DNA of 64,000 nucleotides from Dipteris shenzhenensis (taxonomy: Eukaryota): the NCBI GenBank assembly GCA_047967505.1, contig CM106538.1; one strand, given 5' to 3'. A model generated the notes under the pieces. It worked only from the letters and a program-made list of their open reading frames with translations, made no database searches and was not told where the DNA came from. This document shows positions 1 through 64,000 of this stretch, piece by piece. Each line of letters starts with the position of its first letter. Position 1 is the first letter of the stretch. The translations under genes were made by a program, and so were the position numbers.

Positions 1-1039
1 CTTGAAAAAACCAGCCATACAAATCAGTCAGTGGATTGTGGTTCGTGGAAGAAATGCTAGAAAAAAGAATTGGTTGTCAACCAGCCTGTTTTCAGAGGCT
101 CACTGCCTAGGGGAATCTCTGAAACATGGGCTAGCAACCAAGGTGGAGGACTATACATTCATAGAATTCCTCGCTCCGTGAATACCTACAAGACGGTTGC
201 AGGCCAAACCTTACAGAAACACACCCATCTTTTGCCAGTAATCTGAGATCCTGATGTCCATGCTCCCATATGGCACACTGGGTGTGTATGATGTCTTGAC
301 AGAGGGCACCTCTTCGGGGGGAGGGCCTTGAGAGCCTCCTAGAGCTCCTCATCAGTGAAAGGGGCCTCCACTTGTCTACTCATGCTCGGGAGACCACTGT
401 CAGGATATGGGCCCAAAATTGCATGCCGGGTTGAAAGGACCTGAGGGGACTGCTCGTCAGATTGAAACAACTGCTGATAGAAGACAGTGGTCATCTCTAA
501 GATCTCTTGCGGGCTTGAATGCATGTGTCCTTTTGCTTCCCACAACTGCTAAAGATGTGTCCCTGCTGAGTTGAGGGTTACTGGTCTTAAAAATTTTATA
601 GTAATCATGTCTTCGTGCTGCATTCACTGTGCCCTGAAGGAGTGGTAAGAGAACTCGGCCCTGTGGATCTCCTTGGCCTGAAGGTCTAGCCGACTACCGA
701 AATTCTCGTGGCTACCCGATCCCCCACGTAGGATTTGTGGAGCTGCTCTAGCAGACCATCATGTTGCTGTTGACCAAAGGAGTAGCATAGATTTTGAGAA
801 TTCTAGAGAACTTCACCTCTCTTCAGGAGTCTCAACCACTGATCTTGGAGATGAGCTGCTCCCAAGTACTCCGCTTGGTAGAGGGTATCACCGAGAAGGA
901 GGCTCCACCTTGCTTATCCTCAAGCTCTAGATTGTTGAAGTCCTACATTAGAAAGACTCTTTGTAAGCCGCCTTCAGAAAGAGGGGTGCCATTTCTACAA
1001 GAAGGGCCGTAAATACTCAGGATCCTGGAGTCTCCCATT

Positions 1040-1241
1040 TGTTGGGGTAAAGGCACATTGCCAACCCTTCATTAAAAGATAGGACACCTATGACTGTCGT
1101 AAGACAGTCATAGGGTAAACCTAATCCTAATAAAACACAACTGAGTTTGTGGTGTGGCTCATCATTTTTCACACCCGCACTTGAGTGTCTCTCTCTCTCA
1201 CTCTCACTCTCTTGCTCTTCTTCCCCCTTCACTCCCTTTCA
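1040..1241 (+). repeat. 5' LTR of copia A
   Basis: TGTTGGGG...CCTTTCA; direct repeat of 7152-7353. Confidence 0.95.
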
Positions 1242-1243
1242 AC

Positions 1244-1255
1244 TGGTATCAGAGC
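1244..1255 (+). promoter_or_regulatory. Primer-binding site complementary to initiator tRNA-Met 3' end
   Basis: TGGTATCAGAGC, 2 nt after the LTR. The same PBS occurs at 20664 (+) and as a reverse complement at 18369, 19459, 36549, 38772 and 57655. Confidence 0.92.
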
Positions 1256-2942
1256 CATTCCCCTCCACTCCCTAGCCTACCCAACCCTCTGCCGTACGGA
1301 CGTACGTCGAGCTCCGTACGGCCGTACGTCATCCGTACAGTCGTACGGAACGCCGACATTGCACGGGCGGCGGCGCATTGGCGAAGGCGGGCTGCAGGGC
1401 GACAGCGTGGGCGCGGGCGCGGGCTGTGGCGTGGGCACGGGCGGCGACGCGGGTCGCGGGCCTCTTTGCATAGCAGCTGCTAGCTGCAGCTCGAGGCGCC
1501 GCATCAAGCAAGCAGCCAGCAGTTGCTACTAGCTGCTAAGCCTCTCGAGGCGTCGCGCAGCCTACTCCGAGGGCAGCCGTACGGACTGCCGTACAGCTGT
1601 ACGGACGAAGCCGCCACACTTGCAGGGAGTTACATCAGAGCTGTTTTTCGTTTTTTGTGCAGCCGGGAGGTACATTTTTTGTTTTTCGGGATCTGTGTCT
1701 GAAGAAGTTTGTTCTCCTTGGATCTGGCTGTTGCACAAGTACAGCAAGTACGAAAGTACAAAAGTTACATTCTTGTTTGGGGAAGAAAGAGAGGTGAAAC
1801 AGCATTCTGCTCTTCATTCCTCTTGCTTAAGGATCATTTTTCAGTTCACAGAACTGTGTTATCTTGAAAAGTACAGCAAGTACTTTCATTCATCTCATGC
1901 TTGAGGTGAAGAGAACCACAGTGTGTGGTTGATTGCACAGCTATTTTGTTCTGGGAAGGTAATGCCTTGATTTTGCAAGAGGACATATGCTTTTACTGGG
2001 TTTGAATCTCAGTTTACAGGTGAGCAGATCATAGGGCTTTTGCCCGGAAGGTGATGCATTGTATGCCTTGAGGCAGTGTGGTGCCAGAGAGCACACATTT
2101 GTCTTGATTTCCGCAGTGTCGAGGTGACATTTTCTTGCAGGTCACATTTCTTGTGCCACACTCAGAGAACCTCAGTTGAGCCACGCTTGGCCAGGGCGCA
2201 TCGAGTTTACTCGGTCCCTAACTGTCCATCGTTGACAGTGCTCAAAAGGTTCCTCATTGAGTGTTTGTACGTTGGGATCTGTGTATGTCATTTCTACACA
2301 GGGTAGTATATGCATTACACTGGTGGATGTTTTTGTCAGAGAGATTTTCATATTGCATGCTACCTCAGTGTTGAGGTGTTCTCCACTTGATTCAGGTGTC
2401 AGATCAAGGGGCTTTTGCCCAGACTTTGTTTGACAGTACTTGGGTTACCGACAGAGATCTTCAGATGCATTTTCTCCCCTTGGTATAAGGGTGATTGCTT
2501 GGGATTTATCCCATTTACTGTTGCAGGTTTTGTGACAGGCTGAAGTGTCATTTTTTTTTGGGTGTTTGCCAAGTGGTTTCTGCAATTTAACTCAGTGCAA
2601 TACCTCATCTGAGGTGGGAGAAGTGATCAGTACAGTCAGTACAGCAGTGTTTACAGCAGTGTTTGTGGTTTGTCAGATGATTATGCACTGTTAAGCACTT
2701 GTTGAGCAGCTGCAGCAGTCTGAAATTATTGTTTTTTTTATGCCTCTTTGAGCACAGTACAGTGTGTCAGAAGGTACAGTATTTGCAGGGTCATTTACTG
2801 TTTTGCTGCAGATTTTCCTGACAGTAAAAACAGCACCATTGAGAGTGCTTCTGGCTCTTGAATAGAGCAGGTTTTTCTGAGAAATCAGAATTTTTATTCA
2901 GTCTTTTTACTTCCAGGGAGTCAGGTACTTTCCTCATCTGAT

Positions 2943-5900
2943 ATGGCATCAGGGGGAGGTGATTCTTCAATTCTGAACATAAAGAAACTGGAAGGAGCAC
3001 ACAACTATGCATTATGGGCAGAACAGTGCTTGAATGTACTTCTGTTAAAGAAGATTGCTAAGCCCATAAGGGTGAAGGGTGTCAAGCCATCTGACATGGC
3101 AGCTGATGACTGGGAAGAGCTTGATTTGTCTGCGAGGGCAGCTATCATGCTCACTATTTCAGACACTCTTGTGTTCAATCTACAGGCTGAAAAGACCTCT
3201 TATGGTCTATGGCAAAGACTAGAAGAATTGTATGCCCAAAAGAGCTCAGCCAGTAAGGTTTATTGGCTGAAGAAGCTGGTCGATCTTCGCATGAAGGAAG
3301 GTACAGCTATGACCTCACACTTGAGTGAGTTCAATGCCATCTTTACACAGCTGATTGCACAGGGGTTGAACCTTGATGAGGAGTTCAAGGCTACTTTCTT
3401 GCTGTGTACCCTCCCCGAGAGTTGGGACACTTTCAAGACCACCCTGTCAAACTCGAATGTCACTCTTATTTATGCTGATGTAGAGAGCTCTCTCCTTATG
3501 GAGGAGATGAGCAGGAAGAATAATGCGGGCAGCAAGTCTTCAAATGCTTTGCAGGTACAGGATAGAGGCAGGACTCAGCAGAAGGGGAGATCTGCTAGTA
3601 AGTCCAAATCCCGCAGTCAATCCTGTGGCAAAAAGGATATTGAATGCTTTTATTGTGGCAAGAAGGGACATGTGAAGTCTAAGTGCTTCAAGTTCATACG
3701 GGATCAGAAAGCCAAGAAGGCTGAAACAAAGGATACAGGAAATGCAAGCAAAGGCAAAGGCAAGGCCAAGGCAGATGACTTGGATGCAGTGAATGTTGTA
3801 GCAGAGGACAGTGACAGTGACATACATGATGTTTTATGCTCTTCTGCTGTAATAGCACATGCTTTGGTTATTGATGGCCATGACATGCACACGTGGCTCT
3901 TGGATTCAGGTGCCTCTTTTCATGTTACTCCTCATAGGGAGTGGTTTACTTCCTACACAGGTACTCATGGAGTTGTTCATCTTGGGAACAACTATGCATG
4001 TCAGATTGCAGGGATTGGCAGTATACAGATAGTATTTCCTGATGGACGGTCATTTATGCTTGATGGTGTTCGCCATGTGCCGCAAATCAAGAAAAATCTG
4101 ATTAGCACTGGCTTATTGGATGACAGTGGTTACCACACCACATTTGGGGATTCCAAATGGGTGATTACTGATGGCCAGACTGTAGTGGCTGAGGGTTTTA
4201 AGAGTGATACCTTGTACCCTCTTTATGTTTCCAGTGTGGGTAATCATGTTGTTGCCATAACCGAGCTGCCAAAGGTTTCATTGTGGCATAGCCGGTTGGG
4301 ACACATGTCTGTTAAAGGAATGCAAGAACTGTCACGTTTGGGTTATCTGCCGCCTCTTTCTTTTTCAGATTTGCCTACTTGTGATCATTGTATATTTGGC
4401 AAGCACTCTGTCACTCCTCATAAGAGGAGAACTCCCCAGAATAGAGCACCACTTGATCTAGTGCACACTGATTTGTGTGAGATGCCACAGTTATCACTAG
4501 GGGGTGCAAAATATTTTATTACTTTCATTGATGATGCCACACGTAAGGTGTGGGTCTATTTCTTGAAGCATAAGGGAGATGCCTTAGATGCTTTCAAGAA
4601 GTTTGTTGCTCAGGTTGAGAATCGGACAGGTCGCAGGCTGAAATGCCTGAGGTCCGATAATGGGGGTGAGTATGTGTCACATGCTTTTGTGCAGTTTTGC
4701 CAAGCTAAGGGCATCAAACAGGAACTCACAGCCCCTCATAATGCATCTCAAAATGGTGCAAGTGAGCGTATGAATCGAACCATTTAGGAGAAGGTTCGAT
4801 GTATGTTGTCTTATGCTGCATTACCCCATGGCTTTTGGGCAGAAGCCGTGCAAACAGCAGTTCACATTATTAACAGGTCGCCAAACAAGGCTTTGGAGTT
4901 GAAAGTGCCAGAAGAGGTGTGGTCTGGCAAGCCACCTTCATATAAGCACTTACGTGTATTTGGCTGCGAGTGCTTTGCTCATGTACGCAAAGAACTACGC
5001 ACCAAACTGGATCCAAAGTCTATCAGATGCATCTTTATGGGTTATGGTGACGAAGGTGAAATGGGGTACAGGTTATGGGATCCCGTTAAACGGAAGATTA
5101 TACGCAGCAATGATGTCATCTTTAAGGAGGATAGTGTACACAAGGAACCCGTGCAACCTGTGGAATACAGGAGGGTTATTTATGATGATGTTGGACAGCA
5201 ACGAATGCCCATTTATATGCAGCAGCAGCCTGCTGCAGATAACCCTGTTCAAGAGGGTATACAGGCTGAAAATCAGCCAGATAATTTTGCCAATGATGCA
5301 CCACTGGATATGCCAGCAGATGGAGCTTTAGCACAGCCAGATATGGTGGTACAGCCACCTGTCATGCATGAAGAACAGGCTGGACAGCAGCCTAATCCGG
5401 AACATTTTGTTAGGAGGAGCTCCCGTGTACAACGGCCTCCTGCCAGGTTTGTTCCAGGAGCCAATAATGTGGCTGATTTTATCATGCTGACAGATTGTGG
5501 TGAGCCTTCCAGCTTCAAGGAAGCTATGGGAAGAACAGAGAAAAAGAAGTGGGAGAAAGCCATGCAATCAGAAATGGACTCCCTACTTCAGAATGATACA
5601 TGGGACTTGGTGCAGTTACCTGCAGGCAGAAAAGTTTTGCCATGCAAGTGGGTTTACAAAGTCAAAGTGGATTCAAATGCTTTACCGAGGTATAAGGCCA
5701 GATTGGTTGCCAAGGGATTTAAGCAGGAGAAGGGCATTGACTTTGATGAGATCTTTTCCCCTGTAGTCAAGATGACTACTTTGACAGCAGTGTTGGCTCT
5801 TGTTGCTCATGATGACATGGATTTATGTCAGATGGATGTGAAGACAGCCTTTCTTCACGGAGATCTCCATGATGAGATCTATATGAGTCAGCCAGAGGGA

Positions 5901-7052
5901 TATGCTGTTAAAGGGAAAGAGCAGCTTGTGTGTAAGCTCAAGAGGAGCTTGTATGGACTCAAGCAGGCGCCAAGGGAATGGTACAAGAAGTTTGATGCCT
6001 TCATGCAGTCCCAAGGGTATCATCGGTGTGAGACCGATCATTGCTTGTACACCAAACGGGCAAAGGATGGCAGTTTGATGCTACTCATTCTATATGTGGA
6101 TGACATGCTTATTGCCAGTAAATCTCAGCATGAGATTAGTGCTTTGAAGAAACAACTGCATAAGTCTTTTGATATGAAAGACTTGGGTGATGCAAATCAT
6201 ATTCTTGGCATGCGGATTACTCGTGACAGGTCCAAGGGACTTTTGTTTCTGTCACAAAAGGAGTACATTGACAAAGTACTGCAGAGGTTTAAAATGGAGG
6301 GGGGGAAGTCTATTAGTACCCCGTTGCCTCCACATTTAAAACTCAGCAGTAAGGACAGCCCCAGATCAGATGATGATAAGGCTGAAATGGCCAAGGTTCC
6401 GTATGCATCTGCAGTTGGATCTTTGATGTATGCCATGGTTGCCACTCGTCCGGATATTGCTTTTGCGGTGGGAGTCATCAGCAGGTATATGGCAAATCCA
6501 GGCAAGCGGCGCTGGGAAGCAGTGAAAGGTGTCTTGAGGTATCTCAAGGGTACCAAAGACTTGTGCATATGCTATGGTAGGCAGGATGCATTGGTGCATG
6601 GTTTTACAGATTCAGACTATGCAGGAAATGCAGATAACCGGAAGTCTACTACCGGTTATATTTTCACATTTGCAGGAGGTGCTATATCATGGGTGTCTCG
6701 GTTGCAGAAATGCGTTGCACTGTCAACCACAGAAGCTGAATATGTTGCAGCCACAGAGGCCTTCAAGGAAGCAATATGGCTTACTCGGCTGGTGGGAGAT
6801 TTGGGCATTACAGGAGATATGCCAGTTTTGCATTGTGATAGTCAGAGTGCTATCATGTTGGCAAAGAATCCGGTCTTTCATCAAAAGACCAAGCACATAG
6901 AAGTGAAATATCATTTCATCAGGGAGGTACTGGAAGACAAGCGACTTGAGCTTGTGAAAGTGCATACTGATGATAATCCTACAGATTTGCTCACTAAGAG
7001 CTTGCCTACAGAGCGGTTTGCACATTGCCGCCACATCATGGGATTAGGATGA
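2943..7052 (+). pseudogene. Copia A gag-pol polyprotein with one premature stop in integrase
   Basis: Motifs: CFYCGKKGHVKSKC zinc knuckle, WLLDSGAS protease, LWHSRLGH, DLVHTD/SDNGGEY integrase, LYVDDML RT, DSDYAG RNase H. TAG at 4785-4787 where sister copy B has CAG. Confidence 0.93.
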
Positions 7053-7151
7053 GACCATTCTTATTTTATGGTCTTGTATACAGTAACTGTATATTGCTGT
7101 AATTTTTATTCTTTTCTCCCCTTTAGGCACATTGGCCTTTAGGTGGGAGGT

Positions 7152-7353
7152 TGTTGGGGTAAAGGCACATTGCCAACCCTTCATTAAAAGATAGGACACC
7201 TATGACTGTCTTAAGATAGTCATAGGGTAAACCTAATCCTAATAAAACACAACTGAGTTTGTGGTGTGGCTCATCATTTTTCACACCCGCACTTGAGTGT
7301 CTCTCTCTCTCACTCTCACTCTCTTGCTCTTCTTCCCCCTTCACTCCCTTTCA
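7152..7353 (+). repeat. 3' LTR of copia A
   Basis: Direct repeat of 1040-1241, followed by TSD CCATT. Confidence 0.95.
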
Positions 7354-8999
7354 CCATTGGTAGGCGAATCCAGACTACACGCCCTCCAATAAGCTCTCCG
7401 TGATCAAACTCATTCGGGGCCAGAGATTGGGATACTGAAATGCAAACCCCTCCGCTCATGAGTCGTACCCATTGCTGGGGACCGCAACTCAGCACCTTTC
7501 ATTGGGAGGACTAGGTGGTGTTGTCTGATGTCTGGTGCTGAAAACATGTGCTCCTGAATCAAGAGGATATCTAGCAACTGTCCCACCATAGCCCTCTGCA
7601 ACTCCTGACAAAGTATCAACTGCTATGGTTGCTGCCATGCGTGATCATGAAGTTTGTGCAGGTTCGAACTCACCATGGTCCAGCTCATGGGGGAGGGGGC
7701 TTGGACAAACATGGCCTTCCTATGCGCGGAAGCCTGTGTAACAACTTTGGCCTTCTGAGTTTTTGGAGGAGGGTTGGATGATGAGAAGTCCATGTTCGTG
7801 CGGCCGGGCATGAAGGCATGACTGGCTCAAATTCCTACCTTTAGTGGGCATTGCATTAGGATTGGAGGCCGGAGAGATGGAGAAGGAAGAAAAAGGAGAG
7901 GTGGAAAGGTGAAGAAGAGGGGAGACTGTTGGTTACACCCACACTGCCAAAAGCAAGTAGAAGTCAGGCAAACAGAAAGATGAGGGCATAGGACCGATGC
8001 CTCCTAAGCCTTGCTGCTGAAGGCCTGCAGCACAAAGGGCAGGCTGGAGAAAGAGACAAAACAGCAGCTCCAGGAGCAGCTGGGGGCCCAAAACAGAGGG
8101 AAAAAGGCCCTCAGGTGGTTCAAACCAGGTCCGGGAAGTAGGGGCAAGAGAGGCAGCGGGGGGAAGACAGAAGGGGGCGGAGGCCACAAGCCGGTCAGCG
8201 GTGAGGAAGGAAGGCAGGGGGAGGTGCTGCAAAAAAGGAGGCTGGGGGGAAGGCGTGATGGGGGAGGCGGAAGGGGCAGAGGCAGGGTGGGCAGAGAGGA
8301 AAACAGTTTTTTGGGGGGGGGGGGGGGGGGGCAGCACGAAAGGCAACGAGGGGCACTGATGGAGGTGGAGGGAAGGCATGAGGGGGCTGGGCGGGGGGCT
8401 GTCGGGGGAGAGGCTAGGGAGCAGCAGAGCGTGGCGCATTTGATGCCAAAAAACTTTTTAGGAACAGAGACCTGACTTATCCAACGGATATTGCAATTGC
8501 CTTGCTTGCTTTCCATGAAAAACACAGATTTTTAGTGACTGCCGATTGTATGTAGGCTTTCTACAATTCCTCTTCTCTGTATCTCACATAACATATCCAT
8601 GTGCAGATGCCACAACTTGGTGGATTTGGTGTTGGTTTGAGCAGTCGAAGCCGATTCTTCTTGTGCAACACTTTCTTGTTCTTCTCTAAGGTGCCTACAC
8701 CTGATGACCAAACTCTACCTTCATTTTTTACCTTGTAGAAAGAAGATTTCTATACAGTTTAGGAACAAAAAGAACTTCATATAATACTTTAGTCTTACCT
8801 GCGCTATGATGAAAGTACATCGCCTTAAACCTTTATTGGACTGGTATTGTTTTGTTCCCGGATCCACTGACATGGTGTCTTCTACCTTAGCAGTCTCTCC
8901 ATGACAGCCCTCCACCCTTCAATCTCAGTGGGAGATTAGCTAGATTCAGTAGGACTAAGCAGTGTATGGAGCAAAGCCTTGAAGCATCCCATCAAACCA

Positions 9000-10430
9000 G
9001 GTGCTATGCTAGCCACGATGCAGTCAGAGGTGCTTCTCACGTGCGTCTTAGAGCACTAGGAAGCCTATGCCGCGGAAGAGTGTCTGGATTGAGAGGTAAG
9101 AGAAGATGAACCTGCAATTAGAGAACAGGACTGAGAAGCTGAAGAAGAGCGGGATCAAGCATTGATCTTGTCTTTTAGGAGCGCTTGATTGACCAAATCC
9201 ACTCCCATCAAAGTCCTCAATCGTAGGGAAGCTCAATTTAGACAGGCAGAGGACAACATAAAGTACATTCTCACTTCCATGCACTTGATAAGAGAAGCCA
9301 TTACTTGGACGTAGATATCTAATGATATGTCTGAAGCTTCAGGCCAAAGACGTGCGGCACAGGTTTTGAGCTTGCTCATAATTTTGAGCTATGAGCACGG
9401 GTCGCCGACCTAAAGCTTCATTCAACAAGAAGTATCAAGAGTCATCAGGCTGGGGGGTTTCAAAGATCTGCATCACTTCAATTAGCAAGCTAGAGAGGCA
9501 CAATAAGGAGTATCTCTGCTATTATTGCCATGAGACATGCCATGATAAGAAGCACTGTCCCCATTTGCATTCCTAGCTAGTGCCAGTTCTACCGCAGCCC
9601 CAAGAGCAGTCTTACTACCCTCATAGGTGGTAGAACAATAGTATTCTTAGTGCTCAGTCTCACCGGTTTCCGAAACTCAATAGATGAGAGAACCCTCCAG
9701 GTTAACTAGTCAAAGAGGTTCTTGTGTTGCGGACAAGTAGCAGGATGCAAGGTTACTATTCTTTTTGAGATGGTGGCAGTTTGGAGGATTTGCTAGACAA
9801 CCATGTGGTTGTCAAGCTCAATCTGCCCCTTGGAGCAGTTAGTCAAGGTGCTAAAGCTTCACAGTGCGTTTGACTATGCTTAGCAACGAGTGAGCATTAG
9901 AGCAGTAGCACAGGATATGGAGCTCTGCATCAGAAAAGCGGACCTTCATTATCACCCAGTTAGCCCCAGCAAACATTTTCTTAGGTGCACCATGGCTTGC
10001 GAATTAAGAGAGTTGTACCACTCCCCTCCCTTTGTGGTCGTGTGCTTGGTGGCACCACTGTCCACATACCATACATCCTTTGTCACGGAGAAGATGATGA
10101 CGTTGCAGGGCGGGCTAGGACAGGACTGACCTGCTTTGATATCATTTTAGAAACATGGTGTGAGGGAGAGAGAGAGAGGCTAGGGAGTGAATAAGTGATA
10201 CTCAAATGAAGACATGATGAAGGCTTTCATTGATTCATCAAGTATGACAAGACAAGTGAAGTACAAGCCTTATATAGGCTACTCACTCACACACTAGCAC
10301 CTAGTGTGTATGGGATAAGTCCCATGATGACACGTGGCACTCACATATGACTCACACACATAGACTAGTACTAGATCACCTAGTACTACACACCAACACT
10401 TCACACCAACACACTCTTTGACTATGATAT
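9000..10430. mobile_element. Heavily decayed LTR-retroelement remnants
   Basis: CX2CX4HX4C-like CYYCHETCHDKKHC near 9517-9558 (+), and an LTR-like segment at about 10158-10430 with TATATA ending in CCAACA. No partner LTR seen. Confidence 0.35.
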
Positions 10431-10439
10431 CTCCAATAC

Positions 10440-10810
10440 TCTAGGGCCTCCAAGTGTCTCTGCAGCCCCTCCGCTGAGGATGAGATAAGGACTATGTCAT
10501 CAGCGTATAGCAATATCTGTATCATGAGATCAGCCAGTAGTGATCCTTTGTCTCCTAGGCGGTCTATGAAAGAGGTGATCTCATCAATGTACAGCCTGAA
10601 GAGAGTCGGTGAGAGGGGGCGACCCTGCTTCACTCCGATCGTACTCTTGACCCAATCCGATAGGCCACCTGGGGCACGAAATCTGCCTCTGAATGACTCA
10701 TATAGGCTCATCACCCCCCATATCAGTGCCTCTGGAATTTGCAGCTCCTGTAGCCTCCTGATCATGCGGGATCATGGGACAGTGTCAAAAGCCTTCCGAA
10801 AGTCTACAAG
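10440..10810 (-). mobile_element. RTE-like LINE reverse transcriptase fragment
   Basis: DFRKAFDTVP, IGVKQGRPLSPTLFRLYID and LLYADD motifs. Confidence 0.8.
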
Positions 10811-11525
10811 AAGACCATGGAGCATCTTTGTGCTTCTACAAGGCATGGGCTACAAGTATATACTACATTTTCATGGATTGAGGAATTTGTTGGTTCTATA
10901 ACCCACCATAGTGGTGGTTTGCACCTACTCTTGGGTTACCTTAGGCAGTGAGCTGAAACCCAGAGAAGAAGGCTGCTAGACAGATTGTTTTTCCCTTTGT
11001 TAGTGCCTTGCAAATAGCTGATTTTGTATCATGTTTTCAAGTTAATATAGAAGGTTCTCTTTTTTGGGGAAAAAAAATTTAAAAAATGAGCAAGTTCTTT
11101 CAAATGCTGGTTTCTATGCATTTACCATATGATATTGTTACCTCATGACCTAGAAGGTCAGTTTTGTACATGTTAAAATTCTTATGGCATAGCCAGACTC
11201 ACTACATGGCAGATATGGTAATGTTCAGAGGCTGTAGATGGAACTTGGACCTTTGCCTCTTAATCTCTGTGTATTATCTTAACGGACATCATTCACACCC
11301 TCATGGCTAGGATTCACAGATCCTCTCATGCTTGGAGGGCATCTTTATGATGAGAGATTCTCTCTTTGAAAATAAAATAAAAGACTTGTGGTTTCAACAA
11401 TGTGGTAGTGATTGTTTTTTTTTTGGGAGGGGGGGGGTCGAAACCACAATGCTCCTTATTATTGTGTTTTAATCACTTTTTTGGCTATTTTTGTGTTGAT
11501 ATTTTTTTGCTTTTGGTTTGTGCAG

Positions 11526-11614
11526 AGCAACCACAACCTTTTGATTTCCTTGTGGATGGTGAATTGCTAAGAACATCTTTGGAACAGTTTTTGCTCAACC
11601 AGAAGATTTCTGCT
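11526..11614 (+). CDS. WDR12: WDR12 internal exon (NLE domain end)
   Basis: tgcag|AG CAA CCA...TCT GCT|gtatgt; encodes QPQPFDFLVDGELLRTSLEQFLLNQKISA. Confidence 0.9.
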
Positions 11615-11812
11615 GTATGTAATCTATTTTTTGCTATTCACATGAGCAGATTTGCTTGTGGGCCTTGGCTCACAACAATGTGAGCATTTAGAAAATAAAA
11701 TAAGTTATGACTTAATGGCATAATTTTGGCAATTCAAGTTCTTAAATTTTCAGAAGGTTTTTTTACTTGTGATAGTAACGTGGTTTTGGTTTTTCAATCT
11801 AATGCTGAACAG

Positions 11813-11919
11813 GAATCTATACTCCATATAGAGTATGCGTTTGCCGTATCTCCTCCAGAACGGCAAAATCCACATCCACATAATGATTGGGTCAGTGCAG
11901 TTGATGGATCTCATCTCAG
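11813..11919 (+). CDS. WDR12: WDR12 internal exon
   Basis: aacag|GAA TCT...CTC AG|gttag; encodes ESILHIEYAFAVSPPERQNPHPHNDWVSAVDGSHL. Confidence 0.9.
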
Positions 11920-11920
11920 G

Positions 11921-12108
11921 TTAGACTTGCAGTCTACGTAAGAGACATTTTGTGCTTTGGCCGGGAATTGAATTGGTTGAAAGCTGTAAAGGCCTTGTGC
12001 CCTTTAAGTTTACATAGACTTTGCAGTCTATGTCATAAAGAGACATTTTAGGTTTCGGCTGAGAATTGAATTGGTTGAAAGCTGTAAATGTCTAGTGTCC
12101 TTTAAGTT
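11921..12108. repeat. About 95-bp diverged tandem duplication at the intron start
   Basis: TAGACTT(T)GCAGTCTA...GAATTGAATTGGTTGAAAGCTGTAAA...CCTTTAAGTT occurs twice. Confidence 0.75.
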
Positions 12109-12109
12109 A

Positions 12110-12425
12110 ACACCTAGAGTAGTTACCTCAAACTACCCTTGAGCTGAAGATTAAGACCATCACATGAGCCTTGGCGTCCCATAGCATCAGAACACACCTC
12201 GGAGGATGTCCTGAGCCTAGACTAGCTCTCTAGGCCTTACAAGGAGATGTAGACTCATGATGATTGATGCCCAAACAATGAGCATGGGTGTGCTTATATG
12301 GCCCTTGCCCACATGGCAGATCCTCCTATTGGTTCATATACCCTCATACATACTGAGGTGTCAGGCCCTTAAGCTCTCCTCATTTGGGGGCTTACATGTG
12401 GGGCATTGATCCTATACTTCCAACA
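12110..12425 (-). mobile_element. Truncated solo-LTR-like fragment
   Basis: Ends in TTCCAACA and shares TCTCCTCATWTGGGGGCTTACA with the terminus of the 1-kb LTRs at 29635-30619 and 38784-39783. Confidence 0.5.
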
Positions 12426-12428
12426 ATT

Positions 12429-15400
12429 TGACACGACCCGAGCACTCCTGAAACCTCTGACCTGCAAACAAACACAAGAACACACCAAACATGAGGAATG
12501 TGAGCAGGCTGATCACCACCCAACCATGACACCTATGGGATACGATCTCGAATCAGGAGATGTCCCCTTCGAGCCACGAGCTACTGGCACGAACTCCCAC
12601 CAGATCCTGACCAGCCTGGTGTCCCATACCACCAGGAGGTGCCTAGAGGCCTTGGATTTGCTGCTGGGCCTTGGGCTACGCTAAGATGGAGGCCCACGTC
12701 CGCGACTCAATCCAGGATCAGACCTAGCACTAGGGAACTAGACTTGCTCCCATCGGCTCACAGAAAACTAAACCACTAGGCTCCTTATATAGACTCCGGC
12801 CCAATGCGCCAAAAGTAGCGAAGAACCACCCTAACTTGTTCGTCCCCTTGCCACTCAACCCGAGAATCAAGCCTGCCTAGCCCTAAGCCTTCCTAGGCTA
12901 CCTGAGCTAGTCTTGTGTACCCCAGTACATGTCAGATACTAATCCGTGCACATGACATACTTCCCCTCCTCTAAGAACTCACTCCTGAGATTGCTAGAAA
13001 ACCCAGGAATGTCCTCTAGAGGTTAGGTAATGTCTCTCATGTTGTGTTCTCCTCAACACGATCCTTCCACTTGATCTTGTATTCCGTGATAATTCTATTT
13101 CGAATCTGTCGTTCACGAAATTCAAGAATACTCTTAGGTTCGTGTGGAATAAAAGTCAAATCTGTAACTTCTATTATTTCTTGAGGAGAAACAAGTTGAT
13201 CATCAGCACCTAGTAACTCTTTTAGTCTACTGACATGAAAAATTGGATGTACTTTAACGTCAGGAGGTAATTCTAGTTTATATGCAACTGGTCCAATTCT
13301 TTTAATAATCTTGAACAGACCGCATTATCTGGGGGATAATTTTGGAACCAAACCAGTACTTAAGCTCTTGGATTCCTTGGGATTACGTAAATATACCATC
13401 GTCCCTTCAGAGTACTCTCTGGGTGAACGATGTCTATTAGCATAAAATCTGTCCCGGTCTTGGGCATTTCTGATAGACTCCTTCGCAAACTACAACATTT
13501 CCTGCATGTCTTGCAAGAATGTCCTTGCACCATCATTTTGAATTCCCTTGAACCCAACGATAACTTGTGACTTAGGTTGAAACCCGTACATAAGTATAAA
13601 GGACTGTAACCAGTACTTGAATGCGTTGCACTGTTATAAGCGAATTCTATCATGGGGAGATAATCTTCCCATGAAGACCGTCTCTTAGAAACATATGCCC
13701 GAAGCATATCTTCAACCAATTGGTTCTCTGTACTGCCATCAGATTGTGCATGATATGAGGAACTCATACTTAGAGTAGTTTCCAAGTTCTCAAAAACAAG
13801 TGTCCAAAAGTTACTTGTAAACTAGAGTCCCTATCAATGACTATGTCGGAAGGTAAACCATATAGCTTAAACAATTGGTCCACAAACTCGTGAGCTAACT
13901 GAACAACTGATATGGTGGATCTAGTAGGTAAGAATCTAGCCATCTTTGTCAGATGGTCAATATGACCCAAATGGAGTCATGACCCTTGCTCCTTGGAGGC
14001 AAACCCGCAATAAAGTCCATGGAAATACTTTCTCATTTATTACTAGGAATTTGCAACAGTTGTAATAAACCCGCACTTCTAAGGCGTTCTGCCTTAGTAA
14101 CTTGACAAACTCGACAACTTCCCACATAGTTTTCAATAAATGCACGCATCTTAGGCCAATAAAAGGTATGTTTCACAAGAGACAGAGTCCAGTATACTTG
14201 GATGTCCAGCACTAGGAGCATCATGACACTCCCAGAGAATTTTGGATCGAAGATCCGAAACATTTGGCACACAGTCTTTTCCATTCCGGAACAGCAAGCC
14301 GTTCCTAATCAGCCACTGACCTCCCGCTGCCTGTACCGTAGGTGGCACAATCCTTGAGTCCTGGTCAACAACCATGGAGCTCCCATCTTGGACCTTCTGC
14401 CAATAAGAACTAAAACGACTATCAGTTGCGCAAAGCCCTCTCAAGGATTGAAATAGGTACGAGGATATTTCCGTAAATGACATAGAATTTACAAACTTGA
14501 GTTGACTTAAGGCATCCGCCACATTGTTTACGAAACCCTTTCGATAACATATTTTAAAATCAAAATCTTGCATTAACTCTGCCAATTTGGCCTTTCTTCC
14601 CCTCAATTTTGACCCTTCACACACATATATATACCTTCACACACATACTTGATTGATTGATGATCTGTCAATACAAGAAACTTGGAACCATACAAATAGT
14701 GTCTCCAAACCTTTAGAGCATACACAACTGCATATAGTTCTTTTTCTAGTGTGGGCCAACAATATTGGGTGTTGTCTATCTTTTTACTTTCAAAAGCTAT
14801 AGGTGTGCCCTCCCCAATCGCAAAATCACTCGCATCGGCCTCTAAAACATAAGGCCGGTTAGGATCGGGTAATGCAAGAACAGGAGCTTCCTTGTGATAG
14901 TTAGCTTCAAGGTTTCAAAAGCCTTGTTCAATGCATCATTCCAAGAGATCGGCTGGGTAGACCTGCATCCACGACCTTTCAATATGTTGGTCAAGGGTGT
15001 CGTGATGTGCAAATAATCACGCACAGACTTCCGTAGAAAGAACATAAATACTAGGAAAGAACGAAGTTGTTTCACAGTCTGAGGGATGGGCCATTCCAAA
15101 ACCTTCTCGATATGATCTAGATCAATGCTAATACCTTTAGAAGAAATCTTGTGTCCTATGTAAATGATCTTCTTCATAAGAAGTCACATTTACTCATCTT
15201 GGCATAGAGCTTATGGTGTCTGAAAATAACTAAGGCAATCCAGAGGTGTCCAATGTGATCCTGTAGCGATTGGCTATATAGCAAGATGTCATCTAAGAAC
15301 ACGACAATAAATTTGCTCAAATAATCTTTGAACAAATCGTTCATCATTTGTTGAAAGATAGCGGGAGCATTGGTCAAACCAAAAGGTAATACGAGAAACT

Positions 15401-18400
15401 CGTAGTGGCCATACCTAGTTCGGAAAGCAGTTCTATCTATGTGTTTAGCATAGATATGGATTTGGTGGTAACCCGTATGCAAATCAATCTTAGTGAAGTA
15501 CTTCACTCTAGCCATTTCATCTAAACGAGAAAGAGGGTATGCATTCTTAATCGTTAATTTATTGAATCGTTTATAATCTACACACATTCTCCATGAACCA
15601 TCTTTCTTCTTTCTTAAGAGGACAAGTGCACCCCAGGGTGATTTACTTGGGCGAATATAGCCCATAATCAGATAATCTTGTAGTTGTGAAGCTAACTCGT
15701 CCTCCTCGAGTTGGCTCATTCCTATAAGGTGGAATACTAATAGGTTGAGTCCGAGGTACTAAATCTATGCGATGATCTACTGCTCGTTCTAGAGGTAAAC
15801 CTTCCGGCAGTTGAACAGGAAATACATCCATGAAATCATCTAACAACGATCTTAATTCACGGTGTTCAAACACACTTAGATAATTTTTGTTATTAACAGA
15901 GACAACAAATGAAGAAAGCGCAATCAAAACACACTTATACACATCATAATGAGAAGTGTATTATATTTCAAAGCAACATCTCAGAAACAATAGGTCCTTG
16001 AGAAGAGGGAATATTATCACATTGAATACAAGATTGAGTGTCCTTGTCCAAAAAATAGAGTGTATGATCTTTCCATCCAATCCAAATATTGTGGGTTTTA
16101 AACCACTCTATTCCGATTAACAAGTCCACACGTTCCAAGTACATGACATAGCACGTAAGAGCATTTGTGTAGTCTTGGATCCGGATAGAAAGTTCGTCGA
16201 TCTTACGATCCCCAAATTGCTTCCCAGCTTGAAGCTGCACCTTGTAGGTGTGATCGCTAGGTGTCGTGGAAAGCCTTATCCCCTGCAAAAGTTTGTAGTT
16301 CACAAAATTGTGAGAGTTGTTTGGGTGAAAGAGAATGTGAACTCTTTCGTCCCTTACTTCTCCATAAGCTCGGAAAAGGTCATGGGGGCCAAATAACGAA
16401 TTATTAAAAGTGCAATTACAAGAAAGTGGGCAGGTAATGACATTTACAGAAATACCTGTCATCGATGCTTGGTTAGCTCCTTAGCTTTGGTTCCTTGTCT
16501 TGCATGGAGATTTGGTCTCGGCACTTGCATCTGGTTCTTGTGCTTAGGACTATTATTGTGTGTGTGGCCCCGCTCCTCGCAAATGAAACAACATCTTTCT
16601 TTCTTTAACTTCAAGGTGTGTAGGAAACGGGCTCGATCATTCTTCGTGCGTTGTCAACTGACTTTGACTCCCCGGTACCCGCTGTTGACGGGAAGAACTT
16701 CCTCTTGTTCTTCTCGCTCGTGTCGGCAGTAGTGGTTCCCTTTGCAGTGGCCATAGTATCATCATAGACGCGCGCATAGTTTATGGCCTCTTGCAAAGTG
16801 GTACACTTATTGTTCTTGATCTGAAGCTTATACGAGTCAGGCAAACCATCCACCAAGAACCCCAACAAGGTGACGGGATCCATCTTTGTAGCTCTAGTCT
16901 GCAAATCAAGAAACTTCTGAAGATAGATGTCAAAAGTCAAATTCAGCTTGGACATATCGAGGGCCTTGAGCTTGCCTACGATATCATAGGTTCTCCTCCT
17001 TCAGAAACTCTTTCCTGAAGACCTCTTCAAATTCGATCCATGTGGAAGGCTTCGGTCTGAGTTCCTTCCACCACAATAAAACCTTCACTGATAAATACCT
17101 TGCTGCAAGTTGCATCTTCTTCTCATCGGGATAAGGGTGAAACTGGAAGTGTACCTGCCACTTGTGCAACAAAGTGTCAACCACCTCCTTGGTCTTGGAT
17201 TTCTAATCTCCGGGATAGGGATCTGGTGTAATATTCGGGTCCAGCACTGAAGCCAAAGCATTCACATGCGTGAGCGCTTGAACAATGTTGGTCAAAAGCG
17301 TGATAGAAGCCTGAATCCCTTGGAGTTGTTGTGTCAACCTCGTTTGATTCGCATTAACGAGCTCAAACTTCGCATCGAGAGCTGTGGTGAATTCACTAAA
17401 GGCAGTCTTCGTAATCAAATCATCGTAGAGGCCCCAGTTGTCCCCTTCGTGGTAATCCATATCTTGATCACTCTCTTTAAGTCTGGGTTCAACAGAATCA
17501 GCCATAACCGAACTAGATTTGCTAAAGAGAGTAGTCTAGAGAGGAGAAGCAATAGGTGGCCTCGGAGCTAGGAGACTGGAATGGAATGGAAGCTTGCCAT
17601 GAGGGTAGGAGATAACGAAGCAAGAGCAAGGCTGGCTAAGGAGAAGAAAGGCTAATTCTGAGCTAAGCCGAGTTGATGAACAACCGACCCCCCCCCCCCG
17701 GGCGGCCGATCCTGGCTAACGAATCGCAACGGTGATGGAAGCTATTCCGTATGGTCATCTACAACAGGCCGTACCAGGTGATGGGATCTGAACAGAGTGG
17801 CGTGAAGGGGTCTCACATGTGCGCAATTGACGAGTTGGTGTAGGGATGCAATCCCGCCAGGCTATAACGCGTGTGGCCCAAGCTTTTAGAAAGCCCACCC
17901 TCCTAACTTGGAGGGGCTGGTGCTTTTCTTAGCTTCCAAGCCCCCCGAGAACAGCTCAGTCCAAGTCGCGACCCTGCTCAGCCCATAGCACACCTCTCCA
18001 TGCTCTCCTTCTTCGCGCCATCTCGTTTTCTACGCAGCCAGATAGGTGCACGGGGTCTCTTGGATTCCGCTTAGCCTTGTGCCTTTCTAACAGCTCCTCT
18101 CGCACCTATCCTCTGACCCTAAGCACTCCCTCCTAACTACACACCTCTCTCTCTCTCTCTCTCTTTCTCTTAGACCTTCCACATCTAGCAGCGAATTCAC
18201 CTCTTTTTGTTCTCTCGCGTTCCTTCCATCCCACTCCAGGACCAACAGCCCTATTTGATGAACCAACAAGCACTTGTAGGGCATCACTTTGAATTTCGAG
18301 TTTGAGACATACCTGGAGGAAATCACGTCCAATCTCACTCGTAACGGAGATTCATACCTCAGGAGTTGGCTCTGATACCAACTGACACGACCCTAGCACT

Positions 18401-18826
18401 CCTGAAACCTCTGACCTGCAAACATACACAAGAACACACCAAACGTGAGGAATCTGAGCAAGCTGCTCACCACCCAACCATTACACCTACTAGATACGAT
18501 CCCGAAGCAGGAGATGTCCCCTCCGAGCCACGAGCTGAGCTATTGGCACGAACTCCCAACCAGATCTCGACCAGCCTGGTGTCCCATACCACAAGGAGGC
18601 GCCTAGAGGCCTTGGATCTGCTGTTGGGCCTTGGGCTACGCTAAGATGTAGGCGTGCGTCCACGACTCAATCCAGGATCAGACCTAGCTCTAGGGAACTA
18701 GACTTGCTCCCATCGGCTCACTGAAAATTGAACCCCTGGGCCTGCCTAACCCTAAGCCTCCCCAGGCTACCTAAGCTAGTCTTGTGTACCCTAGTACACG
18801 TCAGATACTAATCCGTGCACATGACA
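12429..18826 (-). mobile_element. Decayed Ty3/gypsy chromovirus-type LTR retrotransposon
   Basis: LTRs at 12429-12957 and 18383-18826 (TGACACGACC...CATGACA on +). PBS reverse complement at 18369-18380 and PPT reverse complement at about 12961-12972. Domain order gag-PR-RT (WRMCVDY, VFLDDIL)-RH-INT plus a chromodomain remnant (YKIKWK, about 13020-13150). No matching TSD. Confidence 0.9.
12990..17505 (-). pseudogene. Fragmented gypsy gag-pol
   Basis: Successive frameshifted ORFs 17505-17203, 17184-16984, 16955-16611, 16462-15968, 15942-15174, 15177-14842 and 14624-13360 carry gypsy motifs (RPSKSPWG, TAFRTRYGHYEF, ECHDAPSAGH). Confidence 0.88.
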
Positions 18827-18890
18827 CTGAGGGGGGGCAGAACTAAGCCCAGTGATAGGAGAGAGAGAGAGAGAGAGGGAGAGAGAGAGA

Positions 18891-18921
<31 letters not shown>

Positions 18922-18948
18922 GATATGATGTGATATGACTGTATTAAA

Positions 18949-19943
18949 GTCCCCTTCGTGGTAATCCATATCTTGATCACTCTCTTTAAGTCTGGGTTCA
19001 ACAGAATCAGCCATAACCGAACTAGATTTGCTAAAGAGAGTAGTCTAGAGAGGAGAAGCAATAGGTGGCCTCGGAGCTAGGAGACTGGAATGGAATGGAA
19101 GCTTGCCATGAGGGTAGGAGATAACGAAGCAAGAGCAAGGCTGGCTAAGGAGAAGAAAGGCTAGCCTTGTGCCTTTCTAACAGCTCCTCTCGCACCTATC
19201 CTCTGACCCTAAGCACTCCCTCCTAACTACACACCTCTCTCTCTCTCTCTCTCTTTCTCTTAGACCTTCCACATCTAGCAGCGAATTCACCTCTTTTTGT
19301 TCTCTCGCGTTCCTTCCATCCCACTCCAGGACCAACAGCCCTATTTGATGAACCAACAAGCACTTGTAGGGCATCACTTTGAATTTCGAGTTTGAGACAT
19401 ACCTGGAGGAAATCACGTCCAATCTCACTCGTAACGGAGATTCATACCTCAGGAGTTGGCTCTGATACCAACTGACACGACCCTAGCACTCCTGAAACCT
19501 CTGACCTGCAAACATACACAAGAACACACCAAACGTGAGGAATCTGAGCAAGCTGCTCACCACCCAACCATTACACCTACTAGATACGATCCCGAAGCAG
19601 GAGATGTCCCCTCCGAGCCACGAGCTGAGCTATTGGCACGAACTCCCAACCAGATCTCGACCAGCCTGGTGTCCCATACCACAAGGAGGCGCCTAGAGGC
19701 CTTGGATCTGCTGTTGGGCCTTGGGCTACGCTAAGATGTAGGCGTGCGTCCACGACTCAATCCAGGATCAGACCTAGCTCTAGGGAACTAGACTTGCTCC
19801 CATCGGCTCACTGAAAATTGAACCCCTGGGCCTGCCTAACCCTAAGCCTCCCCAGGCTACCTAAGCTAGTCTTGTGTACCCTAGTACACGTCAGATACTA
19901 ATCCGTGCACATGACACTGAGGGGGGGCAGAACTAAGCCCGGT

Positions 19944-19992
<49 letters not shown>

Positions 19993-20019
19993 ATGATGTG
20001 ATATGACTGTATTAAAGTC
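18949..20019. repeat. Near-identical tandem duplication of 17440-18951 with an internal deletion; contains a third gypsy LTR at 19473-19916
   Basis: 18949-19163 matches 17440-17654 and 19162-20019 matches 18072-18951. Only one substitution and (GA)n variation seen. Confidence 0.9.
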
Positions 20020-20457
20020 TTCTTGAGACCCTTCGGATCTATGGGATTGGTGACCACTATCAACAAATAGTGATCTTTTACATCCATTGAAAGAAAATAC
20101 TATAAGACTTGCTTTGGGCTAGCTTGTATGCTAGTCTCAGTACCTTGTTGCGGTGTTCCAAAACTTACTTTAGATAGCCTCCCAGCTTTGTAGCCGGCTT
20201 CTAGAATAGATTTTTTCTGGTTGCCTTTGTTGTCATCATACTTTTCTTTGATGTGTGCAAAGGCCCGACATCTTAGGAATACATGCTGCTCATTTTCCTT
20301 CTCCCTTGTGGGGAAGATTTTACATATTCTTTCTTCTCTCAGGACCTTAGGTCTTGCCCACCTTCCCTTCTCAATGATTGCTAATTTCAAGGCATTCAAG
20401 GTAAGTTATAAGACTCATGGCTAGTCCATTAGCGCTTGCCATTTTTGGATTAACTAC
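19990..20457 (-). mobile_element. 3' end of an RTE-like LINE
   Basis: ERICKI...ENEQHVFLRC..F..I C-terminal motif, followed by a 3' UTR resembling the ends at 43150 and 47860. Confidence 0.6.
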
Positions 20458-23176
20458 TGTTGGGGTAAAGGCACATTGCCACCCCTTTATTAAAGATATG
20501 ACACCTATGACTGTCTTAAGACAGTCATAGGGTGAAAAACCTAATCCTAATAAAACCTATGAGTTTGTGGTGTGGCTCATCACTTCACACCCGCATCTTT
20601 TGTGTCACCTCTCTCTCTCACTCTCTCCCCGTTGTACTTCTCCCTCACTCTTTCCCTCTCAACTGGTATCAGAGCCAGCCTCACTTCCTCCCTACCCCTG
20701 CCTACCTCTCCCTCTACCCCCCTCGGGACTCGTGCCCTTGGCATTGTGCAAGCAGCTCGGGCTACAGCGGGATAGCGAGGGCAGCAGCGCGGGCTACAGC
20801 GGGGCAGCGCGGGACAGCAACGCGGGGCAACGAGGGCATAGCGCGGGCAGCTGCAGCGGCAGTGCAGGGCATCAGCGCGGGTTGCAGCGGGGTAGCGCGG
20901 GCAGTAGCAAGGGCGCAGCGCGGGCTGCAGCAGGGCGGCGTCGAGCAGCGCCATCAGCAGCTAGCTGCTGCTAGCTCAGGGCCTCGAACAGGGCGGCGCG
21001 TGTACGGACGTACGGCCGTTCGTACCGCCGTACGGACTCCGTACAGGCGTCCGTACTGTACGGACGCTGCCGTACGTACAGGAACCTGCGTCAGAAACTT
21101 TCGTCAGGGAGTAGCATCAGAGAAGGGCATTTCAAAAATTTTTTTTTTCTCTCTCTGTTCTGGGATTTCGTACCCTGCACATGTACACAGGTACAGCAGG
21201 TACAGTGCTGCCAGTACACAGGTACAGCAAGTACAACACTTTTTCTTTGGGGAAAGAAGGCAAAGAGAGAGCATTCCCGGCTGTTCAGTCCTTCAAACTG
21301 TGTTTTTGAGGTACAGCAAGTACACTCTTGTCCCTCGTGCTTGAGGTGACTAGTACCACAGTGTGTGGTGGTTGCACAGTTATCTTGTTTCGGGAAGGTA
21401 ATGCCTTGATTTTGCAGAGGATTTTTTATGCTTTTGCTGAGTGCAAATCTCAGCTTTTGGGTGACATTTTCAAAGGGCTTTTGCCTGGAAGCTTACGCAG
21501 TGTATGCCTTGAGGCAGTGTGGAGCTAGGGAGCCCACATTGGTCTTGTTTCCGCAGTGTATTCAGTGACATTTCTGCAGGTCACATTTTGTGTACGACAC
21601 CTTGGAAAATCTCAGTTGAGCCACGCTTGGCCAGGGCGCATCGAGTTTACTCCCCTAACTGTCCATCGTTGACGGTGCTCAAAAGATTTTCTCTTCAGTG
21701 TTTGTACTTTGGGATCTGTGTTGTTATTGTGTACACAGGGCTGTTTATGCATTGCATTGTCAGGTGAAAGTGCCAGGAGAGCGCTGTATTTTATATGCTA
21801 CCTCAGTGTTGAGGTGTTTTTCACTTGGTACAGGTGTCAAATCAAGGGGCTTTTGCCCAGATTTTGCTTGAGAGCACTTGGGTTACTGTTTGAGACCTTC
21901 AGATGCCTTTTATCCCCTTGGCAGAAGGGTGATTGCTTGGGATTTGTCCCATTTTCTGTTGCAGGTTTGTGACAGGCTGAAGTGTCTGGAGCTTTTTTTT
22001 GGTGAACAAACCAGTGTATGACAAGTGGTTTATGCATATAAAATCAGTGCAATACCTCATCTGAGGTGGGAGAAGTGATCAGGACAGCAGTGTTTTGTGC
22101 TTCGTCAGCTGATGATGCACTGTTAAAGCACTTGTGGAACAGCTGCAGCATTCTGAAATTACTGTTTTATGCCTATTTGAGCACGGTACAGTGTGTCAGA
22201 AGGTACAATAACTGAAGGAAATCTTTTCTGTTTTGCTGCAGATTTTTGACAGTAAAAACAGCACTATTGTGAGTGCTCCTGACTCTTGATAGAGCAGGTT
22301 TTTTCTGAGAAATCAGAATTTTATTCAGTCTCTTTTGACTTACAGGGAGTCAGGTACTTTCCTTATCTAATATGGCATCAGGGGGAAGTGAATCATCAAT
22401 TCTGAACATAAAGAAGTTGGAAGGGGCACACAATTATGCATTATGGGCAGAACAGTGTTTGAATGTACTTCTGCTTAAGAAGATTTCTAAGCCCATAAGG
22501 GTGAAGGGTGGTCAAGCCATCTGGGATGTCAGATGATGAGTGGGAGGAGCTAGATTTGTCCGCGAGGGCTGCTATCATGCTTACTCTCAGTGATTCTCTT
22601 GTGTATAATGTTCAGGCTGAAAAGACCTCTTATGGCGTATGGCAGAGGCTAGCAGAGTTGTATGCCCAGAAGAGTTCAGCTAGTAAGGTGTACTGGTTGA
22701 AGAAGCTGGTTGATCTTCGCATGAAGGAAGGTACAGCTATGACCTCACACTTGAGTGAGTTCAATGCCATCTTTACACAGCTGATTGCACAGGGGTTGAA
22801 CCTTGATGAGGAGTTCAAGGCTACTTTCTTGTTGTGTACCCTCCCTGAGAGTTGGGACACTTTCAAGACCACCCTGTCTAATTCAAATGTCACTCTTATA
22901 TATGCTGATGTAGAGAGCTCTCTCCTCATGGAGGAGATGAGCAGGAAGAATAATGCGGGTAGCAAGTCTTCAAATGCTTTGCAGGTACAGGAAAGAGGCA
23001 GGACTCAGCAAAAGGGTTACTAATTAGCAACACAAGAAATTTTCTATTGTCGGTAGACTGAGGATTTTTTTCATGTGCTAGGACTAGTACTTTAGACCAC
23101 ACTGCACACATGGCACAATCATTGTTTCAGAACTACAATAAGCATGGTGGTTGTTATTCCAACCGCTAGGCTTAGA

Positions 23177-23182
<6 letters not shown>

Positions 23183-23227
<45 letters not shown>

Positions 23228-23276
23228 GTGCGCTCCCTCCCTCCCTCCCGCTCCCTACCTCCCTCCCTCTCTCCTC

Positions 23277-23312
<36 letters not shown>

Positions 23313-23358
23313 CCCCCCCCGCTCCCTCGCTCCCTCCCTCCCTCCCTCTCTCCCCTTA

Positions 23359-23402
<44 letters not shown>

Positions 23403-23441
23403 CCCCTCCAAAAAAAAACTATATATATATATATATATATA
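23183..23441. repeat. Compound (CT)n/(CCCT)n/(AT)n microsatellite
   Basis: Directly visible. Confidence 0.9.
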
Positions 23442-23834
23442 ATCATAAGATGCAAATGAAAATTAACCAGCATAATGCCAAATTTAAGCACTGCAAGTCT
23501 GACTACTGACCTTCATTAAGTCAAGCATGTGTATGATGTGTTATGTGTGCTTCTTGCATCCCCTTTGTAGCCTATAAATGTTCTTCTTATTTGGATAAAT
23601 TCTCATGTAATTGTGCTAGAAAAATGTCACTGTAGTGATGACTTCCTCACTTCCTCTTTTTGTAGCTAGCTAATCTAAGGTAAGCACCCTTGGAAGAGTG
23701 CACACTTGATGAATCCTTAGGTGCATGGTAAATCTTCTAAGGACATGAGCCTATTAATTCCCCAAAGGACTTGATGTTGTTGCCTCAAAACCAAAGCTCG
23801 TGTTCTACATTTTAATGGCACTACTCGAATGGGT

Positions 23835-24035
23835 GCATCTACTTCCTTTGAGGCTAGACGCTATGTAAGGAGGCATTTTTCCAAGCATCTACTGCCTTTG
23901 AGGCTAGTCGCTATGTAAGGAGGCATTTTTCTAGGCATTGTCTCTCCCTCTACATCTATGCATCTACTGCCTCTGAGGCTAGTCGCTATGTAAGGAGGCA
24001 TTTTTCCAGGCATTGTCTCTCTCTCTCTACATTCA
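23835..24035. repeat. Three-copy tandem repeat with 50-75 bp units
   Basis: GCATCTACTKCCTYTGAGGCTAGWCGCTATGTAAGGAGGCATTTTT at 23835, 23885 and 23960. Confidence 0.85.
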
Positions 24036-27000
24036 TTGCAAATGAATCTTCCATTGCTGTTCATATTGTATCATTGATTTCCATGGCCTTCAACATCCTC
24101 CTTGTACCTAGACTAGGTATATCAACTTTCCTATCTCACAGCCTCTGTCTAGTTCTCTTGCAACCCATGGCAAATTACATCGCACCATGTGGTTTTTTAT
24201 TTTAAATAAATAAAGTGAATGAAGAAATGAGAAATGATTTATGTAATTAAACAAGCTATCTTGTGAAGAGAAACAAGGACTCACCTAATAGCTTCATGAT
24301 AGGAATACAAAATTGTGCACATTCCAACTTCCAAGAGAGCTTGAGGAGCACGAAGAGACGTGAGCAACACACCTAGCCCTGAATGACAAACTAGAAAAAA
24401 AATAGAAAAAATCAAAAACCTAAAACATGTATCGAATGCTTTTATTGTGGCAAGAAGGGACATGTGAAGTCTAAGTGCTTCAAGTTTATACGGGATCAGA
24501 ACGCCAAGAAGGCTGAGGCAAAGGATGCAGGCAGTGGAAGCAAAGGCAAAGGCAAGGCCAAGGTAGATGACTTGGATGCAGTAAATGTTGCAGCAGAGGA
24601 CAGTGACAGTGACAGACATGATGTTCTATGCTCTTCTGCTGTAATTGCACATACTTTGGTTATTGATGGCCATGACATGCACACCTGGCTCTTGGATTCA
24701 GATGCTTCTTTTCATGTTACTCCTCATAGGGAGTGGTTTACTTCCTACACAGGTACTCATGGAGTTGTTCACCTTGGGAACAACTATGCATGTCAGATTG
24801 CAGGGATTGGCAGTATACAGATAGTATTCCCTGATGGACGCATATTTATGCTTGATGGTGTTCGTCATGTGCCGCAAATCAAGAAAAATCTGATTAGCAC
24901 TGGCTTGTTAGATGATAGTGGTTACCACACCACATTTGGGGATTCCAAATGGGTGATTACTGATGGCCAGGTTGTAGTGGGTGAGGGTTTTAAGAGTGAT
25001 ACCTTGTACCCTCTTTATGTTTCCAGTGTAGGTAATCATGTTGTTGCCATAACCGAGCTGCCAAAGGTTTCATTGTGGCATAGCCGGTTGGGACACATGT
25101 CCGTTAAAGGAATGCAAGAACTGTCACGTTTGGGTTATCTGCCGTCTCTTTCATTTTCAGATTTGCCTACTTGTGATCATTGCATATTTGGCAAGCATTC
25201 TATGACTCCTCATAAGAGGAGAACCCCCCAAAATAGAGCACCGCTTGATCTAGTGCACACTGATTTGTGTGAGATGCCACAGTTATCACTAGGGGGTGCA
25301 AAGTATTTCATTACTTTTATTGATGATGCCACACGCAAAGTGTGGGTCTATTTCTTGAAGCATAAGAGCGATGCCTTAGATGCTTTCAAGAAGTTTGTCG
25401 CTCAGGTTGAGAATCGGATAGGTCGCAGGCTGAAATGCCTCAGATCCGATAACGTGGGTGAGTATGTGTCACATGCTTTTGTGCAGTTTTGCGAAGCTAA
25501 GGGCATCAAACAGGAACTCACAGCCCCTCATAATGCATCTCAAAATGGTGTAAGTGAGCGGATGAATCGAACTATTCAGGAGAAGGTTCGATGTATGTTG
25601 TCTTATGCTGCATTGCCCCATGGCTTTTGGGCAGAAGCCGTGCAAACAGCAGTTCACATAATTAACAGGTCGCCGAACAAGGCTTTGGAGTTGAAAGTGC
25701 CAGAGGAGATGTGGTCTGGCAAGCCACCTTCATATAAGCACTTACGTGTGTTTGGCTGCGAGTGCTTTGCTCATATACGCAAAGAACTGCGCACCAAACT
25801 GGATCCAGAGTCTTCCAGATGCATCTTTATGGGTTATGGTGACGAAGGTGAAATGGGATACAGGTTATGGGATCCCGTTAAACGGAAGATTATACGCAGC
25901 AATGATGTCATCTTTAAAGAGGATAGTGTACACAAAGAACCCGTGCAACCTGTGGAATACAGGAGGGTTGTTTATCATGATGTCGGACAGCAAAGAATGC
26001 CCATTAATATGCAGCAGCAGGCTGCTGCAGATAGCCCTGTTCAAGAGGGTATACAGGCTGAAAATCAGCCAGATAATTTTGCCAATGATGCACCACAGGA
26101 TATGCCAGCAAATGGGGCTGTAGAACAGCCAAATATGGTGGTACAGCCACCCGTCATGCATGACGAACAGGCTAGACAGCAGCCTAATCCGGAACATTTT
26201 GTTAGGAGGAGCACCCGTGTACAACGGCCTCCTGACAGGTTTGTTCCAGGAGCCAATAATGTGGCTGATTTTATTATGCTGACAGATTGTGGTGAGCCTT
26301 CCAGCTTCAAGGAAGCTATGGGAAGAACAGAGAAAAGGAAGTGGGAGAAAGCCATGCAGTCAGAAATGGACTCCCTACTTCAAAATGATACATGGGACTT
26401 GGTGCAGCTACCTGCAGGCAGAAAGGTTTTGCCATGCAAGTGGGTTTACAAAGTCAAAGTGGATTCAAATGCTTTACCGAGGTATAAGGCCAGATTGGTT
26501 GCCAAGGGATTTAAGCAGGAGAAAGGCATTGACTTTGATGAGATCTTTTCCCCTGTAGTCAAGATGACTACTTTGAGAGCAGTGTTAGCTCTTGTTGCTC
26601 ACGAGGACATGGATTTATGTCAGATGGATGTGAAGACTGCTTTTCTTCACGGAGATCTCCATGATGAGATCTATATGAGTCAGCCAGAGGGATATGCTGT
26701 TAAAGGGAAAGAGCAGCTTGTGTGTAAGCTCAAGAGGAGCTTGTATGGACTCAAGCAGGCACCAAGAGAATGGTACAAGAAGTTTGATGCCTTCATGCAG
26801 TCCCAAGGGTATCATAGGTGTGAGACCGATCATTGCTTGTACACCAAACGGGCAAAGGATGGCAGTTTGATGCTACTCATTCTATATGTGGATGACATGC
26901 TAATTGCCAGTAAATCTCAGCATGAGATTAGTGCTTTGAAGAAACAACTGCATATGTCTTTTGACATGAAAGACTTGGGTGATGCAAACCATATTCTTGG

Positions 27001-28389
27001 CATGCGGATTACTCGTGACAGGTCCAAGGGACTTTTGTTTCTGTCACAGAAGGAGTACATTGACAAAGTACTGCAGAGGTTTAAAATGGAGGGGGGGAAG
27101 TCTATTAGTACCCCGTTGCGTCCACATTTAAAACTCAGCAGTAAGGACAGCCCCAGATCAGATGATGATAAGGCTGAAATGGCCAAGGTTCCGTATGCAT
27201 CTGCAGTTGGTTCTTTGATGTATGCCATGGTTGCCACTCGTCCGGATATTGCTTTTGCAGTGGGAGTCATCAGCAGGTATATGGCAAATCCAGGCAAGCG
27301 GCACTGGGAAGCAGTGAAAGGTGTCTTGAGGTATCTCAAAGGTACCAAAGACTTGTGCATATGCTATGGTAGGCAGGATGCATTGGTGCATGGTTTTACA
27401 GATTCAGACTATGCAGGGAATGCAGAGAACCGGAAGTCTACTACCGGTTATGCTATATCATGGGTGTCTCGGTTGCAGAAATGCGTTGCACTGTCAACCA
27501 CTGAAGCTGAATATGTTGCAGCCACTGAGGCTTGCAAGGAAGCAATATGGCTTACTCGGCTGGTGGGAGATTTGGGCATTACAGGAGATATGCCAGTTCT
27601 GCATTGTGATAGTTAGAGTGCTATCATGTTGGCAAACAATCCGGTCTTTCATCAGAAGACCAAGCACATAGATGTGAAATATCATTTCATCAGGGAGGTA
27701 CTAGAAGACAAGCGACTTGAGCTTGTGAAGGTGCATACTGATGATAATCCTGCAGATTTGCTCACTAAGAGCTTGCCTACAGAGCGGTTTGCACATTGCC
27801 GCCACATCATGGGATTAGGATGAGACCATTCTTATTTTATGGTCTTGTATACAGTAACTGTATATTGCTGTAATTTTTATTCTTTTCTCCCCTTTAGGCA
27901 CATTGGCCTTTAGGTGGGAGGTTGTTGGGGTAAAGGCACATTGCCACCCCTTTATTAAAGATATGACACCTATGACTGTCTTAAGACAGTCATAGGGTGA
28001 AAAACCTAATCCTAATAAAACCTATGAGTTTGTGGTGTGGCTCATCACTTCACACCCGCATCTTTTGTGTCACCTCTCTCTCTCACTCTCTCCCCGTTGT
28101 ACTTCTCCCTCACTCTTTCCCTCTGAACTACTTGTTATTCCTATTTTACGTTTTATAAATTGGTTTCTGAAAGATCAATGTGCTTTATGCTCACCGTTTC
28201 TAACTGTATGGGTATGGTTTAGAAGGATTTCAGCGTTGTTGTATATGAGAGCTTCTAAACATTGGGCAGGTTATGAGATACTGCATGGGATTTCCGCTAA
28301 GGAAGTTGTTTTTTAGCAAATACAAGCTGCACATGAGTTATGCCTTGGTTTCAATCTGCTGTTGGTAATAGCTGCGAATGGTTTTGCAG

Positions 28390-28425
28390 TTTTATCTCCA
28401 CAGGATCATATGACAGTTTTATAAG
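28390..28425 (+). CDS. WDR12: WDR12 36-nt micro-exon
   Basis: ttgcag|T TTT ATC TCC ACA GGA TCA TAT GAC AGT TTT ATA AG|gtaat; encodes (S)FISTGSYDSFI(R). Phases match both neighbours. Not in the ORF track. Confidence 0.88.
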
Positions 28426-28541
28426 GTAATCTTCTTTGTGCGGAAGTTTTTCAAAGTTGCTTTTGGTTTGACTAGGTTTAATGGGCCTTTCATGATTTTT
28501 TAAATCTTTTACGTTAATTTGCAAATAATGGATGTACACAG

Positions 28542-28627
28542 AATTTGGAATGGTGATGGATCATTAGCTCAACTGCTGGAAGGCCATACGGACGCAATAA
28601 CTTCTCTTACAACAATTATCCCAGCAG
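28542..28627 (+). CDS. WDR12: WDR12 internal exon
   Basis: acacag|A ATT TGG...GCA G|gtatt; encodes IWNGDGSLAQLLEGHTDAITSLTTIIPA. Confidence 0.9.
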
Positions 28628-28822
28628 GTATTTTTGTCACTTATTGCCTTGACAGCAAGGAACTAAAAGGACTATCAGGTGTGGTGGTAAGCATGGAGTT
28701 CTGCATCTCCTATGAAGTGAAAGACTGCTCATTGCATTTACTTCAGGGAGGGAAGAGAAATTTCAACAAAGGCATCCGCCAAATTAGGTTACATTTACCC
28801 ATTTTCTTGATGCTATAAGCAG

Positions 28823-28881
28823 CGTCTGATGGTTGGAAGCTAGTTTCTGGGTCAAAAGACCGGACTATTCGTGTTTGGCAG
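28823..28881 (+). CDS. WDR12: WDR12 internal exon
   Basis: aagcag|CG TCT...TGG CAG|gtgaac; encodes SDGWKLVSGSKDRTIRVWQ. Confidence 0.88.
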
Positions 28882-28985
28882 GTGAACGTTTTGCTTAACT
28901 GTGGCTTCTAAGCAATTTGAATCAGGTGGTTCAGAAGGCAGTTTTCTTGGTTTGCCACTAATGGTTAGTAATATCTCATTTGCAG

Positions 28986-29105
28986 CTGTCAGTGATCAAA
29001 TCAAAGGATGCTGCAGATCGAGTGTATTTGAACAAGCCAGTGAGAGTTTGGAAAGGGCATAATTCGTCTGTCCAGTGTGTTGGTACAAACTCTTCTGGTG
29101 ATATG
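28986..29105 (+). CDS. WDR12: WDR12 internal exon
   Basis: ttgcag|CTG TCA...GAT ATG|gtaag; encodes LSVIKSK...VWKGHNSSVQCVGTNSSGDM. Confidence 0.9.
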
Positions 29106-30788
29106 GTAAGTTTGTTGACACTAAGCTCCAGATGTAGCAAGGCAAGTTTTTTAAAAGTTAGTCAGGATACTGCAGGAATCAAGCTTTTGTATGCGAGTGT
29201 TCATATGGGGGGGATATTGAACATGCATTTGGGAAGCCCGCTTTTTTTTGGGATGGGCAGTGCTAGCATGGTGGGGTATTGGATTAGTAAATGATTTGAT
29301 GCTAAGGCTTTTCTTTGACACTAGAAAGGCAGGGAGGGGATTGGAGTCACAATTGATTTTTTTGAGCATTGCTATGAGTATGAACTATCAATCATGAGTT
29401 GATCAGGGAGCTACTTTTACCATGAGTAGGTAGAATTTATGGATTGATGGAAAGGTGGTGTTACCATTTCTGGAATTATCATTTTACTTGCAGTGTATGC
29501 TGAGTTGTGAAATCTGCTTCTCTGGCTGGCCGGGAATTTCCTTTGCAGCCACTATCTTTCTTACACTTCCCTTGGCTGCAAGTACGGTATTAACTTGTCG
29601 GTCCCTTGCGATGAGACTTAACCTCTTTAGCTTTCCAACAGAGGGTATGCACAGCGGAAGACTGATAGTAATGCCCAGGAGCTCACACAGTGTGATGTGG
29701 GGTGTGGAATCACAAACTTCTTAACTTATGTGCATAGATGTGCAAGCCAGTAAATAGACAATGCTCAGAGACAAATATAGAAGAAACACTTTATATTTCT
29801 GTCCGTCCAGAAACTAGGACAGGATACAATACCAGAAGGTCCTTCTACCACAAGCCTGACACTTCTAGATCTCTGAGCCTGCGTGCTCCACCTCGAGCAT
29901 ATGTAGACTCTCTGTCTAGATCCCTTCCATCTTGCTGTCCGGAAGCCAGGTGGGCTGCCTCTCTAGCTCAGTCTGCAGCTTCTCCTAGGTCACCTTGTCC
30001 TCCTGGATGTAGGCCTAAGGCTCCCCCTTTGCTGCTCCTGTCTGCTGTCCTGAGGGCTGCTCCAAGTGATGAATGAATGAGGCCCAATGGCCTCCTTATA
30101 TAGGCCCCAAGGGGCTGGAAAAAACCGATCTGGTAGGGGAATATGGGCCGACCAGACTGCCCCTCCCTACCCGACTTTATAGTCTGTAAACCGACCTCCA
30201 GGCAGCCCTTGATTGGCCGACCTAGGGCGGCTCTCTTGGGCTTTTGCCAGGCCCTAAGGGCAGCCCATATAGGGCCCTACCCTTGGGTCCTTCTAGGGCT
30301 GGATGGCTGCAACTGTTCCGCCATCAACAGACCCTTCTTGCAGGCGCCCTTGCCCTGCCATGCTGTGCCATGTGCTCCTGCCCTCTGCCAGGCTCTCTCC
30401 AGCCACGTGTGCAGCGCTGTACAGGTCTGTACATCAGCTGACGTCAGTGCGCCCTTCACAGGGTCCTGTTGCAGGCCGTACGCCTGTCTTTTTGCTTTGA
30501 CAGCTGCGCACATGGCAGCTCATGTGCTGCCCATGTGACATCCCCAATATCTCCAGGTCTACCTCCCCCATGCTCTCCTCATATGGGGGCTTACAGACGG
30601 GGAGGTGACCATTCCAACACCCCCTCTCACCGACACATCCAGGCCCAATGCCAACACGTTGATGACGATGCTCCATTAACTCCCTGGTCGTAGTCCTCTG
30701 GAAAATTTCGATGTCAAAATCTTTTCGTGGCTTTTCATCCAATGGCTCCTGCTGCACTAGGTCCTGGTCCCGCTTCCGCACACCATCC

Positions 30789-33700
30789 TGAAGGTTATAG
30801 AGAGAATGAGAGCAAGAGAGTGTGAGAGAGTCGTAAGCTAGGAAGCAGTAGTTGCTCAATAGAGTGTGTAAAGAGTACAACACAAAGTAGTGTAGATAAG
30901 GTTTTGTCATAGTGACAAAACCTTAGTAGTCACTAACCATAGTTAGTGAACTAACTGCAGTTAGGGGGAAAAACCTCTAAAGGAGGGAAAAGTGCCCCTA
31001 ACTAACTTATTATATTACATTGGTCACTGCTGAATTTTAGATATAATTCCAACAGGTTATAGAGAGAATGAGAGCAAGAGAGTGTGAGAGAGTCGTAAGC
31101 TAGGAAGCAGTAGTTGCTCAATAGAGTGTGTAAAGAGTACAACACAAAGTAGTGTAGATAAGGTTTTGTCATAGTGACAAAACCTTAGTAGTCACTAACC
31201 ATAGTTAGTGAACTAACTGCAGTTAGGGGAAAAAACCTCTAAAGGAGGGAAAAGTGCCCCTAACTAACTTATTATATTACATTGGTCACTGCTGAATTAT
31301 AGATATAATTCCAACACCCCCCTGCAGTGCCAATGTCATGTACAAGGCTGATCAATCACCAAATGGATATAAGTTCAGGGCACTGCGAAATGCCTCGAAC
31401 TTCTCACGTGGTAGTGCCTTGGTGAAGATATCTGCAACGTTGTCATGTGTGGACACAAAGATCATACTGATCTCTCCTGCATGTAACTTCTCTCTGACGT
31501 AATGATAGTGAACCTCAATGTGCTTCGTGCGAGCATGAAACACTGGATTTTTTGCCACTGCAATGGCACTCTGACTATCAGTGAGAATTGGAGAAGGACC
31601 CTCCAAAGACAGATAAAGATCAGCAAATAAACGTCTCAGCCAGACACATTCCACTGTTGCTGTGAAAGCTGCCCTGTACTCAGCTTCACATGATGAGGTA
31701 GCCACTGTAGATTGTTTCTTGCTTAGCCATGAAATGCAAGATTTTCCCAAAAAGAAACAATTGCCACTAGTGGACTGCCTAGTGTCATAATCACCAGCCC
31801 AATCTGAATCACTGTAGGCATGCATCTGCAAGTCACCCCCCCTGGGAAATAGTAAGCCAAAAGACTTGGTGCCTTGCAAATAACGGAAGATGCGCTTAAC
31901 TGCCTGCCAATGCATAGTTTTAGGGCTGTGCATATACCTGCTCACCTGAGATACTGCAAACTGAATATCAGGCCTAGTATTGCAGAGATATATGAGGCAT
32001 CCAACAGCTTGACTGTAAAGTGTGGCATCAACTGATTCTCCTGCATCATGCATTGTGAGTTTCAGCCCCGGTTCCATAGGAGTAGATATGGGCTTACACT
32101 CTTGCATGTTAAATCTGTCCAAAAGTTTCTGAACATACTTGGACTGAGACATAACAGTGCCACGTTTCTCATGAGAGAACTGGATCCCCAAATAAAAATG
32201 AAGCAGCCCCAAATCTGACATATCAAAGTGGGTCTGCAAATCAGTTTTGAAATCTGCAATTTTGTCGTCGTTGGACCCTGTGAGCAATAAGTCATCAACA
32301 TAAAGAAGGATGACTAATATTTCCCCCCCATCCATCTTGATGTAGAGGGTGCTCTCAGTAGGACTATTGTGCAGCCCCTTGCTGGTCAAAAAGGCATGTA
32401 TCTTGGCATACCATGCACGAGGGGCCTGTTTCAGCCCATATAAAGCTTTATTAAGCTTGCAGACTTGAAGTGCATTTGCTGTAATTTCAAAACCCGGAGG
32501 TGGTTTGACATACACCTCTTCCAGCAAGTCCCCATTTAAGAAGGCTGTTTTGATGTCCAACTGATGAACATTCCACTCTAAATGTGCAGCCATTGCAATT
32601 AGTGATCGGATGGTGGTCATCCGGGATGTAGGAGCAAAAGTCTCCTCATAATCGATGCCCTTTTTCTGAGCATAGCCTTTAGCAACCAGCCTGGCTTTAT
32701 ATCTGTCAATGGAGCCATCTGGCTTCCGTTTGACTTTAAATACCCATCGTGTGCCAATAGCATGTTTACCCTGTGGCAAGTCCACAACATCCCAAGTCTG
32801 ATTTTTGGCAATGGACTGCAACTCATCGTGCATGGCATTCATCCAATGCACATTACCTTGGGCCTCTTCAAATGTGGCAGGCTCCTCTTCATCAAGGAGA
32901 GTACCTGCATATGCTGATTCCACTGAATTAGCACCTTCCATGTGCCTTGCTGCACTGCGAGTCCTGCCAGGTAACGGGGCATCAAGTTTACTCTCCCGGA
33001 GAGTCTGTAACAGCCAGTTTGGGACTGTTTTTGCTGCATGTATGTCTGCAATTTCTTGCTGTACCACTTGTTCCACTTCCTGTGGAGGAGGCATGACATC
33101 CCGTGGCGGAACTGAAGCATTTGAAGGTTGCTGGAAATTCTGATTTGGATCAGAAAAATCAGCAGGGGAACCCAATGCAATGGGTAGCAACCCTTGAAAT
33201 ACATCTTCTGAAGGTGAAGGCATTTGAAAATCAGCCTGAGTGTAAGCTGAATTTTCAGAAAATATCACATCTCTACTTACAATGATTTTGCGTGTAGCAG
33301 GATTGTAGAGACGATACCCCTTGCTTTCTGCACTGTATCCAACAAATATGCATTTGATGGCTTTATCTGACAATTTGTGCCTAAATTCAACTGGCACATG
33401 TGCATAGGCAAGGCATCCAAAGACTCGGAAGTGATCCACTGAAGGCTTCCTGTCATTCCAGACCTCAAAAGGAGTTTTTGTTTTTAAAGCCTTAGTGGGA
33501 GCCCTGTTCAAAATGTAATTGGCACACATCAAACCCTCTAACCAGAATTTATGAGGCATGTGTTTGCTTTTCAGCATACATCTGTCCATCTCCATGAGGG
33601 TTCTATTTTTCCTCTCAGCTTTGCCATTTTGCTGAGGGGTCAGCTTGACTGTGAGCTGATGCACAATACCCTTTTGTTTGAGGAAAGCATCAAATTCTGC

Positions 33701-36700
33701 AGATAGGTATTCCCCACCTCTATCCGTGCGTAATGTCTGTATCTTGAGCCCGGTTTCATTTTCAACCATGGCTGAAAAATGTTTAAACACTGTGAACACT
33801 TCAGATTTCTTTTTCAGCCCATAAACCCAAGTAAAATTGGAGTAGTCATCAATGAATGTAACAAAGTAGAGATGACCACCCAATGACGGAGTCCTCATGG
33901 GACCACAGACATCACTGTGTATAAGCTGCAATTTGCGAACAGCTTTAACTGAACCATCCTTCTTGAAGGGAAATCTATGCATTTTACCTAAAATGCACCC
34001 TTCACAGGCATGTGGAGGAGGTATCTCAAGAGGTGGCAATGCATCAACCATTGAAAATTTCTGAAGTGTCATCAAGCTGTTGTAATGCATGTGGCCATAT
34101 CTGGCATGCCATAATTCTGCATTTTGCATGGCAACTGTAGGGGAAGAAATTGCCAAAGCATGAGCTGCTCTTTTCTGAAAAATATCAAGCTGAAAAAGCC
34201 CACGCAGCAGAGTACCAGATAACATTAAGGCATAGTTAGCTTCCCTGTCCCGGACAGCACATTTGTCATCCTCAAAGATGACCTGAAATCCATCTCTGTT
34301 AAGAGTGGACACTGAAAGGAGATTTTTGGTTATGCCAGGCACATATAAAACATCAGAAAGTCTGAAAATTGAGCCATCAATTGCAGTGAGCTCAACTTCT
34401 CCTGTGCCACGTACTGAATATGAGGAGTTGTTGGCACAAGTGACTTTCTTACCAACAGGGGGTGGATGCAAGGAAGTAAAGAGACACTTCCTCGAAGTGA
34501 TGTGCTTGGATGCACCGCTGTCAAAATACCATGTGTTCAGTGTTTCATCAACACTGAAAGCAGATGCATCTGAAGGAGAGTCAAAACTGCAAGTCAAAAA
34601 TGCATATGTATCATCACTGAATGAAGCTGTACTATCCCGAGCATCTGGAACAGCCAACCTAGAATCAGAAATGCAAGATAAAAAGGCATAATCTTGACCA
34701 ACAAAGTTGGCTGCAGCATCCCCACTGTCAGATGCACAAGGGGCTGAATCTGAAACAGCCATTCCTGAGCTGTTTTTCTTTTCCTTTGCAATCCTTTTCC
34801 TGCATTCTGCTATGTGATGACCTGGCTTTTTGCAGTAGTGACAAAAACCCTTCTTTTTGGGCTTGCTTGTATCACTTTTAGCCTTTTGTGAAGGCTGTCC
34901 TGACCCACTGGAAGGCTGATTTGCTGCTGTTTTTGCCTGTCCCTTTGTTTTTGATTTGAATTTTGAGAGCATGGCTTGTTCACCTGCTCGTGAAGCCAAA
35001 TTTTTCCTGGTCTGCTCTTCCTGAAGCAGAAGTCCTATCAGCTCATGAAAAGAAAGAGGATTTGCACCCCCCCTCAATGATAAATTCAGCGAAGTATGAA
35101 AGCTGAGATAAGACTCAGGAAGAGAATTCAGAGTGGTTGTAATCATCTCTGAATCAGGAATAATTTCATCTATATTTAACAACTGCTCTCTGAGATCCTG
35201 TAGCTTAGTGAGGTGGGCTGACATGGAGTCACCCTCCTCCATATGTGTATTGCTCAATTCTCTTTTTAAAAAAGATACTCTGGCATCATTCCGTGCTGCA
35301 TACATGCTTTCCAAAATATCCCACGCTGCCCTGGAGGTCTTACACGACCGGATATGCGGAATGATTGATCTTTTCACTGAAAGAGAGATGCAAGACAAGG
35401 CTAAGGCATCTCGTGAATCCCATCTCTTTTGCTCAGGAGTATTAACTGTAGCTGCACCAACAACTTGTCCTGCAGCTGCACCTTGTGTACGACCTCTTCC
35501 ACCTCCTTGGTGAGGAGGGGTAGCAGGTGCAATATCTGCTGGTCGGATTTCATCCCCATTGACATAATCCCATAAATTGCGAGAAATCAGAATATTACGT
35601 ACCATGAAACTCCAGAGGGAGTAGTTGGTACCATCCAATTTGTCTTCCTGAGAAAGACCACCGAACTGAAAATCATTCTGATTTTGATGGGCCATATCTG
35701 AAAAAGGAATTGAAGCAGATACAAAGTTGAATTCCCTTACTGGGAATAGAATGCACAACTCCCAAAAACCACACCCAAGCACGGGCTGTATATGCAACTT
35801 AGATTTCTGCACTTGAGCTGTCAGAAATCTGTCCAAGCATAAAACACTCTCCAAAATTTGCCAAAAGTGTTCCAAACACTCCAATAAAGGCAGTATGTAC
35901 TAAATACTCCAAAAAATGCTCTCTCAACTCAAAAGCCCCAATTTGTGGCTAGAAATTGCAGCCAGAAAGGGGCAAAATTACTAAAAGCCCCAAATCTGCA
36001 ATTTTTGAACAAAAGCCCCAAATTTCAGACTAGATCTGCAGATCTGTCTGTAAAAGCCCCAAATGTACTCCCAGAAAATAACTGCCCCAATTTGTGGTTT
36101 CCTGCAAGATGAGCCTGTCCAAAAACACCTGTGGCTTAAGGCAACTGGTGTCGATCTGCAAGTACAGATTGTACAGCTGACAGAAGCAAGGACTGTACGG
36201 TCAGTACGAACTGTACGGTCAGTACGGAACAGACCGTACGGTACTGATGACGCAGGTACAGTCGAAAAGCAAAACTGTACGGAAGCAGGATGGCGATGAT
36301 GTACGGCGAAAATTGTACGGACGGCGGAACCTGCACGGCGTACGGCAAAATCTGTACGGACGGCGAAAACTGTACGGACAGCGGAATTCGTACGGCGTAC
36401 GGCGAAATCCGTACGGACTGTACGGCGAAATCCGTACGGACTGTACGGCGATGGTACGTCGGATTCCGTACAGTCGTACGGACTGTACGGACGAGTTGTA
36501 GCAGGGAGAGAACGTTGAGGGAGCTGGTGGCCCGAGGGTCTTGAACCCGCTCTGATACCAAATGAAGGTTATAGAGAGAATGAGAGCAAGAGAGTGTGAG
36601 AGAGTCGTAAGCTAGGAAGCAGTAGTTGCTCAATAGAGTGTGTAAAGAGTACAACACAAAGTAGTGTAGATAAGGTTTTGTCATAGTGACAAAACCTTAG

Positions 36701-36828
36701 TAGTCACTAACCATAGTTAGTGAACTAACTGCAGTTAGGGGGAAAAACCTCTAAAGGAGGGAAAAGTGCCCCTAACTAACTTATTATATTACATTGGTCA
36801 CTGCTGAATTATAGATATAATTCCAACA
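30789..36828 (-). mobile_element. Ty1/copia LTR retrotransposon C, intact ORF, with a doubled 3' LTR
   Basis: 266-bp LTRs at 36563-36828 and 30789-31054, plus an extra LTR at 31055-31316. TSD CATCC at 30784-30788 and 36829-36833. PBS reverse complement at 36549-36560. Confidence 0.96.
31352..35695 (-). CDS. Copia C gag-pol polyprotein, about 1,447 aa, uninterrupted
   Basis: First ATG of the ORF at 35695 (MAHQNQNDF). Motifs: KLDGTNY, CHYCKKPGHHIAEC, WYFDSGAS, LWHARYGH, LIHSDVCGP, TDRGGEY, LYVDDLL, YSDSDWAG, ADIFTKAL. Confidence 0.93.
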   Translation of the reverse strand: MAHQNQNDFQFGGLSQEDKLDGTNYSLWSFMVRNILISRNLWDYVNGDEIRPADIAPATPPHQGGGRGRTQGAAAGQVVGAATVNTPEQKRWDSRDALALSCISLSVKRSIIPHIRSCKTSRAAWDILESMYAARNDARVSFLKRELSNTHMEEGDSMSAHLTKLQDLREQLLNIDEIIPDSEMITTTLNSLPESYLSFHTSLNLSLRGGANPLSFHELIGLLLQEEQTRKNLASRAGEQAMLSKFKSKTKGQAKTAANQPSSGSGQPSQKAKSDTSKPKKKGFCHYCKKPGHHIAECRKRIAKEKKNSSGMAVSDSAPCASDSGDAAANFVGQDYAFLSCISDSRLAVPDARDSTASFSDDTYAFLTCSFDSPSDASAFSVDETLNTWYFDSGASKHITSRKCLFTSLHPPPVGKKVTCANNSSYSVRGTGEVELTAIDGSIFRLSDVLYVPGITKNLLSVSTLNRDGFQVIFEDDKCAVRDREANYALMLSGTLLRGLFQLDIFQKRAAHALAISSPTVAMQNAELWHARYGHMHYNSLMTLQKFSMVDALPPLEIPPPHACEGCILGKMHRFPFKKDGSVKAVRKLQLIHSDVCGPMRTPSLGGHLYFVTFIDDYSNFTWVYGLKKKSEVFTVFKHFSAMVENETGLKIQTLRTDRGGEYLSAEFDAFLKQKGIVHQLTVKLTPQQNGKAERKNRTLMEMDRCMLKSKHMPHKFWLEGLMCANYILNRAPTKALKTKTPFEVWNDRKPSVDHFRVFGCLAYAHVPVEFRHKLSDKAIKCIFVGYSAESKGYRLYNPATRKIIVSRDVIFSENSAYTQADFQMPSPSEDVFQGLLPIALGSPADFSDPNQNFQQPSNASVPPRDVMPPPQEVEQVVQQEIADIHAAKTVPNWLLQTLRESKLDAPLPGRTRSAARHMEGANSVESAYAGTLLDEEEPATFEEAQGNVHWMNAMHDELQSIAKNQTWDVVDLPQGKHAIGTRWVFKVKRKPDGSIDRYKARLVAKGYAQKKGIDYEETFAPTSRMTTIRSLIAMAAHLEWNVHQLDIKTAFLNGDLLEEVYVKPPPGFEITANALQVCKLNKALYGLKQAPRAWYAKIHAFLTSKGLHNSPTESTLYIKMDGGEILVILLYVDDLLLTGSNDDKIADFKTDLQTHFDMSDLGLLHFYLGIQFSHEKRGTVMSQSKYVQKLLDRFNMQECKPISTPMEPGLKLTMHDAGESVDATLYSQAVGCLIYLCNTRPDIQFAVSQVSRYMHSPKTMHWQAVKRIFRYLQGTKSFGLLFPRGGDLQMHAYSDSDWAGDYDTRQSTSGNCFFLGKSCISWLSKKQSTVATSSCEAEYRAAFTATVECVWLRRLFADLYLSLEGPSPILTDSQSAIAVAKNPVFHARTKHIEVHYHYVREKLHAGEISMIFVSTHDNVADIFTKALPREKFEAFRSALNLYPFGD

Positions 36829-39800
36829 CATCCTGGTACACAGGTCCATCTCTGGTAGCACCTCCTGGCACCACCATCTTCAGTCACGTTCCTACCTTTG
36901 AACTTGAGCAATCCAGCAGTCACGATCTTCCAGTTGTCCCCCTCATAATGAGTGAACAACCTGGAGTCTTCGAGGCACTATGCTTTGATGGTCTGTTTCA
37001 ACCCGTCCTTCCTTTGGCAAGATCTGCAACCAATGAATATTTCCAAATAACCTGGACCATGATCTCTCGCTGAGTTCTCAAGCAGGTACTCTTTTGGCTT
37101 CAGTACTCTTTGTCCATCACCTTCTAGCAATCTGCGTCCGAGATTTGAAGAAGCACCAATACTTCCCCTTCTGCCTTCGAAGAAGACCAATTCCTTCCAA
37201 TCTCGTATCTCTTGAGAAAAATGAAGAGCAGAGTCTCTCCACAGCATGCTATAAAGGCTCAAATGCAAAATATCAAGTACATACCAAACTGTGGTACTGC
37301 CTGTGTGTTTGCTCTGAAAGCAAACCCTGTACCTCATCAAGGCACCCACTAAGAGTTTGTGTAATCCTATACTGTCCCCTTCTGAAGTACAGCATCCATC
37401 TGACCATGAGACCCCAGGGCCCTCCATGGAATCCACCCTCTTGTTAGTGTCAATAGCCATGCACCTGGAAGGTACCAAGCGCTCCATGCTGTCCTTCACC
37501 TTCACAAAGGCATCTGACTCCTCATCGACCCACATCTCTATGTCAGACATCCTCACTGTGATTTCTTGGTTAACATATCTGACCTCGGTAACACTCGGTG
37601 ATGTCACTAGGAACAACTCTTTGATTACCACATTTGCTTTAGCCTCTCCCTCTGAATCTGAGTCGGACCCCCTTTTTGTTTTTCCGATCCGCCTTTTTCT
37701 TTCTGCAGTCCTTTGCAAAATGTCTTGGCGTATCACAGTAGAAGCACTACTTCTTCTGCTTCCTCTTCGAAGTCTCCTCGTCGTCAGAGTCGTCTTTCTT
37801 GGACTTGTCACCGTTAGGCTTGCTCTTTCCTTTGCCAGCGTAATCCTTCGCCAGCATTGCCTTGTTGTCTTTGTCGTCGTTGTAGAGCTTCTCCCGAGCT
37901 TCCTCCTGTAGCAGTAATGGACCCAACTCCTCAAACGTTAGAGGTTTGGTCCTCTGTCTTGCTGTCACGGTCGTAACAAAGCTCTTGAAACTCCGAGGTA
38001 GCCTCTTCAGTACCATCAAGGCCAAATGGCATGAGTCCACCTTTTGACCAAACAACTGCCGCCAGTTGATCCCTCACCACCTTGACCTTCGTCAAGTGGC
38101 TATGTACCGTATCTCCTTCTTCCATATCAAGATTGTAGAGTTGATGCTGAAGAAGGAAAATCCAGGAGGTGTTGTCTGTATAGATCCTTCAGAGTGACCC
38201 ACGCCTCTACTGACGTCTCGGTCATTTGGATATGTGGAAGAACAGAGTCTGCCGTAGTCCCTATGATTAATGCCAAGGCATGGGCATCTCTATCTTCCCA
38301 AGCTTTGAGCTCCTTTCTGTCTACTGCCGTGACTATCTTCCCTTGCTTGTCCACCATGTCCTCCGGCTTCGCCTCCATTCCCGTTGTCAATTTCCACAAC
38401 TTCCAAGCTACTAAATGGCTCCAAATTTTCACCTTCCAGATCGGGTAGTTGGGCCCGTCTAGTTTCCCAGACTCTCCGAAGTTAGGGATAGTGAATGAGA
38501 GAAAACTGGGGGAGGAGGAAGGGAGAGCAGGGGTTGAAGAGGCTATAGAGGTCGACATCTTTGCTGTTATATCACACAGCAAAGTCAACCAAACTCAATT
38601 TTTAGTAGACCAAAACTCTGAATGCACTTGACTGAACCTGAGTCACCTTCCTTCTCACAAGGGCACAATTCTCCAGTCGTGGAAGTCAATTCCCAAGAGC
38701 GTCTGAATTAGGGTCGTCCTTCAGCAAGGTCCCTGCCTTCAGGCTCCCACACCTGTGAGCGTCCTATTTGGGCTCTGATACCATGTTAGAAATGACCCAA
38801 CAGAGGGTACGCAAAGCGGAAGACTGATAGTAATGCCCAGGAGCTCACACAGTGTGATGTGGGGTCTGGAATCACAAACTTCTTAACTTAGGTGCATAGA
38901 TGTGCAAGCGAGTAAATAGACAATGCTCAGAGACAAATATAGAAGCAACACTTTATATTTCCGTCCGTCCAGAAACTAGGACAGGATACAATACCAAAAG
39001 GTCCTTCTACCACAAGCCTGACACTTCTAGATCTCTGAGCCTGTGTGCTCCACCTCAAGCATATGTAGACTCTCTTTGTCTAGATCCCTTCCACCTTGCT
39101 GTCCGGAAGCTAGGTGGGCTGCCTCTCTAGCTCAGTCTGCAGCTTCTCCTAGGTCACCTTGTCCTCTTGAATGTAGGCCTAAGGCTCCCCCTTTTCTGCT
39201 CCTGTCTGCTGACATGAGGGCTGCTCCAAGTGATGAATGAATGAGGCCCAATGGCCTCTTTATATAGGCCCCAAGGGGCTGGCAAAAACCGACCTGTTAG
39301 GGGAATGTGGGCCGACCAGACTGCCCCTCCCTACCCGACTTTATAGTCTGTAAACCGACCTCCAGGCAGCCCTTGATTGGCCGACCTAGGGCGGCTCTCT
39401 TAGGCTTTTGCCAGGCCCTAAGGGCAGCCCATATAGGGCCCTACCCTTGGGTCCTTCTAGGGCTGGATGGCTGCAACTGTTCCGCCATCAACAGACCCTT
39501 CTTGCAGGCGCCCTTGCCCTGCCATGCTGTGCCATGTGCTCCTGCCCTCTGCCAGGCTCTCTCCAGCCACATGTGCAGCGCTGTACAGGTCTGTACATCA
39601 GCTGACATCAGCGCGCCCTTCACAGGGCCCTGTTGCAGGCCGTACGCCCGTCTTTTTGCTTTGACAGCTGCTCACATGGCAGCTCATGTGCTGCCCATGT
39701 GACATCCCCAATATCTCCAGGTCTACGTCCCCCATGCTCTCCTCGTATGGGGGCTTACAGATGGGGAGGTGACCATTCCAACACCTTTGTGCCTTTTGAT

Positions 39801-39849
39801 TGGGTGGAGTTGGTTCTTCAAGAGTTATGTTATTGGCTTCTTGATGTGG

Positions 39850-41770
39850 TCTCAGACATGCCTTTTAGAGTGTCCCGGCTTTTGAGTGTGTCTTTGTCCC
39901 AGCCACCTCTGAGGCAGATCTGCCTGCTTGAAGGGTACACCTGTGAGAAGTGCAGAAAACAATGAGAATGGGGGGCTATATATAGGCAGCCCCCCTGCCG
40001 AGTCGGCTGATCTAGAGGGGGCCGACCACCCTGCTGTAGGGCCGACCCGCTGCTAGGGCTGCACATGGCCCTATGAAGAGGGCATCCCCCCCAGCCCCCC
40101 CCCCCAAAAAAAAAAAAGGGGCTGTCTCTAGCCAAGGTGCCCGATCTACAGGTTGGCCCACCCTCTGCTCTCCAGCCCTAACGTGGGGTGCCTATAAGGG
40201 CACATCCGTGCAACCCCTCAGGGCAGATCTGGCCACACTCCTCCACACCCCTCTTGGAACCTCCATGAAGAGGCCCCGGACAGCCACTCCAAACCTACTC
40301 TCACGGGGGCGGGCAAACCCACAACACATGCCCTCACTCTCTATGCTATCCTCACTCACTGGGCGGGCACACTGACAAGACACCCCCTCTCAGCTCTTGG
40401 ATGGAACAGAGTCGCCAGGGAGCTGGGTGTGCCATTGGAACAACTGAAGGAATCCATTGTGTGATGCTCCACTGCTGAAGACCGCCATAGATACAGTTGA
40501 AGAAGCCCCCTCGTGGCTCGAACCGCCTCAGCACGATCACTGGAAACCTGGAACTGTTGCTCTCAGGCCACAGGTGCTAGGTACATTCCTCTGGTCTGGT
40601 AATGGTACACTTGGTCAACTGGTACAGCAATCCAAGTACTAGTACTGGTACATGACTCCAACAGAGGATCCTGGAACAATAATCCAACTGATACTGCCTC
40701 CGGTGCAAGTAGGGTGCAAGTAGGTTCTTAAAGGTATAGGTTCACAATGTACTTTTTACCTTTTGGTTGATGAGAAGATTGAGTTGTGTACCTGAGATTT
40801 ATGACTTTAGAACCATGATCTTGTTGGAGGTCAACATCTCCTAATGTCACCTAAAGAGAGAGGGCCTTGCTTGTGGGTGTGCCCGCCTAGTGAGTGAGGC
40901 TAGGGTAGAGAGTGAGGGCGTGTGTTGTGGGTATGCCCGCCACTTTTTGCGATGATCCTCATGTATGTGGGCATACGCTATGCAACCAAATATGTGGAGA
41001 TGCCCAATCCGTGGCTTGTAACGAGTAAATGCTCCATAAGGTGTCATACCCTGAATCGGTTTGGTCGAAAGTCAATTATGCAAGTAGTTTACAGTGGCAA
41101 TTGCTTCTGCCCAATACTGATTTGGAAGATGCTTCTCCCTTCAGTGCAGTGCTTGCTGGAGCGGCAGAGCCAGCCCAGTGTGCACCTCAGGAGCAGTTCT
41201 AGGGCAGAGGTCTGGAGTTGTTCTTCCTCTCTCCGTGCCTCGTTTTCTCGTGGTTGTTGAGCTGTTTGTCTGAGCTCTTGAGCATGTGAGGTTTTCCCCC
41301 AGTTGTAGCAGGGTTTTCTCCAGAGATCTCTTGCAATTCTCTTGTGCCTCTCTCCTCTTTCTCTCCTTCTTAGTGTGTGTGTGTGAGGCGTGCTATCCCT
41401 CTTTTTTTCTTCCGTTCATTTCCGCTGCACTTCTAACGGATCTTAGGATTAGGCAGAAGATATTTCAGCATTGCAAGACTTGGTATATCCAAAGACTCAA
41501 AGATACAAGTGTGTGCTCCTACAAAACACACAGAATTTCACCTAACCAGGCATCGGATGTTGGCAGTCCAAGTACATTTGTGGGTTGCCATGAGGTGAGC
41601 ATGTGAAAGAGAGGATAAGGGCACTTGTAGGCTGGTGAGAGTCAAGAAGTGCTCTCATACGTTTGAAGACTTTGATGGGACTTGACTTGTTAGAATCTAG
41701 TCTGAAGACATGCCAAATGCTAGCCTTCATCATCAGTGACACTGCTGATCTTCCAAGCTCTGATAAAATC
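39850..41770 (-). mobile_element. Old, internally deleted copia remnant
   Basis: Integrase C-terminal motif TPYGAF..KPRIGHLHIFGCIAYAHI at about 40945-41047. PPT-like CCCCCTCTCAGC reverse complement at 40383 next to an LTR-like start, and a degenerate PBS GCTCTGATA at about 41757. Confidence 0.55.
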
Positions 41771-42133
41771 TCAGAATGAGGACCTTTATATACATGTTAT
41801 GTTTGATTACGTGGATACGTGTGCGTATGTGATTACATGTTGAGGTGATAATGCACACTGCTTTCTTGTTTTGCAAGATAGAACTCATGGCTTGTAACCT
41901 TTTGGGCAACTAAACGAGGGTACAAGCTGCACTTTCAGATTTGGTTTTACATGACAGTTTGGGTACCATTGGGAGTTGGATTACATTCTTTTGATAAGGC
42001 TGAGGTTTTCAAGCTCATGGAATGTTTGCTGCTGCTTCATTAGATTCCTTTGGAGTTTGACAGCTCTCTTCGTTGTTTGTCCTTGTGTGCAACTTCTTGT
42101 ATGGAAGCTGAAGTAATTAAGGTGCTGCTTCAG

Positions 42134-42271
42134 GTTTGCTCAGGATCTTGGGATTGCTCATTAAAGCTGTGGAAAGTCACAGAAGATCTAGGCACCGAGG
42201 ATGAAGGTGTACATAATAAGAAGAGAAAACTAGATGGGCCTGAAAATTCCACTGAGACACAAGAGATCCAG
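42134..42271 (+). CDS. WDR12: WDR12 internal exon
   Basis: cttcag|GTT TGC...ATC CAG|gtggg; encodes VCSGSWDCSLKLW...KKRKLDG...QEIQ, including the basic KKRK patch. Confidence 0.92.
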
Positions 42272-42369
42272 GTGGGACACGGTTTTTCTAAAACAATGGT
42301 AAATCATCCTAGAGGTGTACTTTTAATCTTTTTGTATTCACTTATCCGGGTGCTCATGATTTGAAGCAG

Positions 42370-42513
42370 GCTGGATCAATTGCTACACTTGAGGGACACA
42401 CACAGTGTGTTTCAGCTGTCATTTGGAGGGAGAGAGATGCCATCCTTTCAGCTTCCTGGGATCATTCAATAAGGACTTGGGATCCAGAAACAGGTGTCAA
42501 CACAGAATCTTTG
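42370..42513 (+). CDS. WDR12: WDR12 internal exon
   Basis: aagcag|GCT GGA...TCT TTG|gtacg; encodes AGSIATLEGHTQCVSAVIWRERDAILSASWDHSIRTWDPETGVNTESL. Confidence 0.92.
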
Positions 42514-42799
42514 GTACGATCTATTGCATCTTGCTAAGCTGGTTATGAGTTTGTTATTCTATGGCAGAGAATCAGCTTTTTCTGTGTCTCTTTGTGCAGC
42601 TCTTTGCTGTACAATGTTGTTATTTATTTTCCTATGTATCTTAGCAACAGGGCTTTGAGCAAGAAGCTTCGACAGTTTCATGCTTCGAAATAATTTTACT
42701 TCTAAAATTTTAAGGTGCCAGCTTCTAAAAAAATTACGTTTTTAAATGGTTAAAAAAAAGGAAATAAGGGGAGAGAAAATATTCACATGACATGTATAA

Positions 42800-43150
42800 A
42801 GGATGAGGGGGCTGAGAAAGGGAATGAGAGGGGGCTGAGACTTGAGAAGGAGGGTTGACAATGAAAGGGGCTGAGTCTTGGAAGAGGGCAGGGGTAAAGG
42901 AAGGAGGCGTGAGAGGGCTGATAGGCAAAGGGGGTGAGAGGCGACTGAGAGAAGGATGGGAGAGAGGGCTGAGAATGAAGGGTGGGCAGGGTTGAGAGAG
43001 AGCTGACAGAGGGGAAAAGGGGATGATAGAGGGCTGAGAAGGATTCAGGGATCAGAAGAGCTGAGAGAGGGTAAGGGCTGACAGAGGACTAATAGAGGGC
43101 AGGGGGTTAAGAGAGGGCTGACTAAGGGATGAGAGAGGCAAGGGGCTGAC
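42800..43150. repeat. Purine-rich degenerate GGGCTGA(G/C)A repeat tract
   Basis: More than ten GGGCTGA/GAGCTGA units in a G/A-rich stretch. Confidence 0.7.
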
Positions 43151-43700
43151 AGAAAGAAAGAAAGAAAGTTTATTATAGTCTTCGGAAGACTGATGGGTCT
43201 ATGAGACTGTGAAAAACCTGGTACAAACGAGCTGTGGTGGTGGAGCTACTAAACGAGCATCCACACCAATGAAAATGCAAAATATGCAGAATGTCAGTAC
43301 TAAATCCTAAGTACAACATAGTCATGTCATGTTGGTAGTCGATTATCTCATCATCATCATCACCATCAAGACATCAGGGTGGGTGTGGCAATGGGGGCAT
43401 GAAATCGGCGATAGAGTGCTGTCGGCCATTCAATGGTGCAGCCCTGGCATGTCTCCTGGTCATAGCTCTGCGTCTAACCAGGGCTACTGTGATCCCTGTC
43501 GGGCGAGACCCGACTCTAAACATGGAGGGGATGTCCCCAAGTGTGATTTGTGTGTCGACGCTTTGTCTGAGCTGTCGAGTCACAGGCACCGGGTCACGGT
43601 CATGTCGAGTTTGGGGAGGACAAGTAGGGGGTAGCCACCTTCTCTGAGATGCCAGCAGCAGAGTGGAGCACATGGAAACAATTCATCTTCATGATCAGTG
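43151..43700 (-). mobile_element. RTE-like LINE 3' end with (TTTC)n tail
   Basis: Diverged reverse-complement homologue of about 47340-47866, with (GAAA)n at 43151-43168. Confidence 0.6.
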
Positions 43701-46700
43701 GCAGAGACCTGTGGAGAGAGCGAGAGCTCAGCAAGATCCGTGGCAGCCTCCTCTTCTCATTCGGTTAGAGGAGACATGATGGATTGCTTAAGAGGCTGGA
43801 TCGCTTCTACGTTGGGGACTGGGCACTCCACAGAGGCGTCTCTATAGGGATTCTAGTAGGCACCACGATGTCAGACCACTCTCGAGCAATATTATACCTA
43901 GAGCAGCCCCGCCGTGGTCTTCCCCAAAAGGGGGTCTGCATTCCAGAGGACCTACTGCAAGATGAGGAGATTCAACAGGTTATTGCAGAGATTTGGCAGC
44001 AGCCAAAGTTAGTATCTTGTGACGGCCGGGCTTCTTGGGTGGCAGATGCGATTCAGAGGAGCAGTGAGGAGGTGTAGTCTCACGCCCTTAAACGGAGGAG
44101 GGCTCTTCAGGAGCACGAGCGTGCACTGCGATGAGACTTCGCCTCCATAAAGAGGCTCAGGGAACATGATCTAGGATGCCAATGGCTTAGGGATGGATAT
44201 GAGAGTGCGCACCTTGAGCTCCATGACACGGAGGTTCGGCAGGCTGAGTTTTCCTACCACTCCACCCGGGCCCGATGGGTACAGCAAGGGGATAGGATGA
44301 CGAAGCAGCTTTTCAGACCATTGGATCTCGATCGGCAGGCATGCAACTACACCGATTATGGGATCTGCAGGGCATTTTGCACACTGATCCACATGAGATT
44401 CTAGAGTTGACGACGGATTTCTACAGCCAGCTCTTTCAGGCAGAGGGGGTGGCTATAGCTTGCATTGTGGCCCGTGAGTTAGTTTAGGACCATGTTTTGA
44501 TAGTGGTCTCGCGGGAGTTGTGCAGGAGACTGGAGGAGCCTTTAGCTCTGGGAAGCCCTCAAGGCCCTTCCGACCCAAGAGTGTCCGGGCGAAGATGGTT
44601 CTGGGAGGCAGTGGATTGGGCCAGGGAGGAGTCACAGCCTTTGGCCATCCTTCTCTTTGATTTTGAGAAGAATTATGATAGGGTGGAGTGGTCTTTCCTA
44701 GAGGGCACTATGCAGAGGTTGGGTTTCTCAAACAGATGGATTAGAGAAGTCTTTGCACTTTATGCGGGGACCTCTTGTCAGATGCTTATCGGTGGACACA
44801 TGGGCGAGGCCTTTTCTCTCTCTCGCTTGGTCCGCCAGGGCTGTCCCCTAGCTCCCTTTCTTTTTCTTTTTGTGACAGAGGCATTGGGCTACTACTTGAG
44901 ATCGCAAGTGGCAGGCCTCATAGGGTTGAGGCTCCCAATCAGACAGGAGGAGCTGTTAGATTCAGAGTTTGTAGATGACATAGCCTTGTATGTAGAGGGC
45001 ACTATAGTGAGCTTGGAGAGAGTTTGGGGAGCCTTGGCTATTTATTGTGAGGCCTCGGGTGCACTGATCAATTGGACAAAATCCATTGGTTTCTTCACAG
45101 CCTCTGAGGAGACACAAGAGATTCGAGAGTGGGGGGAGTGCCTTTGGCTTCCGCTCGATACCGCGGGGACAGATGACGAGATACCTCGGATGCTAGGTGG
45201 GTATTGATATTACAGCAGAGCAGCAAATCGTCCCGATCCTTGAGAGTGTTCGGCGCAAGCTTCTCTACTAGAGATCGGCCAAACTCTCCCTAGCGAGCCG
45301 TGCCTTAGTGGCAAACTAGGCCCTTCTTGCCACGCCTTGGTATATTGTCTCTTGCTGGTGCTTTCATAGAGGGTGCATTGGACAGCTTTGACGTTTGGTT
45401 CAGAATTTCCTTTGGGCAGGATCGGACGGCTCGAGGAATACCAAAGCCCGGGTCCTTGGTAGATGGTGATCATGCCGCAGGCATTGGGAGGCTTGGGTAT
45501 CATTGATGTGGAGATGCAGAGCAGAGCCCTCTAGGGCAAGTTGGTTGTGTGCGGCCTCACCCTTGGTGCAGAGCCTTGGAAGCTCCTCTATTAAGCGAGG
45601 GCTTCTCAGGAACACCCGACGCACTAGGGGGCAATGGCATCAACCACACAGATGGATCTTCTCAGAGGCCCCCCTTACGGAGAAGGGTTCCCCCATGATG
45701 AGGAGCCTACATAGGGTCTGGCAGAGATTAGTAGGTGGCCTCATCCGTGGTCAGCCCTGTTCTAGAGAGGAGTTCGAGCGTCAACCCCTCATTTGGCACC
45801 CGGAGATCAAGGATCAGGATGGACATATGCTGGGAAGACGGACTCACATCGAATAGGCACAGTGGGCAACAGCCTGGCTTGCTCCTTTGGCAGATGGAGT
45901 AGATTACCCATGGAGGCAGAGGTGAGACTTGGAGCCATAGCGCATATGAGAGGGGCAGGAAAGCAGATGAGGGAGATTGACCTCACCATCCCCGAGTCTT
46001 GGTGGGAGGGACTCCGCATGTGGATGGACATCAGATGGTTCGGTCGTTTTTCTCGGACTGGGGTCCCCTTGAAAGGGTAATGATCTAGCGAGGCAGCAAT
46101 CAGCATGGTTTCTTTTGTGTAGGGCCCAGAGGCCAACTTCAAGCACTCACTAAGAGACCCAGAGACGGACAGGAGTCTGGATGGGATTCATTGGCAGATG
46201 ATCAGATTTGTGGGCCGATTGGGGAAGGAGTGGCACATCGATCCTCCCAGCATTCTAGAGCAGGATGCCCCCAGATGGCGCCTTTGACTTTGGGTAGGTA
46301 GACCCTTGAGGGAGGTCTAGTGAGATCTGGGAGAGTGGCTATGGCCTTCTAGGGTCGGCCTCATGGAGCAGGTGGACGAGGTGCCCTTCTTTTCCTATAC
46401 CACGCGGATTGGCAGGAGGCTTCAGATGGACTCTTCAACATGGACCCCTTCGAGGGAGAGGCATTGGGTGGCCCAGAGGGTGCCCCAGGAGGTCTGTTCT
46501 AGGTTTTGGACACGCCTATGTCTAGTTTGCGGCCGAGGAAGATCTCCTACTTCTTTTGGCTGGCCGTCCACAGAGGCTTGCCCATAGGCCCGGGGTTGGA
46601 GCAGATGCGGGTGGAGGGATAGTGTCACTCTTGCTCTGCTGGAATTCCGGGGATGATCCCTTACTGCCTTTGGAGCTGTCGTAGCGCGTTGAGGATCTAG

Positions 46701-48184
46701 ATGGGAGCCCTCAGGATTATGACCCGCATGCAGAGCCTTCAGAGAGACCACACTTGGGGGTTGGTGGCTTGGTTGACTGAGGGAGGTCACGCCTTTTAGA
46801 TTGATGAGGTCTCTCCCACTTACCGCATACAGGGTCAGAGCATTCAGAGGATAGAGCTCCACGCGGCGGGTTTCTCTTGCTAGCCTGGATCCTCATTCCC
46901 CTCTGGAGGATAGTGTGTGGGAGGTAGTAGCTAGTGTCACGGCGTGGAACATTTGGGTTGCTCGCTGTAGTCTGGTGATGGGTGAGCATCTGGTTCCACC
47001 CTCGGCTACCTTGGTCGCCATCTCGCAGGATATCATTTACACCCTCTCTGCTGGTATGCACGGACTCACAGATGGTTTGTGAGACTAGGGTTCCACATCG
47101 ATAGGATACCTCCTTTTCAGTACAGTTTAGATGCCCCTCCGGTACTCCTACCCACCATTGCGATCGTGCCACACATTTTTAGGTGCCCAGTGTACTACGA
47201 GATCCGAGGTCACTACCACTGCCTCTTCCGGGCTCCTTTCCAGATTCCTTGCCTACCCAGTTCAGAGATGCCTCGCGGCCTTCATTCACGAGGGGGTCCG
47301 ACACAGAGAGCACTTACTCAGGTGACGGGGCTTGGCCACATCATCAGACACCTCTTAGAGCAGGATCACAGAGTTCTTCCCATCGAGTAACATTGATCGT
47401 CCAGTCTCTAGCCGCAGACGTGACAGAGACCTCGACCCGACGATCGCAGCACGACACACGAGACATGGAGGGGACACACAGATCACTCTGGGGGACCTCC
47501 CGTCATTGTTTAGACCCGGGATACGTCCCACGGGAGTCACGGTGGCTCTGGTCTTGTGTCGAGCCTCGTCCAGGAGACCGAGACACACGGCATCCCTTGA
47601 CGGGTGCCAACGTCCCATCACCGGCTATGCACTAGCCAAGGCAACATGACATACGGAGGATTCTGCTCCGCTCCAGTCCTTTTCTTTTCATTGTTACATC
47701 CAGATGTATTTGATTATGTATGATCAGACTTAGGATTCAGCACGGGTGATGATGCTCGTTTCAGTAGCTCCACCCTTACTGTGATTTGTATCAGGTTTTC
47801 TTTTAGTCTCATAGACCCATGGGTCTTCCGAAGATTCTAATAAAATTTCTTTCTTTCTTTCTTTCTTCTCCCTGGGAGCAAGGGACCCCGGGCTCTAGGG
47901 TGATTGTTGCGAGGCGTGCATGTTTCCGCAAGGCTTGGCATGCAGGAGTTTTCTACATATTCACTCCGCGAGGGATTCGCTGGTTGTATAGTCCCCCCAC
48001 CTAGCTGTTAGCCCTTGTACCAGAGATTCCCTAGGCAGTGAGTTGGATTTCTCTGGAATAGGCTGGTTTCTTCCTTCAACCTTTATCGGTTTTTCCCATA
48101 CGCAGCACCTTTGGGGCTGCTGTTTTGTATGAAGCTTTTTCAAGGATTAAGAGAAGGTTCCTTTCTTTGCAAAAAAAAAAAAAA
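43700..48184 (+). mobile_element. Degenerate L1-like LINE ORF2 and 3' end with poly(A)
   Basis: KRLDRFYV and SDH (endonuclease); LLFDFEKNYDRVEW, VRQGCPLAPFLF and FVDD (RT). A-tail at 48172-48184. Interrupted at about 47090-47866. Confidence 0.8.
47090..47866 (+). mobile_element. RTE-like LINE 3' fragment nested in the L1
   Basis: HIFRCPVYYEIRGHYHCLF C-terminal motif, then AATAAA and a (TTTC)n tail. Confidence 0.65.
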
Positions 48185-50048
48185 GAGCAATATAGAGATC
48201 TAATAGTAGCCAGAGAGGCCCCTTAGGGGTGGTTGGGTTACTTGGGTGTCTAGTCCTAGGCTCTCCGCTTACGACACTCTCTTCAAGAGCAAGAGAGAGC
48301 ACAGAGACGGGATCTGGCCTCTGTAGAGCGACTCTCTGGGGTAGGATCCAACCTCACAGCTGCTTGCAGACTGGTATGAGAGTGTAAGGCTCGATCTCCA
48401 GCCACTTAGATCCATCTAGCTAAGTTCTCTTCTCGGGCACGGTGGGTATAACAAGGAGACAAGATGACTAGGCAGCTCTTCTAGACCACGGGCCTAGCTT
48501 AGCAGGGACAGCTTTAGCAACTACAAGATGAGATTGGAAGCACTCAACCCATAGGAGATCCTAGAGATGAGGAGCTTTGGAAGGGCCTCAAGGTCTTCCC
48601 ACCTCAAAAGTGTTGTGGGGAGGATGGATCTACACCATCTTTCTTTGAGTGCTTTTGGGAGCACAACCCCTGTGGTTGTCCTTTTAGGAGATTTTCAACT
48701 TCGGCTCTCTCCCTCATCCTTTTGTTGTGGTTGGATTTGTTTGATCCAGGGGAACGGGATAGTTCTTGTTAGCACTTAGCCCTGGTATGGCCTTGTACGC
48801 TAGTTAGGACTAGTCCCAGTGAATTAGTTGACTTTGGGCCATATATTGGCCACTCTTGTACTTTCTTCATTATCCATTTGCATGTACTTTCGGTTCCTTC
48901 AGCTGTAGTCTTGCTCTCTTGCATTTTGTTGCTCCCACACCGAATAGTAGTATCAGAGTAGTTTGGTCTGGATCCATCTTGCTCCCCTTGCTTACACTTT
49001 TAGGTCGACCTGTTCATCTCAGCTTAGCTTGCATTTGAGCAGCTCCAGCCTCATTGCACTCGCGTCAAGTCTCAACGCTGATTGCAACAGTTGCAATCAG
49101 GTGCTTCATCAACATTGGCTGGGCTAGCTACAATCGGTTGTTTCATTGGACAAGCCCCCGTCTGTAAATGCAACTGCACTGCAATCTGTCCATATAGGCG
49201 TTTCCATCCGTACAACATATAGGAGCTTCCATTCGTACAACTTTGTGTCGTACAACTTTACATCAGCTACTTGTACAGCGTGGATTTCGTCCATATAATC
49301 GTTCACAGCATGGATTTTGTCCATACAGTTGCGTCATCCATACATCTATCCTGCAAATTAGTTCGTATAGTGCTGGTACTCGTTGTCGTACGCCACTTTT
49401 GCAAATTTGTCTGTATACTGCCGTACAATTTATGTTTGTACCTTTCGTGCTGTTTGCTGATTGTACAATAAGTTGCCATGTAGGCACATTGCAGACAGAC
49501 TGCAGAAGCAAATCTTCAGACATTTTCTGTACATTACCTGAAACAACTTTGTAGACAAATTTGGGGCTTTTCTTGATATTGCCCTCTTTTTGGCTCAATT
49601 TTGCTCTACGAATTGGGACTTTTGGCATTGGGCTACAATTTTTCAAAGAACAATGTGTTTGGCATTGCAAGCAATTTTCCACTTAGTGTGAGAGAGATTT
49701 GCAGACATTTGCTACTTTTAGCAGTCTGATTTGGCAGATTTTGGAGCTTTTTGAGGCCAATAACAGTTTATTATAGGGATTGCATGCTGGTACAGTGACA
49801 TTGAGCAGAATTTTGAATTTGCTCTCTTTTATGGCATACTCTCTCTCTCTCTCTCTCACACACAAAGAAAAACAGATAACACACACACACACTTTAAAAA
49901 AATAAAAATAAAAAAATAGTGAAATCTTTATATTTCTGTGTGGGAAACCCAAAAGAGGTAAAAACCCACCAATAAGTACAAGGAAAAAGTTTTTACAAGT
50001 AAAACCTCAGAGAAAAAGTCATGAGGTAGCCAAGTAAAATATTACATA

Positions 50049-51968
50049 TCAAGCTGGAGGAGAATCAAACACAGCATCCTCCAGCTTCAAATTGTTGCTC
50101 TGTAAAAACTGATGCAGTGATGAAACCACACCATCAATAAAAACAAGCTGTTTTTTGCCCTTATGATTCTTCTTGATATAGGCTGGTACCAGAAATTTTT
50201 GAATCAAAGGGTCAAAAACCTGTTGTAACATGGGATGGAAAGATTCCAATAAAAAAGGTACTTGTGCATCCCTGACAGAAGTAAACTCTGGCACAGGCAT
50301 TAAAGGCATAGGAGCTAGCTCAACATCCGTGTCTTCCGATGAAGAAGCTACATATGATGAAATAGGGTTCTGCATTTGAGCTTCATTCGGAGGATCAATC
50401 TGAATAAAAGCAGGGGCGGTATCCTGAAAGATAGCATGCATATCATCCTGTAATTTGCCCTCTGCAAGGGTTACATCCATATCCTGAATAGAAGGAAACT
50501 GATGGTGCTTAACAAGAGTGCAATCCTGGGCTTCTTCAGCAAGAGGAAGATTTGCCTGTGATTTATCAACCTTCCTCCAGTAGTGCTTCGGAGCAGTAGA
50601 GGACTTCACCAAAGAAGCCATAGCAGAAACCGGAGAAGAAGGGAGAGTAACCTTGACAGCTGAAGGAGGAGCAGGTGGTATGGGCCTGGATATGGAAGGG
50701 CAAGCACGTGCAAAATGGCCAACCTGTTGGCACCGATAACATGGAGTGGGGAAAGATGCAAAATGGAGCTTGATGCGCATCGGATGAGCAAATCCCAGAT
50801 CAAGATCCAGCGTAGATAGCACGGCCTGCGTCATATCCCACAGAATGCAAAGACGAACATCACGGGAGGCTTGCAAGAACTCCTGTCTCGGAATATGGAG
50901 AGGCCTTCCCAAAAAAGGTGCAAGAGTTGGAAGATGCTGAAAAAGAGGTACAGGCAGCGCTTTGAGAGTAATCCAAACCGGACAGTGAGTCAGAAGTGTT
51001 GCAGAAGGATCGAAAAGTGGATCCCAGAGCATAACATAAGCAAAGAAACCCGCTCCAGGAACACCAGCATCATTGACAAGGCGCTCTACCACCTCAATCG
51101 AAGAGCACTGGGCATAGTAAAATCCTTTGCCTAGAAAGACAAAGGAAGAAATACAATCCAGACCCACTGCAACATCAGCCCAATGACGGAGCTGAGCTGA
51201 GGATAAAACCCTGCCCATAAAGTAGAGGCAGACTCCAAATTGTTGAGCCTGTCGAAGACTAGAGACCAAAAGGGCAGAATCCAAGGAGCAAACAAGCGGG
51301 GAACTCGATGAAGGAACTTCTGTGACAGAGGCAGAGCATAATTGGCGAAGAAGATCCAGCTGGAGTGAAGAAGAAGGGCCATCAGAACCCTCCAGCTTTG
51401 CCGATTTGACGAGAGGAGAGGCAGGCAGACCACCATGTTTTCGGCGAAGAAACATACGAGTAGGAGCAGAGGCAAAAGGAAGTGTCGAAGCAGAGAAAAC
51501 AAAAGAGGGAGGTGGTTGCGCAGGGGACTGTACGGGCTGTACGGTCTTCCGTACAGGTTGTACGGTCGATCGTACAGCCTGTACGGAAGGCCGTACAGCA
51601 GGGACGAAAGATTGCACGGGAAGGTCTACAGCGAACGAGGAAAATACGGGAGGTTGTACGGGAGATTGTACAGGTTGTACGGTCGATCGTACAACCTGTA
51701 CAGAAGTCCGTACGGTCGGGACGAAGGATTGTACGGGAGGATCTACAGCGAACGGGGAAAGTATGGGAGGCTGTACGGGAGATTGTACGGGCGGCGGTAC
51801 GGAAGGTAGGCTGAGCAGAGGAGGTACGGAAAGCCGTACAGCTGACGGCAGCTGTACGGAAGACGGATCAGGCAGCAGGGTCGTGGCAGGTAATTGTATG
51901 GACGGGGACTGTACCGACGGAATCAGCGAGGAAGACGAGGCTGGCTGTGCTGAGGAGGAGATCTCCAT
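50049..51968 (-). CDS. LINE ORF1-like protein (DUF4283-like region plus CCHC zinc knuckle), 639 aa, with no ORF2
   Basis: FLGKGFYYAQC...WDPLFDP...PVWITLKALP...LGRPL...VRLCI...CYRCQQVGHFARAC matches the layout of plant L1 ORF1. The N-terminus is P/V/S/Q-rich with two 39-aa repeats. Confidence 0.82.
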   Translation of the reverse strand: MEISSSAQPASSSSLIPSVQSPSIQLPATTLLPDPSSVQLPSAVRLSVPPLLSLPSVPPPVQSPVQPPILSPFAVDPPVQSFVPTVRTSVQVVRSTVQPVQSPVQPPVFSSFAVDLPVQSFVPAVRPSVQAVRSTVQPVRKTVQPVQSPAQPPPSFVFSASTLPFASAPTRMFLRRKHGGLPASPLVKSAKLEGSDGPSSSLQLDLLRQLCSASVTEVPSSSSPLVCSLDSALLVSSLRQAQQFGVCLYFMGRVLSSAQLRHWADVAVGLDCISSFVFLGKGFYYAQCSSIEVVERLVNDAGVPGAGFFAYVMLWDPLFDPSATLLTHCPVWITLKALPVPLFQHLPTLAPFLGRPLHIPRQEFLQASRDVRLCILWDMTQAVLSTLDLDLGFAHPMRIKLHFASFPTPCYRCQQVGHFARACPSISRPIPPAPPSAVKVTLPSSPVSAMASLVKSSTAPKHYWRKVDKSQANLPLAEEAQDCTLVKHHQFPSIQDMDVTLAEGKLQDDMHAIFQDTAPAFIQIDPPNEAQMQNPISSYVASSSEDTDVELAPMPLMPVPEFTSVRDAQVPFLLESFHPMLQQVFDPLIQKFLVPAYIKKNHKGKKQLVFIDGVVSSLHQFLQSNNLKLEDAVFDSPPA

Positions 51969-51989
51969 CGCTCACGTACCTAGAAAACT

Positions 51990-51991
<2 letters not shown>

Positions 51992-52037
<46 letters not shown>
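51992..52037. repeat. (CA)23 microsatellite; further (AC)n tracts at 49879-49892 and 52402-52429
   Basis: Directly visible. Confidence 0.95.
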
Positions 52038-52041
<4 letters not shown>

Positions 52042-54966
52042 AACAAATTTTGCATTAAGAATGCATTTACATTCATAGCTGTCCCAAAGTCAGACAGGTA
52101 CTACTCACAACTAAAAACAGTAATAAAGAACTTCCAATTAGGCCCGAGGAAGGTCTCCAAAGGAATGAGCATCTTAAAGAGACTGAAGCAAAGAAGCTCG
52201 AAAATATGGGAAGATAGTCACTGAAAAGTGCTCATACAGTCGAATGGTATGAGCACGATACAACGACCGGCTATTTCTGATGTGATATTTGGCCACTTCT
52301 CTAGTCGTATTCCCGACTGTCTGTTCTCTACTGATTGATTCAGGATCGGCAGCAGCTTTTGGATTATCTCCACTAGTCTGGTAGACCTCCAGATGCTAGT
52401 TACACACACACACACACACACACACACACTTTCCTTTCTGGAAAATTGGGGCTTTTTGCAGGATTGACACTTTGCAGCTATCCGCTTTGCCTTGAGGTTT
52501 AATTTCAGGTCACTTTAGCAGATTTGAGGGCTGGATAAGCATTTGCAGAGCAGCTTTATGCTTTTGATGCATTGACATTTGAAGATTATTGCAGTCATGC
52601 ATTGCAGGACAGCCTTTTGTATTTTGCTCAGTGTTTGAGCACTTCATTGGGCATCCACATTTGCAGAGCTTTTGCTATGTTTTGGGTTTGACATGTGCAA
52701 ATATTGTGTCAGCTTTTGCGCATCCTGCTCACAGCCTTGAGGCTTTGACATTGCAGGATACTTTCTTTTGGGGATTTTCATTTGCAATGGTCAACATGGG
52801 GTTTATTTGGCATGATTTCTGCTAAAGACAAACTTTATGGTACCGATTACCCCATGTGGTTGTACTTGGTGCATCACTCCTTGGTATCCAAGAATTTTAG
52901 GGGCATTGTATCTGGATCAGAGACTAGACTTGTCTCTCAGCCACAAGCATCCGCTGCCACCTCATCCACTACAGGTGGTGCTATTGCTACTATAGCCACT
53001 TCTGGCTCTACTACCATTGCTGCAACATATCCTCCTACACCAAAGCAGACCCCTTGGGATCAGAGGGATGCCCAGGCCCATGCTGTTATTGCATTTGCAT
53101 GCAAGAGATGTATTATTGCTCACAGCAGAGCCCTCAGGACAGCCAAGGATGCATGGGATACTTTGGCCCGTTTGTATGAGGTTCATAATGAGGCTAGAGT
53201 CGCCTTTCTGAGGAGACAACTTGACAGTGTACACATGCAGGAAGGGGACACACGTAGATGTTTATCTCATCAAAGTCAGTGACTTTCGTGAGCAGCTTAT
53301 TAATGTGGTTGTGATTGTACCAGATGCACACGTCATTTCCATGACACTTGATGGGCTCCTTGACTCATACTAGGGATTTGTTACAACATTGAGACTAGTG
53401 GCTATGGGTAGCCCCAACCACTACTATGATCAGCGTGTTTCCGTATTCCTAGAGGAGGAGCAGAGTTGTCAAAATTGGGCTTCGTCTATTCCTGCATATC
53501 AGGCCTTTGCCACGGATCACAATGGCAAAGGGAAAAGGGGGAAAATTACAGCAAGCCCAAACCTTCCCCTGGCACCTCATCCTCTTCATCCCTTGGGAAG
53601 AAGAAGAATCGCTGTAATTATTGCAGGAAAACCAGGTCATGACATGTCTGAGTGCCGGAAGCGCATTGCTTCCGAGAAGAAGAAGCAACAGCAGGGACAA
53701 CAGGGACTTGCAGTCACAAACGGACCAGCTTCCCATAAGGACAGCTATGAGGCAGCACAGTTTGCTCATGGTGAGCGGACATTTGTTTTGACATGCCATT
53801 ATAATCTGTCATTGGATGCTTCAGCCTTATCACTTTCAGATTTTGACTCTAATTGGTATTTTGATAGTGATGCTTCAAAGCACATTACATCCTACATAGA
53901 TTTATTTCAGACATTGAGTGATGCTCCCAAAGGGGGAATTGTCACTTGAGCATCAAGAAAAACATGATTTCCATTTCAGTCATTTCTACCAATGGAGTTA
54001 CGGTTGTCTTTGATGGTTATTGTTGTGCCGTTTATGACAATCAGCATGATAACGGCATTGTGCTTATTGGGACACTTTCTAGAGGACTATATCATCTAGA
54101 TGCATATGAAAAAAGGCCAGCCTTGTGTATGCTGTAATTTCAGGTAGACACTTATGGCATGAGAGGTTGGGGCACCTCAACTATAAAAGTCTAGTCAAAA
54201 TGCAGACATGGTTTTGGATCTTCCAAAGATGCATGCACTACTTGTTGGAAAAGTGCATAGGTTCTCATTTCCGAAAGATAGGAACCTCGGTGCATGAAGA
54301 AGTTGCACTTAGTGCACAGTAATGTTTGTGGTCTGATGCAGACAGCTTCTCTTGGGTGTCACTTTTGTGGATCACTACACCCGAAGCCAAGTGTGATGTC
54401 TTTGGGTGCTTGAAGATTCTTTTAGCCATGGCTGAAAATGAGAGTGGATGTAGACTCTTGACCCTCCATATAGATGGGGGGGTGAGTATATGTCTCAAAA
54501 GTTTGCTGATTAAAAGGCAGCTAGGGGCATCATTCATCAATACACTCTTCCTTAGACCCCATAAGAGAATGGCGTTGCAGAGTGGAAGAATTGGCCCTTA
54601 ATTAAAATGGCAAGGCGTATGCTCAAGGGCAAGTCTTTGCCTAATAAATTTTGAGTAGATGCTCTCATGTGTGCAAACTATTTGTTGATTCGGGCACCTA
54701 CTTGGGCATTAAAGACAATTACACCTTATGAGGCATGGAACCGGTGCTTTCTCACATGAGGGTGTTTGGATCTCTTGCATTTGCTCATATTCCTCTCAGG
54801 TGAGGCCTAAATTGCTGTCTAATGCATCTTATCGATCTTGCGATGTAGAGTAGAGCCCTTTTCGGCAAGTTGGTAGTATGTGGACTCACCCCAAGCACGA
54901 GCCCTAGAAGCTCTTGCTTCAGCAAGGGATTCTCAGGAACAACCCTTGTGGGCTGTACAGGAGGAT

Positions 54967-57900
54967 TGTTGAAAATGGGGAGAGGGTGAGAGGACACATG
55001 ATTGGAGACAAAAGCTGAGGCACGAACTGATGTTGATAGATAGATAGATAGTGTATCACAGCAACTACATTGCCTCTTTTATAGGCTGGGCAAGCCTTAT
55101 CTTCCCACACTGATACCTCATAGATGAGGTCACACACAAGAGAATCTAGATCCTATAATCTAGGGGAGGAATCACACCTACCACATGAGGTGGCACAAGT
55201 GGCCTCAAGACTCTTCACACTCACACAACTGTAGGACACTCCTAGGACTCTAGGACCACTAGGACCACACACACTAGGACTCCGATTCCAACAAACCCCC
55301 CTTCGGAGCTAGGGTGAAAAACTATGACATCATCCAGACTGTGCATCCCAGGCAATCTCAGAGGCTAACAGCTGAGCATAATTCAGAGGTTGAACCAAGC
55401 ACTCTCATGGCTTAGGTGTCAATGTGATCAAAGACTCAAATCTGAGCATGGATGCATGACCAACTCATAGGTCTAGGGAGTACACCAACATCCTGGAACT
55501 CGGCCAGGCCTGATAAAGGAAAGACATAACAACCCCCCTGTCTCCTAACTGGGTACATGGAAATAAGTGGAGCCTTTTATAGGACAAGGCACACAAAAAT
55601 GACAAATTATTACATCATTTTAGGGGGACTACCCAAGGCAGAGTACCTAACACACATGACTCTAGAAAGCCCACTCTTCATCTATCACCTCATGGAGAGA
55701 TAGACCAGAAATAGCAGCAGTGCAGGCTTGTTCCTCAGGTCCAGAAGGTGTAGCTTCATCGTCTTCGTCCTCGCTCTGCTCCGCAACTAGATTGGCATGT
55801 TCTTTGGCTTGTACCTTTGCCATTTTCTTGAAGCAACGATCCTCTGGATGGCCAAGTTTCTGACAGTAATTACATCTAAGAGGTTTTCCTTTCTTCGTGG
55901 GCTTATTCTTGAGAAAAAATGCTTTGCGAGATTCGAAGGAAGATTCTGCTTTCTCTGTAAGCCTACGGTCCTCATCAATGAGATGAGCTACCATATCCTT
56001 AAAGCTCATATTGCGGCTGACTCTTAGGACAGCAAGGATCTCATTGTACTTGGAAATGTCTTCAATACTTGAGAGAAGTACAACAACTTGATCATCATCT
56101 TCAACAATGGCTCGAATGGCAGATAATTGTTGGAGGAATGACCCAAGATTGCTCAAGTGTTTCAGTTTCCTTCATCTTGAGCTTGAAGAGTTTTTGTTTG
56201 AGAAATACTTTGGAATTATTGATCTTATTTCCAAACAAATTCTCTAATTTTTCCCAAACGTCATTTGCTGTCTTATCAAAAGTCTTATCAAAATCCACAT
56301 GGTGGATAAGGTTGTCAGCTAAAGCTAGGCCAATGATAGCCATTGCTTTATCATTTTGGTTCTCCCACCAACTGATTCTAGCATCATCACCTTGGGGTTT
56401 TGGCTCCTTGCCATTGGTGATATTCCATATGCCTTCTCGCATAAGAAGAAGCCGGAGTTTTGTCTGCCAAGTTGGGAAATTGCACCCTGAGAATTTCTCG
56501 ATGAACGAGGAGTTTTTTATGCTATCCATTGGTGGGAAGGTCTTAGCTATTATTACAGCCAGTGTCTAAATCCCTTACAATGTTTACTCAGATTTCAAAA
56601 AAGGCCCAAATTTTGCATGGTAAAGCTTCAATTATGCCAAAGGAAGACACAGGACAGAAAAGCCCTAAATTTTTGGGTTAGGGTTGCTGCAAAATTAGGG
56701 TTTGCAGAAAATTGGGGCTTTTCTAAATTTCTGACAGAAGAGTTCTGGTTCAACGGTTGGGAATCCTCACATCATGAAAACACCCGAAAAATTCGAGAAG
56801 TTGAGCATAAATTGTAAAGGGGCGAAAATTAGGGTTTTGGGCAGGAAATCGGTCACGAACAGGGCCTGTGGCAGTCAAAATGATGACTGAATTGATGCAG
56901 CATCTGATCCATTCCGACTGAGGGAATTAGGAAAGGGGAGCTGCAACGTGGGCAGAGAGGTGCAGCGTAGAGCAGCAGTTGCGTGGGCAGGAGCTGTAGC
57001 GTGGGCAAGAGCTGGAGCAGCAGCGTGGGCAGCTTCGGGTCAGTAAGAGTTGCGTTGACATGCGAGTCGATGGCCACGGCCCTCAGATCGTCAGTCGCCA
57101 GTACATGCGAGACGCCGCCAAATCATCGACGGATTTTGACACCTTCGTAGGAGCTGTCGCAGGTCTAGCTACGTGGGCAGTAGGAGAAGTTGTGTGGGCA
57201 ACTAGAAGCAGCGTGGGTGTACGGGCACTCAGCAGGCTCGAGCAGGTAGAAGATCCGCAGGATGGCGGGCAGAATGGCGCAGCATGAGGGAAGATAGCGG
57301 AGAGGCGGCAACAACAATGGGCAAGGTGTGAGCAGATTGCGAGGGAGGCCGACTGCTTCAATCTGTTGCTGGTTGGCAGCTTCTCCAGATCTGGTGGTGC
57401 ATGCAGCGTAAGTAGAGGCAGCAGAAGAGTGGCGCAGGTGTGGCAGCGAAGGATGGGCAGGACGCTTCCTCCATGACGAGTGCTTCCCCTTTGCTTTCGC
57501 TCCCCTTCATACGCAGCTATGGAAGGTAGGTGTGCAGCTCTACGTTGATGAAGCTCATCACCTCAAGGAGAGTCTAAGGAGAAGAGGAGCTCACGAGTAG
57601 CTACAAGAGGAGCTCACGAGGAGAGGAATGCCATCAGGCAGGAGCTTCAAGGTGGCTCTGATACCAACTGTTGAAAATGGGGAGAGGGTGAGAGACACAC
57701 GATTGGAGACAAAAGCTGAGGCACGAACTGATGTTGATAGATAGATAGATAGTGTATCACAGCAAGTACATTGCCTCTTTTATAGGCTGGGCAAGCCTTA
57801 TCTTCCCACACTGATACCTCATAGATGAGGTCACACACAAGAGAATCTAGATCCTATAATCTAGGGGAGGAATCACACCTACCACATGAGGTGGCACAAG

Positions 57901-57994
57901 TGGCCTCAAGACTCTTCACACTCACACAACTGTAGGACACTCCTAGGACTCTAGGACCACTAGGACCACACACACTAGGACTCCGATTCCAACA
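54967..57994 (-). mobile_element. Gag-only non-autonomous LTR retrotransposon (TR-GAG-like), 3.0 kb
   Basis: LTRs at 54967-55293 and 57669-57994 (about 3 differences). TSD AGGAT at 54962-54966 and 57995-57999. PBS reverse complement at 57655-57666 and PPT reverse complement at about 55296-55304. Only gag is encoded. Confidence 0.92.
55662..56529 (-). pseudogene. Copia-type gag with one frameshift near 56156
   Basis: IEKFSGCNFPTW, DKAMAIIGLAL, KQKLFKLKMKE and CNYCQKLGHPEDRC; ends EEWAF-stop. Confidence 0.85.
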
Positions 57995-57999
57995 AGGAT

Positions 58000-59526
58000 A
58001 ATGTCAACAGTGCCACATGTGGATCTTTTGAGATGTTCCCCCCTGAGGGAAGGGCTCCCCCTTGATGAAGCGTCTTCATAAGGTTTGATAGCGTTTCTCT
58101 GGTTGGACTCATTCGGGCTAGTTCGATGTGCCTAGAGTAGTCTCTCATATGGCATCCGGATGTTTGGGATTAGGAGGGACTCATGTTGGACAACAGAAAC
58201 ACATTGATTACGCCCAATGGGATAGTGGGCTGGCTAGGTCCTTTGGGACTTCTTGCGGAGGCAGAGTCACGAGGGCAGGAGGGGGACAGGCACGTGAATG
58301 GCAGAGATCGACGCGGTAATCCTTGAGGCATAGTGGGAAGGAATGCGTGGGGCCTCGGACCCTATCATTGGAATGTAAAATTTTCGAGGGCCGGGGTCCC
58401 TCTCAGGATTCAGCAATCCCTTGGCTCTTTCTAGTGAATACTCTAGAGAGTAGAGACCGGGGGCCTTCTCCAACGGAGATAGTGGGGGACCGTGAGTCGG
58501 ACGAGATTTTGGGCTCCCTAGAGTGGTAGAGGTTAGGGTAGTGGAGGCTTGGGTAAGGATAGGACCATCGACCAACCCTATCTCAGCAGTTTAAGGGAGG
58601 GGTGCGGTGGCGCCTTTGGTTAGGGGAGGGCCGGCCTCCTTGGGACATTTAATGGGATCTGGGTGAGTGGTTTTGGCTCGTACAAGTAAGGCACTCAGAC
58701 AGGGTGAAGGAGGTGCCCTTTTTCTCATATAGGACTTGTATAGGCCGACGTCTTTAGCTAGAGGCGGTAGCTTGGACCCCCTCGAGAGAGTTTAGGAGGT
58801 CCCCCGAGAGGTCATCTCTTGCTTTTAGACAGGTCTCTGGACCAGCCGTAGACCATGGAAGGTCTCCTATTTCTTCTAGCTGGTGGCGCATAGATGCTTG
58901 CCCATCAGCCCTTGGTTGGAGCAAATGCGGGTAGACTAGAGTTGCCACGGTTGTGCAGATAAGGTTTTTGAGACGATTCTGCAATGTCTATGGGGCTACC
59001 TAGCACCACATGATTTGGTTGGGTGCCCTTCGGATTGTGGCTAGCATGCATAAGATGCAACGGGATTTCACTTGGGGGATGACCGCATGGCTGACGGAAA
59101 GGGGGATCATGGCTTCCCATTGATCTAGCCTCTCTTGCATACATGTATTCAAGATAGAGGCACAGGATGCGACGCCTCCTTCCCGCCCATGCCCTTTGCC
59201 TTTGCCGGAGGTTAGTGTTTGGGAGATGGTGCCCAATATACTTCTTGGAACATAAGGGTGACCTGTTGCAGTTTGGTGATGGAAGGACATTAGGCTGCCC
59301 CATCAGCCACTGCGGTAGACATCTGGCAGATATCATTTACAGCGTGTGCACCATCTGGGAGCAGCGACCGCCAAAAGGCATCTTTATGTTCTTATTGAGC
59401 GAGGGATTGGCTGGTTGTATAGACCTCCACCTTGGTTGTTAGCCCCTACTCTAGAGTTTCCCTATTGCTGATTTGTATGGCTGTTTTTTCAAGCATTAAT
59501 AGAAGTTCTTTTGTTTGGGAAAAAAA
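58000..59526 (+). mobile_element. Degenerate L1-like 3' fragment with short poly(A)
   Basis: Similar to 46200-47050 (GAGGTGCCCTTYTTYTCMTATA, GATATCATTTACA). Ends TTAATAGAAGTTCTTTTGTTTGGGAAAAAAA. Confidence 0.6.
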
Positions 59527-60198
59527 GAGTTATAAGTTGGCCAATTTTGGGCAACCAACCAGGTTGCTTGGCTAGTCAACTTAATAGCATGAGCTCTTTA
59601 CTGGTCAGCCTTGTTTAGCTGGCTGACTCGGTTTGCGTAGTCAACTGCTAGCTGACCTTGTGGTTCAGTGCTTTTGTGATGTTACAACCTTCCACGTAGC
59701 TCCTTTTACTGTGGTATGCTGTGGTGCCATCTTCAGGCTTGTCACTTCCCTAACTGTTCATCTCTGAAGTTCAGTAAAGAATTGCACCTTATTTTAGTGG
59801 TCCAGATAATTTTAAGAGAATGCCCAACTTGGCTTGCTGACTGGCCTTCATGAGCACTACTTTAAGCCCAAAATGTTCTGTGAAATGGTCATACCAACTT
59901 TTTTAAAACTTATGATCAAGATACTCTGTTGTATGTTATGCAGCGTTGTTATGACTAAAGTAGAGTCACTCTAGGTCTTGAATGTGCATTCGCATCAGAT
60001 AAAGTTAACCTATACCTTTCAACCTGTCTCTATGCACTTTGTTAGTGATGCCGTTCTTGGTGTTGGTAGCTTGTAATGTGCTGGATCTTTTCTTTCTTAC
60101 AGTTTCTTTGAATAATAGTTATTAACAAATATACTATTAGCTGAACACTGGTTTATTACTCTTAATTGGAAAGCTTACCCAATGTTTTCTTATGGCAG

Positions 60199-60307
60199 AT
60201 AGGTAGCAAGGCATTGCACTGCCTTAGTCTAGGTGGGGAAAACTCTGCACTTGTTGCAGCTGGTGGTGCAGATCCAGTGCTAAGGATCTGGGACCCTCGC
60301 ATGCCAG
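60199..60307 (+). CDS. WDR12: WDR12 internal exon
   Basis: ggcag|ATA GGT...CCA G|gtaat; encodes IGSKALHCLSLGGENSALVAAGGADPVLRIWDPRMP. Confidence 0.92.
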
Positions 60308-60385
60308 GTAATCCATCATTAGGGCACCTTTTGATATGCAGGTCTGTTGAAGCTCCTTGACAATTTTTGAACTTTTGGATAACAG

Positions 60386-60446
60386 GCACCAATACTCCTA
60401 TTCTTCAGCTGTCATCTCACAAGGCTTGGGTGACTGCTTGTAAATG
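60386..60446 (+). CDS. WDR12: WDR12 internal exon
   Basis: aacag|GC ACC...AAA TG|gtatg; encodes TNTPILQLSSHKAWVTACK(W). Confidence 0.9.
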
Positions 60447-60554
60447 GTATGTGCATTTCTTTTGAATGTGACATAGACCCTGGATGCAGAAGCATCTTGA
60501 AATTTACTTAAAAAAGAATGGAATGATTGGCATCCTTGTTATTGGGGTTTACAG

Positions 60555-60630
60555 GCACCAAGAGTCTAGGTACCATATCATGTCAGCCTCCCATGATGGT
60601 TCAGTCAAGTTATGGGACATTAGGAGCAAG
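60555..60630 (+). CDS. WDR12: WDR12 internal exon (last in window)
   Basis: ttacag|G CAC...AGC AAG|gtata; encodes HQESRYHIMSASHDGSVKLWDIRSK. Confidence 0.9.
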
Positions 60631-61085
60631 GTATATGTGCTGGTTCAAACATTGCTATACATTTGATAATCAGTCTTATAAAGTGTTGCAAATAGTTGAG
60701 TTTTTGCAGAGATAGTTACTTCTTTTTCTTTGCTTTAATAAATGATCATGGCACCTGTGATCGTTTCGGTGGTTTAGTGAATCAGCACCTTATATGGTGG
60801 TAGTATCTTTTTATCCTGTTTGACATGGGGGGTGAGGCCGGGGGGTGTTGACTCTTGCACTGCATGTGATCACTGTAGTGTGCAAGCTTATTCAAGATGA
60901 CCATGCATACCTCATTGCACGGATGCACAAGCAACATTGAGAAGATTTAGGATTCTTCAACAGTGAGAATAGATTGAAGGACGAACAAGAATTCAGGGTT
61001 TTGTGGGAGATTCAATGGGAATGCATTTTATGACGAAGGACCCTTGATGGGATTTACATGGGATTTATGACAGATCACATGTCAT

Positions 61086-61240
61086 GAGTCGTTCCAGATT
61101 GCAATATTAGTTGGCCACCTTCAGGGAGTCTAAACTTAGTCACAGTAGAGTTTATGTCATCTGTCAGGAGTCGTTCCAGATTGCACTATTAGTTGGCCAT
61201 CTTCGGGAGGTCTTAACTTAGATGCAGTAGAGTCTAATGT
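61086..61240. repeat. 82-bp-period tandem duplication
   Basis: GAGTCGTTCCAGATTGCAMTATTAGTTGGCCAYCTTC at 61086 and 61168. Confidence 0.8.
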
Positions 61241-61689
61241 TCTAGAGCCGACTATCAGGATTAAAAATTCACATTGTAGCAAGCCGAAACATATATTTGG
61301 TGTTGATTGATTTCCTCTCAGCCAGTACACAATTCATTCAAACATCTTTGATAAAGCTTATTATGATATTTTGGATCAAGCATGCTGAAGAGACACAAGG
61401 GGTATGCTCATGAAGATGGGTTGAAATGAGGGATTGATGCCAAGAGAAGCCAATGCCGCCCAGCTCCTGCGAGCTCCCTCCCCCTTCGTTCCCCGTCTAC
61501 CCCCCCTCGCTTACTGCGCGGCCCTCCCTCTCCCTCCGTCAGCTGCTGCCGCGCAGCCAGCCGCCCCCCTCTCTGCCACGCTCCTCCTCTCCGCCACGCT
61601 CCCTCTCTCTCAGCCTCTGCTCCTCCGCCCGTCGCTCCTCCCCTCTCCTCGCCACGCTCCTTCTCCCCGCTCCGCCTCGTTCCTCTCCA

Positions 61690-62025
61690 CTCCGCTCCGC
61701 TCACCCCACCCCATCCCACCTCGACCCGCTCCGCTCCACTCAGCCCACCCGCTCCGCTCACCTCACCCCTCTCCACTCACCTCACCCCGCTCCGCTCCGC
61801 TCACCTCACCTCACCCCGCCTCGCACCGCTCCGCTCCGCTCACCTCACCTCACCTCACCTCACCTCACCGCTCACCTCACCTCACCTCACCTCACCTCAC
61901 CTCACCTCACCTCACCGCTCCGCTCTGCTCACCTCACCTCACCTCACCTCACCTCACCGCTCCGCTCCGCTCACCTCACCTCACCTCACCGCACCTCACC
62001 CCGCTCCGCTCCGCTCACCTCACCG
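61690..62025 (+). repeat. (CTCAC)n/(CTCCG)n pentamer array
   Basis: Dozens of CTCAC and CTCCG units. Confidence 0.9.
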
Positions 62026-62165
62026 CCCCCTCTCTTTCTCCTCCTATTCCCCCGCCACCCCGTTAGTCCCCACCCACCTTCTTCCCCCCCCCGCTTCCCC
62101 ATACCTCTCCCCTTCCTCTTCTTTTCCCTTCACCCACCTCGGGAGTTCGCAGTTAGTCAAGCGAT

Positions 62166-63134
62166 ATGGCGGCTACGTGCCCGGAACCGGTGGCCCAGAC
62201 GGACCCCCCCCCTCCACCAGCCTATCGCGTTACATTGACAGAGCACCAGGTCTCCTTGGTGAAGCAGGCCGCTACGGACTTCTCCCAGACATCAGTTTAT
62301 GGGAGGGTCATTAGCTACTCCCCTTCACGAGCAGACATCAGGGACTGGTTGCAGTCCACCCTCTATCTCGAGGACAGTCACATTGAGGAGGTTGCACTCA
62401 TGGGACGTGGCATTTTCTGGCTTAAGCTCTCCTCAGCACAGCCTGCGAGCGACATGGTCAGGCGATCCCCTACTTCTATGGGTGGGAAGATCATCCTCAT
62501 GGTCCCTTGGTACAGGGGATTCAGTGTAGCGGACTTCGATGCCCGCTTTCGTATTCCTCGACACCCAGTTACCCTTATCTTCCCAGGTCTCGCAACCGAG
62601 CTTCGCCCGATCATCAAGGACCTGGGGGCGCACTTTGGTTGGCCTATGCAGGACACCTACGTTGATGCGGCGGCAGCCCAAGGGGTGCCACGTGTCAGAG
62701 TGGCAGTCCTTGATCCACAGAGCATCCCCTCGGAGTTCGAGATAGAGACAGACACAGGTGTGGTGACGCAGCGCATTCTGGTCACTGGTCGCCCAAACCA
62801 GTGTCTGAGATGCCATGGCTTCGGGCACCAGGCTCGCTCATGTCCTCGCTTCACGGGTACAGACCCTCAGAAGACCCCCGTTCAGGCAGCTCAGGCAGGC
62901 CCCAAAAAACCTTCCCAGCCACAGCAAGAGCCCCCTCAGATGATCCCTACTCATCAGCAGCCCGGTAAGGGGAAGGAGAAGGGAAAGGAGAAGGTAAGCC
63001 AGCCTCCCCCTCATCCTTCACCCCGCCCTCCCCCCCCTCCCCCCTCCTCCTCGATTCTCCGACCCCTACCCCCTCCAGGATCCCCCCCCGCACCAGTGGT
63101 TTCCGCGCCACTCTCTTCCTCGAGCATGATCTAG
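62166..63134 (+). CDS. L1 ORF1 (DUF4283-like plus CCHC), probably truncated by a premature TAG
   Basis: MGRGIFWLK...PWYRGFS...CLRCHGFGHQARSC; the proline-rich frame continues past the stop. Confidence 0.75.
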   Translation: MAATCPEPVAQTDPPPPPAYRVTLTEHQVSLVKQAATDFSQTSVYGRVISYSPSRADIRDWLQSTLYLEDSHIEEVALMGRGIFWLKLSSAQPASDMVRRSPTSMGGKIILMVPWYRGFSVADFDARFRIPRHPVTLIFPGLATELRPIIKDLGAHFGWPMQDTYVDAAAAQGVPRVRVAVLDPQSIPSEFEIETDTGVVTQRILVTGRPNQCLRCHGFGHQARSCPRFTGTDPQKTPVQAAQAGPKKPSQPQQEPPQMIPTHQQPGKGKEKGKEKVSQPPPHPSPRPPPPPPSSSILRPLPPPGSPPAPVVSAPLSSSSMI

Positions 63135-63964
63135 AAGGAATCCCCCCCTCCACCTGCGCCACCTGCAGCCCCGAAGCCAGCACAGACCTCACCCTCGTCT
63201 ATCCCTCCGGGCCCGACGGCGGGGATAGGCCCTTCCCCACAGGTGGCCAGCACCCCTCCCTCCGGTTCAGACTCCTCATCTTCGTTCCCAAGCCCAAGGG
63301 CTGCTCCTAGAGCTCTTCCATTGGAGTTTTACCGAGCAGGTCCTTGGGACTACTTGGATGCAGCGGGTATTGGCTCCTTTCCCGCATGCCTAGACATCAG
63401 CATCTTCTTCCTCCGCAAGGGAGCGGAGGGTAAGGTGTCCATTCTGGCTCCACACGATGGTCCTAGCTATTCCTTCACTATCTCCAGTGAAGGGAATGAG
63501 CAATGGATGAATGAAAATGTTTGGGAGATGATACGAGACCAGACCCAGGAGCAGGTGCAGGACTAGATTGGTAGCAGAGCAGCGGAGCTTCTTCAACAGC
63601 AGTGGCAGGACGGTGATGTTCGTCTGCGTTGGCGCCACAGCGCCAAACGTTTCCGACTCTTGGTCATTATTAGACCACCGCTGGAGTGGGCCTACGTGGA
63701 AGGGCTTTGCCCCTGGAGGACTTGAGAGGTTGCGAGCTTCTACAACATTTCCTTGGCAGAGGCGTCGAGCTAGTTAGAGAGAGCTTACCACCACGGGACG
63801 AAGGGTCTTTCCCCTCTGCTGAAGGTTTTAGAGGATGGGTCCGATGATCCGACCTCTCCTTCGAAACCTTCACAGAAGCGCCTTCGTCTCCACACAGGAC
63901 ATCCTCCGACCACTTCGACTTCGACCGCAAGCAGACAGCTGTTTGTGGCCCACCTTCCCTCCTC

Positions 63965-64000
63965 ATGAGTTTACGCATTATCTCTTGGAACGTTAACGGG
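63965..64000 (+). CDS. Start of L1 ORF2 endonuclease (partial)
   Basis: ATG AGT TTA CGC ATT ATC TCT TGG AAC GTT AAC GGG = MSLRIISWNVNG. Confidence 0.8.
   Translation, partial: MSLRIISWNVNG

Follow-up and report, generated by a model that had tools for sequence, protein, structure and literature searches.

Retroelements and GTAC arrays of the window

The window (the whole 64,000-nt stretch of DNA that was analysed) contains copia elements A to E, an old copia (F), a gypsy element and a LINE-ORF1-like insertion. Arrays of GTAC sites lie in the leaders of copia A, B, C and F and at the 5′ end of the LINE-like insertion (Table 1). The carrier copia have LTRs of only 205–266 bp and leaders of 853–1690 nt. 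In control copia with a PBS just upstream (n = 5), 42–153 nt separate the PBS from the point where the gag match starts.

Table 1. Array-bearing elements of the window: positions, strands and characteristics of their features
Feature	Position	Strand	Characteristics
Copia A array 1	1294..1346	+	6 GTAC sites, CCGTACGG type; starts ~40 nt past PBS; CpG o/e 1.91
Copia A array 2	1579..1602	+	3 GTAC sites; includes perfect 16-bp palindrome CCGTACAGCTGTACGG
Copia A looser sites	1739..1883	+	5 sites, (A/G)GTACA(G/A) type, without CpG flank
Copia B array	21002..21079	+	9 GTAC sites; GTACGG on at least one side in 7/9
Copia B second array	21170..21234	+	7 sites, GGTACAG type, without CpG flank
Copia C Gag-Pol	31352..35695	-	Intact, 1447 aa: gag, protease, integrase, RVT_2; CpG o/e 0.26
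Copia C second leader repeat	35930..36095	-	Five copies of a TTGGGGC-containing word
Copia C leader, GTAC array	36162..36490	-	25 GTAC cores; CpG o/e 1.78
Copia C PBS	36549..36560	-	TGGTATCAGAGC on the element's strand; array begins 59 nt downstream
Copia C 5′ LTR	36563..36828	-	266 nt; 100% identity with 30789-31054
Old copia F leader, decayed array	49207..49470	+	9 GTAC (49210-49466) plus CATAC, GTAT and ATAC variants
LINE-like open frame	50049..51968	-	639 aa; DUF4283 and CCHC zinc knuckle
LINE-ORF1-like 5′ array	51530..51979	-	22 GTAC; 16/22 with GTACGG on one or both sides; CpG o/e 1.26

Copia C is an intact, very young Ty1/copia element of the minus strand with a leader of 853 nt. Its PBS is presumably the copia initiator-tRNA type. 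TATA-like words lie close to the 5′ end of the LTR, so U3 is probably very short. The initial annotation had placed about 25 GTAC sites in about 330 bp just downstream of this PBS; recounting gives exactly 25 in 329 bp, and the 59-nt gap on the element's strand agrees with that placement. GTACGG is present on at least one side of 19 of the 25 cores (22 instances), full CCGTACGG in only three. The sense-strand consensus of the array is CCGTACAG. The second leader repeat is homologous to the leader of the old copia at 49556-49624.

Of the sequencing runs X1 to X4, whose contigs were compared with 31000-37000, X1 yields 506 copia C family pieces; depth is almost zero in the bins of 36025-36627, which, these being contigs, is uninformative on the array. 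X1 shares 15% of the sampled words, the best value of the runs listed, none of which is an RNA run. One of the closest relatives of copia C in metagenome contigs has a leader of only ~110 nt from which the array is absent. A second has a flank of 236 bp, too short to span the array position.

Copia A and B belong to one family (gag 93% identical). Array 1 of copia A is missing from the aligned place in copia B. Array 2 of copia A aligns with the first array of copia B, and the looser sites of copia A with the second, with the conserved word GTACAGCAAGTAC. The clusters originally listed for both elements are recovered: six GTAC in 1294-1346 and 15 in 1294-1883 of copia A, nine and seven in the two arrays of copia B. 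Those of the old copia (nine sites) and of the LINE-like 5′ end (22, as against an estimate of about 22) are likewise present. The two exact TNCGTACAA matches assigned to the old copia, at 49207 and 49232, are found, and a third lies at 36313 on the minus strand. The window thus holds three matches against 0.66 expected; since 3 of 100 shuffles also reach three, this 9-mer is not significant alone.

The LINE-like insertion (49867-51988) carries its array in the first ~460 nt, including a 117-bp unit that is repeated twice. The open frame starts at the first ATG, and its first ~150 codons run through the array. Its product is of ORF1 type, with DUF4283 (E = 2.3e-07), presumably a mark of plant LINE ORF1, and zf-CCHC (E = 3.7e-06). 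A domain scan of the frames of the insertion gives no reverse transcriptase or endonuclease. At the 3′ end a T-rich stretch precedes (TG)n, and poly(A) is absent. The word CTCTCACACACA, present at both ends, may be a target-site duplication but lies within microsatellite sequence. From the former designation as an ORF1-only LINE the ORF1-type protein is retained; the element is better described as an insertion of 2.1 kb whose only encoded product is a DUF4283 and zinc-knuckle protein, with the array inside the open frame. The open frame across the arrays was rejected as evidence of coding: several frames are open on both strands, and nearly all six are open over the arrays because the repeats contain no stop codons.

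Motif composition, CpG content and lineages

GTAC occurs 264 times in the window, against 248 expected from mononucleotides and 129 from dinucleotide shuffling (observed about twofold). Over 330 bp, the maximum in the dinucleotide-shuffled window (n = 100) averages 4.3 sites, with a top value of 7. The copia C interval shuffled itself (n = 500, dinucleotide-preserving) gives a mean of 5.8 and a maximum of 11. The repeated word extends beyond GTAC to CCGTAC(A/G), complementary to GTACGG, with 60 occurrences where 2.75 are expected and the highest shuffle reaches 7; 56 of the 60 are inside the five arrays, and the remaining four are at chance level. In copia loci of other organisms (78 loci, 551,357 bp) there are no GTAC clusters, against nine in the window, and none of 33 control copia leaders is enriched. 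The dyad CGTAC-N2-7-GTACG is present 12 times in the window and absent from the control copia loci.

Sites are mostly one-sided. GTACGG on a single side is found in 16/25 cores of copia C, 15/22 of the LINE-like array, 5/9 of copia A and 6/9 of copia B, and the consensus of all 42 such sites is again that of the copia C array. Such one-sidedness is more in keeping with an asymmetric reader that binds as a monomer than with a hairpin. The sense to antisense ratio of CCGTACR is 17:4 in copia C, 11:4 in the LINE-like array, 2:0 in F, 6:5 in A and 3:4 in B. The same 7-mer heads the word lists of the copia C and LINE-like arrays, with 10 sense-strand copies in each; the spacers differ. Tandem-repeat periods are 9–23, 57 and 117 bp, and sites are in part 8–9 bp apart. 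Site copies were made by tandem duplication, so that site counts are not counts of independent events.

Arrays are absent from copia D, copia E and the gypsy element of the window. Other, unrelated tandem repeats occur in leaders: a GCGCGGGC-type repeat in A and B, and an 18-mer and an 11-mer in E. A cluster of six GTAC at 40581-40651 was set apart (TGGTACA type, without CpG flank, in no recognised leader).

With CpG o/e values of 1.78, 1.91, 1.26 and 1.10 (range 1.1–1.9), the arrays form CpG islands in a window of o/e 0.42, and the coding parts of the carrier elements are CpG-depleted (0.26–0.37). CpG-decay forms that preserve the core (TGTAC/GTACA) are far more numerous than those that destroy it (CATAC/GTATG), with ratios of 7:0 (A), 13:0 (B), 15:0 (C), 20:2 (LINE-like array) and 9:2 (old copia). 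The two copies of the 117-bp repeat in the LINE-like array differ by 20 mismatches, one of which lies within the 28 core positions (4.8 expected; p = 0.04). Because the sites counted are tandem-duplication copies, this asymmetry between core and flank may partly reflect recent amplification.

The carriers had been called unrelated retroelements. There are several of them, and one is not a copia; the five arrays nevertheless reduce to three lineages (A/B; C with the old copia; the LINE-ORF1-like insertion). The leaders of C and the old copia are 78.6% identical over 70 nt and have the same order, the second repeat coming after an array, despite a gag identity of only 40%. The earlier statement that A/B, C and the LINE share no other leader similarity is correct in that only the motif and the dyad spacing are common to all three; it does not extend to the LINE-like and copia C arrays, which are 77–80% similar over 45–48 nt, sense to sense. 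Because of this similarity, capture and convergence are not distinguishable, and three fully independent origins are not established.

Candidate functions of the arrays

The arrays have the SBP/SPL-type core with its flank (GTACGG, CCGTAC(A/G) or TNCGTACAA). The SBP element is given as TNCGTACAA with the core GTAC (PMC10796333). GTACGG is the top DAP-seq and ChIP-seq motif of tomato SlSPL-CNR (PMC13458263); the array word is its complement, which bears out the initial reading of GTAC/CCGTAC as an SBP-type site. Because the motif matches this plant SPL binding site, the arrays are plausibly docking platforms through which the timing of the elements' activity is controlled. The proposed platform consists of homotypic clusters of one-sided GTACGG in the transcribed 5′ region. 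A host GTAC-binding factor would dock there, SBP/SPL proteins being the most plausible. In the short-LTR copia the array would serve as a downstream enhancer, in the LINE-like element as an internal promoter. The platform would be methylation-gated, because each site contains CpG and the tomato SPL binds only unmethylated GTACGG, its binding being abolished by CpG methylation (PMC13458263). In silenced, methylated copies it would be inert; where methylation is lost it would become active. The reading as methylation-gated SBP/SPL-type site clusters, acting as downstream enhancer or internal promoter, is given a probability of about 40%. What the sequence shows is the motif with its density, position and CpG-island character, and its absence from copia of other organisms; action at the DNA level, an SBP protein as the factor, and activation or repression as the outcome are inferred.

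From the SPL interpretation as first put forward, the SBP-type motif and the position past the PBS or at the 5′ end stand, and the ties to miR156 and copper stay hypothetical; the carrier classes are revised to three lineages, one of which is an ORF1-only insertion. SPL docking is favoured by the recurrence of the longer word, the one-sided cores, the CpG islands, the excess of core-preserving decay forms, the position in long leaders of short-LTR copia or at the LINE-like 5′ end, and the lack of clusters and dyads in the control copia. Points against it are the GGTACAG type of the second array in A and in B, which lacks a GG/CC flank; the sites 8–9 bp apart, which may not all be occupiable together; the folding of the arrays as RNA, far better than in shuffles and at the expected place of retroelement RNA signals; and the elements without arrays (copia D, E and gypsy). 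A wider proposal is that LTR and non-LTR elements built or traded SPL docking arrays past their start sites and so form a regulon that needs both a demethylated copy and SPL activity (developmental phase, gametophyte or sporophyte stage, or copper limitation). It would explain the survival of CpG in CpG-eroded elements and is considered unlikely.

If the arrays are SPL-bound, bursts of transposition in a large genome of fern type would be tied to a defined, ancient developmental or copper-sensing pathway. The arrays would be a natural transcription factor platform whose use depends on the transposon's own methylation state, and transposed arrays could place SPL-responsive, methylation-sensitive enhancers beside host genes.

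Retroviral packaging and dimerisation signals are located between the PBS and gag. The copia arrays occupy this position. The arrays may form an RNA-level leader signal, with GUAC-rich self-complementary repeats that fold or pair in the genomic RNA, function in its packaging or dimerisation, in nuclear export or in the control of translation, and are perhaps read by the zinc knuckles of Gag or ORF1; this is doubtful. The copia C array has a predicted fold at -120.5 kcal/mol against -93.4 in shuffles (z -5.2), the LINE-like array at -129.4 against -84.7 (z -8.6), each better than every shuffle. CCHC knuckles are present in both proteins (Gag and ORF1-like). ATG is depleted in the copia C leader (one, against a shuffle mean of 8.8; 0/500 shuffles as low), so this leader acts like a scanned mRNA leader. 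The sense-strand motif bias of C, the LINE-like array and F also favours an RNA-level signal, but A and B have no such bias. In copia C the bias also leaves few pairing partners (CGTACA x10, TGTACG x1 on the sense strand), so a design based on hairpins is unbalanced there. Also against an RNA signal, array copy number varies freely between A and B, array 1 of A being missing in B; pairing does not need CpG retention; and no Rfam family is matched in the window at gathering thresholds.

An origin as neutral or selfish minisatellites, in which a palindromic seed grew by slippage in unconstrained leaders, spread by template switching and has no role, is also improbable. It accords with the tandem periods, with the different copy numbers in the related A and B, with the unrelated tandem repeats in the leaders of A, B and E, and with the sense-to-sense likeness of the LINE-like and copia C arrays, which fits capture. 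It does not account for the same top 7-mer in these two arrays despite different spacers, for the dyad spacing common to three lineages or for the array and second repeat kept together in C and F at 40% gag identity. Core-destroying variants are absent from the young A, B and C, and CpG is at 1.8 times expectation against 0.26 in the coding DNA of the same lineage.

Quite unlikely is a Sirevirus-type silencing hotspot, with hairpin-forming palindromic repeats of the regulatory region as preferred templates and targets of small RNAs in a fast-evolving conflict with the host. Palindromic repeated motifs of Sireviruses are CpG islands adjoining the promoter (PMC2829016), and those of maize are hotspots of siRNA matching, hairpin formation and sequence change (PMC4728375). 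The present arrays are also CpG islands, fold into hairpins and turn over fast between A and B; their motif is, however, mostly one-sided, with a full palindrome in only 3/25 copia C cores, and a hotspot accounts more for a consequence than for the recurrence of one word. This reading is compatible with SPL docking.

VANDAL21/VANC systems have short motif arrays in non-coding transposon parts. Beyond this likeness nothing supports the VANC-like alternative raised in the initial annotation, taken here as a target array for a sequence-specific anti-silencing protein encoded by the element; it is very improbable, because the carriers encode only Gag-Pol or the ORF1-like protein, and none of 101 further open frames has a suitable domain.

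Comparison with known systems

In the literature searched, which covers few subscription journals, no precedent was found for GTAC/SPL sites linked to retroelements or for arrays of 15–25 such sites in leaders. SPL docking arrays would differ from the known SBP/SPL GTAC-box (PMC13458263, PMC10796333) in setting: the sites described in the text available are in gene promoters, with a 65-bp probe of two GTAC motifs. GTACGG or CGTACAA, the GTAC core and the methylation-sensitive CpG are alike.

The RM boxes of Sireviruses (PMC2829016, PMC4728375) are similar in being short, symmetric, CpG-containing motifs clustered in 8–32 copies in a regulatory region, in forming a CpG island, in keeping the motif while the flanks diverge, and in similar motifs across families. 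A high-copy motif in a CpG island is found here as well: the 329 bp of the copia C array hold 25 cores at an o/e of 1.78, and the coding part of the element has 0.26. Unlike the RM signature CGG...CCG, the motif here is CCG-TA-CGG or one-sided CCGTACA. RM boxes are located in U3, where they precede the TATA box, and upstream of env, whereas the present arrays are in the leader, 3′ of the PBS; a domain scan of the carriers, including the 101 further open frames, gave no env-like frame. One carrier here is a non-LTR element.

The gypsy insulator has 12 Su(Hw) sites within 340 bp of the gypsy 5′ UTR (PMC2374998). Like the copia C array, it is an array of ~330–340 bp in the 5′ leader of an LTR retroelement, there for a host zinc-finger protein. 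It differs in belonging to an animal element, in its motif (YRYTGCATAYYY), its factor and its insulator function, and in that binding is demonstrated there and proposed for the present arrays.

Mouse L1 has tandem promoter monomers. Drosophila copia has an activator in the 5′ UTR (PMC2829016). Both resemble the role proposed for the present arrays in having regulatory DNA 3′ of the start site, partly tandem, in a LINE and a short-LTR copia, and differ in motifs and hosts. If the arrays are SPL-bound, the control region of short-LTR plant copia would reside in the leader, like that of Drosophila copia and gypsy.

Density and repeat unit of the GTAC arrays

The dense GTAC clusters first observed in retroelement leaders (the stretch between PBS and gag) and at the 5' end of a LINE-like insertion are confirmed. 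The roughly 25 sites in about 330 bp that the initial annotation placed in the copia C leader are exactly 25 in 329 bp, above every shuffle: the densest 330-bp stretch of the shuffled window averages 4.3 GTAC (maximum 7; 100 dinucleotide-preserving shuffles), and the array itself, shuffled, carries a mean of 5.8 (maximum 11; 500 shuffles). The further clusters reported in copia A, copia B, the old copia (F) and the LINE-like element are all present by count. So are the exact copies of TNCGTACAA at 49207 and 49232, with a third at 36313; 0.66 are expected and 3 of 100 shuffles contain at least as many, so three copies are not significant alone.

The repeated unit is GTACGG rather than bare GTAC, which sharpens the GTAC/CCGTAC motif originally proposed. 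The window has 60 copies of CCGTAC[A/G], against an expectation of 2.75 and no more than 7 in any shuffle; 56 copies lie inside the five arrays and the other 4 are at chance level. GTACGG flanks the GTAC core on one side in 16 of 25 copia C sites, on both sides in 3 and on neither in 6. One-sided cores make up 15/22 in the LINE-like array, 5/9 in copia A and 6/9 in copia B. The consensus of 42 one-sided sites is CCGTACAG. On the elements' own strands, CCGTACA is the top 7-mer of the copia C and LINE-like arrays alike (10 copies each). The commonest core-to-core spacings are 8-9, 12 or 14 bp; the dyad CGTAC-N2-7-GTACG is found 12 times in the window.

Carrier elements, controls and origin

Elements were mapped by Pfam scans and LTR alignments. 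Copia A and B are one family (gag 93% identical). The copia C array starts 59 nt past the PBS, within an 853-nt leader; its polyprotein has its closest named relatives in the fern Adiantum nelumboides (50-66% identity). Gag of copia C and F is 40% identical, and their leaders are homologous (78.6% over 70 nt) in a second, TTGGGGC-type repeat, the sole clear homology between them. Because A and B are one family and the C and F leaders are homologous, the five arrays belong to only three lineages: A/B, C/F and that of the LINE-like insertion. Leaders of copia D, copia E and the gypsy element hold 0-2 GTAC and no array. The repeats of the copia E leader are built on other short palindromes (CTGCAG, GAGCTC), GTAC being present only twice. 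Long leaders with repeats may be a general feature of the short-LTR copia elements of this genome.

Table. Coordinates and properties of features in the window
Feature	Coordinates	Strand	Properties	Basis
Copia A	1040-1244, 7151-7358	+	LTRs ~205 bp	LTR alignment
Copia A array	1294-1346; 1294-1883		6 sites; 15 sites	GTAC count
Copia A second repeat	1387-1461		GCGCGGGC type, CpG-rich tandem, unrelated to array	
NLE-matching frame	11381-11680	+	Notchless-like domain, E 8e-07; possible fragment of a host-gene exon, amid transposons	
Ty3/gypsy element (5' LTR region)	17440-19831	-	5' LTR region tandemly duplicated; spacings 1090 bp and 1509 bp, segments 100% identical	
Copia B	20458-20664, 27923-28129	+	LTRs 207 bp	LTR alignment
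Copia B second repeat	20751-20948		GCGCGGGC type, expanded	
Copia B array	21002-21079; 21170-21234		9 sites; 7 sites	GTAC count
Copia D	29635-39785	-	LTRs 987 bp, 96.8% identical; leader ~200 nt; older, copia C nested inside	
Copia C		-	1447-aa Gag-Pol, stop-free; LTRs 266 bp, 100% identical	Pfam, LTR alignment
Copia C 3' LTR	30789-31316		tandemly duplicated; period 262 nt, 98-100% identity	
Copia C leader	35696-36548	-		
Copia C TTGGGGC words	35930-36095	-	five	
Copia C array	36162-36490		25 sites	GTAC count
Other GTAC cluster	40581-40651		6 GTAC, TGGTACA type without CpG flank; outside any recognised leader	
Old copia F	near 48948; near 52806	+	PBS-like word; gag	
Copia F array	49210-49466		9 sites	GTAC count
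Copia F TTGGGGC repeat	49556-49624, 52441-52456	+	on both sides of LINE-like insertion	
LINE-like insertion		-	2.1 kb, interrupts copia F; sole coding a 639-aa frame (DUF4283, CCHC knuckle); 3' end T-rich then (TG)n, not poly(A)	
LINE-like array	51530-51979		22 sites	GTAC count
LINE-like flanks	49852-49866, 51989-52040		CTCTCACACACA-type microsatellite; may be target-site duplication	
Copia E		-	LTRs 328 bp; leader ~1100 nt	
Copia E leader repeats	56937-57018, 57584-57623	-	tandem 18-mers and 11-mers	
Low-complexity tract	61560-62024		CTCAC/CCGCT	

Controls were 78 copia-bearing metagenome loci (551,357 bp in total), fetched with a copia polyprotein profile. GTAC clusters (at least 5 sites, gaps of at most 40 bp) number 0 in these loci against 9 in the window. 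The dyad is absent from all 78, and GTAC is not enriched before gag in the 33 with upstream flank (0-4 sites each). In the five with a PBS close upstream, it lies 42-153 nt from the start of the gag match. L001, a relative of copia C (55% identity) that assembled as a circle, has a leader of ~110 nt without an array. Against these controls, array-bearing long leaders are an innovation of local origin, not something shared by copia elements at large.

Leaders had been described as alike in nothing but the motif. Short-word BLAST agrees, giving motif-level matches only (copia A and C, 18 nt in opposite orientation; copia B and C, 34 nt at 88%) and nothing at E < 0.01 between the LINE-like array and other leaders. 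In a more sensitive search, copia C and the LINE-like array are 77-80% identical over 45-48 nt, sense to sense. This is about the level expected from two arrays with a common 16-of-22-nt dyad unit, so that convergence and template-switching capture are not separable here.

CpG content and possible constraint on the cores

CpG o/e is 0.42 in the window, 0.26-0.37 in coding parts of elements, and 1.78 (C), 1.91 (A), 1.26 (LINE-like) and 1.10 (F) in the arrays. With TpG+CpA o/e at 1.23, the window has the pattern expected of a heavily methylated genome. Under the null for CpG decay of CGTACG, core-preserving (TGTAC/GTACA) and core-destroying (CATAC/GTATG) products are equally frequent; the ratios found are 7:0 (A), 13:0 (B), 15:0 (C), 20:2 (LINE-like) and 9:2 (F). 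In a 117-bp repeat pair of the LINE-like array, the 28 core positions take 1 of 20 mismatches (4.8 expected, p = 0.04). GTAC stands opposite GTAC in copia B at 8 of the 15 copia A sites in a manual count, the rest of the leader being poorly conserved; the first copia A array has no counterpart in B. Decay ratios, repeat-pair mismatches, CpG retention and the A/B alignment are suggestive of constraint on the cores, the counts being of tandem-duplicated copies and not of independent events. A neutral minisatellite is an unlikely reading.

Possible function and known systems

TNCGTACAA is the target of the SBP domain, and GTAC its indispensable core (PMC10796333). GTACGG is the top motif of tomato SlSPL-CNR in DAP-seq and ChIP-seq, and its binding is abolished by CpG methylation (PMC13458263). 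The leading reading takes the arrays as DNA sites: putative SBP/SPL-type sites which, gated by methylation, would act as downstream enhancer or internal promoter (probability about 0.4). Points in favour of a role as DNA are the one-sided motif, the very short LTRs and the placement of the LINE-like array. TATA-like words lie near the 5' ends of these LTRs, so little U3 would be left for control sequences. In the LINE-like element the array occupies the outermost 5' sequence, which is where an internal promoter has to be.

A leader signal acting as RNA is as unlikely as the minisatellite. In its favour, the folding of the arrays' sense RNA is much stronger than that of shuffled sequence (z -5.2 and -8.6), the arrays occupy positions at which RNA signals of retroelements would be looked for, sense copies of the motif predominate (sense:antisense 17:4 in C, 11:4 in the LINE-like array, 2:0 in F), and the copia C leader has one ATG against 8.8 in dinucleotide shuffles (0/500 as low). 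The same sense bias leaves few complementary partners for hairpins in copia C (CGTACA 10, TGTACG 1); copia A and B lack strand bias, and pairing does not need CpG retention. ATG is also depleted in the A (13 against 22.7) and B (12 against 19.5) leaders, and not in that of E.

A silencing hotspot of the Sirevirus kind is improbable. In Sirevirus copia elements, palindromic CGG...CCG motifs are present in 8-32 copies and make up CpG islands, both in U3 and ahead of env (PMC2829016), and in maize these regions are hairpin-capable siRNA hotspots (PMC4728375); the present arrays differ in both motif signature and position. Targets of an element-encoded, VANC-like anti-silencing protein are very improbable.

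In the literature searched, which takes in few subscription journals, nothing was found that describes GTAC/SPL arrays in the leaders of retroelements. The gypsy 5' UTR carries 12 Su(Hw) sites within 340 bp (PMC2374998). As read from sequence, the arrays would work like SPL sites, Sirevirus RM boxes and the gypsy Su(Hw) array, while falling under the definition of none of them.
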